Origin: Actinomycetes bacterium
GTDB lineage: Bacteria; Actinomycetota; Actinomycetes; JAHEKZ01
Assembly (NCBI GenBank): GCA_027118455.1
Contig: JAJAYZ010000038.1
Coordinates: 4,422 to 68,421 of the forward strand
DNA length: 64,000 nt
Direction: 5' to 3'
In this document: positions 1 through 64,000 of the stretch, piece after piece
Position numbering within the stretch: position 1 is the first letter of the stretch
How the letters are laid out: the number at the start of each line of letters is the position of its first letter
Made by a program: the position numbers and the translations under genes
Notes under the pieces: model-generated
What the model was told of the DNA's origin: nothing
The model's database searches: none
Seen by the model: the letters and a program-made list of their open reading frames with translations, nothing else

Positions 1-168
1 GCTGCCGTCGGCATCGTTGTCGACGATCACGGTGATGAGGTCGACGTGGTCGGGCACCTCGAGCTGAGCCAGACTCTGCAGCAACGAGGCAAGACCAACC
101 GGGCGGTGCAGGGTCGCAGCGCAGATCGCGATTCTGGTGCGCTCGCCCGCATGGAGGGGGGTCACCAC
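1..168 (-). CDS. Glycosyltransferase family 2, 5' partial (N-terminal about 56 aa; gene runs off the left edge)
   Basis: The reverse-complement frame reads VVTPLHAGERTRIAICAATLHRPVGLASLLQSLAQLEVPDHVDLITVIVDNDADGS. This is a typical GT2 N-terminus (hydrophobic strand then (I/V)VDNxxDxS). A GTG start at 166-168 lies 8 nt downstream of the stop of the preceding minus-strand gene. It is absent from the ORF track because it is truncated by the window edge. Confidence 0.45.
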   Translation of the reverse strand, partial: MVTPLHAGERTRIAICAATLHRPVGLASLLQSLAQLEVPDHVDLITVIVDNDADGS

Positions 169-175
169 AAGATCC

Positions 176-1693
176 TCACTCGCCCCGCCGTCCAAAGACC
201 GCCGCGGCGGTTCGCAGCAGGATCTTGATGTCCCACCAGAGTGACCAGTTCTCGATGTAGTAGTTGTCGTAAAGGGCGCGCTCAGCGATGGACGTGTCAC
301 CGCGAAGCCGATTGATCTGGGCCCACCCGGTGATCCCGGCTGGGACGCGATGGCGGCTGGTGTAGCGCGGAACCTCCGCCGAGAAGTGTGAGACGAAGTG
401 GGGTCGCTCCGGACGGGGGCCCACCAGGCTCATGTCTCCGGTGAGCACGTTCCAGAGCTGCGGCATCTCGTCAAGAGACGTGGTTCGCAGCAGCCGTCCG
501 ACGCGACCAACGCGCTCATCGTCCTTGATCGTCCAGTTGGTTTGGGACTCCGACTCGGTGGTCGGGCACATGCTTCGGAACTTGAGCATCTCGAAGGTGC
601 GTCCATCGAGTCCGACCCGCTCCTGTCGGAACAGGACCCTGGGGCCACCCTCGATCCGAACGGCTATGGCACACAAAGCCATGACGGGTGAGAGCAGGAC
701 AAGTGCGGTTCCGGAAACGATGATATCCATCACGCGCTTGAGGCGCCACGACAGGCTGCGGTAGGGCGATCGGCGTAGCCGGACGAGCGGAACTCCTCGG
801 ACGTCGTCGACCTCGCGGGAGGTGTTGTGCAGCTCAAAGAGGCGAGGGACGTAGTAGATGTCGCATTCCAGCCGGGCACACGTGCGCAGGACGTCGACCA
901 GTTCGGACTCAGGAAGAGAGGCAAAGGCGACGATGACCCGACTCACGTGGTTCTGCTCGACCACAGAGCCAACGTCATGCCAGGTTCCGAGGAGCGGAGC
1001 CGGCAACTCGCTCGGTCGATCGACCCGGGGATCGCTGTCGAGGAACCCGATGGGGTCAAGGCCGTACTCGCGGTAGTTCCGAAGGGCATGGGTGAGTCGG
1101 ATCCCCACGTGACCAGCACCGATGACCAGGGCGGTGTGCCTGGCCCAACCAGACTGACGAGAGTGGCGCAAGAGGACGTAAAGGCCGAAGCGCACGACGA
1201 CGAGTGCGGCCAGTGCGGCGAGCAGTCGTGTGACGCCAGCGCTGACGGAGAATGCGTCAGCCGATGCGGCAGCGACGACAAGGCCTGCGCTCATGCCAAC
1301 GATGCTGCTGAGGAAGAGCCGAGGGATGTCGTCGAGCAGCGACAGGTGCAAGCGCGCCTGGTAGAGCCCGAGAGCCGAGAGAGTGAGCAGCCCGGCGGCA
1401 AGAGTCGCGGCGGTTGCCCACGACCAGGGCTCACCGAACTGGCCTGCAGCCAGTAGTGCCAACGCGTCACCGATGAACAGGTAAGGCGCCGCCCCCCAAC
1501 GGCGCCAGACGCCCACCGATCGCGATGCCGACTTGGCGCTTGGGCTGGTGGTGACGACCAGGCTCGATGGCGGCGCGGCGGGCGGGCCGAGGTTCGCGGT
1601 CGTTGTGGGGGAAGAGTCCACAATTGTGGCATTTGGGGAAGTGAACACAGGTGTATCGGATCCGTGAACGTGCCGGCTGCCCAACGCCCTCAC
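176..1693 (-). CDS. Polyprenyl-phosphate hexose-1-phosphate transferase, bacterial sugar transferase family (WbaP/EpsL-like initiating enzyme)
   Basis: 505-aa ORF. The C-terminal catalytic block PRPERPHFVSHFSAEVPRYTSRHRVPAGITGWAQINRLRGDTSIAERALYDNYYIENWSLWWDIKILLRTA is the Bac_transf signature. Several TM helices lie upstream. The first about 60 aa are low-complexity, so the true start may be an internal GTG near 1513. Confidence 0.9.
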   Translation of the reverse strand: MRALGSRHVHGSDTPVFTSPNATIVDSSPTTTANLGPPAAPPSSLVVTTSPSAKSASRSVGVWRRWGAAPYLFIGDALALLAAGQFGEPWSWATAATLAAGLLTLSALGLYQARLHLSLLDDIPRLFLSSIVGMSAGLVVAAASADAFSVSAGVTRLLAALAALVVVRFGLYVLLRHSRQSGWARHTALVIGAGHVGIRLTHALRNYREYGLDPIGFLDSDPRVDRPSELPAPLLGTWHDVGSVVEQNHVSRVIVAFASLPESELVDVLRTCARLECDIYYVPRLFELHNTSREVDDVRGVPLVRLRRSPYRSLSWRLKRVMDIIVSGTALVLLSPVMALCAIAVRIEGGPRVLFRQERVGLDGRTFEMLKFRSMCPTTESESQTNWTIKDDERVGRVGRLLRTTSLDEMPQLWNVLTGDMSLVGPRPERPHFVSHFSAEVPRYTSRHRVPAGITGWAQINRLRGDTSIAERALYDNYYIENWSLWWDIKILLRTAAAVFGRRGE

Positions 1694-2034
1694 TCTTGCT
1701 GCCCCCTGCCTGGTGTTGCTTGGTTAACTCGGTCGCGACGCCCCGACCACGCGCCGCCGGGTAGGCATCGCGTCGAGACCAGTAGCCGAAGCGAATCCTC
1801 ACACATCGAGGATGAGCGTCACCAGAAGTTACCCATCTCGACCCCAAAAGCGCACCCAACATTCAGGTTTTGGTCACCTTCGAGCCCAACAATGTCACCC
1901 GAATGGGTTGACGGTCCTTACAGGCCGTCACCGTTGGTCACCAACAGTTGATGACCAGTGGTAGGTCTGGATTCACCTTAGCGACCGCCGACGCCTACGT
2001 GGGTGTGCCGGCGTCTTTTCGTCACTTTTGGCTG

Positions 2035-3510
2035 CTACTTGACGGCGACATTGCCGCTGACCGTGGTCGCTGAGTTGACCCCGAACCACTGCGGGTAGTC
2101 GCGGTTCTCCACGCCCATGGTGTTGTTGACAATCCGGACACCTGTCGTGGTGTACCCGTTCTTGTCGAGAGCGAAGACGTACTTTGCAGCTCGACCTCGG
2201 ATGATGTTGTCCGCGATCACGACGTCGCTGATGTTGCCAAAGCCGGCCACCAGCATGAACGCAGAGGTCTGGTAGCCCGATCCGTCTCCGTAGGGCGACT
2301 TGCCGGTATTCGTACCGGCCACCTGGCCCTTGGCGAACGACCAGGTATCAAAGCGGTTGTGCTGGAACACCATGTGCGATCCCTTGGTGGCCTGCACGCT
2401 GTCGTTGTGCGTCATGCCGCTGGTTTGGGCAGAGTCGGTCGTGTAGAAGAGGTCATGGATCCAGGTGTCGCGCACGTCCACGTTGCCTTCAGCCTTCAGC
2501 CCGTCGATCGTGCCGAGTATCTCCACACGCCGGAGGGTGTAGTTCGAATACTTCAGGGCCGACCCCTCACTGACTCCCTGCGGGTTACCCAGCGTGCTCA
2601 ACCACATGCGGAAGTTCGAGTGGGTATTGGTGGTCCCACCCCAGACCCTGCTGCACTTGACGGTGACATTGTCGTGGTCGATGTACAGGCGGCCGGTGAT
2701 CTCGACGTTCGAGATGACCTGACCGTTCTGGGTGGTGCGAAGGTCACCGTCGATCTTCTTGAGCTGCGCTGACGCTGGCACTCCGGTGGTCTCGGCGTCC
2801 GGATAGCCGGTGAGGGGCGGCGGAAGCTCGTTGCTGGCGCACAGATCGGTGTTCGTGGTCGGAGAGGGGCTGGGGGTCGGGGTTGGGGTAGGTGACGCTG
2901 TGCTCGGCGTTGGGGTGGGAGTAGAGCTCGGAGGGGGTGAGGGGGGTGCGCTCGACGAGGCGGAGGGACTCGGGGTGGGGCTGAGGGGCGGCTGGTCTCC
3001 TGTGCCAGTAGCTGCCGACCCGGACACCTTGAACTTCGTCGTCGTTGAGATGGAGAAGCCATTGCTGAACTGCGCGAGCGCGATCACCTGGTGATCGCCA
3101 GCGGAGAGGCCAGCAAGGTGCCAGGGGTTAGCGGTGCCTTGAGTCGCGCCCAACATGTCAAACTCGGTAGTCACCGGTGCGCCATCGACGTGCTCGGCTA
3201 CTGCCGTGTGGTCCGGAGTCCCGCTTCCGGGCCGATCGACCCAGAACCGAACCTCGGTGGCGCCGGGCACCGTCGCGAACACGTAGATGTCGGTGCGGTC
3301 GACCATCCCGACCAGACGCCCAGCGTTGCTGTGATCGGCAGACAGGCTGAAGTTGAGCCCGACTCGCGCGGGACTCGACCCAAGAGCCGCAGGGACGGCG
3401 ATGGCGATGGCGAGCGTTGAGACCACGAGATAGGCGATGACCGTCCATCGCTTTTCGGTGGCTCCTGAGATCAACTGTGCGGCGCGGCCGTGAGTCACGT
3501 GGTGCTCCAT
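2035..3510 (-). CDS. Membrane-anchored exported protein: Ig-like domain, Pro/Thr/Ser-rich linker, right-handed parallel beta-helix (pectate-lyase-like fold)
   Basis: 491 aa. There is one N-terminal TM (WTVIAYLVVSTLAIAIAVPAALG). A long PT linker follows (PSPSASSSAPPSPPPSSTPTPTPSTASPTPTPTPSPSP). The C-terminal region has repeating beta-helix rungs (NVEITGRLYIDHDNVTVKCSRVWGG..NIIRGRAAKYVFALDKNGYTTTGVRIVNNTMG). Confidence 0.65.
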   Translation of the reverse strand: MEHHVTHGRAAQLISGATEKRWTVIAYLVVSTLAIAIAVPAALGSSPARVGLNFSLSADHSNAGRLVGMVDRTDIYVFATVPGATEVRFWVDRPGSGTPDHTAVAEHVDGAPVTTEFDMLGATQGTANPWHLAGLSAGDHQVIALAQFSNGFSISTTTKFKVSGSAATGTGDQPPLSPTPSPSASSSAPPSPPPSSTPTPTPSTASPTPTPTPSPSPTTNTDLCASNELPPPLTGYPDAETTGVPASAQLKKIDGDLRTTQNGQVISNVEITGRLYIDHDNVTVKCSRVWGGTTNTHSNFRMWLSTLGNPQGVSEGSALKYSNYTLRRVEILGTIDGLKAEGNVDVRDTWIHDLFYTTDSAQTSGMTHNDSVQATKGSHMVFQHNRFDTWSFAKGQVAGTNTGKSPYGDGSGYQTSAFMLVAGFGNISDVVIADNIIRGRAAKYVFALDKNGYTTTGVRIVNNTMGVENRDYPQWFGVNSATTVSGNVAVK

Positions 3511-3729
3511 CAGGGGAGACGAGAATTTGTCTCTGCAGACTTCGACTACGCAAAATCACCCCTGAAGGCCGCTCGACGAACGTCACCCGTTTGCCGTCGT
3601 CATTTGTGCCTAGTCTCGATGCGCCGTCCTCCGAATGGGTGGTGAAGGCATTGATGGAACCGTTACAAATGCCGCGATTCACCCGCTCGTGCTGCTCATG
3701 AGTAGCATTGGGGGAGAGGTGGGTGGCTA

Positions 3730-4905
3730 GTGAAAAACGAACGTGCCGAACGAGATCGCAGACCCTTGACGGTCATGATGGTGTCGTACGCCTCTGCCCT
3801 GGGCGGTGCCGAGCGGAGTCTTTTGACTTTGGCGACTCACCTCGGTGTACGCGGCGTGAATCCGATACTCGTGTGCCCAGATGGCCCGCTTGCCGACCGA
3901 GCTTTGGGACTGGGGCTGACCGTTGCTCGCAGTCCCCTTTCGGCCCCCCGTCGGGTGAGTCGCCGCCGATCCACGGGCAAGAATTACTCGCCAACAGCAA
4001 TGGCTGCCCGCGGCCGTAACAGTCTCAAGGACTCTCGATTGCTACGTCGAGTGGCCGTTGAGCACGGCGCCGACCTGCTGCACAGCAACTCGCTACCCGG
4101 ACATCTGCCCACCGCGCTAGCTGGTCGTCTCGCGCGGGCTCCGGTGGTGTGGCACCTGCGCGAGATCGTCGAGCCTGGCCCCGGCCGGGAAGTGTTGTCC
4201 CTCATGGGCCGGCTCACGGAGGGCATGGTGGCGATCAGCGACGCTGTTGCGGCGTCCGTACGACACCCCCGCGTGTGGACGGTGTACAACCCGGTTTCGG
4301 AACCACCAGCCGTCGTTGCACGACCCACGTGGTCATTGCCCAAACCCCTGGTCGGCTATCTCGGGCGCATTGATCCCAGCAAAGGTATCGAGCACCTGAT
4401 CGTCGCGGCCGGACTCTTCAGCGCGGAAGTCGCCATCGTGGGAGATCTGGATGCGGCGCAGCCTGACTATGTCGCCAGCCTGCGGGCCTTGGCTGGGCGT
4501 CACGCTCCCGAGCATGTCCATTTCATGGGGGCGGTCGAAGAGCCATGGGGTGCCTTGGCAGAGTTTGACGTGCTGGTCGTGCCTTCGCTGGCCGAGCCTT
4601 TCGGTCGGGTGGCTGCTGAGGGCCAACGCGCAGGAGTGGTGGTAGTCGCGGCCGGTGCCGGTGGCCTCCCCGAGATCGTCACCGATGGGGAAGACGGCCT
4701 TATTTACCAGCCAGGCGATCGCGTAGCCCTGGCCAAGTCGGTCGAGAGCGTGCTGGCCGCCCCAGCGCTGGCCGAACGGCTGCGGTCGGCGGGCAAGGTG
4801 AGCTCGGAACGATTCGACCCCAGCCAGCACGCCGATGCGATGGCAGCGATCTTCAACGAGTGCGTTGGTCCTGATTCCCGCCCGGCCCCGAGAGGTGGCC
4901 GATAG
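3730..4905 (+). CDS. Glycosyltransferase family 4 (GT-B, retaining)
   Basis: The C-terminal GT4 motif EPFGRVAAEGQRAGVVVVAAGAGGLPEIVTDGEDGLIYQPGD is present. GTG start at 3730 with an upstream GGAGAGG. It is divergent from the beta-helix gene. Confidence 0.85.
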   Translation: MKNERAERDRRPLTVMMVSYASALGGAERSLLTLATHLGVRGVNPILVCPDGPLADRALGLGLTVARSPLSAPRRVSRRRSTGKNYSPTAMAARGRNSLKDSRLLRRVAVEHGADLLHSNSLPGHLPTALAGRLARAPVVWHLREIVEPGPGREVLSLMGRLTEGMVAISDAVAASVRHPRVWTVYNPVSEPPAVVARPTWSLPKPLVGYLGRIDPSKGIEHLIVAAGLFSAEVAIVGDLDAAQPDYVASLRALAGRHAPEHVHFMGAVEEPWGALAEFDVLVVPSLAEPFGRVAAEGQRAGVVVVAAGAGGLPEIVTDGEDGLIYQPGDRVALAKSVESVLAAPALAERLRSAGKVSSERFDPSQHADAMAAIFNECVGPDSRPAPRGGR

Positions 4906-4981
4906 GATCGTTGGGCTTGTTGGTGGCCTTCATTTGCCGCGTAAGGCCGCACGGCTCATGTTTGACCTGAGGGGAATCTGA

Positions 4982-6127
4982 ATGAGAAGCGTCATGGTGA
5001 CGAAGTTTGTGCCGTATCCGGCCAATGCTGGTGGAAGGATCCGCTCCCTCGCAATTCTGCGTCGGCTGCTGGACCAAGGGGAAGTTGTTCTCTGCTGCTT
5101 TGACGACGGCTCGTCGGATGCTGCCGAACTGCGTCGCCTTGGCATTGATGTTCGAACCGTCCCCTGGGACACCAGCGTGCCCAACGTCGTACGGGGTATC
5201 GCGAAGGCCCACAGTGGCTCGGCGGGTAGGTTCTGGGACCGGCGACTTGCCGCACTGGTCCGGCGGGCCTGCGCTGAGCAGCCAGCGGATCTGCTTCAGG
5301 TCGAGTACTCGCAGCTGGCTCCCTATCTTGACGTCGGATCTGCCCGACTCAAGGTCCTTGACTTCCACAACATCGAGTCATCGCTCGCGTTGAGCTTTGC
5401 GCGTAGCTCACGTGAGCTCAAAGCTTGGCTCGCCTATCCCGAGTCGGTCCTGCTTCGACGACTGGAGAAGAAGGGCGCAGAACGGGCAGATTTAGTCCTG
5501 GTGGTCAGCGAGGAAGACCGACAGCGTCTCCCCGGTCGTCCCCGTGAGGTCTTGGTCTGCCCCAACGGTTGGGACCCGGGTGAAGTTCTCCCTGCGTCGA
5601 CCGAACCCGTCGCTGCGTTCGTTGCCTTAATGGGCTGGAAACCGAACTCAGACGCTGCGGTCTGGCTGGCTCGTGAGGTTTGGCCGCTGGTCCGAGCTTC
5701 TGTCCCGGATGCGCGGCTTCTCCTGGTCGGGAGAGAGCCTGGTCGGGTGGTAACCGACCTTGCGGCACCGGACATTGAGGTGACCGGCACAGTTCCCGAG
5801 ATCGCGCCCTACTTGCAGCAGTCGATGGTGGCCTTGGCTCCGCTGTTGTCAGGAGGAGGGACCAGGCTGAAGGTTTTGGAGGCACTCAATTCCGGCCGAC
5901 CCCTGGTTTCTACGAGCGTCGGCATTGACGGTCTCACCGACCTGATCGGCAAGGGGGTCTTCGTGGGTGACAGTCCTGCGGATTTCGCCAAAGAGATCGT
6001 CGACCTCTTCGGCGACCCCGAGCGGGCCAGAAAAGCCGGGCTCGAAGGGGCCGAAGCGGCCCGCACCCACTACTCCTGGGACGGCACGCTTCGTTCCTGG
6101 AGCGAGAGAATTTCTCGATTGAAGTGA
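4982..6127 (+). CDS. Glycosyltransferase family 4
   Basis: 381 aa. The N-terminal GT-B Rossmann half starts MVTKFVPYPANAGGRIRS. The C-terminal part has LKVLEALNSGRPLVSTSVGIDGLTD..GVFVGDSPADF. Confidence 0.85.
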   Translation: MRSVMVTKFVPYPANAGGRIRSLAILRRLLDQGEVVLCCFDDGSSDAAELRRLGIDVRTVPWDTSVPNVVRGIAKAHSGSAGRFWDRRLAALVRRACAEQPADLLQVEYSQLAPYLDVGSARLKVLDFHNIESSLALSFARSSRELKAWLAYPESVLLRRLEKKGAERADLVLVVSEEDRQRLPGRPREVLVCPNGWDPGEVLPASTEPVAAFVALMGWKPNSDAAVWLAREVWPLVRASVPDARLLLVGREPGRVVTDLAAPDIEVTGTVPEIAPYLQQSMVALAPLLSGGGTRLKVLEALNSGRPLVSTSVGIDGLTDLIGKGVFVGDSPADFAKEIVDLFGDPERARKAGLEGAEAARTHYSWDGTLRSWSERISRLK

Positions 6128-6131
6128 GACT

Positions 6132-7550
6132 TTGACGAGCGCGGTCCCCCTGGTTGCCGGCGGCATCCTCGTCGTTGGGTTCTTCGCCGCATGTCTGCGC
6201 TGGGAGCGACAGGGGCGAAGCGAACTGGCCGTCGTGACAATCCTCGCGGTGCTGGTCGCCGATGTGGTGCTGTACGCAGAGACCTCGTCGGCGTCGCTCG
6301 TCAGCGTCATGCAGCCGCGCCTGGGTGGTCAAGGCCTTCGACTGGTACAGCTGGCAGTGCTCGTGGCGCTGGCTGCACGCTTCCTCGTGCAGGGCATCCC
6401 CCGAAGGTGGGTGAGGTCGACGCCGCTATGGCTGGGGTTCTTCGTCTGGGTGGCTGCATCTGGGGTCGTCGGCTACCTCCAAGGTCACACGCCTCCCCTG
6501 ATACTGCGCCAGGCCATGATCATCCCCATGATTGGCGGAGGAATGCTGCTGATCGGTGGGGTTCAGGCCCGCCAGTACGTGCAGAGCGTTGCGCTTCGGC
6601 GGCTGTTCGGCGGGGCAGCTGTCGCCGCTTCCCTTCTGCTCATCGTGGACACCTTTGGGTCGACGCTCACCACCAACGCCATCCCCGGTCTCCCCGTGCA
6701 GTCCTTCGGGCTCTATGGCGCCGATGCCGGCACCGTCTTTGCGGGCCTGGGGATGGTCGGTTTGGCCATCGGTCTGTATTCACCCAAAGGAAGTCGGGAC
6801 CGAGCTCTCTGGCTGGTCCCCGGCGTTGTTCTGATGCTCAGCCTGTTCGCGACGTCTCAACGTGCGGCGCGCCTCGGCCTCTTCGTAGGTTGCGTGATCC
6901 TGGCCGTCGCCGCACTGACAGCCGTTGGTCGGCAGAGGTTCCTCTTCAACCGGCGGGCTTTTCTGCTGGGCGCGCTGGGGACTCTAGGTGTTGTCTTGGG
7001 GATCGCCTTCGTGGCGGCAGCTGTCAACCCATGGGAGCACACCGAGAACAGGACATCTGCGACTCCTGACTTCAAGAACCCGTTCGCCGCAACCAGTCGA
7101 GAAGGGTCCATCCTTTCTCGCTATCACCAGTGGGACGTTGCCCGGGACCAGATCTTGGCTGCCCCCTTCATGGGCGGGGGACTTGGTGGGACAGCTCGCC
7201 ACTTCGAAGAAGGGTCAAAGGAGGTCGTTGAAAGCGACATCTTCCACAACATCGGTCTCGACCTATTGAGTCGACTCGGGTTGGTGGGCTTCCTCCTGGC
7301 GGTCGGCGCCGTTGTCGCTCTCTCGCTCGAGACGATTGATGTATGGCGACGGGATCAAGACAACCTCGTGGCTGCCCTCGCCATCGGTGGTCTGGCGACG
7401 ACCGGAGGGATCCTGGCCAAAGGGATGGTCGAGTCGGTGTTCGAAAAGGACCGGCTTGCCGTTCTTATCGGGGTCGGACTGGGATTCATGGTCAGCGCAG
7501 TCTTGACGCACCACTCGACACGTCAGGCCGCTCTGGAGAATCGAGGCTAG
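6132..7550 (+). CDS. O-antigen ligase / polymerase family (Wzy_C) polytopic membrane protein
   Basis: 472 aa with about 11 predicted TM helices and one large extracytoplasmic loop. The loop contains the ..IFHNIGLDLLSRLGLVGFLL.. block characteristic of Wzy_C. TTG start abuts the upstream GT4 stop. Confidence 0.75.
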   Translation: MTSAVPLVAGGILVVGFFAACLRWERQGRSELAVVTILAVLVADVVLYAETSSASLVSVMQPRLGGQGLRLVQLAVLVALAARFLVQGIPRRWVRSTPLWLGFFVWVAASGVVGYLQGHTPPLILRQAMIIPMIGGGMLLIGGVQARQYVQSVALRRLFGGAAVAASLLLIVDTFGSTLTTNAIPGLPVQSFGLYGADAGTVFAGLGMVGLAIGLYSPKGSRDRALWLVPGVVLMLSLFATSQRAARLGLFVGCVILAVAALTAVGRQRFLFNRRAFLLGALGTLGVVLGIAFVAAAVNPWEHTENRTSATPDFKNPFAATSREGSILSRYHQWDVARDQILAAPFMGGGLGGTARHFEEGSKEVVESDIFHNIGLDLLSRLGLVGFLLAVGAVVALSLETIDVWRRDQDNLVAALAIGGLATTGGILAKGMVESVFEKDRLAVLIGVGLGFMVSAVLTHHSTRQAALENRG

Positions 7551-7683
7551 ACACCCCGCGTGTCTGCCGAATGGGGGAACTGCTGCTCATCGCAGGAGTT
7601 CTGACGCGGGCCGCCAGGCTGCCGGGTACCGTTGGCCTGGAATCATGCGACGTCAACGCGGGCGATCAGGGAAGAAGAGGGAG

Positions 7684-9546
7684 ATGCACGTGCCAACGGC
7701 ATCTCCGGTCCCAGCGAGTCCAAACACGGTGACTCCCGACGACGCCCCTCCCGCGCGCAGGGGGCGAGCAACGCCGCTTCGAGTCGCGCGTGACATGCGA
7801 GCTGCCTGGCGACGAACCGCCCCATTTTTCGGCGCTTCGCGTGGCGCGATTTTGGCCCTTGCCGCCGCATCACTGCTCGGGGGCCTTGCGGAGGCTGTTC
7901 TGCTCACGCTGATCGCCGCCGCGGCAAACGCCATCGCGCTCGGAGAGTCAGAAGTCGAGACTGGACTGGGCCCGCTATCTGTCAACGCGGGGCTCTCAAC
8001 TCTGTTCGCGATTGGCATCGGTCTTGCGGTCCTGCGAGGCGCACTTCAGATTCTGGTGGCCTATCTGCCTGCCAAGATGAGCGCCAACGCAAACTCCGCA
8101 TTGCGCCGAAACCTGTTCGACGCGTTCACGAGCTCGTCGTGGACGGTCCAGTCGGCCGAGCGGGACGGGCATTTCCAGTCGCTCATCAACGGTCACGTGT
8201 CGCGGGCGTGCATGGCGATGATCGCCTTGGGCGCAGCCATCTCATCGTCGTTGATGCTGATGACACTGCTTGTTGCCGCACTTGCCTTGAGCGTGACGAC
8301 AGCACTCATCATCATTGGTGTCTCCGTCGGGTTGTTCGTCATCCTGAGGCCGCTCGCGCGGCGTCTGCGGGCCTACGCCACTGAGTTGAGCGCTGAGAAC
8401 GTTGAGTTCTCCAAGACCGCGCAGGAAGTGGTCCTCATGGCGGAGGAGACCCAGGTCTTTGGGGTTTCGGACTCCTACCGCCAGACCTTTTACGCCCAGC
8501 TCGAGAAGGTGCGACGCCCTTTGCTCCGTACCAGGTTCATGTCCAAGGGTCTGCCTGCGGCGTACCAGAGCCTGGCGCTACTCCTCGTTGTGGTCGCCCT
8601 TGCCATCATCTACGTCAATGGTGGCGCTGCGGTCGCATCAATGGGTGCCGTCGTGCTGTTGTTGATCCGGTCTATGAGTTATGGGCAGCAGGTACAGGCG
8701 TCCACGGCGAACCTTGATGAGCTGATCCCCTTCATGTATCGCCTTGGGGATGCCATGGACTATTACAGGGCAAACCCGCGCCAGGCCGGTGACCAGCCGG
8801 TACCTGATGTCGAGCGGATCGGACTGCGCGACGCGCACTTTGCCTACGTCCCGGGTGAAGACGTTCTTCGGGGGATCAGCTTCGAGGCGGTGACCGGGGA
8901 GGCCGTCGGGATCGTCGGGCCATCAGGGGCCGGAAAGTCCTCGTTGGTTCAGCTTCTCCTTCGCCTGCGTGACCCTGATTCCGGAATGCTGTTCGTCAAC
9001 GACTGCGATGCTCGTACGTTGGAGCTCTCTGGCTGGCAGCAGCAGGTCGCCTACGTGCCGCAGACTCCTCAGCTGATCTACGGGACCGTCGCTGAGAACA
9101 TCAAGTACTTCCGTGAGCACCTGTCGCGAGCTGAGATCCAGCGGGCCGCGGAGCGGGCGCACATCCACGACGAGATCATGTCGTGGCCGCAGGGATACGA
9201 CACGATCGTGGGTCAGCGAGCCTCGGCTGTTTCGGGTGGACAACGCCAACGATTGTGTCTGGCCAGAGCCCTGGCGGACAGCCCGCGCGTCTTGATTCTC
9301 GACGAGCCCACGAGTGCTCTCGATGTGAAGTCAGAGATGCTCGTGCAGGAGTCGCTGCGTGAGCTCAAGGGCGAGGTCATCTTGTTCCTGGTGGCACATC
9401 GCCTGTCGACCTTGTCGATCTGCAATCGCGTGATGGTCATCGTCAATGGACTCTTGGAGGCTATCGGTGAACCAGAGTCGCTGGTGCTGACCAATGACTT
9501 CTACCGGGAAGTGACGGAGATCACCCACAAGCAGGCGAATGCATGA
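7684..9546 (+). CDS. ABC transporter, fused permease/ATPase (MsbA-like exporter)
   Basis: An N-terminal 6-TM domain precedes the NBD. The NBD has Walker A GPSGAGKSS, signature LSGGQRQRLCLARAL, Walker B VLILDEPTSALD and H-loop VAHRL. The start is uncertain; the ORF opens at 7645, and the ATG at 7684 follows GAAGAGGGAG. Confidence 0.85.
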   Translation: MHVPTASPVPASPNTVTPDDAPPARRGRATPLRVARDMRAAWRRTAPFFGASRGAILALAAASLLGGLAEAVLLTLIAAAANAIALGESEVETGLGPLSVNAGLSTLFAIGIGLAVLRGALQILVAYLPAKMSANANSALRRNLFDAFTSSSWTVQSAERDGHFQSLINGHVSRACMAMIALGAAISSSLMLMTLLVAALALSVTTALIIIGVSVGLFVILRPLARRLRAYATELSAENVEFSKTAQEVVLMAEETQVFGVSDSYRQTFYAQLEKVRRPLLRTRFMSKGLPAAYQSLALLLVVVALAIIYVNGGAAVASMGAVVLLLIRSMSYGQQVQASTANLDELIPFMYRLGDAMDYYRANPRQAGDQPVPDVERIGLRDAHFAYVPGEDVLRGISFEAVTGEAVGIVGPSGAGKSSLVQLLLRLRDPDSGMLFVNDCDARTLELSGWQQQVAYVPQTPQLIYGTVAENIKYFREHLSRAEIQRAAERAHIHDEIMSWPQGYDTIVGQRASAVSGGQRQRLCLARALADSPRVLILDEPTSALDVKSEMLVQESLRELKGEVILFLVAHRLSTLSICNRVMVIVNGLLEAIGEPESLVLTNDFYREVTEITHKQANA

Positions 9547-10544
9547 GCTCATCGCCAGCTCCTGCCGGACGCTTTTCGGATTCTTCTGAACACACCGATG
9601 TCATGGGTGCAGAGTTGGTTTCGATCGCCTTGTGCCTGATCACGTACCGCCGGCCGCGCGGCCTGGGCCAAGCGTTGCAAGGTGTAGGCGGCCTCGAGGT
9701 GGACCCGTCAGAGGTTGACCTGCGACTGGTCGTGGTCGACAACGATCCCTCGGGTTCAGCTGAAGACGTTGTGAAGGACTTCGCGTCGAGGAGTGTCTAC
9801 CCGGTGGCGTATGCGGTCGAACCACAGCAAGGAATCCCTTTCGCGCGCAATCGTGCAGTCCAGCTGGCCGGCGACGTCGATTTCATCGGATGGCTCGATG
9901 ACGACGAGGTGCCCATCGCGGCTTGGCTCAGCTTGCTCGTTGCTGCGTTGCGGTGCAGCCGCGCCGACGTTGTCCTTGGACCATCGGAGCCCTCCCTGCC
10001 AGCCGGCGCCGCTTCCTGGATCGCGGCTGGAGGTTTCTTCGACCGGACGCGGTTCCCTTCGGGCACCGTCATCCCCGCGCACTATGCCCGGACGAGCGGT
10101 GTTCTCGTGCGACGGGCCGCGATGCCCGCCAGACAGACCGCGTTTGTCGAGGAGCTTCGCTTCACGGGTGGATCCGACCGTGAGCACTTCGTAGCGATGG
10201 AGAAGGCTGGTGCCACCTTCGTCTGGGTCGACGAGGCCGTCGTGGTGGAGAAGGTCCCCGAGTCTCGGGCATGCTCGGGGTGGATTCTTCGTCGGGCGTT
10301 CCGGATCGGAAACAGCCGAAGCATCACGTTGGTTCTTCAACACCCGCCCATGGGCAAGCGGGTGAAGCGGGTGGGCGCCGGGGCCACGAAGATGGTGACT
10401 GGATCCTTCGCGGCCCTGGTGGGACTGCCCCGAGGCAAGGGAGCGGCCATGCAAGGACTCTGGAAGACCTGCTACGGAGCTGGGCTGGCTTTCGGAGCGC
10501 TCGGGTATCGATACGACGAGTACCGGAAGCACCACGGGGGATGA
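9543..10544 (+). CDS. Glycosyltransferase family 2
   Basis: LITYRRPRGLGQALQGV..LVVVDNDPSGSAEDV and later DDDE match the GT2 DXD region. The ATG overlaps the ABC gene stop (ATGA), so the two are translationally coupled. Confidence 0.75.
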   Translation: MSSSPAPAGRFSDSSEHTDVMGAELVSIALCLITYRRPRGLGQALQGVGGLEVDPSEVDLRLVVVDNDPSGSAEDVVKDFASRSVYPVAYAVEPQQGIPFARNRAVQLAGDVDFIGWLDDDEVPIAAWLSLLVAALRCSRADVVLGPSEPSLPAGAASWIAAGGFFDRTRFPSGTVIPAHYARTSGVLVRRAAMPARQTAFVEELRFTGGSDREHFVAMEKAGATFVWVDEAVVVEKVPESRACSGWILRRAFRIGNSRSITLVLQHPPMGKRVKRVGAGATKMVTGSFAALVGLPRGKGAAMQGLWKTCYGAGLAFGALGYRYDEYRKHHGG

Positions 10545-11404
10545 CGACGTCGCCGGGTCGACTGCCGACCTTTCTCATCATCGGTGCCATGAAGTCCGGA
10601 AGCACCACGCTCTATAACCACCTGCGTCAGCATCCGGAAGTAATGCTTCCCGACTACAAGGAGCCGGAGTTCTTCGTCGAGGAGAAGAACTGGTCGCGTG
10701 GAGTTGACTGGTATCGGAGTCTGTTCATCGGAGCAGGCGAGGTCACAGCGGTAGGCGAGGCGTCTACCAGCTACACCAAGTTCACTGAATTCGGGGGGGT
10801 ACCCGCTCGGATTGCATCGGTCCTGCCAGACGTACAACTGGTTTACGTGCTCAGGGAGCCCATCTCGCGAATGCGTTCGATGTACCAGCACCAGGTGCTC
10901 ACTCGTAGCGAGTCCCGGCCGATCAATGAAGCGCTCCTCAAGGACGACCGCTACCTGGGCCCTAGTCTCTATGCCGAGAACGCACGCCGTTACCTCGACT
11001 ACTTCCCCAGGGACCGGTTGCATTTCCTGCTGACCGACGATCTCCAAAAGGACCCATCAGCAGCTGTGCGAGGGGTTACCGAGTTCCTTGGTCTACCGGA
11101 CACTCCCGACTTCGTACCGACCGAACGTGTCGATCTGCGGACGAGCGACCGTCGGGCCGACCGTCGGATCAAGTCGCGTGTGAGGGGCCTGGCTGCCGTC
11201 GAGGTCGGATTTCGCAGGGCACCCTCGTCGGTGCAGAACCTGCTTCGCAGGGTGGCAACGCGTCCTTCAACCGCGAGTGGTCCCACCGAGTTGGACCCGG
11301 CAACGGTCGAGGTGTTGCTGGAGAAGGTTCGGCCCGACTTGGAAAACCTCACCAGGATGCTCGGACCCCAGTTCGATGCATGGGGGCTGCTCGACCTCCC
11401 CTGA
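10541..11404 (+). CDS. PAPS-dependent sulfotransferase family protein
   Basis: 5'-PSB loop FLIIGAMKSGSTTL and 3'-PB motif YVLREPISRMRSMYQH are present. The ATG at 10541 overlaps the GT2 stop (ATGA). The ORF track extends the frame upstream to 10271 but that part overlaps GT2 and is not credible. Confidence 0.8.
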   Translation: MTTSPGRLPTFLIIGAMKSGSTTLYNHLRQHPEVMLPDYKEPEFFVEEKNWSRGVDWYRSLFIGAGEVTAVGEASTSYTKFTEFGGVPARIASVLPDVQLVYVLREPISRMRSMYQHQVLTRSESRPINEALLKDDRYLGPSLYAENARRYLDYFPRDRLHFLLTDDLQKDPSAAVRGVTEFLGLPDTPDFVPTERVDLRTSDRRADRRIKSRVRGLAAVEVGFRRAPSSVQNLLRRVATRPSTASGPTELDPATVEVLLEKVRPDLENLTRMLGPQFDAWGLLDLP

Positions 11405-11480
11405 TGTGGGGTGATCAGCCTTGACGAAAGGCACGGCGGCCGACGACAGCTAGACCTACGCTAGACGGGCGGGCCGCACG

Positions 11481-12344
11481 ATGTGGCCGACGACCAAAGG
11501 GGAACCTGTGAAGCTTGAGCAGCGGCTGCGTGGAGCTGTGGCGCCAGGCGCCCGTACCGTGCTCGGAGCGTTGGGGCTTCACTCGGAGCCGAACTTCTTG
11601 ATCATCGGAACGCAAAAGGGCGGGACGACGTCGCTGTACGAGTACTTGATCCAACACCCACGGGTGTGTGCAGCTCGCCGCAAGGAGATCCACTACTTCG
11701 ACCGGTTCGAGAGCCTTGGCTGGGACTGGTATCGCAGTCAGTTTCCGCTCGCCGCGGCGCGACCTGGTGTTGTCACCGGCGAAGCCACGCCCTACTACTT
11801 GTTTCACCCAGACATCCCGCGCAGGGTCGCGGCTGCACTTCCTGAGGTGAAGCTGATCACGGTTTTGCGCAACCCCGCGGAACGTGCTTACTCCCACTAC
11901 CAACACTCGCTGCGGCACGATGTTGGGCTCAAGAGCTTCGAAGATGCCTTGGAGGTGGAGCGAGAGCTCTTGGCCGATCATGGTCTCGAGGAGGGTTTCT
12001 ACGATCGCGACGACTGGCATCGGCACTCCTATGTCACCAGGGGTTACTACGCCGATCAGCTGGAGCACTGGTTTGATCAGTTCCCACGCGGCCGACACCT
12101 CGTGCTCACCAGCGAAGACCTGCGGACTGACCCGGCGACGCAGATCGAACGGGTCGTCGCCTTCCTGGGGCTTCCCGAGTGGCAGCAGGCGACGTTTCCC
12201 TCCCACCATCGCGGTGGCTACTCAGTCGAACCTGGCGATCGTGCGGCCCTCGCGGAGCTTCGTACCCACTATCGGCCGCACAACCAGCGGCTCGGCGACC
12301 TGCTGGGCCAGCACTTTTCACGGTGGGACGACCCCGGCGCCTGA
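11481..12344 (+). CDS. PAPS-dependent sulfotransferase family protein (paralogue of the preceding gene)
   Basis: 5'-PSB FLIIGTQKGGTTSL and 3'-PB TVLRNPAERAYSHYQH are present. Length and architecture are the same as 10541-11404. Confidence 0.8.
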   Translation: MWPTTKGEPVKLEQRLRGAVAPGARTVLGALGLHSEPNFLIIGTQKGGTTSLYEYLIQHPRVCAARRKEIHYFDRFESLGWDWYRSQFPLAAARPGVVTGEATPYYLFHPDIPRRVAAALPEVKLITVLRNPAERAYSHYQHSLRHDVGLKSFEDALEVERELLADHGLEEGFYDRDDWHRHSYVTRGYYADQLEHWFDQFPRGRHLVLTSEDLRTDPATQIERVVAFLGLPEWQQATFPSHHRGGYSVEPGDRAALAELRTHYRPHNQRLGDLLGQHFSRWDDPGA

Positions 12345-12787
12345 CCCCGGCGTGTCGCCCGGGCATCGAGAGCGACACCATCGACAGTAGATGCTGGTGG
12401 GGGCCACTCGACCTGGAGCCGACTCATGTTCGACGCTGGTGCTGTTCTTGTTCTCGCCATTGTTGGTGGCGTGTGTGAGGTCGGGCTCGGGCTTTTGGTC
12501 GGTGGCATGATCGCCCACGGACAGCGTCACTCGCCATCGCAGTGGGAGTCGCACCTGGAGGGAAGTACTTTGAGTAACCGGACAGTCACCGAGCGCTAGC
12601 GAGCGTCGGTGGTCCCGGCCGAGATTGGCCGTTGGTCACTGCACACCCGGTCATTAGGGCATACTGAAGCGGCGCGCCGGCTCAGCTGTCCAGTCACTTC
12701 TGGTCTGTCCGGGTTCGCTCCCGCAATACTCTCGATCAGTGGTCAGCGCTCATACGCGTGCGTTCAGTCACAGCGAATGACAAGGGG

Positions 12788-14866
12788 ATGAGTCACCTGA
12801 GCAGGACTGACCGTCAACGGTCGACAGCACGAGGCACCTTTGGTGCTGGAAGCGCACGACGGGCCATCACCATGGCGACGGCCGCTCTGGTGGCGACGAC
12901 GGGTCTGATGGCCTTGTCTGCACCGGCTGGTGCTACCACTGCCCCGACGACGTATCAAGACCATGTCTATAGCAGTTCCGCCAGCGCACCCTCTTCGGAC
13001 AAGCCCCAGAGCAAGCTCTGGTTCAACGACGGATCCTGGTGGGCGTTGATGCTGGGGTCCTCGAGCGTGAACGTCTACCGCCTGATGCCCGACCACACTT
13101 GGCAGGACACCGGGACGGTCGTAGACACCCGGGCCACCAGCACCGGCGACGCGCTGTGGAGCAATGGAAAACTGTATGTGGCCAGTCGTACCGCTGGGAC
13201 CACAGGCAAGATCCGCATCTACCGCTTCTCCTATTCGGCTACCACCAAGAAGTACACCAAGGACACCGGCTTCCCGGTCTACATCGGCGGCGGTGGTGTC
13301 GAGAGTGTCACCATCGACAGGGACAGCCTCGGCCGGCTCTGGATCACATTCACCCGCGACAAGGCGGTCTGGGTCAGTCACACCACTATCTCCGATGCCG
13401 CCTGGCGCACGCCGTTCCGGATTCCAGGCTACGAAACGGACGGAGTGGCCGCTGACGACATTTCTGCGCTGGTCAGCCTCGGTGGGAAAATTGGGGTTTT
13501 CTGGTCTGACCAGCAATCAGGAAAGTTCAAGTTCGCACTTCACGTTGACACAGATCCCGACACAGTGTGGACGGGGGAGGTTCCCTTTCAAGGCTTCAAC
13601 ATCCCTGACGACCACATGAACATGAAGTCGATGCTTGGCGATGACCAGGGCCGACTGCACATCGCTGTGAAGACGTCGCTCGGTGACAATGGCGAGCCTC
13701 CCGAATCGCCTGGAGTCATTCTCATGACGCGAACGGCAGCAGGGGTTTGGTCCCAGGTGACGGTCGCCACCAAGGGCGACAACCTGACCCGCCCACAGGT
13801 GGTGCTCGACCGAGCGCACCAAGAGCTCACTGTGCTCATGTCCGATGAGTTCGGTGGGAACATCTACTCGAAGACCACGCCCCTCAACAACATCGCGTTC
13901 GCCCCTGGCAAGGGTGACGTCTTCATGTCATGGCCTGGCGCGGCGCTCAACAACGTCAGCACCTCGAAAGACCCGGTCAACGCGACGACGGGAATCGTCG
14001 CCATCGCGACGTCCAACACGGGCAACCGCTACTACCACGCCGAGATGCCCATCGATCCCGTTGCGGATTTGGATCCGCCATCTGTCGTGTCGATGTCACC
14101 CATCGACGGTGCAACAGGCGTGACGTCCACGGTGAGCCCAACGGTGACGTTCTCCGAACCGATGGACCCCAGCACCATTGACGCGAGTGCGTTCACCTTG
14201 GGTGGTCCCTCCGGCTCGGTCGCTGCGAACGTCACCTACGACGCCGCGTCCCGCGTCGCGACCCTCGATCCCACTGCGTCGCTTGCTGCCGGCGCGCCCT
14301 ACACCGCCACGATGAGCACGGGGGCGAAGGACCTGTCCGGGAATGCTCTGCCGGCCCCTTCGATCTGGAGTTTCTCTACCGGCGGAACTGCTGGCGAGAC
14401 AGTGAGCCTCACTCCCACTGCAGACGCGTACGTTTCGAGCGGGGCCTCGTCTTCGAACTTTGGTACGCAGACGTCGCTGATGGTGGACGGAAGCCCAGAC
14501 GTCAAGAGCTACCTCAAGTTCGACCTATCCAGTGTGGCGGGCCGCACGATCCAGTCAGCGTCCCTCTCGGTGCCTGTCACGACAAGCGGATCGGTGGGCA
14601 CTCAGAGTGTCCGGCTCACCGTGAAGGACACCTGGACCGAAGCCGGCATCACCTACGCAAACCGAGTTGGCCTCGACGCAACGGTTGGCACCTTCGGACC
14701 AACGGTGGGCGCCACGACCTACGCGGTGCCGTTGAGCCCCTCAGCCCTGCAGCCCAAGGTTGGCGGCCTCCTCTCCCTGGCGATCAGCTCGTCCAGTGGC
14801 GACGACGTCATCTTCGGCTCTCGGGAAAGCGCCCCGCCCACGCAGTTGGTTCTGGTTCTGCAGTAG
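12788..14866 (+). CDS. Secreted protein: N-terminal beta-rich domain, bacterial Ig-like domain, C-terminal beta-sandwich (carbohydrate-binding-like)
   Basis: Signal peptide MATAALVATTGLMALSAPAGA. An Ig-like segment reads PPSVVSMSPIDGATGVTSTVSPTVTFSEPMDPSTIDASAFTL..AGAPYTATMSTGAKDLSGNAL. The C-terminal part has a YLKFDLSSV motif. ATG at 12788 follows AAGGGG; the ORF opens at 12758. Confidence 0.6.
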   Translation: MSHLSRTDRQRSTARGTFGAGSARRAITMATAALVATTGLMALSAPAGATTAPTTYQDHVYSSSASAPSSDKPQSKLWFNDGSWWALMLGSSSVNVYRLMPDHTWQDTGTVVDTRATSTGDALWSNGKLYVASRTAGTTGKIRIYRFSYSATTKKYTKDTGFPVYIGGGGVESVTIDRDSLGRLWITFTRDKAVWVSHTTISDAAWRTPFRIPGYETDGVAADDISALVSLGGKIGVFWSDQQSGKFKFALHVDTDPDTVWTGEVPFQGFNIPDDHMNMKSMLGDDQGRLHIAVKTSLGDNGEPPESPGVILMTRTAAGVWSQVTVATKGDNLTRPQVVLDRAHQELTVLMSDEFGGNIYSKTTPLNNIAFAPGKGDVFMSWPGAALNNVSTSKDPVNATTGIVAIATSNTGNRYYHAEMPIDPVADLDPPSVVSMSPIDGATGVTSTVSPTVTFSEPMDPSTIDASAFTLGGPSGSVAANVTYDAASRVATLDPTASLAAGAPYTATMSTGAKDLSGNALPAPSIWSFSTGGTAGETVSLTPTADAYVSSGASSSNFGTQTSLMVDGSPDVKSYLKFDLSSVAGRTIQSASLSVPVTTSGSVGTQSVRLTVKDTWTEAGITYANRVGLDATVGTFGPTVGATTYAVPLSPSALQPKVGGLLSLAISSSSGDDVIFGSRESAPPTQLVLVLQ

Positions 14867-14883
14867 CGGTTCCCCGGCTTTCC

Positions 14884-15813
14884 TTACGGTTGCTTGGTAC
14901 CTTCTGGCGGTGGTGCCGAGCGACTTTCACTGAGTTTGGCGAGTTGTCCGTAGGTGCGCAGCACACGCACGTAGGAGAATGCCGTCGCGTACCGGATCTT
15001 GTCGTCGCGCCGGACTGGCTCCGCGGCATGCCAGACCCTGCGCCAGACTGCAGTCCCGGCTCGTAGGTCAGAGAGTGCGGCCCGTGCCAGAGCGCGCTTT
15101 CCGCCAACACCACGGTGTTCGGCGAGCCCCCGTCCCACCCGCAGCGCCTTGCGACCGAGATCTGTCCAAGTCGTACGCGCCGGATGTTCGACGAGCGCGA
15201 GGGGCGCGTAGCCCAGCTTGCCGCCGCATCCTCGAAGACGGTGGCACCACTGCATGTCACCACCGGAACGGAGCGACGAGTCGAAGGGACCAACCTTGCG
15301 CATGGCGTCGGCGCGGACAAAGAGATTGGCGGTCACCGCGAAGCCGTCGCGCTCGATGTAACGCTGTTGGGGGAATCCCTCGACCGATTCGAAGATCTCC
15401 GGAGCGGTCTTCGGCCGGTCACCTCGAAAGGTCATGCGCACGGCCCCTCCTACAGCATCGCAATCGCTGGCGCGCAGGGCGACGATCCCTTCGGCTAACC
15501 AATCTCTGGCCGGAGTGCAGTCAGCATCGGTGAAAGCAAGGACTTCTCCGGTCGCTGCGGCCATCGCGGTGTTCCTGGCTGTGTAAGAGCCCGGACGTGG
15601 TTCGTGGAGCAGCACGAAGCGTGGGTCGTTGGGCATGGATTCTGCAACATCAAGGGTGGATCCGTTGTCGACGACCACCACGAGGACTCGGTCGGGCCGG
15701 TAGGTCTGGTCGAGCAGCGCTTCCGTGCAACGCCGCAAGCCATCTGGGTCGTCGAACACAGGAATCACGACGGTGACGTGCGGATCTTCGGCCATGCAAT
15801 GCACACAACTCAC
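14884..15813 (-). CDS. Glycosyltransferase family 2
   Basis: VTVVIPVFDDPDGLRRCTEALLDQTYRPDRVLVVVVDNGSTL and a downstream FTDADC (DXD) are present. It lies 24 nt downstream of the kinase-like gene on the same strand. Confidence 0.8.
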   Translation of the reverse strand: MSCVHCMAEDPHVTVVIPVFDDPDGLRRCTEALLDQTYRPDRVLVVVVDNGSTLDVAESMPNDPRFVLLHEPRPGSYTARNTAMAAATGEVLAFTDADCTPARDWLAEGIVALRASDCDAVGGAVRMTFRGDRPKTAPEIFESVEGFPQQRYIERDGFAVTANLFVRADAMRKVGPFDSSLRSGGDMQWCHRLRGCGGKLGYAPLALVEHPARTTWTDLGRKALRVGRGLAEHRGVGGKRALARAALSDLRAGTAVWRRVWHAAEPVRRDDKIRYATAFSYVRVLRTYGQLAKLSESRSAPPPEGTKQP

Positions 15814-15837
15814 GAGTGAATCATCACTGAACGATCC

Positions 15838-18114
15838 CTAGGCTGCTTTCGCTCGAGCACGCGCCCAGCGCGAGAACGTGCGGCCGGTCGCTCGGCGTGT
15901 GGTTCGCGCCCCCAATCGAACCTGTCCTTGGATGCGGCGTACTGGTCCGCGAGGTCCTAGGATCGCCCGTTTGGTTCGAAACACGGCGCGGCTCGTGTGC
16001 TGCGACATCGGCGAACCGGATGTGAGCTGGTCTGCCGAGAGCCCGGTGAATGCGAGCCATCGGCGCTCGTAGGAGAGATCGCTGACGGGTAGGTCGTCGG
16101 TGTATCCGGCGGGGACGCCTCGAAAGGCGTAGCTCGATGCGAAGGGTGGCCGATCGTTGGTGTACCGGTGCAGGAACTCGAAGTCGACAATCTTCAGGCC
16201 GGCTCGGTGGTCAAGGATGAAGTTCTGTGGCTTGGCGTCGACGAGATCGAAGCCGTGCTCATGGATCTGGCGGAGGACGTCAACCATGTCGCGCACCAAG
16301 GGGAGGGGCACGAGTTTCCTGGACGTCATGAGTGGTGCCAGCTGATCCCGGTAATAAGGGCAGCTGAACCAGTTGTCCCCGCTTGCGAGGAGAGGTGGGA
16401 CCGCAGCCACCTCGGGGGAGAGCTGCTGCAGTGCCAGTAGCTCTCGTTCCATGTGACGGAGGTAGCCAGCCGCGAAGGTCTTCCGGACGACCCGACCGTC
16501 CGCGCCATCGACGACCTCGACCTTGGCCCGGCGTCCTCGGCTGAGCTGCCTCACGACCGGAACGGTGGTCCGGTAATGCACTCGACGCTGGCCGACGAGC
16601 TCTTGCAGCTCCTCCGCAGCCTGGGGGAGTGCGATGGTCACGTACTCCCAGGCCTCGAGCTCGTTGTCCGACGAGTGGACAGGGTTGAATCGCTCATGCG
16701 CCGAAACCCGAGCAGCCACAAGGTCGCGGACCCGCTCCTTGGCGACGAGAACGTCGTTGTTGGACAGGCGCGGGTATTTGTCGAGTGCCTTTCCGACGGG
16801 GGGAGCCGGCGCATAATGGACGGCCACGACAACTGTTACCGGTCCGCCGCCGCTCACTGGGAAGGGGCCCTGGCCCCAGTTGCCGCCACGTGTTTGTTCA
16901 GCGCAACGCGCCGCGGCAGCTGAGTCGAGCTCAGAGGTCATCAGCACCTCGAACCCGAGGTGATCCAGAAGCGCCAGGACCTCGTCGGTGCCGACCACCG
17001 ATGCGAGTCGCTCTCTGAGCAAGAAGACGGTCGTCTCAGGTGGGATCACCGGCTCTGGCTTCGCTGCGAAGAACTTCGCCTTGATCCACAGATTCCCATC
17101 TGCGAGTCGAACGAGCGTATCCACTGACGGACGCCAGCCCTCACCTGCCAGATATTCATCAACACCGTCGAGGGAAGCATCAAGGCGTACCCCGACCGAC
17201 CGAGCCAGGGATTCGAGGGCTGACTTGTAGTCGTGCTCGGGGTCGGTCACTGTTTCAGCAACGTGCGCTGATGCCAGACCCGAGCTCATTCCCTTGTGGT
17301 AGGCGGCGTGGTAGGCAAGCGAACGGAGATGGTCCAGCGGCGCAGGAACGCGGCAGCCGCTGGAATGAACGACGGCTCGATCGAGCAGCTGACGCGCCAA
17401 CTGCGGGGGGTAGTAGGCCATGTTCTTGTAGTCCGATGACGGCAGGCCGGTTTCGCTGTACAGGTCGAGAGGGATCGTTCCTGGCTCCTCGTTCATCAGG
17501 GTTCCGAAGGCGGCCAGGTGTTCATCTGTGACCAGAACGTCGAGATCTTCGCCCGGCTCCATGTGGGGCAAGTCCTCGAACCAGCGCAGAGCTGCGTACT
17601 GGATTCCGGCGGCATCCAGACGTTGGATCAGCCCCTCTGGACCCCACACGGGCGAGAAGTACCGACGCGTCCTTGGTGGTGCCTGGCGTGAGATCTCCAG
17701 GAGGTCGAAGCGGGTTTCCCCAACATCGAACCTACCCCTGGGCGTGACCGCTCGAGAGAACCGAGCCGCGGTCTTTGCGAGTCGGGTTTCGACGTCTCGG
17801 GCGCTCCACCCGGACTCCAGTGCTACGTAGCGGACGTGGCGAAGCTCACCGACCATCCAGAGCCGTTCGGCAAAGGCGGGTCGAACGATCAGCACGTCGG
17901 TGCTGCATCGGCGGACTTGGTCCGGTGAGGCAAGCTCATGAAAGCGCCGCTCAAGGCCATCTGCCTGCGACCGGACGGTATGCAGCGCCGCTAAAGTGAC
18001 GAGTCCGAGGTAGCGGGTGACGCCATCGGAAGCCAACTCGTGCGCGAGGTCGGGACTCTCAACCCCGAAATCGAGAATGCGCGTCTCAGGTTGGAGGAAG
18101 GTGGGCAACTGCAC
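15838..18114 (-). CDS. Large multidomain protein with C-terminal APH/choline-kinase-like phosphotransferase core; N-terminal two-thirds uncharacterised
   Basis: 758 aa. The C-terminus has the ordered set RVVRKTF (Lys) .. ELLALQQL (Glu) .. FDLVDAKPQNFIL (catalytic HxDxxxxN-like loop) .. IVDFEF (DFE/DWE Mg-binding). This points to a protein-kinase-like phosphotransferase of the aminoglycoside/choline kinase type. The middle region contains GEDLDVLVTDEHL, possibly nucleotidyltransferase-like (weak). Confidence 0.55.
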   Translation of the reverse strand: MQLPTFLQPETRILDFGVESPDLAHELASDGVTRYLGLVTLAALHTVRSQADGLERRFHELASPDQVRRCSTDVLIVRPAFAERLWMVGELRHVRYVALESGWSARDVETRLAKTAARFSRAVTPRGRFDVGETRFDLLEISRQAPPRTRRYFSPVWGPEGLIQRLDAAGIQYAALRWFEDLPHMEPGEDLDVLVTDEHLAAFGTLMNEEPGTIPLDLYSETGLPSSDYKNMAYYPPQLARQLLDRAVVHSSGCRVPAPLDHLRSLAYHAAYHKGMSSGLASAHVAETVTDPEHDYKSALESLARSVGVRLDASLDGVDEYLAGEGWRPSVDTLVRLADGNLWIKAKFFAAKPEPVIPPETTVFLLRERLASVVGTDEVLALLDHLGFEVLMTSELDSAAAARCAEQTRGGNWGQGPFPVSGGGPVTVVVAVHYAPAPPVGKALDKYPRLSNNDVLVAKERVRDLVAARVSAHERFNPVHSSDNELEAWEYVTIALPQAAEELQELVGQRRVHYRTTVPVVRQLSRGRRAKVEVVDGADGRVVRKTFAAGYLRHMERELLALQQLSPEVAAVPPLLASGDNWFSCPYYRDQLAPLMTSRKLVPLPLVRDMVDVLRQIHEHGFDLVDAKPQNFILDHRAGLKIVDFEFLHRYTNDRPPFASSYAFRGVPAGYTDDLPVSDLSYERRWLAFTGLSADQLTSGSPMSQHTSRAVFRTKRAILGPRGPVRRIQGQVRLGARTTRRATGRTFSRWARARAKAA

Positions 18115-18279
18115 GACTCAACGGTACGTCATCCGCCCTGTTTGCGAGGCAGATCGCCCAACGAGTGACCCTGCCCACACCGCCGATCTGGCCTCAGCCA
18201 GCGGCGGTAAGTCGCCGGTCATGGGAGCGGGAGGCTCGGTACGATCAGGAAGACATCACCCCGCTACAAGGAGCGCCCC

Positions 18280-20268
18280 GTGTCCTACCTCACCATCATC
18301 GTTGCTGGAGCTGAGCAGCAGGTGGCGCCGGGCACCACGTCAGCGGATCTGTTCGCTGACGATCGGTCGGTCGTTGTGGCCAGGGTCAACGCACAGCTTC
18401 GGGACCTCGCGCATGGCCTGGAGTCAGGTGATCAGGTTGACCCGGTCACGATCGAGTCCGAGGACGGGCTCGCCGTACTCCGCCACTCGTGTGCACATGT
18501 GTTGGCCCAGGCCGTGCAGGACACGTTCGTTGACGCCAAGCTGGGCATCGGCCCCCCGATCAAGGACGGCTTCTATTACGACTTCGATGTCGAGACTCCC
18601 TTCACTCCCGATGACGTCAAGCGTCTCGAAAAACGCATGCAGCAGATCGTCAAGTCGGGCCAGCGTTTCGGTCGGCGGGTGGTCTCCGAGAGCGAGGCAC
18701 GCGCCGAGCTCGCCGGTGAGCCGTACAAGCTCGAGCTGATCGGCCTCAAGGGTGGCGCTGTCGACGATGACGTCATGGAGGTCGGCGGTGCCGAGCTCAG
18801 CATCTACGAGAACGTCGATGCCAAGACCGGCGAACGAAAGTGGCAGGACCTGTGTCGCGGACCGCACCTACCGTCGACTCGGCTCATTCCAGCGTTCAAG
18901 CTGATGCGGTCGGCTGCCGCGTACTGGCGTGGCAGTGAGAAGAACGCGCAGCTCCAGCGTATATACGGCACCGCGTGGCCGACCAAGGATGCGCTTGCTC
19001 AGCACTTGAGTTTTCTTGAGGAGGCTGAGCGACGCGACCATCGGCGGCTCGGGGCCGAGCTCGACCTCTTCTCCTTCCCTGACGAAATTGGTTCGGGGCT
19101 CGCGGTCTTCCATCCCAAGGGGGGGACCGTGCGCAGGGTGATGGAGGACTACTCCCGGCGCCGCCACGAAGAGTCCGGCTATGAGTTCGTCTACTCACCG
19201 CACATCACCAAACAGGCGCTGTTCGAGACCTCGGGGCACCTCGACTGGTATGCCGACGGGATGTACCCGCCCATGCACCTGGACGCGGAGTACGACGACG
19301 ACGGCACCGTGCGTCGTCCTGGGCAGAACTACTACCTGAAGCCGATGAACTGCCCTTTCCACAACTTGATCTATCGGTCGCGCGGGCGTTCCTATCGCGA
19401 GCTGCCGCTCCGCCTCTTCGAGTTCGGGTCTGTCTACCGCTACGAAAAGTCGGGTGTCGTGCATGGCTTGACCCGCGTCCGAGGGATGACTCAGGACGAC
19501 GCACACATCTACTGCACCAAGGAGCAGATGCCCGCTGAGCTCGATAGCCTGCTCACCTTTGTTCTCGAGCTGCTCCGCGACTACGGGCTCGACGACTTCT
19601 ATCTCGAGCTCTCGACGCGTAACGACGAGAAGTACGTCGGCGAAGATGCAGAGTGGGCCGAAGCGACCGAGACCCTGCGGCTGGCCGCGCAGAAGCAGAA
19701 CCTCGACCTGGTCATGGACGAGGGGGGCGCAGCCTTCTACGGTCCGAAGATCTCCGTTCAGACCAAGGACGCCATCGGCCGAACCTGGCAGATGTCGACG
19801 ATCCAGGTCGATTTCCAGCTGCCGCAGCGGTTCGACCTGGAGTACCAGGCCGCCGACGGCATCAGGCAACGCCCTGTCATGATCCACCGCGCACTCTTCG
19901 GCTCGATCGAGCGCTTCTTCGGCGTCCTGTTGGAGCACTACGCCGGGGCTTTCCCGGCGTGGCTGTCGCCGGTGCAAGTGGTCGGAATCCCGATCTCGGA
20001 CTCCCATGTCGATTACCTCCAGGGCGTTGCCGAACGACTGCGCGCCGAGGGCATCCGAGTCGAGGTCGACGCCTCCGACGACCGCATGCAGAAGAAGATC
20101 CGCACCGCGCAGAAGCAAAAGATTCCGTTCATGCTTCTCGCCGGGGATGAGGACGTCAGCAAGGACGCGGTGTCCTTCCGTTTCCGGGACGGCACCCAAG
20201 AGAACGGCATCCCCGTCGCTGACGCAGTCGCCCGCATCGTCTCCGACGTCGCCGAACGCCGGGCGTAG
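18280..20268 (+). CDS. thrS: Threonine--tRNA ligase
   Basis: 662 aa with the N-terminal TGS/editing region and class II core ([32 protein letters not shown]). Unambiguous. Confidence 0.97.
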
Positions 20269-20279
20269 GACGTACGGCT

Positions 20280-20822
20280 ATGGCGTCCGACCCAGACGGA
20301 ATCCAACGACTATGGGCTCCGGATCGGCTTGCCTATATCCAGGGTGAGAACCGTCCGGATTCTTCTGAAGCCGGCGCCGGCTGTCCCTTCTGCCGGGCCC
20401 CAGGTGAGCCCGACGATGTGTCGCTGGTGGTGGCTCGTGGCGAACACGCCTATGTCGTGTTGAACCTCTATCCGTACAACTCGGGCCACGCGTTGATCTG
20501 CACCTACCGACACGTCGCCGGGTATGTCGACGTCAGTACGGAGGAGGCTCACGAGATTGCCGACCTCACTCAGCAGACCATCGCTTCCCTGCAGACTGCG
20601 ATGGGGCCGCAGGGCTTCAACCTCGGGATGAACCAGGGTTCGGTCGGCGGCGCCGGCATCGCCGCCCACCTGCACCAGCACGTCGTGCCACGGTGGGGTG
20701 GTGACACCAACTTCATGCCGGTCGTAGCCCAGACGAAGGTGATGCCGCAGTCGCTGCACGACACCCGTGATGCACTGCGCGCGGTGTGGCCGGGAGAGCG
20801 GCCTACGCCGTCTTCCGGTTGA
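20280..20822 (+). CDS. HIT-family protein (Ap4A phosphorylase-like, Rv2613c-type)
   Basis: Histidine triad AAHLHQHVVPR and CPFC Zn-ribbon-like N-terminus. It sits directly after thrS, as in mycobacteria. Confidence 0.8.
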   Translation: MASDPDGIQRLWAPDRLAYIQGENRPDSSEAGAGCPFCRAPGEPDDVSLVVARGEHAYVVLNLYPYNSGHALICTYRHVAGYVDVSTEEAHEIADLTQQTIASLQTAMGPQGFNLGMNQGSVGGAGIAAHLHQHVVPRWGGDTNFMPVVAQTKVMPQSLHDTRDALRAVWPGERPTPSSG

Positions 20823-21696
20823 GGATTCGCTCGAGCGGCAGGAAGGCCGCCAGGCATACTACGTGCGGCATGAAGATGATCCGGATCATCAGGAACGTCA
20901 CCACGTGGAACGAAACGAGGAAGGCCACCGCATACTGCTGGAACTTTTGGCGCATGAAGAGTAGGGCAGGGGATGCGAACTCAAGGGTGAGGATGAACCA
21001 CTGCGATAGCTGCAAGGTCCAGGGCAGTTGCAGGAGCGGGTCAGCCAACATCGTTCCGCGGCGGATCACTGCGCGGGCGATGGTGGTGGAGTTGGCCCAC
21101 GCCCAGCCTCCGTAGCGCACCTTGGCGATCGCGGCCAGGAAGTAGGTCGCTACGACCCCGACCTGCACCATCCGCAGGGCCCAACCGGCGGACGGCGATG
21201 GCGCCATGTCACGCAGTGCCGCACGTCCGGCTGTCGGGAGAACGGCCAGCGCGACCAGGAAGGCGAATCGGTCGTGGTCGACCTTCCCGTACGAGAAGCT
21301 CACCAGCATCCACTCCAGATAGAGCAGGAAGATGCCGGCCCCCAGCCAGGTCTGAACCCGGGGTGCGCGGTTCATGGCGATGAGGACCACTATCGCCGCC
21401 GAGAGTCCGACAGCTCCGTACTGCACCAAGTGGACGAGTGTCGGTGTCGGCGTCGGAAGCGGGAGGACCCGGCCGATCAGGAGTGGTCGGTAGAGGTCGG
21501 CGTCAACGTAGCCGTGTGCGGCGCCCCACGGCCGCAGGACGAGCACGTCCAACGGTAGGAATGCATAGATCAGCACGCGAAACGCAGCGATCCTCGCGCG
21601 GGGGACGGGCGTGAACCACCAGCGGCTCAGCGCGGCGGCAACCCTTGTTCCGGTACCCACCCTGGGCGCCGGCTCAGCTTCAGTGGTCGCGCTCAT
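20803..21696 (-). CDS. Polytopic membrane protein, HTTM-domain-like
   Basis: 297 aa with about 8 TM helices. The N-terminal WWFTPVPRARIAAFRVLIYAFLPLDVLV resembles the HTTM opening motif. Its start overlaps the stop of the upstream small gene. Confidence 0.45.
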   Translation of the reverse strand: MSATTEAEPAPRVGTGTRVAAALSRWWFTPVPRARIAAFRVLIYAFLPLDVLVLRPWGAAHGYVDADLYRPLLIGRVLPLPTPTPTLVHLVQYGAVGLSAAIVVLIAMNRAPRVQTWLGAGIFLLYLEWMLVSFSYGKVDHDRFAFLVALAVLPTAGRAALRDMAPSPSAGWALRMVQVGVVATYFLAAIAKVRYGGWAWANSTTIARAVIRRGTMLADPLLQLPWTLQLSQWFILTLEFASPALLFMRQKFQQYAVAFLVSFHVVTFLMIRIIFMPHVVCLAAFLPLERILNRKTA

Positions 21697-22196
21697 CAGC
21701 CAGTCTCAGCATCGTCGGGTGCGGTACTCCACTGCGCCAGTACTGTCTCGACGACCTCGCCGGTCGGCACCTTGTCGACGACCTCTGTTGCCTGGCGGAC
21801 GATGCGCAAGTCGGTCCAGGCAGGCTCGTCGGGATGCAGAGCCGAGCGGCTTGCGGCCACCGCTGCGAGAAGATCGGGATCCTCCTCGAACCGGGGAAGC
21901 TGGCCTTCGAACTCGGCGACGTTCATACCGACAGTTCCCGGCGATGGCCGCACCAGTGTCCAGTCGCTGCCCTCGGACTTGATTTGAAGAGCGACAACGG
22001 CGACTTCGCCGGTGGCCTGACTGCTGGTGGCGTACATCCGGAACGGGCCGAAGGGAAAGTGGTCGTCGCTTCCGAGAAAGGCCCCCACCGTCAGCACCCC
22101 GAAGACGGCGGCGGCCGCTACCAGCCGCCACCACCGGCCGGAGCTGGTGATCTCCGAGGCCGGATCGGTCGATGGGCTCGGAGTCGCTGACGTCAC
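21696..22196 (-). CDS. Hypothetical membrane-anchored protein (one N-terminal TM, extracytoplasmic domain)
   Basis: 166 aa. TM RWWRLVAAAAVFGVLTVGAFLG. It sits between the EF-G-like and HTTM-like genes with 20-nt and 1-nt junctions, so it is likely co-transcribed. Confidence 0.4.
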   Translation of the reverse strand: MTSATPSPSTDPASEITSSGRWWRLVAAAAVFGVLTVGAFLGSDDHFPFGPFRMYATSSQATGEVAVVALQIKSEGSDWTLVRPSPGTVGMNVAEFEGQLPRFEEDPDLLAAVAASRSALHPDEPAWTDLRIVRQATEVVDKVPTGEVVETVLAQWSTAPDDAETG

Positions 22197-22216
22197 CGCT
22201 GGAGCCTAGGACAGCG

Positions 22217-24409
22217 CTACGAGTGGGCTGACTCGGCCAGCACCTTGGCCGACACCTGCGGTGGCATCGGGTCGTGACGGGCATACCGGCGGGTGAAGGT
22301 GCCTGTTCCGTGCGACATCGAGCGCAGGTCAATGGCGTACCTGACGATCTCTAGCTGCGGCACCTCGGCGCGAACCAAGGTGCGCCCTTGGTCGCCGCTG
22401 CCGGCACCGAGCGGCTCGGTGCCGACGACGTGTCCGCGGCGCGCGGAGAGGTCGCCCATCACGGCGCCGACGTAGTTGTCGTCGACGAGCACCGATACTT
22501 GATCAACTGGCTCCAGGAGCAGCACCTGAGACTGCTCGGCTGCATCGCGCAGTGCGTGACCGCCGGCCATCTGAAAGGCCATGTCCGATGAGTCGACCGA
22601 GTGCGCCTTGCCGTCAACCAGAGTGACGCGGATGTCAACCATCGGGTAGCCGGCACCGACCCCCTTTTCCATCTGTGCCAGCACCCCCTTCTCGACACTG
22701 GGGATAAACTGGCGCGGCACCGAACCGCCGACCACCTTGTCGACGAACTCAAGGCCGCTCCCCTGGGGCGTCGGTTCGACCTCGATGGTGCAGATCGCGA
22801 ACTGGCCATGACCACCGGACTGTTTGACATGGCGCCCATGCCCCTTGGAGGCACCGGCAAAGGTCTCACGCAAAGCAACGCGGAGCGGCACGGTGTCGAC
22901 AGAGACGCCATGGCGGCTGGAGAGGCGGTCCAGGAGGACGTCGACGTGCGCCTCGCCCATGGTCCAGAGAACGACCTGTCCGGTTTCGGGGCTGTGCTCA
23001 AGGCGCATCGTGGGATCCTCGGCAACGAGCCGGGCCAGGCTCTGCAAGAGCTTGTCCTCGTCGGCCTTGCTCCGCGCCACGATCGCAACCGGCAGCAGGG
23101 GTTCAGGCATCTCCCACGCCTGCATCAGCAGGGGGCGTTCCGTGTCAGAGAGAGTATCTCCGGTCTCGGCGTTGGCGAGCTTGGCCACCGCACAAACGTC
23201 GCCGGCCACTGCCTTGGCCAGGCCCCGCTGCGTCTTTCCGAGTGGGGAAGAGAGCGCTCCGACTTTCTCATCGAGGTCATGGTCGTCGTGGCCGCGCTCG
23301 GCCAGCCCGTGACCTGAGACGTGGACCACCATGTCGGGGCGCAAAGTTCCGGAGAAGACCCGCACCAACGAGATCCGGCCGACGTATGGGTCGCTGACGG
23401 TCTTGACGACCTCGGCGACCAGCGGGCCAGCCGGATCGGCGGTCAGCGGTCCTTGTGGTGAACCGTCCGGCGTGGTCACGGGCGGAACTGAGTGCTCCAG
23501 GGGACTGGGGAAACCACGGGTCATCACCTCGAGCAGCTCGACCAACCCCATTCCGGTGGACGCCGCAACGGGCACGACCGGGTAGAAGGAGCCGCGGGCG
23601 ACCGCCTTCTCCAGGTCTTCGATGAGCGTCTCGAGGTCGATCTCCTTTCCGGCAAGGTAGCGGTCCATCAGGGTCTCGTCCTCGCTTTCGGCGATGATCG
23701 CCTCCAGCAGTACGGCTCGGGACGGTTCGATCATCTCGACGTGCTGCGGCTCTGGGTCACGCTCAATCCGCGTGCCCGAGGTGTAGTCGTCGACTCGTTG
23801 TGACAGCAGCGCGATGAGGCCGCCAACGGAGTCGTCGTCGGCCAGCATCGGCAGGTAGAGCGGCAGGACGCCGTCACCGAATGCGCTCTGGGCGGCGAAC
23901 AGTGCCTCGTCATAGTCGGCTCGTGGCGCGTCGAGCTTGGTAACGACGACGGCTCGTGGCATGCCGACAGCTGCGCACTCTTCCCACAGCAGTCGTGTCA
24001 TTCCGTCGACGCCGTCGGTAGCGGCGATCACGAACAGAGCAGCATCTGCAGCGCGCAGTCCTGCGCGCAGGTCCCCGACGAAGTCGGGGTAGCCGGGGGT
24101 GTCGAGGAGGTTGACCTTGATGCCGTCGTGCTCGAGCGGAGCCAGGCTGAGCGAGATACTGCGTTGCTGGCGGTGCTCTGCCTCGTCGAAGTCAGAAACG
24201 GTGGTGCCGTCCTCGACGCTTCCAGCGCGCGAGATGGCCCCCGTGCTGGCCAGCAACGCCTCGACCAGAGTGGTCTTGCCGGCCCCGCTGTGCCCGACGA
24301 GTACGACGTTCCGGATCGTGCCTGGGTTGCTGACCGCTGGCGTTGCACTGCCGGCACCACCCCCTGTTCGGCCACCAGTGCCGCCGGCGCTGCCTCCCTT
24401 GTCTGCCAT
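22217..24409 (-). CDS. Elongation factor G-like GTPase (EF-G paralogue)
   Basis: G1 VGHSGAGKTT, G3 DTPGYPDF and G4 TKLD are present, with full-length EF-G domains II-V. The ORF track extends to 24553, but the extra N-terminus is encoded by a tandem decamer repeat. ATG at 24409 has a GGGAGAGG RBS and is preferred. Confidence 0.85.
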   Translation of the reverse strand: MADKGGSAGGTGGRTGGGAGSATPAVSNPGTIRNVVLVGHSGAGKTTLVEALLASTGAISRAGSVEDGTTVSDFDEAEHRQQRSISLSLAPLEHDGIKVNLLDTPGYPDFVGDLRAGLRAADAALFVIAATDGVDGMTRLLWEECAAVGMPRAVVVTKLDAPRADYDEALFAAQSAFGDGVLPLYLPMLADDDSVGGLIALLSQRVDDYTSGTRIERDPEPQHVEMIEPSRAVLLEAIIAESEDETLMDRYLAGKEIDLETLIEDLEKAVARGSFYPVVPVAASTGMGLVELLEVMTRGFPSPLEHSVPPVTTPDGSPQGPLTADPAGPLVAEVVKTVSDPYVGRISLVRVFSGTLRPDMVVHVSGHGLAERGHDDHDLDEKVGALSSPLGKTQRGLAKAVAGDVCAVAKLANAETGDTLSDTERPLLMQAWEMPEPLLPVAIVARSKADEDKLLQSLARLVAEDPTMRLEHSPETGQVVLWTMGEAHVDVLLDRLSSRHGVSVDTVPLRVALRETFAGASKGHGRHVKQSGGHGQFAICTIEVEPTPQGSGLEFVDKVVGGSVPRQFIPSVEKGVLAQMEKGVGAGYPMVDIRVTLVDGKAHSVDSSDMAFQMAGGHALRDAAEQSQVLLLEPVDQVSVLVDDNYVGAVMGDLSARRGHVVGTEPLGAGSGDQGRTLVRAEVPQLEIVRYAIDLRSMSHGTGTFTRRYARHDPMPPQVSAKVLAESAHS

Positions 24410-24506
24410 GGTCTGAACCTCTCCCGGGTCGCCGTCTCGTGAACGCCCCCACCCTGCTCGCCCCGGTCGACATGGGCAAGTGACCAGTGGTCTCGATCGA
24501 AGGGGC

Positions 24507-24542
24507 GTGCCGTGCCGTGCTGTGCCGTGCTGTGCCGTGCTG
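24507..24542. repeat. Tandem decamer repeat (about 3.5 x TGTGCCGTGC) in the divergent EF-G-like / pgsA intergenic region
   Basis: Seen directly: cgtgccgtgc tgtgccgtgc tgtgccgtgc tgg. Confidence 0.6.
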
Positions 24543-24622
24543 GCGCTCGTCATCGCTAGGCTCGCTATGCGGAGGGTGCTCGGTACCGTGTGCCAGTCAT
24601 GACCTAAAGGCGGGAGCTCGAG

Positions 24623-25237
24623 GTGGGTGGGTTCACCGATGTGGGCCGAGGCGTGGCGCGCAAGGTATTCACACCGGTGGCTGGGCTGCTGCTGAAGCTG
24701 AAGGTGAGTCCGGATGCGGTGACGGTCATCGGCACCGTCGGCACGTCTGCAGCCGCCCTCTACTTCTTCCCCCGCGGTGACTTCCTCGTGGGAACTCTCG
24801 TCATTGGTCTCTTTGTATTCTCCGACTCCCTCGACGGCACCATGGCGCGACTGGCTGGGCGTCCATCGGCGTGGGGAGCTTTCCTCGACTCCACCCTCGA
24901 CCGGGTGGCCGATGCTTCGATCTTCTGTGGCATCGCCCTCTGGTTCGCGGGGGACGGTGCCGACCCGGCCATGGCGGCGGTGACCTTGGCCGGCCTGGTG
25001 GGGGGGCTGATGGTCTCCTACGCCCGAGCTCGCGCGGAGGGTCTAGGTGCCGACGGCAGCACCGGGATCGCCGAGCGGACCGAGCGACTGGTCCTTGTTC
25101 TGGCATCGGCGTTCTTGGCCGGATTGTTTGACCTGCCCGAGATCCTCAACGCGGGCCTCTGGGCGGTTGCCGGTCTTGCATGGATCACCGTCGTTCAGCG
25201 GATCTGGTCGGTCCGCGCACAGCTGTTGCCCAGGTAG
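24623..25237 (+). CDS. pgsA: CDP-alcohol phosphatidyltransferase, phosphatidylinositol-phosphate synthase type
   Basis: CDP-OH_P_transf motif DSLDGTMARLAGRPSAWGAFLDSTLDRVAD. It is a membrane protein. The pgsA - acyltransferase - pimA order is the conserved actinobacterial PIM operon. Confidence 0.88.
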   Translation: MGGFTDVGRGVARKVFTPVAGLLLKLKVSPDAVTVIGTVGTSAAALYFFPRGDFLVGTLVIGLFVFSDSLDGTMARLAGRPSAWGAFLDSTLDRVADASIFCGIALWFAGDGADPAMAAVTLAGLVGGLMVSYARARAEGLGADGSTGIAERTERLVLVLASAFLAGLFDLPEILNAGLWAVAGLAWITVVQRIWSVRAQLLPR

Positions 25238-25240
25238 CCC

Positions 25241-26197
25241 GTGGCATCGCTTGCTGGAATGACCGGCCCGCTGCGGGGCGCTCGCGATCGCGTGGGTGCA
25301 GCCGTGACGTCCTCGGCGGCCACCATCGGATACGGCGCAGGTTGGGGGCTGTCTCAGCGACTACCCGAGCCCTGGTTGACCAAGGCATTCGACGCGATGG
25401 CCGTCCGGGCGGCACGCCGGGACGGGCGTGCGGTCCGGCAGCTGCGGGCGAATCTGGCGCGGGCCCGCCCCGACATCGGTGACGACGAGCTCGACGAACT
25501 GACCCGTGAAGGCATGCGCTCCTACCTCCGGTACTGGCGGGAAGCCTTTCGGCTGCCGCAGTGGTCGCGAGAGGAGATTCGAGCCCGCCTGGTTGCCAGC
25601 AACCCTGAGCGGCTGCTCGACCCGCTGGCGTCCGGCCAAGGCGTGGTCGCGGTGCTGGGGCACTTCGGCAACTGGGACCATGCCGGTGCCTGGGTCACCA
25701 CCCAGGGGGTGCCGTTCACGACCGTCGCTGAACGACTGCGGCCGGAGTCGCTCTACGACCGGTTCGTGGCCTATCGCGAGTCACTCGGGATGGAGGTCGT
25801 ACCGCTGACCGGTGGTCAGGACGTCGCCGGCGTCCTGCAGGAGCGCCTGCACGCTGGCGGACTAGTGGCGCTACTCGCTGACCGCGATCTCGGAGAAGCT
25901 GGCATGGACGTCGACCTGCTGGGTGAGCCGGCTCGGCTGCCGGCCGGCCCAGCGCTGCTGGCATTGCGGACGGGGGCGGTCCTGCTCCCGGTTCTCTCCT
26001 CGTACGACAGCACCCACACCAGGCTGGACTTCCTACCGCCGCTCACCACATCGGCACCCCGAGTGCGCGACGGGGTCAAGGACCTCACCCAGCAGTGGGC
26101 CACCATCGTTGGGGATGCAGCACGCCACCGCACTCGTGACTGGCACATGCTGCAGCCAGTCTGGAACGCCGACCGCAATGCGGGGGAGTCGCGATGA
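25241..26197 (+). CDS. Phosphatidylinositol mannoside acyltransferase (LPLAT / HtrB-like, Rv2611c-type)
   Basis: HX4D acyltransferase motif in LGHFGNWDHAG. It is positioned between pgsA and pimA. Confidence 0.8.
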   Translation: MASLAGMTGPLRGARDRVGAAVTSSAATIGYGAGWGLSQRLPEPWLTKAFDAMAVRAARRDGRAVRQLRANLARARPDIGDDELDELTREGMRSYLRYWREAFRLPQWSREEIRARLVASNPERLLDPLASGQGVVAVLGHFGNWDHAGAWVTTQGVPFTTVAERLRPESLYDRFVAYRESLGMEVVPLTGGQDVAGVLQERLHAGGLVALLADRDLGEAGMDVDLLGEPARLPAGPALLALRTGAVLLPVLSSYDSTHTRLDFLPPLTTSAPRVRDGVKDLTQQWATIVGDAARHRTRDWHMLQPVWNADRNAGESR

Positions 26198-27459
26198 AGA
26201 TTGGCATTGTCTGCCCCTACGACTGGAACGTGCCAAGCGGTGTGGCGATCCACGTGCATGAACTGGCCGAGGCGCTGATCGACCTCGGTCTCGACGTCAG
26301 CGTTCTTGCGCCAGGGGATGAGTCGGAGGAGATGGCCGATTACGTGACGATCGCCGGACGGTCAATCCCCGTTCCCTACAACGGCTCGGTGGCCCGGGTC
26401 TCGTTCGGACCCCGCTCGGCATCGCGGGTCAGGAAGTGGATTCGCGAAGGAGAGTTCGACGTGTTGCACGTCCACTCTCCGGTGACCCCAAGTCTTGGCA
26501 TGATGGCGTGCTGGTCAGCAATCGGCCCGATCGTGGCGACCTTCCATGCCGCGATCGACGGTCGGTCCCGGATGATGAGTAGTGGGGCATGGATTCTGCA
26601 GGCCACGCTGGAAAAGGTTCGGGCCAGGATTGCGGTCAGCGAAGAGGCCAGGCGCACCGTCGTTCAGCATCTGGGCGGAGACGCCGTACTGGTTCCCAAC
26701 GGGGTAGATGTCGCGCGATTCGCCTCGGCCCCCTCGCGTCCGGAGTGGTCGACCCCGGGCTCCCTTGCCTTTCTCGGCCGGGTCGATGAGGGCCGCAAAG
26801 GCCTCGGCGTGCTCCTGGACGCGCTACCGGCGATCGCCGCTGACCAACCCGAGGTACGGCTCTTGATCGCTGGCCCTGGAGAGACTAATGCTCTGACTGC
26901 TCTTCCGGCCGAGATCAGCCGCCGCATCCACCTGCTGGGGCGCGTGACCGAGCAGGAGAAGGCCGAGCTGCTCTCTTCGGTCGCTCTCTTTGTCGCGCCG
27001 CACATCGGCGGCGAGAGTTTTGGGATCGTGTTGTTGGAGGCGATGGCCGCCGGAAGCCCGGTACTGGCCAGCGACCTGGTGGCCTTCAAGGACGTTCTCG
27101 ACGGCGGCCGCTGCGGTGCCCTATTCGCTGCGGGTGACCCAGCATCCCTGGCGTCGGCGGCGACGGCCCTGCTTGCCGATCCGGGCCGCCGGGCCCAGCT
27201 GGCTGCTGCCGGATCGGAGCGAGCGAGCGAGTACGACTGGGCCCGAGTAGCGAGGCAAGTGGTCGCGGTCTACGAGACCGTCGCAGGTCGCGGCGAGAAG
27301 GTGCAGGAGGACGACCGCCAAGGCCCAGGGATGTTTGCCGGCCGGCTGAGGGGGCGCGGATCCAGTAGCGGGAGTCCCGACGGCGGGAGTCCCGACGGCG
27401 CGAGTCCCGACGGCGCGAGTCCCGACAGCGCTGGCCACGACCCGGGGGAGCAGCGATGA
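26194..27459 (+). CDS. pimA: Phosphatidylinositol alpha-mannosyltransferase (GT4)
   Basis: MKIGIVCPYDWNVPSGVAIHVHELAEAL N-terminus and GT4 C-terminal GGESFGIVLLEAMAAGSPVLASDL. The ATG overlaps the upstream stop. It has an unusual C-terminal SPDG-repeat tail. Confidence 0.85.
   Translation: MKIGIVCPYDWNVPSGVAIHVHELAEALIDLGLDVSVLAPGDESEEMADYVTIAGRSIPVPYNGSVARVSFGPRSASRVRKWIREGEFDVLHVHSPVTPSLGMMACWSAIGPIVATFHAAIDGRSRMMSSGAWILQATLEKVRARIAVSEEARRTVVQHLGGDAVLVPNGVDVARFASAPSRPEWSTPGSLAFLGRVDEGRKGLGVLLDALPAIAADQPEVRLLIAGPGETNALTALPAEISRRIHLLGRVTEQEKAELLSSVALFVAPHIGGESFGIVLLEAMAAGSPVLASDLVAFKDVLDGGRCGALFAAGDPASLASAATALLADPGRRAQLAAAGSERASEYDWARVARQVVAVYETVAGRGEKVQEDDRQGPGMFAGRLRGRGSSSGSPDGGSPDGASPDGASPDSAGHDPGEQR
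27372..27431. repeat. 4 x 15-bp in-frame tandem repeat (GAGTCCCGACGGCGC) encoding (SPDGx)4 at the PimA C-terminus
   Basis: Seen directly in sequence. Confidence 0.8.
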
Positions 27460-28022
27460 GCGGCTGGGAGCTGGTGCTCGTCCTGCTCGTCCTGCCGCTG
27501 CTTTTCCTCGGTCTCTACCTGCGCGGCCTGGTGGCCCGGTTGGATCGCCTCCACCTTCGGGTCGAGGCGACCGAAGCGGTTCTCCAGGCGCGGCTTGAGC
27601 GTCGCGCGGCTCTGACGCGTGAGGTGGCGATCGAGGCCGGTCTCGATCCCGTCAGCGCCGTGCTGCTCATCGACGCCGCTACCGCCGCCCAGCACAGCGA
27701 TCGCGCTGGGGCACCCCGAGTCGCTGCCGAGAGCAACTTAAGTGGCGCCTTGCGAGCGGTGTTCGGCGATCCAGAGACCCTCGAAGAACTCGCGCGAGAT
27801 CCTGCCGATCGACTCCTGCTGACCGAGCTTGCCGAGGTGACCCAGGGCGTCGTCCTAGCGCGAAGATTCGGCAACGATGCAGTCCGGGCTGCCGTGGCGG
27901 TTCGCCGGCGCGGGCTGGTACGGGCGCTGCGGCTGGCCGGCCACGCTCGGTGGCCGCAGAGCCAAGACCTCGACGACGCGCCGCCGGACGCGTTGGCTCA
28001 GTTCGCGCTCCACTCCGCTTAG
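27456..28022 (+). CDS. Hypothetical membrane-anchored protein (N-terminal TM, helical Arg/Ala-rich domain; weakly LemA-like)
   Basis: 188 aa. TM LVLVLLVLPLLFLGLYL. Its start overlaps the pimA stop. Confidence 0.45.
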   Translation: MSGWELVLVLLVLPLLFLGLYLRGLVARLDRLHLRVEATEAVLQARLERRAALTREVAIEAGLDPVSAVLLIDAATAAQHSDRAGAPRVAAESNLSGALRAVFGDPETLEELARDPADRLLLTELAEVTQGVVLARRFGNDAVRAAVAVRRRGLVRALRLAGHARWPQSQDLDDAPPDALAQFALHSA

Positions 28023-28031
28023 CCTGTTGGC

Positions 28032-29084
28032 ATGAAGATTTCCGGGGGGTTCCTACGCGATTCTCCATTCGCGACGACTCGCATAGCGCTGGTTGGTCTT
28101 TGCCTCACCTTGGCGCTCTCGGCATCGGTGTTGGCCGCTTGCAGCTCCGGCGCGGAGGTTGCCACCCCCGTGACCCCCTCTCCGACTCCGGCGGCGTCGC
28201 CGAAGCCTGAGCCGCCGACCACGCTGCTGTCCGGACGCCGTGGCAAGGACGGGCAGGTGCTGGCCGTCAAGTTCGACAACACCGTCAACAGCCATCCGCA
28301 CGCCGGACTGATCGCGGCCGATGTCGTCTACCTCGAAGAGGTCGAGTACGGGTTGACCCGGTTCATGGGGATCTTCTCGTCAAAGTACCCAAAGGTGGTT
28401 GGACCGGTTCGTAGCGCCAGAGAGAGCGACTTGGAGATCCTCGAGCAGTATGGAAAGGTCGCGTTCGCCTTCAGCGGGGTCAATCCGAAGATCCTCCCCG
28501 CGATCGCCGGTGCTCCGCTCTATCCGCTCAGCAACGATGCCGGTGCGTCCGGGTACAGCCGCAACCCCGACCGGACAGCACCGTGGGACCTTTTCGCCAA
28601 CCCGGACGAGCTGTTGAAGGGGGCCAGCAAGGCGGTCGACGCCAAGGACGTCGGGTTCACCTTCGATGACGCCACCCCCGATGGTGGCAAGAAGGTCAAG
28701 GAGTTCACTGCATTCTGGCCCAGTGCGCAGGCAAGGTTCGTGTGGTCGCAGAAGGAGGGGCGCTGGCTGCTCTGGATGGACGGCGACGCGGCCATGACCA
28801 CCGAAGGGCCACAGTTAGGCGGAACGACGGTCATCATCCAGCGGGTCGATGTGTACGCGTCTGACCTCGTCGACACGAACGGCGCGGCCACCCCCACCAC
28901 AGACACCGTCGGCAAGGGCGATGCCTGGATGTTACGCGACGGCCAGGTGTGGCCGATCAACTGGTCGCGCCCGAGCGCCAAAGATGGCACCACCTGGACC
29001 TACAAGGGCGAGAAGATCCCCCTCGATCCGGGCCAGGTATGGATCCTCCTGCTCGACCAGGATCGCAAGCCACAGATCCGCTGA
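28032..29084 (+). CDS. Lipoprotein of unknown function
   Basis: Lipobox ..SASVLAAC|SSG after a signal peptide. 350 aa mature domain. Confidence 0.6.
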   Translation: MKISGGFLRDSPFATTRIALVGLCLTLALSASVLAACSSGAEVATPVTPSPTPAASPKPEPPTTLLSGRRGKDGQVLAVKFDNTVNSHPHAGLIAADVVYLEEVEYGLTRFMGIFSSKYPKVVGPVRSARESDLEILEQYGKVAFAFSGVNPKILPAIAGAPLYPLSNDAGASGYSRNPDRTAPWDLFANPDELLKGASKAVDAKDVGFTFDDATPDGGKKVKEFTAFWPSAQARFVWSQKEGRWLLWMDGDAAMTTEGPQLGGTTVIIQRVDVYASDLVDTNGAATPTTDTVGKGDAWMLRDGQVWPINWSRPSAKDGTTWTYKGEKIPLDPGQVWILLLDQDRKPQIR

Positions 29085-29198
29085 GCGGCAGATCCGCTGA
29101 GGCGGGGAGGCGCCTCGCCCCGTACGATGGAGGCACTGCAGGTCCCCAGGGGGAACCCTGGCCCGGCTTCCTTCTATACCGCCCGAGTGAGGTCTCCC

Positions 29199-30116
29199 GT
29201 GTCCGCGAATGTGTCCTCGAACGCCGACAGCACGCCCCAGATCGGTACGTCCCGCGTCAAGCGCGGAATGGCCGAGATGCTCAAGGGCGGGGTGATCATG
29301 GACGTCGTCAACTCCGAACAGGCCAAGATTGCCGAAGACGCCGGTGCAGTCGCAGTGATGGCGCTTGAGCGTGTTCCGGCCGACATCCGCAAGGACGGCG
29401 GCGTCGCGCGCATGTCTGACCCCGACATAATCGACGGCATCATCGAGGCGGTCTCGATCCCGGTGATGGCCAAGGCCAGGATCGGCCACTTCGTCGAGGC
29501 GCAGGTGCTGCAGTCGCTCGGCGTCGACTACGTCCACGAGTCTGAGGTGCTGACTCCGGCCGATGAGAAGCTACACATCGACAAATGGCAGTTCACCGTG
29601 CCGTTCGTCTGCGGGTCGACCAACCTCGGTGAGGCACTGCGCAGGATCGGCGAAGGCGCGGCGATGATCCGCTCCAAGGGTGAGGCCGGCACCGGAAACG
29701 TCGTCGAGGCGACTCGGCACATGCGCCAGATGCTCGGCGACATCCGACGCATCCAGGGTCTTGGCGATGAAGAACTCTTCAACACGGCCAAAGAGCTAGG
29801 CGCCCCCTACGAGCTGGTTCGCGAGGTACACGACACCGGCAAGCTCCCCGTCGTGATATTCACCGCCGGAGGCCTGGCGACCCCGGCTGACGCGGCCATG
29901 ATGATGCAGCTTGGAGCCGAGGGCGTCTTCGTCGGTTCTGGCATCTTCAAGTCAGGAGACCCGGCCAAGCGGGCGAACGCCATCGTGCAGGCGACCTTGC
30001 ACTACGACAACCCTGACGTGATCGCAAAAGTGTCGCGTGGGCTCGGTGAGGCGATGGTCGGGATCAACATCGACACACTGCCGGAGTCCGAGCGCTACGC
30101 CGGACGGGGCCGGTGA
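29199..30116 (+). CDS. pdxS: Pyridoxal 5'-phosphate synthase lyase subunit PdxS
   Basis: [46 protein letters not shown] is diagnostic. GTG at 29199 is preceded by a GAGG RBS. The ORF track starts at 29127, which would add a non-conserved N-terminus. Confidence 0.95.
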
Positions 30117-30736
30117 CGGCAGCGGCTGCCGCTGACGCGCCACTGATCGGAGTTCTCGCCCTTCAGGGTGATGTTCGTGAGCACGAGCACGTCTTGCAGT
30201 CGTGCGGCGTTCGGACGTCGCGGGTGCGCACCCCAGATCAGCTGGCGGCCGTGGACGCCCTGGTGATCCCTGGGGGCGAGTCGACCACGATGAGCAAGCT
30301 CGCCGTCGACTTCGGGCTGATCGATCCACTTCGTGACGCACAGGAGTCGGGCATGCCCATGTATGGCTCGTGTGCCGGGATGATCATGTTGGCCGACCGG
30401 CTCGAGGGCGGTCGGCCTGACCAGCAGACCATCGGCGGCATCGACATGCTGGTCCGTCGGAACGCCTTCGGGCGGCAGGTCGACTCGTTCGAGGCGGACC
30501 TGGCCATGCCGGCGCTCGACGGCCCCCCGGTTCACGCCGTCTTCATCCGCGCGCCCTGGGTGGAATCGGTGGGCGACGGCGTCGAGGTGCTCGGCCACGT
30601 CGAGTCAGGTCCGGCCGCCGGTAGGATCGTTGCGGTTCGGCATGGCCGAGTTCTGGCCACGTCGTTCCACCCCGAGCTCACCGGCGATCATCGGATTCAC
30701 GAGTACTTCGTGGCGATGGTGCGCGATGCCGGCTGA
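30113..30736 (+). CDS. pdxT: Pyridoxal 5'-phosphate synthase glutaminase subunit PdxT
   Basis: [13 protein letters not shown] .. CAGMIML with a class I glutamine amidotransferase triad. The start overlaps the pdxS stop. Confidence 0.95.
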
Positions 30737-30784
30737 ATCACTCGCGACCGTGAACCGTTCGAGCAGCACTTCGAGGAGTCGGTA

Positions 30785-31534
30785 ATGTCGGGCCACTCCA
30801 AATGGGCCACCACCAAGCACAAGAAGGCCATCGTCGACGCCAGACGCGGCAAGCTCTTCGCTAAGCTGATCAAGAACATTGAGGTCGCCGCGCGCACCGG
30901 TGGCGGCGACCTCGCTGGCAACCCGACGCTCTACGACGCCATTCAGAAGGCTAAGAAGACCTCGGTCCCCAACGACAATATTGATCGTGCCGTCAAGCGT
31001 GGTTCTGGAGTCGAGGCTGGGGGAGCGGACTGGCAGACGATCATGTACGAGGGCTACGGCCCCAGTGGCGTAGCAGTCCTCGTCGAGTGCCTCACCGACA
31101 ACCGCAACCGCGCGGCGTCGGAGGTGCGCGTCGCGATGACGCGTAACGGTGGTTCCATGGCTGACCCAGGGTCGGTCTCGTACCTCTTCACCCGTAAAGG
31201 GATCGTGCTCGTTCCGCGCGAAGGGTTCTCCGAAGACGACGTGCTTACCGCTGTACTGGATGCCGGAGCCGAGGAGGTCAACGACCTCGGTGAGACCTTC
31301 GAGGTGGTCAGCGAACCGACTGACCTCGTCGCCGTGCGCACCGCCCTTCAGGAAGCCGGCATCGACTACGAGTCGGCCGAGGCCTCGTTCGTGCCGAGCG
31401 TGGTTGTGCCCTTGGACGAAGTCGGCGCCGGCAAGGTCTTCCAGATGATCGAGGCGCTCGAGGACTCAGACGACGTGCAGAACGTCTGGGCGAACTTTGA
31501 CGTCTCCGACGAGGTCATGGAGAAGGTCGTCTAG
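30785..31534 (+). CDS. YebC/PmpR family DNA-binding transcriptional regulator
   Basis: [37 protein letters not shown] is the canonical N-terminus. Confidence 0.95.
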
Positions 31535-32142
31535 CCGGTGCGCAGGTCGAGCACCAGCAACGTCTTGTCGTAGCGGCGCTCACCGAGGGCGACGAAATCC
31601 GCGAGCCTTCCGTACTCGACGAACCCTCGCGAACGCCACAGCGCGAGTGCTGCGTTGTTGTCGCTGCGCGAATCGAGCGTCAGCTGTTCGACCCAAGAGC
31701 CGCGAGCCTCGTGAATGAGGCAGTCGAGAAGGTGACGACCGACTCCGCGACCCTGATGGTCAGCGGCAACGGCGACATAGCCGATGTCGGCGTGCGGCCT
31801 GTGTGTCGGCCGTTGGTAGCGACGCCAGCAGCCGAATCCGATCAGCCGCTGACCGTCCCTGCCGACCACGGTCGACGCGTCGCCGACCGCCGTTTCGGCG
31901 GTCAGTTCGCGAAGCAGCCTCTCGATCTCGCTGCGTGCGGGGGGTTCGACCCAACCCAGGGCGGCACCTGATGCCACGAGGCCACCGAGGAGCGACGTCA
32001 CCTCACTGACGAGGGCAGGTTCGGGCGTCATGGTGCCGAGCGTCGAGATCGTGACGGACGCAGACATGGAACGATCGTGGCACAGGGCGATCGTGGCACA
32101 GAGCGCTCCTGGCACAGGGCACTCGAACGCTGGTGTCTCCAA
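31531..32142 (-). CDS. GNAT family N-acetyltransferase
   Basis: Acetyl-CoA-binding motif [15 protein letters not shown]. Confidence 0.7.
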
Positions 32143-32185
32143 AACAGGGCGTCTCCAGAGTTAGGTGTCGTGGACGCAGGGCGTC

Positions 32186-33637
32186 TTACGGGCCGGGCGC
32201 AGCACGCGCTCCGGGTAACCGTGCAGCCAGCAAGGGCGAGACGAACTGCTGGCCAGCTGGCCCCTGGAAGTGCAGCGCACCGTTCGCACCCTCGTTAGAA
32301 GAGTCGGGCCTGATCTGCCATCCGCCTTCGTGCACGGCGCGGTGATGGTGCCGGCAGAGCAGCAGACCGTTGACCAGGTCGGACTGGCCGCCCCTGGCCC
32401 ACGGCACCAAGTGGTGAGCGTCGGTGTGTACCGAAGGTCGGTTGCAGCCAGGGAAGCGGCATCCGCCGTCTCTTGTTGCCAGAGCCCGCCGCTGGGCGGG
32501 GGTGAAGACGCGCACCTCGCGTCCGAGGTCGAGCGGGATGCCGTTGGGGTCGACAAGGAGCCTGCGTACTGAGGCATCGCAGGCGAGTCTGCTGGCGGCG
32601 TCGGACGTGAGCCACACGGCGGAGCCGGTTGTCCCTGGGATGCGCGCTGGGTGGGACCGCTCGCCGGTCAGGGTTGCTAGTTCGACCTCGACCTGCATCG
32701 CGGTCGTGGCTCCAAACAGCGCCGGCAGCTCGCCAGATCGAACTGCCGCGGCCACAACCTCGGCGAGGCCGTCGGCTCGTCGTTGGTCTGAGGTGCGGGT
32801 GTCATCGGGGCCGTTCGGGACGAGGAAGGGTGCGAGCGCAGCCGAGAGGCCGGCTGCCGTCTCCGCGTCGAGGACTCCGTCGATCGAGTGCATGCCGTCG
32901 AGCATCGGCGCGAGGCTGAGCCACCGACGTCCGAAGTCCTCCTCGGCGTGGCGAGCGGAGCCGTCAGGGTCGACGACGTGGCGCAAGTGTCGCCCCGCAC
33001 TACGCAAGTCGTCGATTCCGAGCTGACTGCCGAGTCCGGCTAGGACCTCGACACCAGCGGGCCGGGCTGAAGGCGGCAGAGCGCGAGCGGTGCGGTGGAT
33101 CGTGCGGAGGTGTTCGTAGGAGAGGTGACCGTTGGTTTCTGATGCACCGCCTGCTGAGTGCGAACCGTGGGGTTCGGCCACGAGTGCCGCGACCGGTGCG
33201 GCGAGCAGGTCGCCGGTGGTGCGGGCGATTCGCACTCGCTCGGAGGCCTCACCCGAAGCCATGCCCAGTGCGCCGCGGAGCCACGACTGTGTCGAGGCTG
33301 CCGCGTGCAGCACCTCACCGTCGCCGTTGGCGTCGAAGTTTGCGAGCACACTGGTGAAGGCCGCTTCGGCGGCGTCGATCACCAGTCTCAGACCCGTAAG
33401 CCACGCGGCCCGCTCCTCCGCCGTGGCTGGCCCTCCAGCCGATACCCCCGCCGCGCAGCGGGCGAGCGTACGGGTGTCGGCAAGGACATCCGCTACGGCA
33501 TCGGGTAAGACAGGGGTGGGAAGCACTGGGGGAGACCTCCGCGGTGGACGACGATGGGTGATGTCGGCAATCTCGTCAGTGGTGCGGTCTCCGTGAGCCA
33601 GCCCGTGTTCGCTTCTCATTGCCAACTTCGAACACAT
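32186..33637 (-). CDS. DUF222 + HNH endonuclease (actinobacterial 13E12-repeat-family type)
   Basis: C-terminal HNH: CRFPGCNRPSVHTDAHHLVPWARGGQSDLVNGLLLCRHHHRAVHEGGW. A long helical N-terminal domain precedes it. Confidence 0.85.
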   Translation of the reverse strand: MCSKLAMRSEHGLAHGDRTTDEIADITHRRPPRRSPPVLPTPVLPDAVADVLADTRTLARCAAGVSAGGPATAEERAAWLTGLRLVIDAAEAAFTSVLANFDANGDGEVLHAAASTQSWLRGALGMASGEASERVRIARTTGDLLAAPVAALVAEPHGSHSAGGASETNGHLSYEHLRTIHRTARALPPSARPAGVEVLAGLGSQLGIDDLRSAGRHLRHVVDPDGSARHAEEDFGRRWLSLAPMLDGMHSIDGVLDAETAAGLSAALAPFLVPNGPDDTRTSDQRRADGLAEVVAAAVRSGELPALFGATTAMQVEVELATLTGERSHPARIPGTTGSAVWLTSDAASRLACDASVRRLLVDPNGIPLDLGREVRVFTPAQRRALATRDGGCRFPGCNRPSVHTDAHHLVPWARGGQSDLVNGLLLCRHHHRAVHEGGWQIRPDSSNEGANGALHFQGPAGQQFVSPLLAARLPGARAAPGP

Positions 33638-33773
33638 TCACAACACTAGACGAGGGGTCTGACAGTGATGATGATCCGGACGTAACCCACACCGGATCCC
33701 AACGGGGTGCTGCTGATTGACCAGCGGGGCAGGACGGACGCGGGGCAGGACGGACAGGAGCTACGTCTTCGGA

Positions 33774-34172
33774 CTACACCGTGCGACGGGCTCGGAGATC
33801 GTGCACGGTTGCCCAGATGATCAGTACCGCGAGTGCCACCCCGAGAACGCCCGAAACGATCAGGACACCGCGAGGCGATGTCACCGGGCTTGCCCCGAAT
33901 GCCTCACCGAGCGATGCGACCATCGTGAACAACGCGACGACGAATGCCAGAACGTCACCAACGACGCCGACTCGGCCTGTGCGGGTGGCGAGCACCCCTG
34001 CCACGACCATGGCGACGATGAACGGAAGTGGCGCAGACAAGGCGGTTCCATTCTGGAACCACTCAGCGGCGCCCTCCGGCGACGAACCGTCCGTACCAAA
34101 CTGAGCGGGCCAATCGGCGGCCGAAGCGATCAGCGTCATGGCGATCTGCCAGATCGCAATCCCCCACACCAC
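33774..34172 (-). CDS. Hypothetical small membrane protein (4 predicted TM)
   Basis: 132-aa ORF with hydrophobic segments. No recognisable motif. Confidence 0.35.
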   Translation of the reverse strand: MVWGIAIWQIAMTLIASAADWPAQFGTDGSSPEGAAEWFQNGTALSAPLPFIVAMVVAGVLATRTGRVGVVGDVLAFVVALFTMVASLGEAFGASPVTSPRGVLIVSGVLGVALAVLIIWATVHDLRARRTV

Positions 34173-34550
34173 CCACGGAACCCGAAATTCCCTGATTGCC
34201 GTCTCCTATCGCAGCGTGTGGCAATTGCGCGGGGAGCCTTCCATGGCGGAGTCCTTGTCGTCAACAAGGACGCCCTGAGCCGGTGGGAACGCGATCAAGG
34301 TCCTCAGGCGGGCCTGTGACGGAGCCATCAAACTTCTAACTCGATGGTTAGCCAACGTGCATTGATGGGTCTCCCGAAGGGTCCGAGGTTGCTGCCCCCA
34401 CCCGCTCAATTGCTCGTGATCCCTCCTGCCTGCCGTCAACCGCCCAACGTGGCCCCACGCGTGTCGTCGTCACCGGTACCAGAACCACAGGTAGCGTTCG
34501 GTCGAACAGGTGTTCGGGAGCCGCATGGCCAATCCGCAGGAGGTAAGTCA

Positions 34551-35108
34551 GTGCGAGTGCTCGGCGTCGACCCAGGTCTCACCCGCTGCGGACTCGGGGT
34601 GGTCGACGGTGCCCCTGGGCGCCGGTTGACGTTGGTCGAGGTATCTGTGGCCAGGTCGGCTCCCGATGCGCCGCTCGAGCAGCGGCTGCTCGCCATCGAA
34701 ACTGCCGTCAACGCAGTACTGGACGCCACTGAGCCGGACGCCGTCGCCGTCGAGCGCGTCTTCAGCCAGCACAACCTGCGCACGGTGATGGGTGTCGCAC
34801 AGGTCAGCGGTGTCGTTCTTGCCGCCGCTGCGCGACGAGGGCTTCCAGTTGCGCTTCACACACCCAGCGAGGTCAAGGCCGCGGTGACCGGTCACGGCAG
34901 AGCCGACAAAGCCCAGGTCGGCTCGATGGTGGCTCGGCTGCTCGGGCTCACCGAAGCACCCAAACCAGCTGACGCCGCCGACGCACTCGCGCTGGCGATC
35001 TGCCACGTCTGGCGGGGCTCGGCGCAGTCTCGGCTGCTCGACGCAGTCGCGGCGTCTGGCCAGGGTGCTACCCGTGGGGCCGTCGCAGCACCTGGACGTC
35101 TCCGATGA
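34551..35108 (+). CDS. ruvC: Crossover junction endodeoxyribonuclease RuvC
   Basis: [20 protein letters not shown] start. GTG at 34551 is preceded by AGGAGG. The ORF track opens at 34344. Confidence 0.9.
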
Positions 35109-35740
35109 TCGCCTCGGTTCGAGGGTCGGTGATCGACGTAGCTGCCGACGTCGCTGTGATCGAGGTTGGTGGCCTTGGTCTGGCGATCCATTGCACACCG
35201 GCGACGACAGCCGGTCTTCGACGCGGCGAAGAGGCGACCATCCACACCTCGCTGGTCGTCCGGGAGGACTCCCTCACGCTTTACGGCTTCACCGACGCCG
35301 ACGAACGTGCGGTATTTGAAGTGCTGCAGACCGTCAGCGGCGTCGGACCGCGCCTGGCCCAAGGCATGCTCGCTGCGCTGCGGCCGGACGCGCTGCGCCA
35401 GATCGTTGCCTCCGAGGACGTCGTGGCGCTGACCCAGGTTCCTGGGATCGGGAAGAAGGGTGCCCAACGACTCGTCCTTGAGCTCAAAGACAAGCTCGGC
35501 TCCCCGGCGGTCGGCATGGCTGGCGGTGGCGTGACTGCGAGCGCAGCGGGTAGAGCGGCGGGGGGCTGGCAGCCGCAGGTCCAAGCAGCCCTCGTCGGGC
35601 TCGGTTGGAGCGCGCGGGACGCGGACACGGCTGTGAGTTCGGTGGCTGATGAGTTTGGTGCCGCTGCGGCCGATACCGATGTCGCGGTCCTGCTGAGGTC
35701 TGCCCTGCAGTCGATGGGTGGCGCGGTGGCTGGTCGATGA
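35105..35740 (+). CDS. ruvA: Holliday junction branch migration complex subunit RuvA
   Basis: [29 protein letters not shown] .. [21 protein letters not shown] (HhH). Confidence 0.93.
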
Positions 35741-36840
35741 GCGCTGATGACAGCGGTGCGTCAGCGCGCGGGGCAGAGACTGGCGACCTCGTCGACCCCA
35801 CCGTTCAGATCGATGAAGGGGCCATCGATGCGGCCCTGCGCCCCAAGCATCTGGCCGAGTTTGTCGGTCAGACCCGGGTGCGCGAACAGCTCGGTCTCGT
35901 CCTTTCCGCTGCCTACGCGCGCGGGTCCGCGCCCGACCACGTCCTGCTCTCTGGACCACCAGGGCTCGGCAAGACGACCTTGGCCATGATCATCGCCGCC
36001 GAGATCAACCAGCCGCTGCGCATCTCCAGCGGCCCTGCCATCCAACATGCCGGCGACCTCGCGGCCGTGCTCTCCTCGCTGACCGAAGGAGAGGTGCTCT
36101 TCCTCGACGAGATCCACCGGATGGCCAGACCAGCTGAAGAGATGCTCTACCTGGCCATGGAGGACTTCCGCGTCGACGTCATCGTTGGCAAAGGGCCTGG
36201 AGCGACGGCCATCCCGCTCGACCTGCCGCCCTTCACCTTGGTCGGAGCCACCACCAGAGCTGGCTTGCTGCCCGGACCGCTGCGCGATCGCTTCGGTTTC
36301 ACCGCCCACCTGGACTTCTACGAGCCAGCTGAGTTGACGTCGATTCTGGTTCGCTCGGCTGAGCTTCTCGAGGTGCCGCTCGAACCAGACGGTGCTGTGG
36401 AGATCGCCGGTCGTTCGCGCGGCACGCCGCGGGTGGCTAACCGGCTGCTTCGACGCGTCCGGGACTTCGCTGAAGTCCGTGGCAACGGAATCGTGGACCT
36501 GGCAACAGCTAAGGCTGCACTGACCATCTACGACGTCGACGGACTCGGCCTCGACCGGCTCGACCGCTCGGTACTGGAGGCCCTGGTGCTGAAGTTCGGC
36601 GGTGGCCCGGTTGGCCTCAGTACCTTGGCGGTCGCGGTCGCGGAAGAGCGTGAGACTGTCGAAGAGGTCGCCGAGCCCTATCTCGTGCGCGCCGGACTCC
36701 TTGCCAGAACCGCGCGTGGCCGCATCGCCACTCCGGCGGCATGGCAGCATCTGGGGATGGCGCAGCCCACCGGAGGTGCCGCGCACGCATCGCTCTTCGA
36801 CCCCACCGAAGAGACCGACCCGACTGACGGAACCGACTGA
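35737..36840 (+). CDS. ruvB: Holliday junction branch migration DNA helicase RuvB
   Basis: Walker [15 protein letters not shown] and Walker [10 protein letters not shown]. Confidence 0.95.
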
Positions 36841-36856
36841 GCGAGGCGAACCAACC

Positions 36857-37138
36857 ATGAGCGACTTGATTCTTGTTGCTGTTGTCGCCTTGCCGTTGGT
36901 TGGGTTTTGGCTGTTGATCCGTGGGCAGCAACGGCGGGCTCAGCAAGTGGCGATTTTGGCCGCCGGCCTGCGGGTCGGGCAGGACGTGGTGACCACCAGT
37001 GGGCTCTACGGCACGATCGCTGCCCTCGGCGATGCCGAGGCGACGCTGCTCGTGGCACCAGGTGTCGAACTGCGCTTTGACCGTCGGGCGATCGGCCGTG
37101 TTCTGGGTGGGGAGGGCGACACGCCGGGCTCGGGGTGA
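36857..37138 (+). CDS. yajC: Preprotein translocase subunit YajC
   Basis: 93 aa. TM LILVAVVALPLVGFWLL, then ..LRVGQDVVTTSGLYGTIAAL. Confidence 0.85.
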   Translation: MSDLILVAVVALPLVGFWLLIRGQQRRAQQVAILAAGLRVGQDVVTTSGLYGTIAALGDAEATLLVAPGVELRFDRRAIGRVLGGEGDTPGSG

Positions 37139-37262
37139 CCCTGTGGCCTGAAGACGACCAGGCGTCGGGGATACTTCCCCATGCTGGGGCCGCGTGACTC
37201 GTCGCCCTGTTCGGGGGCCGGTAGTGGCCCATCGCACCGAGATCTCAAGCCGGAGGAATGAC

Positions 37263-39011
37263 GTGGCAACTCCCACCAGTGGGCGGCCAGGACGCGCCCT
37301 GTTGGTGCTGCTGGTCATCGCGATCGCCATGGGCGGTTGGATGGCGTGGAAGGGTGTCAACACGCCCAAACTCGGTCTCGACCTCCAGGGCGGCACGACG
37401 GTCACGTTGGTTCCCTCGCCAGCCGAGGGTGAAAAAGGGACGATCACCGATGAGTCGATCGACGAGGCCGTCAACATCATCTCCGCGCGTGTCAACGGGG
37501 CTGGCGTTGCCGAAGCCGAGGTGGCCAAGCAGGGCAGTGGACAGAATGCCGTGATCGTGGTCTCGGTTCCCGGAGTCACCGAAGACGCGCTCGTCGAGCA
37601 GCTCGGTCAGACCGCCCGGCTCGGATTCCGCCCGGTCTTGGCAGCGCAGCCGGCAGTAGCTCCGACGCCGGTTCCCTCGCCTAGCAGCACCGACAAGCCG
37701 GGATCGAAGAAGGACAACAAGAACTCCGGTCAGCAAGGCGGCGGCAATGGTGGGCTCCTTCCACGCATCGGGCCGGACGTCTCGTCAGCCAATGCGGTCA
37801 CCGGGAAGAACGACAAGGGCGGCGGCAACCAGAGCCAGTCGCCAACACCCACGACTGCGCCGTCCGTCGCTCCGGCCCCGGCTCCCGCGCCGACACCAAC
37901 GGCCGCCGCCGTGCCACCAGAGCTGCAGCAGCAGTTCAACACGCTCGACTGCACCGATCAGGCGCAGCAGAACGTGGGGACCGACTTCCCGGACAAGGAG
38001 CCGGCGATTGCCTGTGACCGCAACGGCAACGAGAAGTTCCTGCTCGGGCCGGTCGCCGTCCCCGGGTCTGACGTAGACACAGCACAAGCGAACCTTCAGC
38101 AGAACACCGCAGGCTGGGTCGTGAGCCTCGACTTCAATAGCGACGGAACCAAGACGTTCGGCCAGATCACCGCCGAAATGGCTCTCCAGCCGCCGGACAC
38201 ACCTGGCAACAGGTTCGCCATCGTGCTCGACGGCGTCGTCGTCTCAGCCCCTGGAGTCAATGAGGCGATCCCGGGTGGTCAAGCGCAGATTTCGGGCCAG
38301 TTCACGCAGCAAGAGTCTCAAGACCTCGCCAACGTCCTGAAGTTCGGTGCGCTGCCGCTCACCTTCGAGATCGCCGAGCGCAGCACGATCTCGCCCACTC
38401 TTGGTGATGACCAACTGCAGGCTGGGTTGATCGCGGGGGCGTTGGGTTTGGCGCTCGTTGTCCTCTACCTACTTGTGTACTACCGAGCGCTCGCTCTCGT
38501 TGCAGTCTCCAGCCTGATCATCGCAGGAGCGTTCACCTACGCTTCGGTCGTCATCCTCGGCGAGACCTTGGGCTTCACGCTGACGTTGGCCGGCGTCGCC
38601 GGTTTGATTGTCGCGATCGGTATCACCGCAGACTCCTTCATCGTCTACTTCGAACGAATACGGGACGAAGTGCGCGAGGGTCGCTCGCTGCGGAGTGCGC
38701 TCGAGTCCGGCTGGGTGCGCGCCCGCAGAACCATCGTGGCCGCCGACTTCATCTCGCTGATCGCGGCCGTTGTGCTGTGGGTGCTCTCGGTCGGCGGGGT
38801 GCGCGGCTTCGCTTTCACCCTTGGTCTGACCACGGTGATCGACCTCATCGTGGTGTTCTTGTTCACCAAGCCGTTGGTCACTCTGTTGGCCCGCACGAAG
38901 TTCTTCAACAGCGGCAGCAAGTGGTCGGGTCTGTCTCCTGAGCGACTCGGGGCCAAACCCAAACCGGAGAATCCCAAGCGCCCCAGCCGCCAAACTGTCA
39001 AGGAGGCCTGA
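37263..39011 (+). CDS. secD: Protein translocase subunit SecD
   Basis: A large periplasmic domain with an Ala/Pro-rich linker is followed by a C-terminal 6-TM SecD_SecF domain (LTLAGVAGLIVAIGITADSFIVYFERIRDE). GTG at 37263 follows GGAGG; the ORF opens at 37194. Confidence 0.9.
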   Translation: MATPTSGRPGRALLVLLVIAIAMGGWMAWKGVNTPKLGLDLQGGTTVTLVPSPAEGEKGTITDESIDEAVNIISARVNGAGVAEAEVAKQGSGQNAVIVVSVPGVTEDALVEQLGQTARLGFRPVLAAQPAVAPTPVPSPSSTDKPGSKKDNKNSGQQGGGNGGLLPRIGPDVSSANAVTGKNDKGGGNQSQSPTPTTAPSVAPAPAPAPTPTAAAVPPELQQQFNTLDCTDQAQQNVGTDFPDKEPAIACDRNGNEKFLLGPVAVPGSDVDTAQANLQQNTAGWVVSLDFNSDGTKTFGQITAEMALQPPDTPGNRFAIVLDGVVVSAPGVNEAIPGGQAQISGQFTQQESQDLANVLKFGALPLTFEIAERSTISPTLGDDQLQAGLIAGALGLALVVLYLLVYYRALALVAVSSLIIAGAFTYASVVILGETLGFTLTLAGVAGLIVAIGITADSFIVYFERIRDEVREGRSLRSALESGWVRARRTIVAADFISLIAAVVLWVLSVGGVRGFAFTLGLTTVIDLIVVFLFTKPLVTLLARTKFFNSGSKWSGLSPERLGAKPKPENPKRPSRQTVKEA

Positions 39012-39012
39012 C

Positions 39013-40137
39013 ATGAATCGCTTTCATTCCCTGACGTCGGGCCTTTACCGCGGGGAAGTTTCGTTCGACTTCGTAGGTCGTGCCAAGCAGTGGTACATCC
39101 TGTCGGCGGTCATGCTGCTGATCGCGCTCGGTTCATTGGCGGTCAACGGGCTGAAGTTCGGTGTCGAGTTCTCCGGCGGGGCCGTGTTCAGCGTGCCCAG
39201 TGAGAGCTGTGAGATCACGACGGCTCGTGAGGCCGCTGCTGCCGAGGTACCCGAGGGTGACCCGATCGTCACCGAGCTGAACGGCTCGAGCGGACGTCAG
39301 GTCAAGGTGCAGACCGTTGACCTGACCCCAGCCGAGACGGGGGCAGTTAACCAGGCGTTGGCCGATGCCTGCAATGTGCCACTGGAGGATGTGTCTACCC
39401 AAGTCATCGGACCGTCCTGGGGTGAGCAGATCACCCAGAAGGCCTTGACCGGCTTGGTGGTCTTCCTGGTGCTGATCGTCATTTACCTGTCGATCATGTT
39501 CGAGTGGCGGATGGCCATAGGTGCGCTCGTTGCACTGTTCCACGACGTCTTCATCACGGTGGGTATCTACTCGCTGAGCGGGTTCGAGGTGACGCCGGCG
39601 ACGGTGATCGGTGTCCTCACCATCCTTGGGTACTCCCTCTATGACACTGTCGTCGTCTTCGACAAGGTGAAAGAGAACACCCGCGGTATTCAGACGTCGA
39701 GCCGGATGACCTACAGCGAAGCGGCCAACCTCGCCGTCAACCAAACCTTGGTGCGGTCGATCAACACGTCGGTGGTCGGCCTGCTGCCGGTCGCCAGTCT
39801 GCTCTTTGTTGGTGCCTACGTACTCGGTGCCGGGACGCTCAAGGACCTCGCGCTGGCGCTCTTCGTTGGTATCGCGGTCGGAACCTACTCGTCGATCTTC
39901 ATCGCTACCCCCGTGCTGGCCCAGCTCAAAGAGCGCGAGCCGGCCATGGCCGCGCTCGCCAAGCGGGTCAACGCGCGCCGCTCCGGCGGCCGCGACGTCG
40001 CCAAAGGCGCTGGAGATGGTGACGGATCAGGTGACGGATCAGCTGACAGTGTGATGACCGGGGCCGGGTCCGCTGCCGGTTCAGCGACGCGCGGGCCGCG
40101 TAACCAGCCCAAACGCAAAGCCAAGAAGAAGCGCTAG
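39013..40137 (+). CDS. secF: Protein translocase subunit SecF
   Basis: SecF core (..LSIMFEWRMAIGALVALFHDVFITVGIYS..) with an Ala/Gly/Asp-rich C-terminal tail. Confidence 0.92.
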   Translation: MNRFHSLTSGLYRGEVSFDFVGRAKQWYILSAVMLLIALGSLAVNGLKFGVEFSGGAVFSVPSESCEITTAREAAAAEVPEGDPIVTELNGSSGRQVKVQTVDLTPAETGAVNQALADACNVPLEDVSTQVIGPSWGEQITQKALTGLVVFLVLIVIYLSIMFEWRMAIGALVALFHDVFITVGIYSLSGFEVTPATVIGVLTILGYSLYDTVVVFDKVKENTRGIQTSSRMTYSEAANLAVNQTLVRSINTSVVGLLPVASLLFVGAYVLGAGTLKDLALALFVGIAVGTYSSIFIATPVLAQLKEREPAMAALAKRVNARRSGGRDVAKGAGDGDGSGDGSADSVMTGAGSAAGSATRGPRNQPKRKAKKKR

Positions 40138-40202
40138 CGCGTCGTCGGGGCGAGTTTCTTACCGCTGAGCGTTAGACTGCGATTTCGGACGACAACGGGC
40201 GG

Positions 40203-42488
40203 GTGATCGTGACCGACGAGTCGGCAATTGCCGCGGTACGTAGCGAACGCGCCCCAACCCCAAGTCCGGATCAGCCTCAGACGCGCGTGCGAGCAGCGCT
40301 GGCTCGCCTCGGTGGTGGTCACCGAACCAACTACCCCGAGCTCGAACCCGTCTTCCGGTCAGTGCGGGCCGTCCACCCGAAGGCGGACCTCAAAGTCATC
40401 GAACGTGCCTATGAGGTGGCTGAGGACAAGCACCGCACCCAGCTGCGACGCAGCGGTGAGCCTTACATCACGCACCCGCTCGCGGTGACCCAGATTCTCG
40501 CTGACCTGGGCATGACGCCACCAACGCTCTGCGCTGGCCTGCTGCACGACACCGTTGAAGACACCGACTACTCCCTCGACCAGCTGCGCTTGGACTTCGG
40601 TGACGAGATCGCCCTGCTCGTCGACGGGGTCACCAAGCTCGACAAGGTCAAGTACGGCCAGGCCGCCCAGGCCGAGACCACCCGCAAGATGGTCGTCGCC
40701 ATGGCCCGCGACATCCGGGTGCTCGTGATCAAGCTCTGCGACCGGCTGCACAACATGCGCACGCTGCGCTACCTGCCGGAGGCCAAGCAGCAGAGCAAGG
40801 CGAGGGAGACCCTCGAGATCTACGCGCCGCTGGCTCATCGCCTTGGGATGAACGCGATCAAGTGGGAGCTGGAGGACCTCTCGTTCGCCACCCTGTACCC
40901 GAAGGTCTACGAAGAAATCGTCAGCTTGGTCGAGCGGCGTGCCCCCAGCCGCGACCAGTTCCTGTCCGACGTCATCGACGATGTCGACGAGGCGCTGCGC
41001 GAGTCGCGGATCGAGGGCGCCGTGACCGGCCGGCCGAAGCACTACTACAGCGTCTACCAGAAGATGATCGTGCGGGGCCGTGACTTCGCCGACATCTACG
41101 ACCTCGTCGGGCTGCGAGTGCTCGTCGACTCAGTTCGCGACTGCTACGCGGCGCTCGGTGTCATCCATGCACGATGGAACCCCGTTCCTGGGCGTTTCAA
41201 GGACTACATCGCGATGCCCAAGTTCAACATGTACCAGTCACTACACACCACGGTGATCGGCCCAGGTGGCAAGCCGGTAGAGCTGCAAATCCGCACGCAC
41301 GCCATGCACCGTCGAGCCGAGTACGGTGTGGCTGCGCACTGGAAGTACAAGGAGACGGCCGGCGCTGCAACGACGCAGGACGACATGACCTGGCTCCGTC
41401 AGCTGCTCGACTGGCAACAGGAGACCAGCGATCCTGGCGAGTTCCTCGACTCGCTGCGTTTTGAGATCAGCGGCACCGAGGTCTTCGTCTTCACCCCTAA
41501 GGGCGATGTCGTGGCACTGGTGACCGGTGCGACCTCGGTCGACTTCGCCTACGCCGTCCACACCGAGGTCGGCCATCGCACGGTCGGGGCCCGCGTCAAT
41601 GGGCGACTGGTGCCGCTCGACTCGGTCCTGGAGAACGGTGACGTGGTCGAAGTGATCACGTCCAAGGCGCAGGATGCCAGCCCGAGCCAGGACTGGCTCG
41701 GCTTCGTGAAGTCGCCAAGGGCGAGGAACAAGATCCGGGCGTGGTTCTCCAAAGAACGGCGCGAAGAGGCCATCGAGCACGGTAAGGACGCCATCACCAG
41801 GGCGATGCGCAAGCAGGGCCTTCCGATGCAACGGATCTTGAGTGGACCCGCGCTGCTGGCGGTCACCGCCGACTTACGACTCAAGGACATCGACTCGTTG
41901 TATGCGACCGTCGGTGAGGGCCATATCAGCGCGCAGACCGTCCTGCGCCGCCTCGTTGTGGTGCTCGGCGGCGAAGAGGGTGCCACCGAAGACATCGCTG
42001 ATGCGACCGTGGCGACCAAGCCGGCGCGGGTGCGCACGGGAGAGGACCCCGGCGTTGCGGTCAAGGGTGTCGACGATGTCTGGGTCAAGCTCGCGCGCTG
42101 TTGTACGCCAGTTCCGGGCGACTCCATCGTCGGCTTCGTCACCAGGGCGCGCGGTGTTTCGGTGCACCGTAGCAACTGCGTCAACGTCACTGCACTTGCG
42201 GAGAACCGGTTCGTCGACGTCGAGTGGGCGCCGACCTCGTCAAGCGTCTTCTTGGTGTCGATCCAGGTCGAGGCGCTCGACCGTGCGCGGTTGCTCTCCG
42301 ACGTTACCCGGGTGCTCTCCGACCAGCACGTGAACATTCTGAGTGCGTCGGTGACGACCACTCGCGATCGGGTGGCAACGTCGCGCTTCACCTTCGAGAT
42401 GGGCGATACCCGCCATCTGGGTCACGTACTCAATGCGGTGCGCGGGATTGAAGGAGTCTTCGACGCCTACCGGCTCACCAACGCCTGA
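40203..42488 (+). CDS. relA: Bifunctional (p)ppGpp synthetase/hydrolase RelA/SpoT
   Basis: 761 aa. HD hydrolase ([31 protein letters not shown]), synthetase ([22 protein letters not shown]), and TGS and ACT C-terminal domains are all present. Confidence 0.95.
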
Positions 42489-42494
42489 GCGAGT

Positions 42495-43850
42495 TCATTC
42501 GCTGAACTCGTTCAGAGTGCTCTCAGCTTGAACCAACCACTCCCTCCGTGCGGCGATGGCCGCCTCGGCCTTCTCCACATCGCTGGACTTACCAGCTGCC
42601 ACCCCAGCGTCCCGTTGCTTCTCTAGTTTGAGGATCGACGTGGTCAGCTGTTCGACTGCAGCAGCCGCCCTGGCTCGCGCCTCGGGGTTAGACCGCTTCC
42701 ATTTGGTCTCCTCTGCGCTGCGCAGCGCTTGTTCGACTTGCTGCAACCGACGTTCGATCGCCGGCTTGTCGGCCCTGGGCACGTGGCCGATCTGGGCCCA
42801 CCGATCCTGGATGCTGCGCAGTGAGGTGCGCGCGGCGTTCAGATCGGTGATCGGAACCAGCTTCTCGGCTTCGTCGGCGAGTCCTTTCTTCTTGGCGAGG
42901 TTCTGCAACTGCTCTGCATCGCGCTCGTCGAAGACAGCCGAGCGTGCCGTGAAGAAGGTGTCTTGGGCGGCTTTGAACCGTGGCCACAGCTCTGCTTCGG
43001 CCTCTCGAGTAGCCGGCCCTGCGCTCTTCCAGCGCTCCATCAGCGACCGGAAGGCGGCCGAAGAAGGTCCCCAGTCCTTGCTGGGGGCGAGCCCTTCGGC
43101 CTCCTTGACGATCTTCTCCTTGACCGCCACTGCCTCGCTGCGCTCGCTGTCTCGTGAGGCGAACCAGGCGCGTCGACGCTTCTCGAAGGTGCTTCTGGCG
43201 TGGCTCAGCCGCTTCCAGAGCTCTTGCTCGTACGAACGTTCGGCATGCGGAGCGGTTCGCCACTCTTCGACGACCAGGCGGAAGCGGTCGCCCGATGCCT
43301 TCCACTGGGTGCTCTCGGCGAGCTTCTCGGCCTCGGTCACCAACCCCTCGCGCACCGAGCGCGCCCGCTCGCGGGCTGCTGCGCGCTCGGCCTTGCGCGC
43401 GCCGCGCTGAGCGTCAACCGCGGCGACGAGGTCGTCGAGCCTGCTGCGAAGGGCGGCGAGGTCTCCAACGCAGTGCGGCCTGTCGACCTGGTCGCGGAGC
43501 TTTCCGATGAGCGCCATCACCTCAACCTGTGGCAGCCCGGCGTCACCGAGCCGGTTGTCCAGCAGGTCGATTTCGACGCCGAGTGAGACGTACTTCCGCT
43601 CGTAGAAGCGCACGCCGTCGGCGGGGTCGCCGGCGAGCCATTCGCCGACTTTGAGCTCGTCCTCGGGTCCGTCTGGCGTGCGAACGTACACAGCCCCGGC
43701 GTCGTCAACGCGTCCCCATGGCTGGCTGGACGCGGTGCCGAGGGAAGCAGGGACTCCTGGCGGTGGGCCGGGCCTTGGGATGGGGCGTGGACGCTCAGGT
43801 GGTGGCGCGCTTGCCTGGGGGGTCGCCTGCTCCGGCGGATGCTCGGTCAT
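42495..43850 (-). CDS. DUF349 repeat protein
   Basis: Repeated roughly 75-aa helical units are present (..EQELWKRLSHARSTFEKRRRAWF.., ..EAELWPRFKAAQDTFFTARSAVF..). The N-terminus is Pro-rich. Confidence 0.7.
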   Translation of the reverse strand: MTEHPPEQATPQASAPPPERPRPIPRPGPPPGVPASLGTASSQPWGRVDDAGAVYVRTPDGPEDELKVGEWLAGDPADGVRFYERKYVSLGVEIDLLDNRLGDAGLPQVEVMALIGKLRDQVDRPHCVGDLAALRSRLDDLVAAVDAQRGARKAERAAARERARSVREGLVTEAEKLAESTQWKASGDRFRLVVEEWRTAPHAERSYEQELWKRLSHARSTFEKRRRAWFASRDSERSEAVAVKEKIVKEAEGLAPSKDWGPSSAAFRSLMERWKSAGPATREAEAELWPRFKAAQDTFFTARSAVFDERDAEQLQNLAKKKGLADEAEKLVPITDLNAARTSLRSIQDRWAQIGHVPRADKPAIERRLQQVEQALRSAEETKWKRSNPEARARAAAAVEQLTTSILKLEKQRDAGVAAGKSSDVEKAEAAIAARREWLVQAESTLNEFSE

Positions 43851-44590
43851 GATGTTGGTGTCTCCTGCTGCACCCGAGCCGCCGTGATGGCGATCGGCTT
43901 GGCCGGGGGGCCGTCGGTGGGGTTCGGAGAGTCGGGGGAGACGCCGCCAGCTGCAACCTTCTGCACAACGTCAATTCCCTGGGTCATCTGACCGACGATC
44001 GTGTAGTCCGGGGGCAGCTGGGTGTCCTTGTAGACCAGGAAGAATTGGCTCCCTGCCTCGCCGCCGCTGGGCTCGGCCATCGCCACACTTCCGCGGGGAT
44101 AGGTGGCCAGACCGGTTTGGTCGGCTTGAGGCAGGTTTTCGTCTGCGGTGGTGTAGCCGGGCGTTCCGGTGCCGGCGCGATCCCCGCACTGCAGCACGTA
44201 CAGCGCGTCGGTGGTGAGTCGGTGGCACGCGGTGTTGTCGAAGTAGCCCTGTCCGGCGAGGAAAGCCAACGAGTTGGAGTTGTTCGGTGCCCTCTTCGTG
44301 TCCAAAGCGATGGTGATCGGCCCCTGGTCGGTGTCGAGCACCAGCTCGGCAGGGGCGCCAGCTGGAAGGGTGTTGCCCGCCTGGTCGTACGTGAAGTCGG
44401 CCTGAACAGCGGCATCGTCGGACGTCGTCCACCACAAGAACCAGCCGCCTGCCATGACGAGTGCGACGCCGGCAACCGCTGCGCCGATGACGCGCCGACG
44501 CCGGCGCTTGTCCGTCTTGGAGCGCTGCCGTGCGACATACGCCTCGTGTCGCGCGCGAGCCTTGGCTTTGCGCTGCTGCTGTGTAGCCAC
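43847..44590 (-). CDS. ppiB: Cyclophilin-type peptidyl-prolyl cis-trans isomerase with N-terminal membrane anchor
   Basis: TM VIGAAVAGVALVMAGGWFLWW, then cyclophilin core (FDNTACHRLTTDALYVLQCGD..GSVAMA..QFFLVYKD). It is adjacent to the DUF349 gene as in mycobacteria (Rv2582, from memory). Confidence 0.82.
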   Translation of the reverse strand: MATQQQRKAKARARHEAYVARQRSKTDKRRRRRVIGAAVAGVALVMAGGWFLWWTTSDDAAVQADFTYDQAGNTLPAGAPAELVLDTDQGPITIALDTKRAPNNSNSLAFLAGQGYFDNTACHRLTTDALYVLQCGDRAGTGTPGYTTADENLPQADQTGLATYPRGSVAMAEPSGGEAGSQFFLVYKDTQLPPDYTIVGQMTQGIDVVQKVAAGGVSPDSPNPTDGPPAKPIAITAARVQQETPTS

Positions 44591-44813
44591 CGACGAACCT
44601 CTCTCGACCCGCTGGTGAGCTGCTCGCGCGGCAGGGCCAGGCGGGTGCTGACCGTGCGACGCACCAGTGTAGGTAAGGAACGCGGCCGATGGTGGCGGGG
44701 TGACCGATAGGCTGGGCGCGACGCTGGTCTTCTGCGTGTCGTCCCCTTGTTCTGCCGCTGTTCACACCACCGGGCTCACAGTCCGGGCTCAAGTCCATCG
44801 AGGAGGAAGTTCC

Positions 44814-45563
44814 GTGCTCGTCGCCGGCTTTCCCTCGGCGGTCTTCGCCACCAACGTCTACGTGGTTGCTCCAGGGGCCGGCGAGGAGTGCATCGTGGTC
44901 GACCCTGGCATGGAGGTTGTGCCTGGGCTTGATGACCTGCTTCGTGAGCACCGCCTCAAGGCAGTTGCCGTCCTCTTGACCCACGGGCACCTGGACCACA
45001 CCTTCTCGGTCGTGCCGGTGGCTGGTTCACGGGGCATCCCCGCCTACATCCACCCCGCCGACCGCGAGCTGCTGGTCGACCCGATGAAGGGCATGGGGCG
45101 CGAGTCGGCACAGATGTTCGGTGGTCGGTTGCAGTGGCAGGAGCCGGACGACGTCGCGCTCCTAGACGACGGAGCTGTGATGGCTCTTGCCGGACTCGAG
45201 GTGGCCGTTGACCACGCTCCCGGCCACACTCCTGGCTCGGTGATGTTCCGACTGCCCGGCGCCCCCGATGCTGTGACGGGACTGGACGCGGCACCCACCC
45301 AGACCGTCCTGTCCGGAGACGTTCTCTTCGCCGGTTCGATCGGACGTACCGACCTGCCAGGTGGCTCCCACGAGCAAATGCTCGCGTCACTCCGCGCCAA
45401 GGTGCTGCCGCTCGGCGACGACGTTCTGGTGCTTCCCGGTCACGGTGGTGCTACCACCGTTGGCCGCGAACGTGCCGCCAACCCTTACCTCGCGACCCTT
45501 CAGACTCCTCAGCCGTCCGCCAGTGTGATGAGCGCGCCGCCAGCGCCGAGAAGGGGGCTCTAG
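44814..45563 (+). CDS. MBL-fold metallo-hydrolase (glyoxalase II-like)
   Basis: Metal-binding motif LLTHGHLDHTFSV. GTG at 44814 follows AGGAGG; the ORF track opens at 44700. Confidence 0.8.
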   Translation: MLVAGFPSAVFATNVYVVAPGAGEECIVVDPGMEVVPGLDDLLREHRLKAVAVLLTHGHLDHTFSVVPVAGSRGIPAYIHPADRELLVDPMKGMGRESAQMFGGRLQWQEPDDVALLDDGAVMALAGLEVAVDHAPGHTPGSVMFRLPGAPDAVTGLDAAPTQTVLSGDVLFAGSIGRTDLPGGSHEQMLASLRAKVLPLGDDVLVLPGHGGATTVGRERAANPYLATLQTPQPSASVMSAPPAPRRGL

Positions 45564-45567
45564 CTCG

Positions 45568-46983
45568 ATGGCCAAGATCTCCCCGATCTCGGGGTTCCCT
45601 GAGTTTCTGCCCGCCCAGCGCATCGTCGAACAGCACGTCCTGGACACGGTGCGCCAGATCTTTGAGTTGCACGGCTTCGCATCGTTGGAGACGCGTTCGG
45701 TCGAACCGCTGGAGCAGCTCCTCCGCAAGGGTGAGATCGACAAAGAGGTGTACGTCCTGCGCCGGTTGCACGCCGCTGACGACGAAGTCATCCGTCCGGC
45801 CGACCAGCTGGGCTTGCACTTCGACCTCACCGTGCCCTTGGCCCGCTACGTCCTGCAAAACGCTGGTCATCTCGACTTCCCGCTGCGGCGCTACCAGATC
45901 CAAAAAGTGTGGCGAGGTGAACGGCCCCAGGAAGGTCGCTATCGCGAGTTCACCCAGGCCGACATCGACATCGTCGGGCGCGACACGCTGGCCTTCCACC
46001 ACGAGGTTGAAGTCGCCTTGGTCATGGCTGAAGTCTTTGCGGCGTTGCCCATCCCTGACGCCGTCATCAAGGTCAACAACCGCAAGCTCGCTGAAGGCTT
46101 CTTCCGTGGAGCCGGTGCCACCGACCCTGACGCAGCACTGCGCGCGCTGGACAAGCTTGACAAGATCGGCCCTGAGCGGGTCGCAGCGCTCCTGACCGAC
46201 GAAGCTGGTCTTGACGCAACTGGTGCGCAGTTGTGCCTGCAGTTGGCCCAGATTTCTGGGATCGATGAATCGCTGGGCGTGCGCGTCCACGCATTGGGGG
46301 TTGTGCACCCGCTGTTGAGCCAGGGGCTCGACGAGCTGCTCGCGGTCGTCGCGGGTGCCAACGCACGGCGTCCTGGCGCTGTTGTTGCCGATTTGAAGAT
46401 CGCCCGTGGCCTCGACTACTACACCGGGACCGTTTTCGAGACCGAGTTGGTGGGATACGAATCGCTCGGCTCGATTTGTTCCGGCGGTCGCTACGACGCC
46501 CTCGCCAGTGATGGCCGGGTCACATTCCCCGGTGTGGGGATCTCGCTCGGCGTCTCTCGACTGTTGGTGCCCCTGCTGGCTGAGGGCAGGCTCGTCGCCT
46601 CCCGAGCTGTTCCTACGTGTGTCCTGGTGGCCGTCAGCGAGGAGAGCGAACGAAGGGCGTCAGAGGCGGTGGCCGACGCGCTCCGAGCGCAGGGTATCAA
46701 CACCGAGGTTGCGCCGTCGGCTGCGAAGTTCGGCAAACAGATTCGCCATGCTGACCGGAGGGGTATCCCGTACGTCTGGTTCGTATCGGCCGACGGTTCT
46801 GAGCACTCGGTGAAGGACATCCGATCCGGCGATCAGGTTGCGGCCGATCCGAACGCGTGGAACCCGCCTTCTGGCGACCTTCGTCCTGCCGTCACCATGG
46901 AACCTACCCGTGAGGTCGGCTTGACGACCGCCCCAACAGCCGCCCCAACAGCCGGTCAGGACCCCGAGGAGTCAACGCAGTGA
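45568..46983 (+). CDS. hisS: Histidine--tRNA ligase
   Basis: Class II aaRS motifs ([16 protein letters not shown].., ..GGRYDAL..). 471 aa. Confidence 0.92.
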
Positions 46984-48839
46984 TCCGCACTCGTGAGGCA
47001 GGCACGCTCCGCGCTGACGACCTGCGCCAAGAAGTGGTCCTGGCCGGCTGGGTGGCTCGTCGACGTGACCACGGAGGCATCGCCTTCATCGACCTGCGGG
47101 ACGCCTCCGGCGTGGTGCAGGTGGTGATCCGGGATGCGGCGATCGCCGACGAGTTGCGGTCGGAGTTCTGCATCAAGGTGGTCGGTGAGGTTGCTCGGCG
47201 CCCCGAGGGCAACGAGAACCCCGAGCTGCCGACCGGCGAGGTCGAGGTGCTCACCACCGAGATCGAGATCCTGAGCACCAGCGATCCGTTGCCCTTCCCC
47301 ATCGACGAGCACCTCTCGGTCGGTGAGGACGCCAGGCTGCGCCACCGCTATCTCGACCTGCGTCGCGAGGGTCCGGGGCGGGCAATCCGGCTCCGCAGCC
47401 GCGTCAACCGCATCGCTCGCGACACCCTGTACGCCCATAATTTCATCGAGATCGAGACACCAACGCTGACCCAGTCGACACCAGAAGGGGCGCGAGACTT
47501 CCTCGTCCCGGCGCGGCTGCAACCGGGCAGCTGGTACGCGCTGCCCCAGAGTCCCCAGCTGTTCAAACAGCTCTTGATGGTGGCCGGAATGGAGCGCTAC
47601 TTCCAGATTGCGCGCTGCTACCGCGACGAGGACTTCCGGGCTGACCGTCAGCCTGAGTTTACCCAGCTCGACATCGAGATGAGCTTCGTCGACCAGGGCG
47701 ACGTGATCGCCGTTGGTGAGGCTGTCATCAGTGCCGTGTGGAGCGAGATCGGGCATGCGATCTCGCTCCCCATCCCGCACCTGACGTACTCCGACGCCAT
47801 GGCTCGGTTCGGAACTGACAAGCCTGACCTCCGATTCGGTCAGCAGCTCACTGAGTGCACGCACTACTTCGCTGACACATCGTTTCGGGTGTTCCAAGCG
47901 CCCTACGTTGGCGCTGTGGTGATGCCAGGTGGAGCGTCGCAATCCCGCAAACAGCTCGACGCCTGGCAAGACTGGGCGAAGCAACGGGGGGCAAAGGGGC
48001 TCGCCTATGTGCTGGTCGGGAACGACACAGAACTCAGCGGTCCGGTGGCCAAGAACCTGAGCGAGGCTGAGCGATCGGGTATTGCCGAGCGGGTCGGTGC
48101 CTCGCCGGGCGACTGCATCTTCTTCGCTGCCGGTGAAGCCGTGTCGGCCCGGGCGTTGCTGGGAGCTGCTCGCTCAGAGATTGGACGACGTTGCGACCTG
48201 ATTGATACCTCGGCATGGACGTTCGTGTGGGTCGTTGATGCGCCGCTCTTTGAGGCGTCGTCCAAAGCGGCCCAGAGCGGCGATGTGGCGGTCGGCGCTG
48301 GCGAGTGGACTGCGGTCCACCACGCCTTCACGTCACCGAAGCCTGAGTGGATCGATCGCTTCGAAGACAACCCGGGCGACGCGCTCTCTGATGCCTACGA
48401 CCTGGTGTGCAACGGAAACGAGATCGGTGGCGGATCCATCCGTATCCATCGACGGGACGTGCAGCAACAGATCTTCGCCATGATGGGGCTCTCTGCAGAG
48501 GAACAGCAGGAAAAGTTCGGCTTTCTGCTGGATGCGTTTGCCTTCGGCGCGCCGCCGCACGGCGGCATCGCCTTCGGATGGGACCGGGTGTGCGCGTTGT
48601 TGTCGGGGAGCGAGTCCATCCGCGACGTCATCGCCTTCCCCAAGACGGCGTCTGGTGGCGACCCACTGACCGGGGCCCCCACGCCGATCACCGACGCCCA
48701 GCGTGCGGAGGCAGGCGTCGACTTCGTCCCAGAGTCCAGCGCCCCAGGGTCCAGCGCCCCAGAGTCCAGCGCCCCGGTGCCGAGCATCTCGTTGGGAGAC
48801 ACCGAAGGTGTTGCCCAACGGGACACCAGGCTGGCCTGA
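46980..48839 (+). CDS. aspS: Aspartate--tRNA ligase
   Basis: OB anticodon-binding N-terminus ([20 protein letters not shown]) and class II core ([29 protein letters not shown]). The GTG start overlaps the hisS stop. The C-terminus carries a 3 x SSAPx repeat. Confidence 0.95.
48731..48775. repeat. 3 x 15-bp in-frame tandem repeat (AGAGTCCAGCGCCCC) at the AspS C-terminus
   Basis: Seen directly in sequence; it encodes [15 protein letters not shown]. Confidence 0.8.
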
Positions 48840-48849
48840 GCGGCAGCCC

Positions 48850-50199
48850 ATGACTGGCCCCGATCTCTTCGAGTCCGCCGTGGAGGATCGCGGGGGCGGA
48901 CCGCTCGCGGCTCGCATGCGCCCACAGTCCCTTGAGGAGCTGGTCGGTCAACAGCATCTGCTGGCACCCCGGTCGCCCTTGCGTCGCCTGGTTGAGGGCG
49001 ACGCGGGGGTGGCCTCGCTGATCTTGTTCGGACCGCCCGGCACCGGCAAGACCACCATTGCGCACTTGGTCAGCCGGGCCACCGGTCGCCAGTTCGCCGA
49101 GCTGTCGGCCGTAACCGCTGGCGTCAAGGATGTCCGTGCGGTCGTTGAGCAAGCGCGCCGGCGACTCGGCATGGGGGAGTCCGAGACGGTGCTCTTCGTT
49201 GACGAGGTGCACCGGTTCTCCAAGACGCAGCAGGACGCCTTGCTACCGGCGGTCGAGAACGGATGGGTAGTGCTGGTCGCCGCCACGACGGAGAACCCGC
49301 ACTTCGCGCTCATATCGCCGTTGCTGTCGCGCTCGTTGCTGGTCACTCTGCATCCGCTCGATGCAGATGCGCTCGAGGCGGTGGTGCGCCGGGCAGTGGT
49401 TGATGAACGCGGCCTGGCTGGCAGCGTGACGGTTGAGGACGAAGCAGTGGCTGCGATTGTGCGACTGGCTGGTGGGGATGCACGTAAGGCGCTCACGGTC
49501 TTGGACGCTGCTGCTGGCGCAGCGAGCCCAGTGAGCGAGGGGGTTCCAGCTGTCAACGTTGATGACGTCGCCCGCGCTGTTGACAAGGCGGCGGTGCGTT
49601 ACGACCGTGATGGCGACCAGCACTACGACGTCGCCAGTGCGCTGATCAAGAGCATCAGAGGGAGCGACGTCGACGCCGCGCTCCACTACCTCGCCCGGAT
49701 GATCGAGGCGGGGGAGGACCCCCGGTTCATTGCCAGGCGCTTGGTGATCCACGCCAGTGAAGACGTCGGGATGGCCGATCCCTCGGCGTTGCAGTCGGCG
49801 GTGGCGGCGCTCCAGGCATCGGCGTTCGTCGGCCTGCCGGAAGCGCGAATCCCGCTGGCCCAAGCGGTGATCCACTTGGCGACTGCACCGAAATCCAACG
49901 CCGTGGTGGTGGCCATTGACGCTGCCATTGCCGACCTGAGGGAAGGTGCGATCGGCACTGTGCCGCCTCACCTGCGCGACGGCCACTACCCAGGGGCCAA
50001 GGGGCTCGGCGTCACCGGTTACCGGTACCCCCACGACGACCCCCGCGGCGTCCTACCCCAGCAGTACGCGCCGGATGCGGTGCATGGCCACCGCTACTAC
50101 GAACCGTCCGCGCACGGATTCGAGCAGACCGTTTCGGCCCGGCTGGAGCGGATCCGCGAGATTCTGGACGACTCAGCTGGGCCAGACCGCGCGGAGTAA
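48850..50199 (+). CDS. rarA: Replication-associated recombination protein A (AAA+ ATPase RarA/MgsA)
   Basis: Walker [16 protein letters not shown], Walker [11 protein letters not shown] and the MgsA C-terminal helical domain are present. ATG at 48850; the ORF track opens at 48703, overlapping aspS. Confidence 0.9.
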
Positions 50200-50267
50200 C
50201 GGAGTCCGCGAGCCCCTTCGATAGGCTGAACTTTCAACCACCAGACCGTCACGAGGAGCAGCCCCGC

Positions 50268-52934
50268 ATGGAGTCCGCCGAGATCCGCAGCAGATTCTTG
50301 CGCTTCTTTGAGACCCGTGGTCACACCGTCGTCGCGTCTGCTCCGTTGCCGCTGGCCGACCCGACGCTGCTGCTGGTCAACGCCGGCATGGTCCCGTTCA
50401 AGCCCTTCTTCCTCGGCGAGCAGACGCCGCCGTATCCGCGCGCGACCAGCGTGCAGAAGTGCGTACGCACCCTCGACATCGACGAGGTCGGCAAGACGAC
50501 CCGCCACGGTTCGTTCTTCCAGATGGCAGGGAACTTCTCCTTCGGCGACTACTTCAAAGAGGGCGCCATCCCATTTGCCTGGGAGCTGCTGACCAACTCC
50601 ACTGGTGACGGTGGATTCGGATTCGCCGAGGATCGACTCTGGGTCACCGTCTACCAGGACGACGACGAGGCCGCCGAGATCTGGCACCGGGACGTCGGAA
50701 TCCCTGTGCAGCGCATCCAGCGACGCGGACTCAACGACAACTACTGGCACATGGGAGTCCCCGGCCCAGGTGGCCCCTGCTCGGAGATCTACTTCGACCG
50801 CGGTCCTGCGCACGGCAAGGACGGCGGGCCGGTCGTCGACGAAGAGCGGTTCCTCGAGGTGTGGAACCTGGTCTTCATGCAGTACGCATTGACCGAGGTG
50901 CGCCGCAAGGACGACTTTGACATCTCCGGTGACCTGCCGGCCAAGAACATCGACACAGGCATGGGGCTCGAACGGATGGCGGCCCTTCTTCAGGGTGTCG
51001 ACAACATCTACGAGATCGACACGATGCGCTCGATCATCGATCGGGCAGCTGAGCTATCAGGTCGCCGCTATGGGGCCGATCCTGTCGACGATGTGCGTTT
51101 CCGCGTGGTGGCCGACCACACTCGAACGGCTCTCATGCTCATCGGCGACCAGGTGGTTCCGGGCAACGAGGGCCGGGGGTACGTCCTGCGTCGCATCATG
51201 CGCAGGGTCATCCGAAGCATGCGTCTTCTCGGTTCAGCCGATCCGACGGCGCGCGAGCTCACCGCCACTGCCATCGAGGCGATGGGGCCGCAGTACCCAG
51301 AGCTGGAGATCGAGCGAAGTCGGATCTTTGCCGTTGCTGAAGCCGAAGAGGCCGCGTTCGCGCAGACGCTGCGGACGGGTACGCAGATCTTCGATCTTGC
51401 CAGCAGCGAGCTGCAGGCGGCGAGAAGCAGCACTGTGGGTGGGGAGACCGCATTCCGGTTGCACGACACTTATGGATTCCCCATCGACCTCACTCTTGAG
51501 ATGGCCGCCGAGCTGGGGCTGGCCGTCGACGAAGCTGGCTTCCGTCGCTTGATGAAAGAGCAGCGCGACCGGGCCAAAGCTGACGCCAAGTCAAAGAAGA
51601 CTGGCCACGTCGACGGTGCCGCGTACCGGTCACTCGCTGACGTTGCGGGGCGGTCGGAGTTCACCGGTTACACCGAGCTCGAGAGCGAAGGTGTGCTGCG
51701 CGGCATCCTGCGCGACGGTGCAGTCGTTCCAGCCGCGGACGCCGGTGAAACCGTGGAGATCGTGCTCGACCGAACGCCCTTCTACGCCGAAGGTGGCGGC
51801 CAGTTGGCCGATGGGGGCACCGTCCACCTGGCCAACGGAGCGGTGATCGAGGTCGATGACGTCCAGCAACCTGTCGAGGGTCTGATCGTTCATCGGGGCA
51901 GGGTCATCGAGGGGTCGGCCGAGACCGGGCTCGCTGTGGTCGGAAGCATCGATGTCGAACGCAGGTGGGCGATCAGCCGGGCCCACACCGCCACGCACAT
52001 GGTGCACAAGGCGATGCGCGAACTGGTGGGAGAGACCGCCACTCAGGCGGGATCAGAAAACGCCCCCGGTCGTTTCCGGTTCGACTTCCCGAACTCTGGG
52101 GCAGTTCCGACCAGCGTGCTGGCCGACGTCGAGCACAAAGTCAATGAAGTGCTGATCAACGATCTTGCCGTTACCGCTGAGCTGATGCCGATCGACGAGG
52201 CCCGCGCGTCGGGCGCCATGGCCCTCTTCGGTGAAAAGTACGGCGACACCGTGCGGGTGGTGAGCGTCGGCGACTGGACACGCGAGCTCTGCGGCGGAAC
52301 TCACACGCATCGCACCGGCCAGTTGGGCGTGATCAAACTGCTCCATGAGTCGAGCATCGGAGCGGGTGTGCGGCGGATCGAGGCGCTGGTCGGGATCGAC
52401 GCTTATCGGTTCTTGGCGCGTGAGCACACCCTGGTTTCGCTCCTGACCGAGCAACTGAAGGTTCCAGCTGAGGAGCTTCCGGAACGGGTCTTCGGAATCG
52501 TCCAGCGGCTTCGCGACGCCGAGAAGGAGATCGCGGCTGCCAAGAGGGCGCAGCTGGCGGCCGATCTCGCTGAGGTCGCCGTGGCGGCTGAATCGGTCGG
52601 AGCCGTCGACCTCTACGCGTTCCAGGCCCCCGATGACCTCGACGGCGCCGCCCTGCGCGACCTCGCCATCGCGACGCGGGGGCGAGCTGGCCTGGAGCGG
52701 GCTGCCGTCGTCTTGGTGCTCTCGGTCAGCGAGGGCAAGGTGGCTGCCGTTGCGGCAGCCAATGCCACGGCCCAGGCGGCTGGCCTGCCTGCGCGGGACG
52801 TCTTGGCCGCTGCCCTGCCTGCCATCGATGGCCGAGGCGGCGGCAAGGCAGACGTCGCCCAGGGTGGCGGTAGCAATCCGGCTGGAGTGAGCCAGGCGCT
52901 GGCTGCCGTCCGGGCCTCGCTCGCCAGGCGATGA
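50268..52934 (+). CDS. alaS: Alanine--tRNA ligase
   Basis: 888 aa. [27 protein letters not shown], the editing-domain [10 protein letters not shown] / CGGTH motif and a C-terminal DHHA1 domain are present. Confidence 0.97.
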
Positions 52935-53455
52935 GCTCGCCGGACAGTGAGACCGTGTCGCCGCCGCGATCGGCAGGTGTCTGGGTTGCCGTCGATCCTG
53001 GCTCGGTGCGTACCGGGGTTGCGGCCTGCGACAGGGGTGAGGTGCTCGCCTCGCCCGTTACCACGCTGGGCCGCGGTGCGGCGGTGAGTGGGGTCGAGGC
53101 GATCGTCGCTGAACGCGAGGCGATCGGGGTGATCGTCGGCCTTCCGCTGTCCCTATCCGGCGCTGAGGGAACCGCAGCCCAGACAGCACGGTCTTATGCG
53201 GAGGACCTCGCAACGGCACTGGTGGTGCCGGTCTATCTGGTCGATGAACGGCTTACGACGGTGTCGGCCGGTGCTGCGCTTCGACAAGGGGGCCACGACT
53301 CTCGCTCGGCGCGCCGAGTGGTGGACCAGGCCGCAGCCACGGCACTGTTGCAGGGAGTGCTCGACGCTCGTGCCGCACGCGGCGTCAACTGTGGCGATGT
53401 GCTGGACGGTGGGCTCGGTGAGCGGGTCAACCCTGAAGGAGGAGACCGGTCATGA
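52931..53455 (+). CDS. ruvX: Holliday junction resolvase-like protein RuvX/YqgF
   Basis: [18 protein letters not shown] .. [15 protein letters not shown]. The start overlaps the alaS stop. Confidence 0.85.
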
Positions 53456-54540
53456 CCGCACCGATTCCTCCCGCGCCGCACCCGCACGGGCACCCAAGAC
53501 GTCGCCGGGCGCATCCGGCTCTGATCGTATTGGTGCTGCTGGGCTTGTTGGTCGGGGGCGCCGGGGTGGGCATGCGCCTGCTGGGCGGATCGCTGGGTGG
53601 GTTCGGCGCCAGTGACGACTATCTCGGGCCGGGCAGCGGTGAGGTCGTGATCGAGGTCGGTCCCGGTGACACCTCGTCGGCGATCGGGTCCACTTTGGAA
53701 CAGGCAGACGTAGTGGCCAGCGCTCAGTCCTTCGTCGATGCTGCCGTCGCTGACGACCGGGCGCTCGGGATCCAGCCGGGTTCGTACTCGATGCTTGCGC
53801 AGATGTCAGCAGCCGGAGCGTTGGAGCGGCTGCTCGATCCGGAGTCCCGCGTCCAGACCGAGGTGGCGATCCCCGAGGGTTTACGGCTCACCGACACCGT
53901 CGATCGCCTGGTTGCGGCCAGCGACCTTCCGCGCCGCGACTTCGAGCAGGCCCTGCAAAACCCACGCCGCCTCGGGCTCCCTGACTACGCCGATGGCAGC
54001 GCAGAGGGATTCCTCTTCCCGGCGACGTACACCTTCGACCCAGGGACATCGGCCGAGCAGATGCTCAAAGCCATGATCGACCGGTACGAGCAGGCCGCCC
54101 AAGACGTGGGCCTGGTCGACGGCGCTGTCGCTGCCGGTTACACGCCCCGTGAGGCGCTGACGGTTGCGAGCATGGCGCAGGCCGAGGTTGCCGAGCGTGA
54201 CTTCGGCAAGGCGTCGCGGGTGGTGGCCAACCGGCTCGAGCTCGGGATGACCCTCGGGTTCGACTCCACCGTCAACTACGCGCTTGGCTCCGATGACCTG
54301 ACGCTGGCCCAGGATCAGCTCGCTGTCGACTCCCCGTACAACACCTACGTCAACACCGGGCTGCCGCCTGGTCCGATCAACGCGCCAGGCGAGGCGGCGA
54401 TGGCCGCGGCGATTGCGCCACCCCCTGGCGACTGGCTCTACTTCGTGGCGGTCTCCCCAGACAGTGACAAGACCCAGTTCACCGCCGACTACCAAGAGTT
54501 CCTGCAGTTCAAGGACGAGTTCTACAGCCAGGTGCCGTGA
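53452..54540 (+). CDS. mltG: Endolytic murein transglycosylase MltG (YceG family)
   Basis: N-terminal TM ALIVLVLLGLLVGGAGV and a YceG domain (..LQMDSTVNYALG..). It follows ruvX as in many bacteria. Confidence 0.85.
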   Translation: MTAPIPPAPHPHGHPRRRRAHPALIVLVLLGLLVGGAGVGMRLLGGSLGGFGASDDYLGPGSGEVVIEVGPGDTSSAIGSTLEQADVVASAQSFVDAAVADDRALGIQPGSYSMLAQMSAAGALERLLDPESRVQTEVAIPEGLRLTDTVDRLVAASDLPRRDFEQALQNPRRLGLPDYADGSAEGFLFPATYTFDPGTSAEQMLKAMIDRYEQAAQDVGLVDGAVAAGYTPREALTVASMAQAEVAERDFGKASRVVANRLELGMTLGFDSTVNYALGSDDLTLAQDQLAVDSPYNTYVNTGLPPGPINAPGEAAMAAAIAPPPGDWLYFVAVSPDSDKTQFTADYQEFLQFKDEFYSQVP

Positions 54541-55412
54541 TGGCGCTGCCCGTGCGCCGGGCTGGCGTCCTTGGCCATCCGATCCAGCACTCGTTGTCGC
54601 CGGTCCTGCACCGAGCGGCGTACGACGCCCTCGGCATGGACTGGGACTACTCAGCCATCGATGTGACAGCCGATGGGCTAGCGGTGTTCCTGGACTCCCT
54701 TGACCCCGAGTGGGTGGGGCTCTCGCTCACCATGCCTCTCAAAGAGGCGGTGATTGATCTGCTCACTGAGGTCGAGCCGCGAGCTGCCACCGTGCGTGCA
54801 GTAAACACCGTGATCCTCGACGGCTCTGGTCGAAAAGGCTTCAACACCGATATCACCGGGCTGCAGTCGATCCTTTCCGATGCCCTGATTGGTCCTTCCA
54901 GCACGGCGACCGTTGTGGGGGCCGGCGCGACAGCGCGGTCCTCGGTGGCCGCTCTCGCAGCAGTAGGCGTGCCGCGGGTCGTTCTTCTGGCCCGCCGCTC
55001 CGAGGCGGTGGCGGAGTTGGCCGCGCTCGCTGATGTGCTCGAGATCTGCGGTGAGCCAGGGGCCTGGCCGCCCTCGCTCGACGCACTCGGCGCCGACGTC
55101 GTGGTCAGCACTGCTCCCGCCGATGCGGCCGCCGGCTTTCCGGTTCCCACCAGACCAGGCCTGTTGGTCGATGTTCTGTACCACCCCTGGCCGACGCCCC
55201 TGGCTGCTGCCTGGAAAGAGTCAGGAGGCCGAGTGGTTGGCGGTCTGGAGCTCCTCGTCCGTCAGGCGGTCGCCCAGGTCACCCTGATGACGGGCCGCAC
55301 GCCACCAGTCGGCGTGTTGCGGAGCGCCGGATCTGCTGCGTTGTCCGCCAGCGGAGGCCCGGCAGGTCGGGTCGGGCCTGGTCGCGAAGATATCGCTCAA
55401 GCGGAGCAGTAA
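54537..55412 (+). CDS. aroE: Shikimate dehydrogenase
   Basis: AGVLGHPIQHSLSPVLHRAAYDALG N-terminus and the NADP Rossmann VVGAGATARS. Confidence 0.85.
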   Translation: MMALPVRRAGVLGHPIQHSLSPVLHRAAYDALGMDWDYSAIDVTADGLAVFLDSLDPEWVGLSLTMPLKEAVIDLLTEVEPRAATVRAVNTVILDGSGRKGFNTDITGLQSILSDALIGPSSTATVVGAGATARSSVAALAAVGVPRVVLLARRSEAVAELAALADVLEICGEPGAWPPSLDALGADVVVSTAPADAAAGFPVPTRPGLLVDVLYHPWPTPLAAAWKESGGRVVGGLELLVRQAVAQVTLMTGRTPPVGVLRSAGSAALSASGGPAGRVGPGREDIAQAEQ

Positions 55413-55486
55413 CACAGCCGAAGCACCCTCTAAGGTCTGGTCGGTTCTCCCGACCGGCGACGCGGTCCGATCGCGAGAGGTGCACC

Positions 55487-56197
55487 ATGTCAGATCCCTA
55501 CGCCGCCGCACTGAGCGGTGCCGCAGGCCGTTCGCTTCAGCTTGACCAGGTTTTGCGGGCACTGCTGCGTCAGGCCCCGGACGTCGAGGCTGCAGCTGTT
55601 GTCTCGTTCGACGGTTTGCCGATGGCGTCAGCGCTGCCGGCCGGCATGGACGAGGACCGGGTGGCGGCGATGTCTGCTGCCCTGCTCTCGCTCGGCGAAC
55701 GGGCGGCGCAGGGCCTGGGCCGCGGTGACCTTTCCCAGGTCTATGTCGAGGGTGACAACGGCACGGTCTTCTTGGTCAGCGCCGACGACGAGGCGGTCCT
55801 GGTTGCCGTCGGACGAGTTGGCGCCAAAGTCGGCCTGATGCTCTTCGAGGTCAAGCAGGCAGCTGCTGCGGTCGGCACGGCGCTGCGTATCGACACCTTC
55901 CCCGAGACTCCGGTGCCGCTGCTCGTGCAGGTGGCTCCCGAACCACCGGCGCAGCACGTCCAGCCGATGCAGCCGGTGCAGCCGGTGCAGCAGGAGCCCC
56001 AGCCGGTGCAGCCAGTGCAGCCGGTGCAGCAGGAGGCAGTACCCCAACTTGCGCAGTCCAATGATGGGCAGCCGAGCAACGGTGGCGAACGCGAGGATGC
56101 TCATTCATCCATCGACCGATTCCCGCACCTCACACCGGTCCAGCCAGAAGACCGTCGGCCAGCTGTTGTGGCCTCCGACGGCAGCTCCTGGTCCTGA
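55487..56197 (+). CDS. Roadblock/LC7 (MglB/CvnB-like) domain protein with Q/P/V-rich C-terminal tail
   Basis: The N-terminal 125 aa (..AAAVVSFDGLPMASALPAGMDEDRVAAMSAALLSLGE..VYVEGDNGTVFLVSADDEAVLVAV..) fit the Roadblock/LC7 fold. The C-terminal tail is QPMQPVQPVQQEPQPVQPVQPVQQE. Confidence 0.72.
   Translation: MSDPYAAALSGAAGRSLQLDQVLRALLRQAPDVEAAAVVSFDGLPMASALPAGMDEDRVAAMSAALLSLGERAAQGLGRGDLSQVYVEGDNGTVFLVSADDEAVLVAVGRVGAKVGLMLFEVKQAAAAVGTALRIDTFPETPVPLLVQVAPEPPAQHVQPMQPVQPVQQEPQPVQPVQPVQQEAVPQLAQSNDGQPSNGGEREDAHSSIDRFPHLTPVQPEDRRPAVVASDGSSWS
55961..56035. repeat. Tandem 9-bp repeats (CAGCCGGTG) encoding (QPV)n in the Roadblock protein tail
   Basis: Seen directly in sequence. Confidence 0.75.
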
Positions 56198-56254
56198 CCG
56201 ACCTTTGAAGAACCCGCCCTAGCCAATCCCGTCATCGAAGGATCGTGACCTGAC

Positions 56255-57550
56255 GTGAAGCTCGAAGGTTCGCTTGATGCCTTCAGTCTTCCGGATGTCT
56301 TCCAGCTGCTGAGCCTGACGAAGAAGTCCGGAGGACTTCACCTGACCAATGGTCAGGTCTCCGGCAGCGTCTACTTTGCCGATGGCATGGTCACCGGCGC
56401 AGTTTCCGACATCTCTCGCCAAGCTCTCGCTCGCCGCCTAGTTGGCCTCGGTGCTGCCGACGACGCGGCATTACGGCGTGCTGTCGAACGGGCCGCCAAC
56501 GAAGGTGCTGGGATCGCTCGCGCTCTGGTCGAGGCGGGATCGGTTGACGGTTCGCTCGTGCAGCGCCTGGCACTCGAGCAGGCGGTTGACGCGGTCTTCG
56601 ACCTGCTGCGCTGGCCCAACGGCGACTTCGCCTTCGGCATGGGCGAGGAGAACCCCGACGACGTCGGGCTCGTCGTCACCGCTGAGCAGATCGTTGGGGA
56701 GGCAACGACACGGCGCGAGTCATGGGAGGCGCTGTCGCGGCTGATCCCGAGTCCGGATGTCGTGCTGACCATGCCGGTCGTTCTTCCCGAGAACACCACG
56801 TTGGACCGGGACGAGTGGGCTCTGCTGGCCCTCATCGACGGAACCCGTTCGGTTGGCGACCTCGTCGAGATCTCCGGTGCCGGGCAGTACCCGGTCGTCT
56901 CCACCCTGGCGACACTCATCCAGCGGGGTCTGCTGGTCCTTCGGGATGAGGAGAGCCCCGATCACGTCTCTCTTGTCATGCGTCGTCAGCAGCTGCTGGC
57001 GCCACTGGAGTTCTCGGCGGCGCCCCCCGCATCGGCTCAGGCCGGTCTACCGGATGTGCATATCCAGGCCAGGGGAGTTCCTCAGGGTGCGGTGGCTCTC
57101 GACGCGACGATCCCAGCGACAGCTGGCGGCCCACTGGCACCGGCGGCGCCGGTTCCCCCAGTCATGCCACCGTCGGTACCAGCTGGGGTACCTGCTCCGG
57201 CTGCTGCCGCGGCCGCCCCTGGCATGCTCCCAGGGGCCCACGACCCGGCCAACATCGTTCCTCCGCGCCCTGAGCCGTTCCTTCCCAAGAGGGACGTCGA
57301 TTACCCAGAACCTGTTCGAGCGCCTGGCTTTGCTGCTCCGGCCGCCTCCACCGCTAGGGCTCCCGTCAGCGCGCCCCCCGGAGCTCCTCCTGGCATGGCC
57401 GGGGCGCTCTCGGGTGGCATCGCTCGGGGTGCCAGCGGCGTCGGAGTGGCGACGGCCGCGGCACCAGCAGGTGACAGTGCGATCGAACGTGATCCAACGG
57501 TCAACCGCAGCCTGATGCTGCGCCTCATCGCCGGCGTCCGGGGGCTCTGA
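56255..57550 (+). CDS. DUF4388 (PATAN) domain protein with Pro/Ala-rich C-terminal half
   Basis: N-terminal MKLEGSLDAFSLPDVFQLLSLTKKSGGLHLTNGQVSGSVYFADGMVTGA matches the DUF4388 opening. A second DUF4388-like unit follows (..LALIDGTRSVGDLVEISG..). The protein ends in a PAPAAPVPPVMPP-type low-complexity region. Confidence 0.68.
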   Translation: MKLEGSLDAFSLPDVFQLLSLTKKSGGLHLTNGQVSGSVYFADGMVTGAVSDISRQALARRLVGLGAADDAALRRAVERAANEGAGIARALVEAGSVDGSLVQRLALEQAVDAVFDLLRWPNGDFAFGMGEENPDDVGLVVTAEQIVGEATTRRESWEALSRLIPSPDVVLTMPVVLPENTTLDRDEWALLALIDGTRSVGDLVEISGAGQYPVVSTLATLIQRGLLVLRDEESPDHVSLVMRRQQLLAPLEFSAAPPASAQAGLPDVHIQARGVPQGAVALDATIPATAGGPLAPAAPVPPVMPPSVPAGVPAPAAAAAAPGMLPGAHDPANIVPPRPEPFLPKRDVDYPEPVRAPGFAAPAASTARAPVSAPPGAPPGMAGALSGGIARGASGVGVATAAAPAGDSAIERDPTVNRSLMLRLIAGVRGL

Positions 57551-57551
57551 C

Positions 57552-58127
57552 ATGGCAACCAAACAACGTCGTCGGCACGGTGGTCAGGCCGTCAAGGTCG
57601 TCATCACCGGGCCGTTTGCGGCCGGGAAGACCACACTGATCCGCACGATCAGTGAGATCACCGTGCTTTCGACCGAGCGCGGAATCACCGACAGCACGAG
57701 GTCGCGCAAGAACGAGACAACGGTCGCAATGGACTTCGGGCGGATCACCATCGACCGCGAGCTGGTGCTCTACCTGTTCGGTACCCCAGGACAGGAACGC
57801 TTCGACTTCATGTGGGAGATCCTCGGTGAGGGGATGCTCGGCTACGTCCTCCTCCTCGATGCCAACCGCCCGGAGTCGCTGGCTGAAGCCGTCGGCATCC
57901 TTGAGGCGTTTCGAAAGATGGCCAGGGTCCCGTTCGTGGTGGCGTTGAACCGCACCACAGGGGTCGACGAGGTCGAGGAGGCCCGCATCCGGCAGGCCCT
58001 CGGGGTCGACAGCCGAGTGGCGCTCGTGCCCTGTGACGCCACCAACAAGGATTCGGTCAAAGCCGTGCTGCTGGCTCTGCTCTACTCGGTCTTGGACGAG
58101 GTCGAAACGGCGACAGCCGGCGTCTGA
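57552..58127 (+). CDS. Small Ras-like GTPase (MglA/CvnD-type ATP/GTP-binding protein)
   Basis: P-loop VVITGPFAAGKTTL, switch II LFGTPGQERF and a degenerate G4 (VALNRT) typical of conservon-type GTPases. The ATG overlaps the upstream stop. Confidence 0.75.
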   Translation: MATKQRRRHGGQAVKVVITGPFAAGKTTLIRTISEITVLSTERGITDSTRSRKNETTVAMDFGRITIDRELVLYLFGTPGQERFDFMWEILGEGMLGYVLLLDANRPESLAEAVGILEAFRKMARVPFVVALNRTTGVDEVEEARIRQALGVDSRVALVPCDATNKDSVKAVLLALLYSVLDEVETATAGV

Positions 58128-58144
58128 CGCCGAACGGACCCGAT

Positions 58145-58486
58145 ATGCGCTGGCTGACCCGCCGCTCAACGCAGGCATCACCTAAGGGGCGACATGCCGC
58201 TGGACGGGTAGCTCCCCTCCCCGCTGTGACTTCGCCTGCCTCAGCGTCGGCTGCAGGTGCGGCGGCTGCGGTTGCCGAACAGGTACCGCTCCGGGCGGCG
58301 ATCGTCCACCCTGTCCATGAACGGACGCCTGAGGCGATGCGAGGCATGACACCAGAGGCAACGCCTGTGGCGATGGCCAGTGGCGTCTACCTCGGCTTCT
58401 CTGACGGTTCTGGCCACGAGCTCGCGGTTGGCGACCCAAGGGTGAGTGCTTTTCGGGCAGTGGCCCGCACTCTCGTCGGCGTCTGA
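58145..58486 (+). CDS. Hypothetical protein (possible fourth member of the GTPase module)
   Basis: 113-aa ORF 17 nt after the GTPase gene. It is Ala/Arg-rich with no motif. Coding status is uncertain. Confidence 0.25.
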   Translation: MRWLTRRSTQASPKGRHAAGRVAPLPAVTSPASASAAGAAAAVAEQVPLRAAIVHPVHERTPEAMRGMTPEATPVAMASGVYLGFSDGSGHELAVGDPRVSAFRAVARTLVGV

Positions 58487-58593
58487 CCGGGCTCCGAAGG
58501 GTCGGTTCGCTCAAGACGGGCGGTCATCGGCCGATCTAGTCCAAGACATTGGTGCCCGGGGGACAGACCCTGTTGGGGCGACCGAGGGTGGAG

Positions 58594-60270
58594 GCCGTTG
58601 GCGTGAAGCAGCTGGGCGACATCCTGGTGCAGGACGGTCTGGTCACCGAAGACCAGCTCTTCGCAGCGTTTCGTGAGCACAAGGAACAGGGCAAGGCTCT
58701 CGGTCGGGTCCTCGTCGACCAGGGAGTCCTCACCGAGTCACAGCTGGTTGCAGCGCTCGCTCAGCAGATCGGACTGGAGTTCGTCGACCTCGGCGACTAC
58801 CCCGTTGATGGAAGCATCATCGCCAGGGTCTCCGGAGCCATCTGCCGTAAGCACTCGGCCCTGCCTTTGCGGATCGATGACGAAGGCAAACTGCTGCTCG
58901 CCATGGCTGACCCGGCCAATGTCTTTGCGATCGACGACATCCGCTCCATCACCGGATTCGAGGTTCGCCCCGTCGTTGCCACGCGCGCCGACGTGCTGGG
59001 TGCGATCGATCGATACTTTCGCGCCGACTCCGACCTGGACGACCTCACTGCCGTCATGCACGGCGACGAGGAGGAGGAGGACCTCGCTGGCCTGAAGGAG
59101 GTTGTCGAGGAGGCACCGATCGTCAAGTTCGTCAACCTCCTGATCAGTCAAGCGATTCAAGACCGAGCTTCTGATATTCACCTGGAGCCGGGCGAGCATT
59201 CTCTGGTAGTTCGCTATCGCATCGACGGCGTTTTGCATGAGGTAATGAAGTCACCGAAGAATATTCAGTCAGGCGTCATCAGCCGGCTGAAGATCATGTC
59301 GGACATCAACATTGCCGAACGTCGCATCCCGCAGGACGGTCGACTTTCGGTCAACCACCAGGGAAAGAAGATTGACCTCCGGGTGGCGACCCTGCCCACC
59401 GTCTGGGGCGAGAAGGTCGTCATGCGTATCTTGGACAACTCCAATGCGCAGATGGCGCTCTCTGACCTCGGGTTCTCGGAGTTCAACCGTGAGGTCTTCG
59501 CCCAGAGCTTTTCCAAGCCCTATGGGATGATCCTGGTGACCGGACCGACCGGTTCGGGAAAGTCCACGACGCTCTACGCGACGCTCAACCAGATCGCCCG
59601 CCCAGAGGTCAACGTCATCACCGTCGAGGACCCGGTCGAGTACCGTCTCCCCGGCATCAACCAGGTTCAGACCAATGTCAAAGCCGGCCTCACCTTCGCG
59701 GCGGCGCTGAGGTCGATCCTTCGCTGTGACCCAGATATCGTGCTGATCGGTGAGATTCGTGACCACGAGACCGCCCGGATCGCGGTGGAAGCTGCACTCA
59801 CCGGCCACCTCGTCCTCTCCACGCTGCACACCAACGACGCACCGTCGGCCGTCACCAGGCTCACCGAGATGGGGCTGGAACCGTTCTTGGTCGGGTCGGC
59901 GCTGGACTGCGTGCTCGCCCAGCGTCTTGCTCGTCGGCTCTGCTCCAAGTGCAAGGAGGCGTACCAACCGACCCCCGATGCCTTGGTTCAGGCTCGCTTC
60001 CCCTGGGTCGACGGCCAAGAGCTACCCACCCTCTACCGCGCGGTGGGGTGCCCGGCGTGCTCCAAGACCGGCTACCGCGGCCGGCTCGCCCTGCACGAGG
60101 TGATGGCGGTGTCTGAGGCCGTTGAGCGCCACGCGGTCGAGCACGCCTCGGCGACCGTCATCTCCGAGACGGCGCGTGCTGAGGGCATGCGCACCCTGCG
60201 TGACGACGGGATGTTCAAAGTTGCCAGCGGAGTCACCACGATGGACGAGATCCTGCGCGTCGTCGTCTAG
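58594..60270 (+). CDS. pilB: Type IV pilus assembly ATPase PilB (GspE family) with N-terminal tandem MshEN-type c-di-GMP-binding motifs
   Basis: Two consecutive 24-aa motifs, KQLGDILVQDGLVTEDQLFAAFRE and KALGRVLVDQGVLTESQLVAALAQQ. Walker A VTGPTGSGKSTT, Asp box, Walker B ILIGEIRD and a tetracysteine CSKC..CPAC are present. GTG at 58594 follows GGAGG; the ORF opens at 58549. Confidence 0.9.
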   Translation, partial: AVGVKQLGDILVQDGLVTEDQLFAAFREHKEQGKALGRVLVDQGVLTESQLVAALAQQIGLEFVDLGDYPVDGSIIARVSGAICRKHSALPLRIDDEGKLLLAMADPANVFAIDDIRSITGFEVRPVVATRADVLGAIDRYFRADSDLDDLTAVMHGDEEEEDLAGLKEVVEEAPIVKFVNLLISQAIQDRASDIHLEPGEHSLVVRYRIDGVLHEVMKSPKNIQSGVISRLKIMSDINIAERRIPQDGRLSVNHQGKKIDLRVATLPTVWGEKVVMRILDNSNAQMALSDLGFSEFNREVFAQSFSKPYGMILVTGPTGSGKSTTLYATLNQIARPEVNVITVEDPVEYRLPGINQVQTNVKAGLTFAAALRSILRCDPDIVLIGEIRDHETARIAVEAALTGHLVLSTLHTNDAPSAVTRLTEMGLEPFLVGSALDCVLAQRLARRLCSKCKEAYQPTPDALVQARFPWVDGQELPTLYRAVGCPACSKTGYRGRLALHEVMAVSEAVERHAVEHASATVISETARAEGMRTLRDDGMFKVASGVTTMDEILRVVV

Positions 60271-60474
60271 GCCCCGCTCGCCGCAACCCTCAGCCCGCAA
60301 CCCTCAGCCGATGGCGGGGTCGGTGGCCGCTTCTGATGACAGGCGGCCCTCGCAACTTAAATGACTAGTTCTCCAGGAGTCGGCTCAAGGGGTGACCTCT
60401 GGACGCCGAAAGACCGCTACAGGGGTACCGCCGCCGGTGGTGCTCGTGGTGTACGCCCAAGGAGGCAGTTCGAC

Positions 60475-62127
60475 GTGGAGACCACAGAGTTCAGCGGCGC
60501 GCCGCACGGTGATGACTCTCGCCCCGACGCTGCAGCACCAGGCTCGGACGCGGGGTTCTTCAGTCCAGCGCCAGCCCCCACGACAACCGACGAGCCAGAT
60601 ACCGAGTATGTGTCAGAAGCCGTCGCCGAAGTCGCTCCAGAGGCCGGCCAGGACCCCGCCGTTGACTCGGTGCCCAGCTTTGACCCCACATCTTTTAATG
60701 CCGGTTCGTTGCTGGCTCCTGAGGAGGCGGTACCGGACAACGCCGCGGCGTTGCCGATGTCGCTGGCCATCGCCGCTGAAGAAGCGGCCACCGTCGACGT
60801 CGCGAGTGAGCCGGAACCAGCCTCCTTCGACTACCAGGCTTTCCACGGTGACCAGGGCGGCGCTGCGGAACAGGGCGTGGCTGCGGTCGACGAGCCTCCG
60901 AGTGGGGCTGACGAGGGGTTGAGCGCAGCCGTGGAAGCGGCATCAGAGCCTGAGTACGTGCAGGCATACGCCGTCCCCGAGCAGATGGTGGAACTTGCTG
61001 ACGCGGAGTCCGAAGAGATCGCCTACTCGCGCGCCTCCACTGAACCGTCGCTGGCTGGGGACGAGATCGTCCTGGTCGAGTTGCTGCTGCACATGCTCGA
61101 GATGGGTGCATCAGACCTGCACATCACCGCAGGCGCCCGTCCTGCGATCCGGGTCAACGGTGAGCTGGCCCAGATGGACCAGTACCCCGTCCTGACGCCT
61201 CCGGTCATCCAGCGGGTGATGTACGCCGCAATCACCCAGCGCCAGCGAGAGGTTTTTGAAGAGGAGTTCGAGCTCGACTTCGCCTACTCCGTACCAGGAC
61301 GGGCCCGCTTCCGAGTGAACATGTACCGCCAGCGGGACTCCGTCGGTGCTGCCTTCCGCATCATCCCCTTCGAGATCAAGAAGCTCGAGGATCTCGGTGT
61401 GCCGACCCAGGTGGCCAACTTCGCGGCCCTACCGCGTGGGTTTGTCCTCGTCACCGGTCCGACCGGTTCTGGGAAGTCGACGACGCTGGCATCGCTGCTC
61501 GACCTGGCGAATCGGCAGCGCAAAGAACACATCATGACGTGTGAGGACCCGATCGAGTTCTTGCACCGCCACCAGTTGAGCCTGGTCAACCAGCGCGAGG
61601 TCGGCGAGGACACCAAGTCGTTCAAGAACGCCCTCAAGCACGTTCTGCGTCAAGACCCCGACATCATTCTCGTCGGTGAGATGCGTGACCTCGAGACGAT
61701 CGGGGTGGCGCTGACCGCCGCAGAGACTGGACACCTCGTCTACGCGACGCTGCACACCCAGGACGCCGCCCAGACGATCGACCGCATCATCGACGTCTTC
61801 CCGCCGCACCAGCAGCAGCAGGTGCGTGCTCAGCTCGCCCAGTCACTGCAAGGGGTGGTCTGCCAGACCCTGGCCCGCACCACCGACGGCAAGGGGCGGG
61901 TGGTGGCTTGCGAGATCTTGGTGGCTACCCCGGCGATCCGGAACCTGATCCGTGAGGGGAAGACCCACCAGATCTACAGCGCGATGCAGGCCGGAACCAA
62001 GTTCGGCATGCAGACCATGGACCAGCATCTGGCCGATCTCGTCAACAAGGGACGCATCACTTACGAGACCGGTACCGAGAAGTGCCACCACATCGAAGAC
62101 TTCAACCGGCTGACCGGCCGAGGCTGA
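60475..62127 (+). CDS. pilT: Type IV pilus retraction ATPase PilT-like, with a roughly 190-aa acidic low-complexity N-terminal extension
   Basis: Core: IVLVELLLHMLEMGASDLHITAGARPAIRVNGEL, Walker A VTGPTGSGKSTT, ILVGEMRD and the PilT His box ATLHT. GTG at 60475 follows AAGGAGG. The ORF opens at 60361. An internal ATG at 60985 would give a canonical-size PilT. Confidence 0.85.
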   Translation: METTEFSGAPHGDDSRPDAAAPGSDAGFFSPAPAPTTTDEPDTEYVSEAVAEVAPEAGQDPAVDSVPSFDPTSFNAGSLLAPEEAVPDNAAALPMSLAIAAEEAATVDVASEPEPASFDYQAFHGDQGGAAEQGVAAVDEPPSGADEGLSAAVEAASEPEYVQAYAVPEQMVELADAESEEIAYSRASTEPSLAGDEIVLVELLLHMLEMGASDLHITAGARPAIRVNGELAQMDQYPVLTPPVIQRVMYAAITQRQREVFEEEFELDFAYSVPGRARFRVNMYRQRDSVGAAFRIIPFEIKKLEDLGVPTQVANFAALPRGFVLVTGPTGSGKSTTLASLLDLANRQRKEHIMTCEDPIEFLHRHQLSLVNQREVGEDTKSFKNALKHVLRQDPDIILVGEMRDLETIGVALTAAETGHLVYATLHTQDAAQTIDRIIDVFPPHQQQQVRAQLAQSLQGVVCQTLARTTDGKGRVVACEILVATPAIRNLIREGKTHQIYSAMQAGTKFGMQTMDQHLADLVNKGRITYETGTEKCHHIEDFNRLTGRG

Positions 62128-62141
62128 CGGGAGCGTCACTC

Positions 62142-63365
62142 ATGGGAAACACGACTTTCCAGTACCAGGTCAGGGATAAGACCGGAAAGATCGTCTCCGG
62201 CACCCTCGAGGCCGAGTCGCAGTCTGCGGTGGCGCAAAAGCTCACCAGCATGGGCTACGCCACGGTCAGCATCTCCAAGGCCGGCGGCGGGATGAAGACC
62301 GATCTGAAGATTCCCGGCTTCGGCGGCAAGGTCAAGCTCAAGGACCTCTCAATCATGTCGCGCCAGTTTGCCACGATGATCAACTCTGGTCTCTCGCTGC
62401 TTCGTGCCCTTAACATCTTGTCGGAGCAGACACCTAACAAAGTGTTGGCCCAGGTGCTGGCCGAGGTACGTAACGACGTCGAGACGGGTAACCCCCTCTC
62501 CGGCGCACTGGCTTCGCATCCGCGGATCTTCCCGCCGCTGATGGTCAACATGGTGCGCGCCGGTGAGGTCGGCGGCTTCCTTGATGGCGTATTGCTGCAG
62601 ATCGCTGAGAACTACGAGGCCGAGGTCAAGCTGAAAGGCAAGATCAAGAGCGCCATGACCTACCCGGTCGTCGTCTTCGTGATGGCCATCCTGGCTGTCA
62701 CCGGAATGCTGCTCTTCATTGTCCCGGTTTTCGCCAAGATGTTCGAAGGCCTGGGCGCACCACTACCCCTCCCGACCAGGATCTTGGTGATGCTCAGCGA
62801 AATCATCAAGGTCGGGTTCCCATTTATGGTCGTCGGCTTCATCGTCTTCGTCGTGGTGTGGCGCAAGATCAAGCATAAGCAGCAGGTAGCGAACATCCTC
62901 GACCCGATCAAGCTCAAGATGCCGGTATTCGGACCCCTCATGCAGAAGATCGCCCTAAGCCGGTTCACCCGCAACTTCGGAACCATGCTGCAGGCCGGTG
63001 TGCCGATCCTGCAGAGCCTCGACATCGTGGCCGATACATCCGGAAACGTTGTGGTCGCGCGGGCGGTTCGTGACGTCCAGGAGAGTGTGCGCAACGGCGA
63101 GTCGCTGACCGCTCCCCTCTCCCAGCACGCAATCTTCCCACCAATGGTGGTGCAAATGATGTCAGTCGGGGAAGACACTGGACAGCTTGACGAGATGCTT
63201 CACAAGATCTCTGAGTTCTACGACCAAGAGGTTGAAGCGACCACTGAAGCGCTTACCTCCCTGATCGAGCCGCTGATGATCGCCTTTCTCGGTGGGATTG
63301 TCGGCGCAATGATCATCGCCATGTACATGCCCATCTTCAAGGTCTTCGACCTTATCCAGGAGTAA
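62142..63365 (+). CDS. pilC: Type IV pilus inner-membrane platform protein PilC (GspF family)
   Basis: Two T2SSF repeats (..SGLSLLRALNILSEQTPN.. and ..AGVPILQSLDIVADTSGN..). ATG at 62142; the ORF track opens at 62082. Confidence 0.9.
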   Translation: MGNTTFQYQVRDKTGKIVSGTLEAESQSAVAQKLTSMGYATVSISKAGGGMKTDLKIPGFGGKVKLKDLSIMSRQFATMINSGLSLLRALNILSEQTPNKVLAQVLAEVRNDVETGNPLSGALASHPRIFPPLMVNMVRAGEVGGFLDGVLLQIAENYEAEVKLKGKIKSAMTYPVVVFVMAILAVTGMLLFIVPVFAKMFEGLGAPLPLPTRILVMLSEIIKVGFPFMVVGFIVFVVVWRKIKHKQQVANILDPIKLKMPVFGPLMQKIALSRFTRNFGTMLQAGVPILQSLDIVADTSGNVVVARAVRDVQESVRNGESLTAPLSQHAIFPPMVVQMMSVGEDTGQLDEMLHKISEFYDQEVEATTEALTSLIEPLMIAFLGGIVGAMIIAMYMPIFKVFDLIQE

Positions 63366-63590
63366 CGGGTCAGCAACGCGCTAAAGATTGTCGCCGTAGG
63401 GGTCGAAGCAGTAGCTGTAAAGAGCCAACCGGCCAGAAAGGGCACACCTGCCGCGAGGCAGGGTCGCAAAGCCAGGGGACCTTCGTGGTCAGCCCAGCTA
63501 CCTCGGTTGATTGACCACAAATTTTTCGTGGTGGACCACCCAAGGGCGAGCGCCGCACGGCTCACCGCACAGTGGGAAAGGGACAAAGAG

Positions 63591-64000
63591 ATGCTCGCTC
63601 GTATCCGCAAGGCCATGGAAGAGCGTGAGGGTGGCTTCACCCTCATCGAGCTCCTGGTCGTCATCATCATCATCGGCATCCTTGCCGCTATCGCAATTCC
63701 GGTGTTCCTCAACCAGCGCGCCAAGGCAACCGAGGCAGGCATGAAGTCCGACCTGCGCACGGTGGCCAACGAGCTTGAGACCTTCTTCACCGACACGCAG
63801 ACATACCCAGCGACGGCTGCTGTTGCGCAGGCTTCTGCCGGTGCCAACGTGGTCATCACTGGTGGAAACTCGGTCAAGGTTTCTGACCCGTTGACGGCCA
63901 TGGTCTACACCAGGAACGCCGGTGGTCAGTACTACTGCATCCGCGCAACCAATACCAAGGTTTCGAATGTTTGGGGATACGCCAGCAACGCTGGTGGCCT
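63591..64000 (+). CDS. pilA: Type IV pilin (prepilin with class III signal peptide), 3' partial
   Basis: MLARIRKAMEEREGG|FTLIELLVVIIIIGILAAIAIPVFLNQRAK: a G|F cleavage/methylation site, E+5 and a hydrophobic alpha-1 helix. It is absent from the ORF track because it runs off the window. It is preceded by a roughly 225-bp low-GC intergenic region. Confidence 0.85.
   Translation, partial: MLARIRKAMEEREGGFTLIELLVVIIIIGILAAIAIPVFLNQRAKATEAGMKSDLRTVANELETFFTDTQTYPATAAVAQASAGANVVITGGNSVKVSDPLTAMVYTRNAGGQYYCIRATNTKVSNVWGYASNAGG

Follow-up and report, generated by a model that had tools for sequence, protein, structure and literature searches.

Gene content of the locus

Within the 64-kb stretch of DNA that was analyzed (the window), genes for a Roadblock/LC7 protein, a PATAN (DUF4388) protein and a small GTPase are located directly 5′ of pilB-pilT-pilC on the + strand. 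All four + strand ORFs of the preliminary description were present: an MglB-like Roadblock/LC7 protein (55487..56197, 236 aa), a putative PATAN-domain scaffold protein (56255..57550, 431 aa), a small Ras-superfamily GTPase (57552..58127, 191 aa) and ORF4 (58145..58486, 113 aa). Pfam searches confirmed the earlier domain calls for the first three with scores above the cut-offs (Robl_LC7, DUF4388/PATAN, Ras-type GTPase), and the proposed physical linkage to the pilus operon was found as well, with pilB-pilT-pilC following immediately 3′. Profile searches with Pfam and NCBIfam detected neither a histidine kinase nor DUF742 in 53452-63365, in agreement with the earlier view that a sensor-kinase partner is absent and a PATAN protein present instead. 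The last two genes of the trio had been described as overlapping at start and stop, but the PATAN stop codon (57548-57550) is separated by 1 nt from the GTPase ATG (57552). This spacing varies from −4 to +5 nt in relatives (57 loci).

The Roadblock protein matched Robl_LC7 with 68.2 bits (E 5e-19) over aa 21-107. The domain (ca. aa 18-130) is followed by a hypervariable, disordered Pro/Gln-rich tail and a C-terminal Trp-Ser encoded at nt 56189-56194. Across species the protein length ranges from 166 to 439 aa, while the C-terminus is WS in 61 of 77 proteins and the penultimate residue is Trp in 71 of 77. Relatives in the PDB are 7f8m (75.8 bits), CvnB5 (3leq, 46 bits) and MfpD (9hef, 40 bits).

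The PATAN protein matched DUF4388/PATAN over aa 4-158 (81.3 bits, E 8e-23). Its core carries a helical "alpha-clip" insertion (aa 57-118) and is followed by a winged-helix-like unit (aa 185-223), a helix (aa 237-252) and a disordered Pro/Ala linker with the motif GAHxPxxVVPPRPEPFLPxR (aa 327-346, nt 57233-57292). The protein ends with the helix IERDPxVNRSLMLRLIAGVRGL (aa 410-431, nt 57482-57547), and both motifs are ≥90% conserved in a 103-sequence alignment. In the AF2 model pLDDT exceeds 90 for aa 1-252, and the tail is disordered. The protein has no receiver domain. The helical insertion, in which a motif scan found no c-di-GMP motif, superposes on the N-terminal domains of MshE (5htl) and PilB (7lkn) and on PilF (8pdk) with 1.5-1.9 Å over ca. 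50 residues. We count this resemblance to the PilB/MshE N-terminal fold in favor of the function proposed below, but its local extent and E>0.1 against it. Weak DUF4388 matches were also obtained from PilB N-termini.

The GTPase exceeded the Pfam cut-offs of two models, ATP_bind_1 with 72.7 bits and Ras with 26.1 bits. Its motifs, assessed by the criteria of PMC4316618, are GPFAAGKT (G1), Thr-Thr (G2), GTPGQ (G3), a degenerate NRTT (G4) and DAT (G5). The intact G1-G3 motifs with the catalytic Gln of GTPGQ, and an identity of 76-96% to at least 120 cluster representatives, indicate that the protein is under constraint and presumably an active switch. Since the G4 motif lacks the Asp, guanine specificity of the window GTPase is not assured; distant members of the family carry a canonical NKLD or NKVD. 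Sequence identity is 38-41% to GTPases of Deinococcus and Thermus modules.

ORF4 is a real, conserved gene. Its GC content by codon position is atypical (0.75/0.64/0.63) and no Pfam or NCBIfam match was found, but independent pipelines annotate it as a gene. Of 80 related loci, 60, including those without pilBTC, contained exactly one + strand match to an HMM of the C-terminal ca. 40 aa, located immediately 3′ of the GTPase. The start lies 3-64 nt from the GTPase stop in 59 loci, and in L014 the two genes overlap by 13 nt. The earlier suggestion that this small ORF belongs to the module was borne out. The protein has an N-terminal basic motif MxWLxRRxxxGRH, with Gly15 and Arg16 invariant in the alignments, a variable Pro/Ala linker and a C-terminal mini-domain of a β-hairpin and a helix (aa 81-111, nt 58385-58477; AF2 pLDDT 94-96). 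The 39 database homologs are all labeled hypothetical, contain no Pfam domain and belong to Actinomycetota wherever a taxon is named. ORF4 represents a new small-protein family without a Pfam domain.

The extension ATPase PilB (58603..60270, + strand) matched T2SSE (464 bits) and MshEN (80.5 bits) in Pfam, TIGR02538 with 649 bits, slightly below the equivalog cut-off of 675.65, and the c-di-GMP motif model NF053729 with 63 bits. A motif scan of its N-terminus revealed two tandem MshEN c-di-GMP-binding motifs (8/11 and 10/11 positions). The most likely start is GTG 58603, preceded by the Shine-Dalgarno sequence GGTGGAGG and, further upstream, the predicted pilB promoter, rather than TTG 58549 where the ORF opens. 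The retraction ATPase PilT (60475..62127, + strand) matched TIGR01420 with 483.8 bits (cut-off 319) over aa 238-577 of the long ORF. Here GTG 60475 is the most likely start; ATG 60361, located 5′ of the predicted promoter, is probably not used. The resulting N-terminal extension is unusual, with a conserved M-E-T-T-E-F-S-G followed by ca. 190 aa of acidic disordered linker and then the ATPase core. In 41 of 54 loci PilT begins with a GTG located 7 nt 3′ of AAGGAGG and carries M-E-[TS]-x-x-[FY]. The platform protein PilC (62082..63365, + strand) matched T2SSF in two stretches (228 bits, Pfam) and NCBIfam PilC models with 415-429 bits, under their equivalog cut-offs. Its ORF is open from GTG 62082, but the family models align from ca. 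aa 24, which makes ATG 62142 a possible start.

Common predicted promoter motif and linkage to pilus genes

Type IV pilus genes of Rubrobacter have FliA/WhiG-type promoters with the consensus TAAA-N15-GCCGATAA (PMC8325347). The variant TCAAG-N13-16-GCCGAW, which was defined after inspection of the present loci and has three mismatches to the published consensus, matched three times in the 64-kb window, with 0.38 matches expected and none of 100 shuffles reaching three. We infer that it represents a WhiG/FliA-like (sigma-28-type) promoter variant. The three matches, all on the + strand, precede the Roadblock gene, pilB and pilT. The predicted module promoter (55397..55422, TCAAG-N16-GCCGAA) shares bases with the stop codon of aroE, and its end lies 64 nt 5′ of the Roadblock ATG; that of pilB (58511..58535, TCAAG-N15-GCCGAT) ends 67 nt 5′ of GTG 58603, and that of pilT (60385..60410, TCAAG-N16-GCCGAA) ends 64 nt 5′ of GTG 60475. 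Over 1.26 Mb of sequence the motif occurred 164 times on the gene strand versus 3 times on the other. Among related loci, 65 of 73 had it 5′ of the Roadblock gene and 37 of 61 ahead of the PilT extension; it also precedes PilB in related loci, pilin genes and a Wzy_C gene. In the same 1.26 Mb it never occurred in alaS-aroE or ahead of PATAN, GTPase or PilC genes. The 64-kb window yielded no cognate sigma factor. The motif is closely related to the promoter of the c-di-GMP-controlled WhiG/RsiG pilus regulon of Rubrobacter and is located at equivalent positions. The paper on that regulon contains no occurrence of "GTPase", "Roadblock" or "pilB" and describes neither a GTPase nor a Roadblock or PATAN gene for its cluster.

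Relatives of the PATAN protein were found in 156 GTDB species genomes. The preliminary description had asked whether the neighborhood is conserved, and this was the case. Among the 80 best loci, 58 were informative in having at least 6 kb of sequence downstream, and 54 of these kept the order Robl-PATAN-GTPase-(ORF4)-PilB-PilT-PilC. Five of five more distant PATAN relatives that were sampled also adjoin pilus genes, in varied arrangements.

Comparison with known systems and alternative explanations

Judged by its sequence, the GTPase corresponds to "MglA Group 5" of the MglA family, which regulates pili in Myxococcus and Bdellovibrio. It has the hallmarks of Groups 2-5, with Thr replacing the G2 arginine finger and GTPGQ at G3; Group 5 was described with [NT]KxD at G4, whereas this motif is degenerate here. 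The neighborhoods of Group 5 in Aquificae and Roseiflexus consist of these three components, likewise arranged as MglB>PATAN>MglA, and this order was tabulated for Aquificae, Chloroflexi and Acidothermus cellulolyticus (Wuichet & Sogaard-Andersen 2014, PMC4316618, Table S2). One row of the table is actinobacterial, Acel_1323 of A. cellulolyticus (193 aa). The trio is therefore not unprecedented in Actinobacteria. That survey recorded signaling genes only, without relating them to pilus genes, and no experimentally characterized Group 5 system was found in the literature searched.

In Myxococcus xanthus a Ras-like GTPase (MglA) and a Roadblock partner (MglB) likewise govern type IV pilus activity, with RomY and other small accessory proteins tuning the GAP. 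The polarity module there includes RomR/RomX/RomY, SgmX and SofG, output proceeds via the TPR protein SgmX instead of a PATAN protein, and the mglA and mglB genes adjoin neither pil genes nor those of their partners. Applied to the present module, the earlier label "polarity switch" is speculative. Identity between the window GTPase and the Group 1 MglA of M. xanthus is just 27%, and a strict MglA is excluded by Thr-Thr at G2, the lack of an intrinsic Arg finger and GTPGQ instead of TVPGQ. The cyanobacterial PatA-type regulators (PATAN-REC: PixE, PixG, PilG, LsiR) share the PATAN domain with alpha-clip insertion, but they have a receiver domain and a chemosensory kinase, both missing here, and they lack the winged-helix-like unit, long disordered linker and conserved C-terminal helix of the window protein.

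Conservons (CvnA-D, or MfpB-E in mycobacteria) have a homologous GTPase (41-47% identity, with the blocks TTVAMDFGRI, LFGTPGQERF and PFVVAxN in common) and Roadblock protein (28-37%), and the order Roadblock, middle protein, GTPase parallels CvnB-CvnC-CvnD. The module might be a trimmed conservon that regulates transcription of pilus genes and binds DNA via the winged-helix part of its PATAN protein, whose aa 161-252 gave weak MarR-type matches (E 0.004), as DUF742 proteins do, and aligned with CvnC in hhalign at P 0.012, but with a probability of just 3.6%. Of the four defining components, the histidine kinase CvnA and the GEF CvnC/DUF742 are missing, which excludes identity with a conservon GTPase. 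The switch-I insert of CvnD and the Group 2 NxFD at G4 are absent as well, CvnB proteins have neither the Roadblock tail nor the WS motif, and the promoter motif was not found in conservon loci. Unlike a DNA reader, the winged-helix-like region has an excess of acidic residues (13 D/E versus 7 K/R) and a hydrophobic third helix (QYPVVSTLATLIQ). The outputs described to date for conservons concern gene regulation or DNA gyrase rather than pili. We regard this explanation as very unlikely. From the earlier characterization as MglA/MglB-type or conservon parts, the Roadblock protein and GTPase stand, while a strict MglA and a conservon do not.

Two other explanations concern the meaning of the pilus linkage, which is not universal. 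In four loci from two lineages the module is intact with glycan-synthesis genes in place of pilBTC within 10 kb, its GTPases being 94-96% identical within the clade, and the homologous PATAN-GTPase-Roadblock modules of Deinococcus and Thermus are not adjacent to pilus genes. Furthermore, the block alaS-ruvX-mltG-aroE 5′ of the module is equally syntenic (aroE in 64 of 66 loci), so that collinearity with pilBTC within the clade is partly inheritance. That the cassette is a general GTPase module of cell polarity or the cell envelope and owes its place beside pilBTC to inherited gene order is nevertheless unlikely: the promoter motif is common to the module, pilB, pilT and pilin genes but absent from alaS-aroE, L093 and L094 show an overlap of the GTPase stop with the start of PilB, and insertions separate aroE from the module (a toxin-antitoxin pair in L004; also L073) but not the module from pilB. 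Rearranged loci also keep the module beside pilus genes, with pilins in between in L097 and as PATAN-PilB without an intact GTPase in L096.

The glycan genes suggest that the module might control a surface-glycan pathway, such as pilin O-glycosylation or exopolysaccharide export, instead of or besides the pilus motor. Downstream of ORF4 in the two independent lineages lie genes for a Bac_transf priming sugar transferase, a flippase, a DegT aminotransferase and glycosyltransferases, and in L071 the transferase ORF begins at the final base of the ORF4 stop codon. A Wzy_C (O-antigen-ligase-like) gene lies between ORF4 and PilB in L013, L019 and L066, ca. five further loci have a similar 2.1-kb insert, the Wzy_C gene of L003 is preceded by the promoter motif, and a Thermomicrobium PATAN gene occurs within a polysaccharide cluster. 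However, ca. 40 of 54 pilus-linked loci have no glycan gene at the module-pilB junction, PilB and PilC are the only PATAN partners known by experiment (10.1101/2021.06.11.447907), and the glycan genes may form a variable island with pilBTC beyond the 10 kb examined. We find this explanation quite unlikely.

Proposed function of the cassette

The explanation that best accounts for the observed gene content, motifs, conservation, coupling and common promoter motif is a four-gene regulatory cassette of Roadblock protein, PATAN protein, Group 5 GTPase and ORF4, which forms its own transcription unit before pilB-pilT-pilC within the pilus regulon. We hold this with moderate confidence, jointly with the view that module and pilus genes belong to one predicted alternative-sigma (WhiG/FliA-like) regulon, for which the promoter motif provides evidence independent of synteny. 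Most likely the cassette encodes a GTPase/GAP switch with a PATAN scaffold acting on PilB/PilC; we infer its protein-protein contacts, GAP activity and direction of regulation by analogy. The GTPase would cycle between GTP and GDP states, with the Roadblock protein as its GAP, as MglB is for MglA and MfpD, a demonstrated GAP, for MfpB. ORF4, translationally coupled to the GTPase, would be a cofactor of this cycle.

The PATAN domain is sufficient in Synechocystis to bind the N-terminal domain of PilB1 as well as the N-terminus of PilC; it switches motility and redirects pilus activity (10.1101/2021.06.11.447907). By this analogy the PATAN protein would be the output arm and would permit or block pilus extension by contacting PilB, presumably the target of the module, at its N-terminal domain and/or PilC, presumably the second contact, at its cytoplasmic N-terminus. 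Since receiver domain and chemosensory kinase are missing, its input would come from the GTPase instead of from phosphorylation. Conserved terminal peptides on long disordered tethers would hold the components together with the motor ATPases as a single assembly: WS at the Roadblock C-terminus, the linker motif and C-terminal helix of the PATAN protein, and METxxF at the N-terminus of PilT. New with respect to the trio tabulated in 2014 are the operon-level linkage to pilBTC across 156 species, ORF4, the putatively tethered terminal motifs and the predicted promoter type in common with the pilus genes.

Gene content and linkage to pilus genes

The preliminary description placed three co-oriented genes, and perhaps a fourth small ORF, just before a type IV pilus operon, and this arrangement was confirmed, with all four ORFs on the + strand. 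The Roadblock gene (55487-56197, +) matches Pfam Robl_LC7 with 68.2 bits over aa 21-107, the PATAN gene (56255-57550, +) matches DUF4388/PATAN (81.3 bits, aa 4-158; cut-off 25), and the GTPase gene (57552-58127, +) matches ATP_bind_1 (72.7 bits) and Ras (26.1 bits), which upholds the domain assignments. The small fourth gene, ORF4 (58145-58486, +), has no match in Pfam or NCBIfam. The last two genes of the trio had been described as overlapping at start and stop; in fact 1 nt separates the PATAN stop from the GTPase start. A MAG contig of 72.7 kb, labelled Actinomycetia bacterium, encodes an identical (100%) PATAN protein, and no paralogue of the module occurs within the window. On the 5' side lie alaS, ruvX, mltG and aroE, with aroE nearest. 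On the 3' side follow pilB, pilT and pilC, identified by Pfam and NCBIfam, with pilB first: PilB (58549-60270) matches T2SSE (464 bits) and MshEN and scores 649 bits for TIGR02538, slightly under the cut-off of 675.65, PilT (60361-62127) scores 483.8 bits for TIGR01420 (cut-off 319.1), and PilC matches T2SSF in two stretches. The type IVa pilus motor set of PilB-type and PilT-type ATPases and PilC platform is thus complete in this locus; in relatives N_methyl pilin genes come after the motor genes.

Scanning a single genome for each GTDB species with the PATAN alignment gave relatives in 156 species, and the best 80 of these 156 relatives' loci were fetched for comparison. They derive from MAGs of Nanopelagicales, Sporichthyaceae, Acidothermaceae, Frankiales and Mycobacteriales, and include Longivirga aurantiaca and Acidothermaceae strain B102 as cultured carriers; Acidothermus cellulolyticus is probably another. 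By tblastn with the window proteins the order alaS-ruvX-mltG-aroE-Robl-PATAN-GTPase-PilB-PilT-PilC was collinear almost everywhere. Among the 58 loci having at least 6 kb downstream, PilB was more than 60% identical in 52 and about 50% identical in 2 more, so the neighbourhood analysis places pilB 3' of the module in 54/58. Collinearity alone is no proof of function, because aroE is kept 5' of the module in 64 of 66 loci and is as conserved there as the downstream pilus genes.

Five more divergent family members were sampled from an exhaustive profile search that gave 533 clusters at E≤1e-30. All five adjoin pilus genes, in varied arrangements: GTPase stop and PilB start overlap in L093 and L094, the order is GTPase, ORF4, PilB in L095, pilin genes lie between module and PilB in L097, and L096 has the order PATAN, decayed GTPase remnant, PilB. 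The scattering away from pilus genes that the preliminary description had named as a refuting outcome is not what these 54 of 58 loci display. The adjacency of aroE and module is broken by insertions in two of the related loci (L004, L073) while that of module and pilB is retained. Within the module the genes are tightly spaced, with -4 to +5 nt between PATAN and GTPase in 57 loci, 3-64 nt between GTPase and ORF4 in 59 loci (a 13-nt overlap in L014), and 1 nt between Roadblock and PATAN in 22 loci. The divergent arrangements, the insertions on the aroE side and the tight coupling inside the module argue that the link to the pilus goes beyond inherited gene order.

Some of these loci have further peculiarities. 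The remnant in L096, a metagenomic contig (1524-1841, 105 aa), can still be aligned with the GTPase by eye (…TISEMTV…, …DRESVKAALVDVL…) and has lost the P-loop and G3; in place of a Roadblock gene, a sigma-70-family gene lies upstream in divergent orientation. The second ATPase after PilB in L094 (11530-13134) is a 534-aa T2SSE protein with its own MshEN domain and not a PilT extended N-terminally by a disordered segment. In L004, a single MAG, toxin-antitoxin pairs (PhdYeFM/PIN, nucleotidyltransferase and HipA/HTH types) are inserted between aroE and the module (5031-5677) and after pilB (10924-13536); the pilus operon is interrupted and the module-pilB junction is intact.

Pilus genes of Rubrobacter and Actinoplanes have WhiG/FliA-type promoters with the consensus TAAA-N15-GCCGATAA (PMC8325347). 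In the related loci this consensus was seldom met at up to 2 mismatches, and a lineage variant, TCAAG-N13-16-GCCGA[TA] (GCCGAW), recurs in its place. The variant was defined post hoc from these loci, which are not independent of each other, and across the 80 related loci (1.26 Mb) the gene strand carries 164 copies of it and the other strand 3. Of 73 loci, 65 have it 5' of the Roadblock gene; it also lies 5' of PilB and of PilT, with about 30 further matches 6-9.4 kb downstream of the PATAN start, the pilin gene region, and in individual loci it precedes pilin genes and the Wzy_C gene. It was never found in alaS-aroE or before PATAN, GTPase or PilC in the related loci, and is absent from conservon loci and from the Deinococcus/Thermus loci. 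The window contains exactly three matches in 64 kb (0.38 expected; 0/100 shuffles reach three), all on the + strand: 55397-55422, ending 64 nt before the Roadblock ATG at 55487; 58511-58535, ending 67 nt before a PilB GTG at 58603; and 60385-60410, ending 64 nt before a PilT GTG at 60475. We predict that the motif is a variant of the WhiG/FliA sigma-28-type promoter. Its strand bias, positional specificity and constant spacing argue for the module being a separate transcription unit of the pilus regulon. Since the predicted promoter lies upstream of GTG 58603 and overlaps or precedes TTG 58549, the GTG is the likely PilB start; PilT probably starts at GTG 60475, which has AAGGAGG 7 nt upstream, and not at ATG 60361. 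Sigma-70 promoters and intrinsic terminators were not found in 55300-58700, and a search of the window with the L096 sigma fragment gave no significant match to a sigma-factor gene. The sole Rfam match in 55300-58700, RAGATH-32 on the opposite strand inside the PATAN coding sequence (56316-56394, -), was taken as a chance hit (20.5 bits, E 0.13, gathering score 41.8).

The four loci in which pilBTC is missing within 10 kb (L070, L071, L075, L082) represent two lineages, L071 and the other three, whose GTPases are mutually 94-96% identical. Surface-glycan genes come after the module and its ORF4 in each of these loci; they encode a priming transferase (Bac_transf), a flippase, an aminotransferase (DegT) and glycosyltransferases, a set that we take to resemble pilin O-glycosylation loci. 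A Wzy_C gene, encoding an O-antigen-ligase-like membrane protein of 600-660 aa, occupies the junction between ORF4 and PilB in L013 (12.4-14.2 kb), L019 (12099-13985) and L066 (5045-7015), and about five further loci have a similar 2.1-kb insert at this point. Glycan genes seem to be inserted preferentially at this junction. They may be an exopolysaccharide locus or a pilin-glycosylation island whose size varies; alternatively, the module may act in a glycan pathway as well. In plasmids the sole PATAN match was a Thermomicrobium gene lying within a polysaccharide cluster. Homologous modules of Deinococcus radiophilus and Thermus oshimai do not adjoin pilus genes. In T. oshimai pTHEOS01 (L099, 6360-10116) the order DUF4388-GTPase-Roadblock is directly followed by genes for a protoglobin and an EAL-type c-di-GMP phosphodiesterase, which hints that the module class is tied to c-di-GMP signalling in another phylum.

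Relationship to MglA and conservon proteins

The preliminary description proposed either an MglA/MglB-type switch or a Streptomyces conservon. A conservon is defined by four proteins, i.e. a kinase (CvnA), a Roadblock protein (CvnB), a CvnC-type GEF and a GTPase (CvnD). Roadblock and GTPase homologues are present in the module, and the window GTPase shares the conservon-type blocks TTVAMDFGRI, LFGTPGQERF and PFVVAxN. As had been noted, a sensor kinase is missing: no kinase domain occurs in any ORF between 53452 and 63365, and no CvnA-type histidine kinase was found in the related loci examined. The middle gene, a PATAN gene as described, gave no match to DUF742 (PF05331), for which true CvnC proteins score 102-115 bits. 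Because kinase and DUF742 are both absent, the module is not a conservon. The GTPases also differ: CvnD proteins have an 8-residue switch-I insert that the window GTPase lacks, and conservon GTPases (Group 2 of Wuichet & Sogaard-Andersen 2014, PMC4316618) have NxFD in G4 and DAR in G5 whereas the window GTPase has NRTT and DAT. Two candidates for a hidden CvnC counterpart were rejected. The match of PATAN aa 160-252 (hhalign P 0.012, probability just 3.6%) appears to be generic winged-helix likeness only, and ORF4 gave a P of 0.66.

The GTPase motifs were judged by published criteria for prokaryotic small GTPases (PMC4316618). G1 is GPFAAGKT. G2 has Thr-Thr (E-T-T-V), with Thr replacing Arg so that there is no intrinsic arginine finger, and G3 is GTPGQ, vs TVPGQ in Group 1. 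This combination excludes Group 1 (true MglA, SofG) and fits Groups 2-5; the PDB match to MglA scores only 24 bits. Of the MglA/MglB-type proposal the homology to Roadblock and GTPase proteins stands and true MglA identity does not. The protein has Group 5 features, namely Thr at the arginine-finger position, GTPGQ and a coupled MglB homologue, the Roadblock gene being two genes 5' of the GTPase and inside the four-gene coupling range of the same study. G4 of Group 5 is described as [NT]KxD, whereas NRTT in the window protein is unusual, as is DAT in G5. Close relatives have NRSD, NRLE or NRSS in G4; distant family members carry canonical NKLD or NKVD, and NRTT is thus a derived, degenerate form. 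The protein is 41-47% identical to conservon GTPases on Streptomyces plasmids, 38-41% to PATAN-linked GTPases of Deinococcus/Thermus and 27% to M. xanthus MglA, and its conservation is very strong, with at least 120 cluster representatives at 76-96% identity.

In Table S2 of PMC4316618, Acel_1323 of Acidothermus (193 aa, MglA-PATAN-MglB) is a Group 5 entry, and MglB>PATAN>MglA is the order given for six Aquificae as well as Roseiflexus. Judging by taxonomy, gene order and length, Acel_1323 is probably orthologous to the window GTPase; orthologues in Acidothermaceae MAGs are 72-75% identical to the latter. Since the same order was catalogued in 2014, the trio would rank in a known, functionally uncharacterised module class (Group 5).

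PATAN protein, ORF4 and terminal motifs

In an AF2 model of the PATAN protein (103 sequences) aa 1-252 are confidently predicted, and the tail is disordered except for one conserved C-terminal helix. The ordered part consists of the PATAN core, a helical insertion (aa 57-118) in the β core, a winged-helix-like unit and a long helix; the core with its α-clip insertion is a family feature of PF14332. No significant global PDB match was found for the model. The insertion superposes locally on the N-terminal c-di-GMP-binding domains of MshE, PilB and PilF (1.5-1.9 Å over ~50 residues, E>0.1), and PilB N-termini give weak DUF4388 matches. Binding of c-di-GMP by the insertion was rejected since the motif is missing: the PATAN protein has no NF053729 match, and scanning for tandem RLGxx(L/V/I)(L/V/I)xxG(L/V/I)(L/V/I)xxxxLxxxLxxQ gave no site with 6 or more of the 11 positions. 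The N-terminal part of window PilB carries two such tandem MshEN motifs (NF053729 63 bits; 8/11 and 10/11 positions), so that c-di-GMP probably regulates the pilus too. PatA-type response regulators have a C-terminal REC domain, whereas the C-terminal half of the PATAN protein is disordered apart from the one helix and no Response_reg match was found in it. DNA binding by the winged-helix-like part is unlikely because it is acidic, and a role of the C-terminal helix as amphipathic membrane anchor was not supported (hydrophobic moment 0.35 vs 0.32 ± 0.15 for shuffles).

The suggestion that the fourth small ORF belongs to the module was borne out. An HMM built on the C-terminal motif of ORF4, with a PilB fragment (L084) kept out of the seed, gave one match per locus, directly 3' of the GTPase, in 60 of 80 loci, including loci without pilBTC. 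Since it follows the GTPase directly even where pilBTC is missing, ORF4 is assigned to the module and not to the pilus gene set. A likeness to the PilB MshEN motif was dismissed, as no PilB frame was matched by this clean HMM. The ORF4 proteins are 49-316 aa long, with a basic N-terminal motif (MxWLxRRxxxGRH; Gly15 and Arg16 invariant), a variable linker and a C-terminal β-hairpin plus helix (AF2 pLDDT 94-96). The codon-position GC of ORF4 (0.75/0.64/0.63 vs 0.64/0.44/0.82 for the GTPase gene) is atypical, which fits its Ala/Pro-rich composition. The 39 database homologues are all 'hypothetical' proteins without a Pfam domain, and every named source belongs to Actinomycetota; those homologues that were looked up have the same gene context. 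ORF4 would be a cofactor of the GTPase cycle. We speculate that it supplies an arginine in trans, because the Group-5-type GTPase class has no arginine finger (PMC4316618).

Several proteins of the locus have short, conserved motifs borne by long stretches of disorder. The PATAN protein has a linker motif (GAHxPxxVVPPRPEPFLPxR) and a C-terminus (...NRSLMLRLIAGVRGL) that are at least 90% conserved in 103 sequences; the strict C-terminal motif is found in at least 81 of 150 representatives. The Roadblock protein, whose closest PDB match is 7f8m, ends in Trp-Ser (window 56189-56194), a feature of 61 of 77 species with the penultimate Trp in 71 of 77, after a tail of ~30 to ~300 residues that is unalignable between species. 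This ending has the look of a C-terminal docking motif on a tether and is missing in conservon CvnB proteins as well as in the most distant family members (L094, L095 and L097). PilT has the N-terminal motif M-E-[TS]-x-x-[FY] in 41 of 54 loci, followed by ~85-270 disordered residues and then the ATPase core. Window PilT begins with M-E-T-T-E-F-S-G and an acidic disordered linker, within an N-terminal extension of ~190 aa; typical PilT proteins have no such extension. We read these short motifs as putative docking peptides of a multi-protein assembly.

Proposed role in pilus control

Contacts of PATAN with PilB1 and with PilC were shown experimentally in Synechocystis (10.1101/2021.06.11.447907), and MglB and MfpD are GAP precedents for Roadblock proteins. 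Together with the genomic evidence, these precedents make a GTPase/GAP switch the best-supported reading of the cassette: the GTPase would cycle with the Roadblock protein as GAP and ORF4 as cofactor, and the PATAN arm would contact and act on PilB and/or PilC. A more elaborate version would make the cassette a self-contained, tether-based hub for control of a monoderm type IV pilus. The GTP state of the Group-5 GTPase would then determine whether PATAN, as scaffold, admits PilB or PilT to the PilC platform, the Gly-Arg of the ORF4 GRH motif would donate the catalytic arginine in a co-GAP with the Roadblock dimer, and the Roadblock Trp-Ser, the PATAN C-terminal helix and the PilT METxxF would tether both ATPases on disordered leashes. 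That GTP-gated PATAN, ORF4 co-GAP and docking peptides all hold jointly we consider rather improbable.

The preliminary description regarded the system as not characterised in Actinobacteria, which applies in part. The trio of Acidothermus was tabulated in 2014 (PMC4316618) and the general idea of a PATAN/MglA-pilus connection had been voiced before; what is new is the wiring to the pilus operon, together with ORF4, the tethered motifs and the promoter type in common with pilus genes, and our literature search found no description of this actinobacterial arrangement.

Group 5 MglA/MglB/PATAN modules are widespread in Aquificae, Chloroflexi, Deinococcus-Thermus, cyanobacteria and Actinobacteria, and to our knowledge have no assigned function. 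Cyanobacteria are the only group in which we know of contacts between PATAN and the pilus motor, and there phosphorylation serves as input; for Actinobacteria we know only of pilus regulation by sigma factors and c-di-GMP. Here gene order, translational coupling and a promoter type in common connect the trio to pilB, pilT, pilC and pilins in at least 156 species of actinomycetes that are abundant in soil and freshwater. This offers a concrete, testable function for the module, i.e. GTPase-gated control of pilus extension and retraction, with ORF4, the putative docking peptides at the termini and the leash of PilT as new testable parts, and a first handle on post-translational pilus regulation in Actinobacteria. 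If true, the hub model would for the first time assign a function and a mechanism to the Group 5 MglA systems, which range from Aquificae to Chloroflexi.

Follow-up and report, generated by a model that had tools for sequence, protein, structure and literature searches.

BldD is a known c-di-GMP receptor in Actinomycetota. RsiG is also known as a receptor in this phylum; published work on Rubrobacter describes control of pilus genes by RsiG–(c-di-GMP)–WhiG, which is also predicted for several further families. The concept of type IV pili as an additional c-di-GMP output in Actinobacteria, put forward in the initial annotation of the locus described here, is thus not new. Hardly any work has been done on the type IVa pili of Actinomycetota, and no tested c-di-GMP binder among actinobacterial MshEN or PilB proteins was found in the main text and supplement of Wang 2016 or in literature searches.

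In V. cholerae MshE and T. thermophilus PilF, the MshEN_N bundle clamps one molecule of c-di-GMP. Each 24-residue motif grips one guanine through the backbone amides of an L-G-x turn, a triangle of Leu residues, and a terminal Gln directed to the ribose and phosphate; eight of the ten direct hydrogen bonds to c-di-GMP come from backbone amides, and the guanine specificity derives from those of the conserved L-G-x turns. The Leu residues of MshE stack on the guanine bases and a separate central hydrophobic set makes the bundle core; mutation of a single conserved hydrophobic residue lowers the binding by more than 10-fold, and earlier-reported changes of Arg9 and Gln32 altered it by at most ~5-fold (Wang 2016). 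Motifs with Lys, Leu, or Pro at position 1 still bind c-di-GMP, and a hydrophobic residue at this position can raise the affinity: the PilF domain with K167 and L196 binds at 6 nM, and GSPII-C, with the motif-initial P335, at ~324–460 nM, similar to MshEN. Non-binders with the MshEN fold include P. aeruginosa PilB and XpsE, the latter with six core substitutions (G11V, L29R, G40L, L54H, L58C, and Q61V). Because the ATPase rate of C. perfringens PilB2 is unchanged by c-di-GMP binding, binding by itself is no proof of assembly control.

Organization of the pilus locus

The analysis covered a 64-kb stretch of the genome of an uncultured Actinomycetes bacterium (the window) and 20-kb pieces of its relatives. 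The locus is ordered as promoter–Roadblock–PATAN–GTPase, pilB, pilT, pilC, and riboswitch–pilA (Table 1). Clustering of pilB with pilT, pilC, and a gene for a class III-signal prepilin is syntenic in ~40 actinobacterial loci, and the upstream Roadblock–PATAN–GTPase operon is syntenic with pilB in 15 loci. The initial annotation had the pilB gene begin at 58594, which is a GCC codon within a longer ORF opening at TTG 58549; the start codon is the GTG at 58603, preceded by GGAGG at 58590–58594. Its naming of the gene as PilB is borne out by the T2SSE match and the type IVa cluster pilB–pilT–pilC–pilA. The protein is 100% identical to a 555-aa protein recorded at NCBI (P0001), its top model is TIGR02538 (type_IV_pilB; 649.1 bits, just under the cutoff of 675.65), and a Walker A sequence (GPTGSGKS) and a tetracysteine motif are read from the translation of the ATPase domain. 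As for the neighboring genes, pilT probably starts at the GTG preceded by GGAGG at 60461–60465, in an ORF that opens at ATG 60361; the NCBIfam PilC models score 413–429 bits on pilC, below their equivalog cutoffs; and the prepilin motif and start of pilA are conserved in relatives.

The GGDEF/EAL genes looked for nearby are absent: neither a six-frame regex search of the 64 kb nor a Pfam search of 46 window ORFs detected GGDEF, EAL, or HD-GYP. Among the loci of relatives, an EAL-type ORF adjoins pilC only in L026, where a PAS-GGDEF-EAL gene abuts pilC, and in L057, where an EAL-motif ORF lies just after pilC.

Table 1. Coordinates of the features in the window (aa, residues of PilB)
Feature	Position	Strand	Basis
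Upstream operon	55396–58127	+	Pfam matches; promoter motif at 55396 conserved
Roadblock/LC7 gene	55487–56197	+	Pfam
DUF4388/PATAN gene	56255–57550	+	Pfam
Small Ras-like GTPase gene	57552–58127	+	Pfam; weakly similar to MglA (E = 3e-4)
Promoter motif before pilB, CTCAAG-N14-GCCGATCT	58510–58537	+	Published search rule
pilB, type IVa pilus extension ATPase, 555 aa, GTG start	58603–60270	+	Pfam MshEN and T2SSE; GGAGG 5' of GTG
MshEN motif I, QLGDILVQDGLVTEDQLFAAFREH, aa 3–26	58609–58680	+	Ungapped to MshE 9–32; first half of NF053729 match
Spacer KEQGK, 5 residues	58681–58695	+	Length as in MshE
MshEN motif II, ALGRVLVDQGVLTESQLVAALAQQ, aa 32–55	58696–58767	+	Aligns to MshE 38–61
C-terminal subdomain of MshEN / T2SSE_N domain in PilB	58771–59028	+	Pfam PF05157 (E = 8.8e-23)
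T2SSE ATPase domain of PilB	59104–60258	+	Pfam PF00437 (E = 3e-139)
Promoter motif before pilT	60384–60412	+	Inside longer pilT ORF
pilT, retraction ATPase	60475–62127	+	TIGR01420, 484 bits (cutoff, 319)
pilC, platform protein	62142–63365	+	Pfam T2SSF, two matches
Promoter motif of pilA leader, CTAAAG-N15-GTCGAAGC	63381–63409	+	Published search rule
c-di-GMP-I riboswitch aptamer, pilA leader	63431–63505	+	Rfam RF01051, 51.3 bits (gathering score, 35)
pilA leader 3' of aptamer, putative expression platform	63506–63590	+	RNAalifold
pilA, major pilin, cut by window end, MLARIRKAMEEREGG/FTLIELLVV...	63591–64000	+	Class III-signal prepilin motif in translation

MshEN domain of PilB

The tandem 24-residue MshEN motifs proposed in the initial annotation are both present, far beyond chance, and form a 53-residue unit at the N-terminus of PilB that aligns without gaps to MshE 9–61; given the canonical 5-residue spacer between them, they are not strictly back to back as had been described. 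The suggested alignment with V. cholerae MshE matched 63 N-terminal PilB residues to MshE 8–69 (PDB ID: 5htl) with no gaps (E = 3.8e-11), and the PilB N-domain matched 5htl with an E-value of 5.7e-17. The NCBIfam profile NF053729 ('c-di-GMP_motif, MshE-related') covers aa 3–55 at 53 of 53 profile positions (E = 1.6e-17), with 63 bits for full PilB and 68.5 bits for the 63-aa fragment, against a cutoff of 38. The fragment outscores all four reference domains, namely the proven binders PilF GSPII-B (63.4 bits), PilF GSPII-C (62.1), and M. xanthus PilB (62.5), and the non-binder PilF GSPII-A (55.2). Since it also passes the last of these, the profile was ruled out as a discriminator between binders and non-binders, and sequence alone cannot settle the binding. 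An AlphaFold2 model of the N-domain (pLDDT, 88.6; helices at residues 4–10, 16–29, 33–39, and 45–55) consists of a four-helix N-subdomain and an α/β C-subdomain as in 5htl, and its best Foldseek match is 5htl_B (MshE with c-di-GMP; E = 5e-13; TM, 0.65/0.70). By the curated HMM, the ungapped homology, and the fold match, the N-terminal domain of PilB is a genuine MshEN.

Motif II fits the consensus of the initial annotation completely and motif I at all but the last position, where His replaces Gln; that consensus had 'x' at position 1, which masked the misfit to the published patterns there. Compared with the published strict consensus, RLGxx(L/V/I)(L/V/I)xxG(L/V/I)(L/V/I)xxxxLxxxLxxQ, motif I departs at position 1 (Gln), 21 (Phe), and 24 (His) and motif II at position 1 (Ala), with the other specified positions fitting. 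Nor do the motifs agree with the wider patterns, an extended one with Arg, Lys, or Leu at position 1 and a relaxed one, [RKPN]hGxxhhxx[GAS]hhxxxxhxxxhxx[QNKRYWST], as Gln3 and Ala32 fall outside the sets for the first position of both and His26 outside the last set of the relaxed one. In the alignment to MshE, the conserved Leu, Gly, and Gln residues are largely retained: the four Gly, Gln55, and five of the six Leu that stack on the ligand are kept, whereas Phe23 takes the place of the sixth Leu (L29 in MshE) and His26 that of Gln32. The motif-initial Arg is replaced in both motifs (R9 by Gln3 and R38 by Ala32), and the other key residues are identical. Among 113 homologues (76–100% identical), the four Gly, five Leu, and Gln55 are invariant or nearly so, with the L, G, G, L, L, and Q of motif II invariant, position 1 of this motif being Ala, Ser, or Gly, and position 26 occupied by His in 61 and by Gln in 52. 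The same key residues are kept in actinobacterial orthologues down to 57% identity.

Riboswitch and promoter motifs

The c-di-GMP-I riboswitch aptamer in the pilA leader, 3.1 kb downstream in the pilB locus, matches RF01051 at model positions 1–87 of 87 with a score above the gathering threshold (Table 1), and ties the locus to c-di-GMP independently of PilB. Fifteen copies occur in 13 sources (the window and 12 related actinobacterial loci), each before a pilin-type coding sequence; the copies of relatives score 42–55 bits on RF01051, except that those of L018 and L020 match instead the sister model RF03167 (65–66 bits against 59). Every cell of P2 (100%) is base-paired, and this helix includes two compensatory pairs (UA/CG, 8:7; CG/UG/UA); P3 contains one (GC/AU, 12:3), and the covariation score exceeds all 500 shuffles and every slid control. 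The ligand-contact nucleotides are present by inspection (the unpaired G before the P2-opening GC, the invariant CGCAAAGC, and the ACC after P3), and we take them to correspond to G20, A47, and C92 of Vc2. A reading of the window aptamer as the GGC variant was rejected because its diagnostic position is A. In a search of 80 loci with our own covariance model, only the 15 training copies scored and no further distant copies emerged; loci of Actinotalea, Demequina, Acidimicrobiia type, and others have no copy within 10 kb. An Rfam E-value scan of the region upstream of pilB (58050–58700) gave nothing credible.

In the putative expression platform, RNAalifold proposes that the 3' strand of P1 pairs with CCAAGG, and the invariant GCGAGCGCCGCA with the start-codon region, the resulting start-codon-occluding helix being without covariation. 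A simple scan of the leader for terminators and promoters returned nothing relevant, and folding of 13 leaders with ViennaRNA (aptamer enforced, free, or P1 blocked) revealed no consistent change in the accessibility of the SD or AUG, nor any uniform ON or OFF signal.

Four promoter motifs, located before the Roadblock–PATAN–GTPase operon, pilB, pilT, and the riboswitch, obey the published search rule, T(A/C)AA-N16-GCCGA or CTCA-N16–17-GCCGA, with the central CGA exact, at most one mismatch at −10 positions 1–2, and a distance of at most 200 bp from the start codon. In loci L001–L009 the motifs keep their positions while their spacers vary; each of these loci contains 4–7 on the plus strand and 0–1 on the minus strand. 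Specifically, the pilB motif lies ~93 nt before pilB in these loci, and at 13 of the 15 riboswitch copies the pilA-leader motif precedes the aptamer region by 48–52 nt. All four are predicted to be sigma-28/WhiG-type promoters, with transcription expected to begin near 55430, 58545, 60420, and 63416; neither whiG nor rsiG was seen in the 64-kb window.

Predicted binding of c-di-GMP by PilB

Judging from the sequence and the structure model, it is likely that PilB binds c-di-GMP. The first 55 residues form the four-helix MshEN_N bundle and would hold the ligand as in MshE and PilF, with Gln3 and Ala32 in place of the stacking Arg and His26 for one Gln; its occupancy may then modulate pilus extension, and the riboswitch would independently set the pilin supply. 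The combination of a riboswitch on pilA and an MshEN on PilB would tie the pilus to c-di-GMP at both the RNA and protein levels, as in C. difficile. Homology, the predicted fold, conservation of the motifs, the covarying riboswitch, and the promoter motifs are observed, whereas that PilB binds the ligand, how tightly it does so, and in which direction each control acts are inferred.

It is less likely that the MshEN is kept only as a structural N1 domain, for example for docking to the PilM/PilC platform or a partner, without binding c-di-GMP at physiological levels, and that c-di-GMP acts on gene expression alone, by the pilA riboswitch and possibly RsiG–WhiG. The loss of the first-position Arg from both motifs, the failure of both to fit any of the published patterns, and the His ending motif I speak for this reading: PilF GSPII-A, with a near-perfect motif I that likewise ends in His and 55 bits on NF053729, is non-binding. 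Furthermore, X. citri PilB binds PilZ through this domain (7lkm is among the fold matches), and helix-bundle packing could equally explain the strong conservation. Two more points count against c-di-GMP binding by PilB: a Gln-to-Glu change at the motif-terminal position lowers the affinity of PilF from 6 nM to ~500 nM (~80-fold by our arithmetic), and the 64 kb contains no diguanylate cyclase or phosphodiesterase gene. On the other side, non-binders carry several core substitutions, and none of the six of XpsE is present in PilB; the guanine-stacking Leu set is distinct from the bundle core, with the ligand-contacting Leu invariant across the family; and the tolerance of motif position 1 has been demonstrated.

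Far less probable is the binding of another cyclic dinucleotide, such as 3'3'-cGAMP, by a domain with altered polar contacts (Gln3, His26, Ala32, and the aromatic residue 23). It is precisely the side-chain contacts that have changed, and weak binding of cGAMP by MshEN is reported (Wang 2016). However, the L-G-x turns that give the guanine specificity are intact in PilB. The variant model c-di-GMP-I-GGC, for which we know of no settled ligand, gives above-threshold scores to the riboswitch copies of L018 and L020, whereas all 15 copies have the canonical A after the P2-closing GC, within the invariant CGCAAAGC, where the GGC model has G. The riboswitch also has a G where cGAMP-specific variants carry A, to go by the Vc2 structure, which counts against cGAMP. 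Finally, the notion that the motif match is a chance likeness or an annotation artefact and the gene no pilus ATPase, to which the name 'Flp pilus assembly complex ATPase component TadA' in one NCBI record of the identical protein might lend color, is refuted by the E-values (motif region, 1e-11 to 1e-17; ATPase domain, 3e-139) and by the synteny of pilB with pilT, pilC, and a type IVa prepilin gene, the TadA name being a mislabel.

Returning to PilB as a c-di-GMP binder, we offer as a tentative picture, possible rather than probable, that c-di-GMP is sensed by the locus at as many as three levels, through sigma-28/WhiG-type promoters (which RsiG–c-di-GMP may gate), through a class I riboswitch in the pilin mRNA, and through an Arg-free MshEN on PilB, with the MglA/MglB/PATAN-like GTPase module, expressed from the same promoter type, perhaps serving as a spatial or on/off switch of the motor. 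Should PilB require c-di-GMP and RsiG repress at high levels of it, piliation would be limited to a c-di-GMP window or a transient. Binding by PilB would make it the first MshEN-type receptor tested in Actinomycetota and a natural case of an MshEN motif with Gln and Ala for the stacking Arg, refining the rules for predicting binders among >10,000 MshEN proteins. The conserved riboswitch–pilA unit is an independent handle on c-di-GMP that is easy to test, and shows c-di-GMP as the predicted governor of surface appendages in uncultured freshwater and soil actinobacteria. In practical terms the gain is modest: each sensor belongs to a kind already known, and Clostridia offer a precedent for an MshEN ATPase paired with a riboswitch.

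Comparison with known systems

PilB shares with V. cholerae MshE (5htl) the MshEN–T2SSE architecture, the motifs and spacer in exact register, and the fold, with every Gly, all but one of the six Leu, and the second Gln identical. The four substitutions noted above (R9 to Gln, L29 to Phe, Q32 to His, and R38 to Ala) set it apart, as a binder predicted from sequence and model, and unlike the MSHA system of MshE, it belongs to a PilB/PilT/PilC/PilA type IVa cluster of a monoderm actinobacterium. The GSPII-B and GSPII-C domains of T. thermophilus PilF (PDB ID: 8pdk and others), with HMM scores similar to that of PilB, bind c-di-GMP without the first-position Arg; however, PilF has three tandem domains and the actinobacterial PilB one, and the first positions of PilB (Gln and Ala) are less hydrophobic than the Lys, Leu, or Pro of PilF. 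M. xanthus PilB binds c-di-GMP via its MshEN, and a Ras-like GTPase with a Roadblock partner (MglA/MglB) governs pilus activity; in the present locus, in contrast, the GTPase, Roadblock, and PATAN genes immediately precede pilB and are headed by the same type of promoter, and the GTPase is only weakly MglA-like.

The locus resembles the RsiG–WhiG pilus clusters in having Actinomycetota pilus genes behind flagellar-type promoters (TAAA/CTCA-N16-GCCGA); the RsiG–WhiG papers mention no riboswitch, PilB, or MshEN, whereas sensing here would be by the RNA and the motor. As in the pil operon of C. difficile (CD3513-03, PilB1) and with PilB2 of C. perfringens, a Gram-positive type IVa pilus is combined with an MshEN-type ATPase, and, as in C. 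difficile, a c-di-GMP riboswitch lies ahead of a pilin gene. The riboswitch of C. difficile is c-di-GMP-II, whereas the actinobacterial one is of class I and stands before pilA only, at the end of the cluster; the phylum also differs from that of Clostridia, and sigma-28-type promoters and a GTPase module are added. PilB and the riboswitch, as read from their sequences, are a credible fresh example of the kinds of control known from MshE, PilF, and the C. difficile pil operon.

Tandem MshEN motifs in PilB

The initial annotation had placed pilB at 58594–60270, with two back-to-back MshEN-type motifs in its N-terminus. The codon at 58594 is GCC, and an ORF opened by TTG 58549 encloses that interval. 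Because GGAGG (58590–94) precedes GTG 58603, and the 555-aa protein starting there is 100% identical to a record from an 'Actinomycetia bacterium' MAG, pilB is taken as 58603–60270. The protein contains MshEN (PF05157; E, 8.8e-23) and T2SSE (PF00437; E, 3e-139) domains in Pfam, and its top NCBIfam model is type IV-A PilB (TIGR02538; 649 bits, slightly below the equivalog cutoff of 675.65). The nearest relatives are from uncultured Actinomycetes (labelled Nanopelagicales, Frankiales or Mycobacteriales), and the cultured ones are Actinotalea and Demequina (66–69% identity).

The first 63 residues of PilB align without gaps to residues 8–69 of Vibrio cholerae MshE, a c-di-GMP-binding ATPase (PDB ID, 5htl; E, 3.8e-11), and PilB residue n thus corresponds to MshE residue n+6. 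The NCBI-curated profile NF053729 ('cyclic di-GMP-binding domain, MshE-related'; 53 positions; cutoff, 38 bits) matches PilB residues 3–55 end to end with 63 bits. An AlphaFold2 model of residues 1–154 (pLDDT, 88.6) consists of four helices followed by an α/β subdomain; in the PDB, c-di-GMP-bound MshE matches this model best (E, 5e-13; TM, 0.65/0.70), and the GSPII domains of Thermus thermophilus PilF come next. Given these profile, alignment and predicted-fold matches, the motif pair reflects homology rather than chance, and the protein is a true MshEN-PilB. The consensus originally assigned fits both motifs except at the last residue of motif I, which is His. Among the key residues, Leu10, Gly11, Gly18, Leu25, Leu39, Gly40, Gly47, Leu54, Leu58, and Gln61 of MshE are identical in PilB, and the changes are Arg9 to Gln3, Leu29 to Phe23, Gln32 to His26, and Arg38 to Ala32.

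Features of the window and of two related loci (coordinates are window positions unless a locus or aa is given)
Feature	Position	Strand	Details
Surface-glycan gene cluster	176–14866		
Roadblock/LC7 (236 aa), DUF4388/PATAN (431 aa), Ras-like GTPase (191 aa) operon	55487–58127	+	Pfam
pilT	3' of pilB		TIGR01420, 484 bits
pilC	3' of pilB; stop 63365		T2SSF x2
c-di-GMP-I aptamer	63431–63505	+	RF01051, 51.3 bits vs gathering score 35; full model covered
pilA prepilin gene	ATG 63591		truncated at window end; MLARIRKAMEEREGG/FTLIELLVV
MshEN motif I	aa 3–26		QLGDILVQDGLVTEDQLFAAFREH
Motif spacer			KEQGK, 5 residues
MshEN motif II	aa 32–55		ALGRVLVDQGVLTESQLVAALAQQ
Sigma-28/WhiG-type motif	55396	+	91 nt before Roadblock gene
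Sigma-28/WhiG-type motif	58510	+	93 nt before pilB; -10 GCCGATCT
Sigma-28/WhiG-type motif	60384	+	before pilT GTG 60475
Sigma-28/WhiG-type motif	63381	+	before riboswitch
PAS x3-GGDEF-EAL protein, 993 aa	L026 14268–17249	-	convergent, just after pilC
EAL-motif ORF	L057 ~14737	-	just after pilC, equivalent place; regex only

Predicted binding of c-di-GMP

In MshE, each motif holds one guanine, chiefly via hydrophobic contacts; mutation of any single conserved hydrophobic residue lowers the affinity more than 10-fold, the earlier-reported changes of Arg9, Asp12, and Gln32 alter binding by at most ~5-fold, and non-binders such as XpsE carry multiple core substitutions (G11V, L29R, G40L, L54H, L58C, and Q61V) (Wang et al. 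2016, PMC5013675). According to Neissner et al. 2024 (PMC11731258), eight direct hydrogen bonds out of ten are made by backbone amides in the L-G-x turn. All Gly and hydrophobic positions are intact in PilB, and motif II is complete save position 1. Gln and Ala at the two first positions fall outside all published patterns, including the relaxed [RKPN]...[QNKRYWST] (PMC5013675). At these positions, PilF GSPII-B has Lys and Leu and binds at 6 nM, the K167L variant reaches 2 nM, and a return to Arg makes binding weaker; GSPII-C, the second PilF site, has Pro at one of them, and its affinity of 324–460 nM is close to that of MshEN (Neissner et al. 2024, PMC11731258). As for the end of the motif, the non-binder GSPII-A has a near-perfect but His-ended motif I together with a degenerate motif II, and Q190E lowers the GSPII-B affinity to ~500 nM (same study), by our own arithmetic ~80-fold relative to the 6 nM of the wild type.

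The motif pair was located by pattern in 113 of the 120 closest PilB homologues (76–100% identical). Position 1 of motif I is Gln in all 113, position 21 is aromatic (Tyr or Phe) in most, and position 24 is His in 61 and Gln in 52, an alternation which suggests that the two may serve as interchangeable hydrogen-bond donors. Position 1 of motif II is Ala, Ser or Gly, and the remaining key positions are invariant except position 17 of motif I (Leu, 111; Met, 2). The same pattern extends to actinobacterial orthologues down to ~57% identity, some of which have Pro or Leu at position 1 of motif II, both known to be compatible with binding.

For calibration, known domains were scored on NF053729 beside the 63-residue PilB fragment (68.5 bits): MshE reached 86.2, PilF-B 63.4, PilF-C 62.1, and Myxococcus xanthus PilB 62.5 bits, and the non-binder PilF-A 55.2 bits. 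The PilB score fits the binder class on a profile that lets non-binders through. As the main rival, PilB may retain the MshEN fold without physiological binding of c-di-GMP; the first residues outside the published patterns would allow this, the intact core and its conservation speak for a working site, and we regard this rival as less likely. Binding of c-di-GMP by PilB, at an affinity that is not predictable, is the best-supported reading and a probable one.

A c-di-GMP riboswitch in the pilA leader

The sole Rfam match in a scan of the whole window is a c-di-GMP-I riboswitch aptamer between pilC and pilA, in a leader extending to 63590. The c-di-GMP-I-GGC variant was rejected for the window RNA: its score there, 55.3 bits, does not reach the threshold of 59 bits, and the single core position that distinguishes the two consensuses (GACGCGAAG in RF01051 vs GACGCAAAG) is the canonical A, lying within CGCAAAGC, which is invariant in the window RNA and all relatives. 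The G preceding P2 and the ACC following P3 are also canonical; we take the ligand-contact positions to correspond to Vc2 G20, A47, and C92.

An aptamer occupies the same place in L001–L006, L008, L009, L018, L020, and L058 (20-kb pieces of relatives' genomes), and L036 has three copies, each followed by a pilin-type coding sequence. These consecutive units (L036 14640–16200) come from a single Actinomycetota MAG; the pilin frame of the middle one appears disrupted and has no in-frame start codon. An alignment of the 15 copies has P2 paired in 100% of cells, with two compensatory pairs in this helix and one in P3; none of 500 shuffles and none of the slid controls reaches its covariation score, and the compensatory changes support the aptamer across 12 related loci. 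The predicted riboswitch shows that the lineage uses c-di-GMP, places pilin expression within a putative c-di-GMP regulon, and by its conservation ties the locus to c-di-GMP independently of PilB; the prior for a functional MshEN site on PilB is therefore higher.

No intrinsic terminator was found in the pilA leader. As an alternative partner for the P1 3' strand CCUCGG, RNAalifold proposes CCAAGG; it also proposes that the invariant GCGAGCGCCGCA pairs with the start-codon-containing UGCUCGCUCGC, in columns that never vary. When 13 leaders were folded with the aptamer enforced, free or blocked, the accessibility of the Shine-Dalgarno sequence or AUG did not shift consistently.

Promoter motifs and gene neighbourhood

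The motif CT(A/C)AAG-N15-(G)NCGAAG precedes 13 of the 15 copies of the riboswitch and agrees with the WhiG/FliA rule from the literature (T(A/C)AA-N16-GCCGA or CTCA-N16-17-GCCGA). The four window motifs share the form CT[CA]AAG-N14-15-xxCGA and are conserved in position in L001–L009, with varying spacers; these loci have 4–7 motifs on the plus strand and 0–1 on the minus strand. Additional copies occur 3' of pilA in relatives (e.g., L002 15502, 20102, and 20912). The motif at 60384 falls within the ORF opened at ATG 60361, and GGAGG (60461–65) precedes GTG 60475, which is therefore the likelier pilT start; this suggests that the annotated start is ~38 codons too early. PilT has a long acidic low-complexity N-terminal extension (60361–61060, plus strand), with the PilT core from ~aa 235 of the ORF. 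The GTPase gene and pilB are separated by 475 nt (58128–58602), more than a promoter and leader would need, and no Rfam family matches this stretch.

The operon directly upstream of pilB encodes Roadblock/LC7, a DUF4388/PATAN protein whose tail is rich in Pro and Ala, and a small Ras-like GTPase that is weakly MglA-like (E, 3e-4). In 15 loci, these three genes keep their synteny with pilB, and they co-occur with the riboswitch in all 11 sampled loci covering the region after pilC, which may reflect one clade. The GTPase is 91–97% identical in relatives whose PilB is 87–98% identical; more distant clades have Roadblock and PATAN, PATAN only, or none of the three. MglA-MglB-PATAN neighbourhoods, including actinobacterial ones, were noted by Wuichet and Sogaard-Andersen.

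The initial annotation had suggested looking for GGDEF/EAL genes nearby; regex searches and Pfam on 46 ORFs found no GGDEF, EAL or HD-GYP gene within the 64-kb window, the surroundings being housekeeping genes (ruvB, secDF, relA, hisS, aspS, alaS, mltG, and aroE). In L026, a PAS-GGDEF-EAL gene adjoins pilC, which is apparently split into two ORFs, possibly by an assembly frameshift. DUF222 genes lie near housekeeping and pilus regions (window 32186–33637 and L026 17373–18485, both minus strand), the window copy additionally having HNH endonuclease domains. The surface-glycan cluster encodes an initiating sugar transferase, two GT4 enzymes, a Wzy-like polymerase, an ABC exporter, a GT2, two sulfotransferases, and a secreted Big_5/CBM96 protein; the large ORFs 2035–3510 and 15838–18114 have no Pfam match. 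The pilus cluster lies directly 3' of mltG (YceG) and aroE (53452–55412) in nearly all sampled actinobacterial loci (L001–L038), from Acidimicrobiia-type to Micrococcales, which suggests an old, fixed insertion point within a housekeeping block.

Comparison with known systems

WhiG has been shown or predicted to drive type IV pilus genes, and RsiG, a c-di-GMP-dependent anti-sigma factor, gates WhiG in many Actinomycetota (Schumacher et al. 2021; 2026 preprint); this phylum thus already has a published connection between c-di-GMP and type IV pili. Neither work mentions a riboswitch, PilB or MshEN. More tentatively, the locus may combine several layers of c-di-GMP control in one circuit, together with a GTPase module that is co-regulated. 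MshE and PilF come closest as precedents, together with the class II riboswitch and PilB1 of the Clostridioides difficile pil operon.
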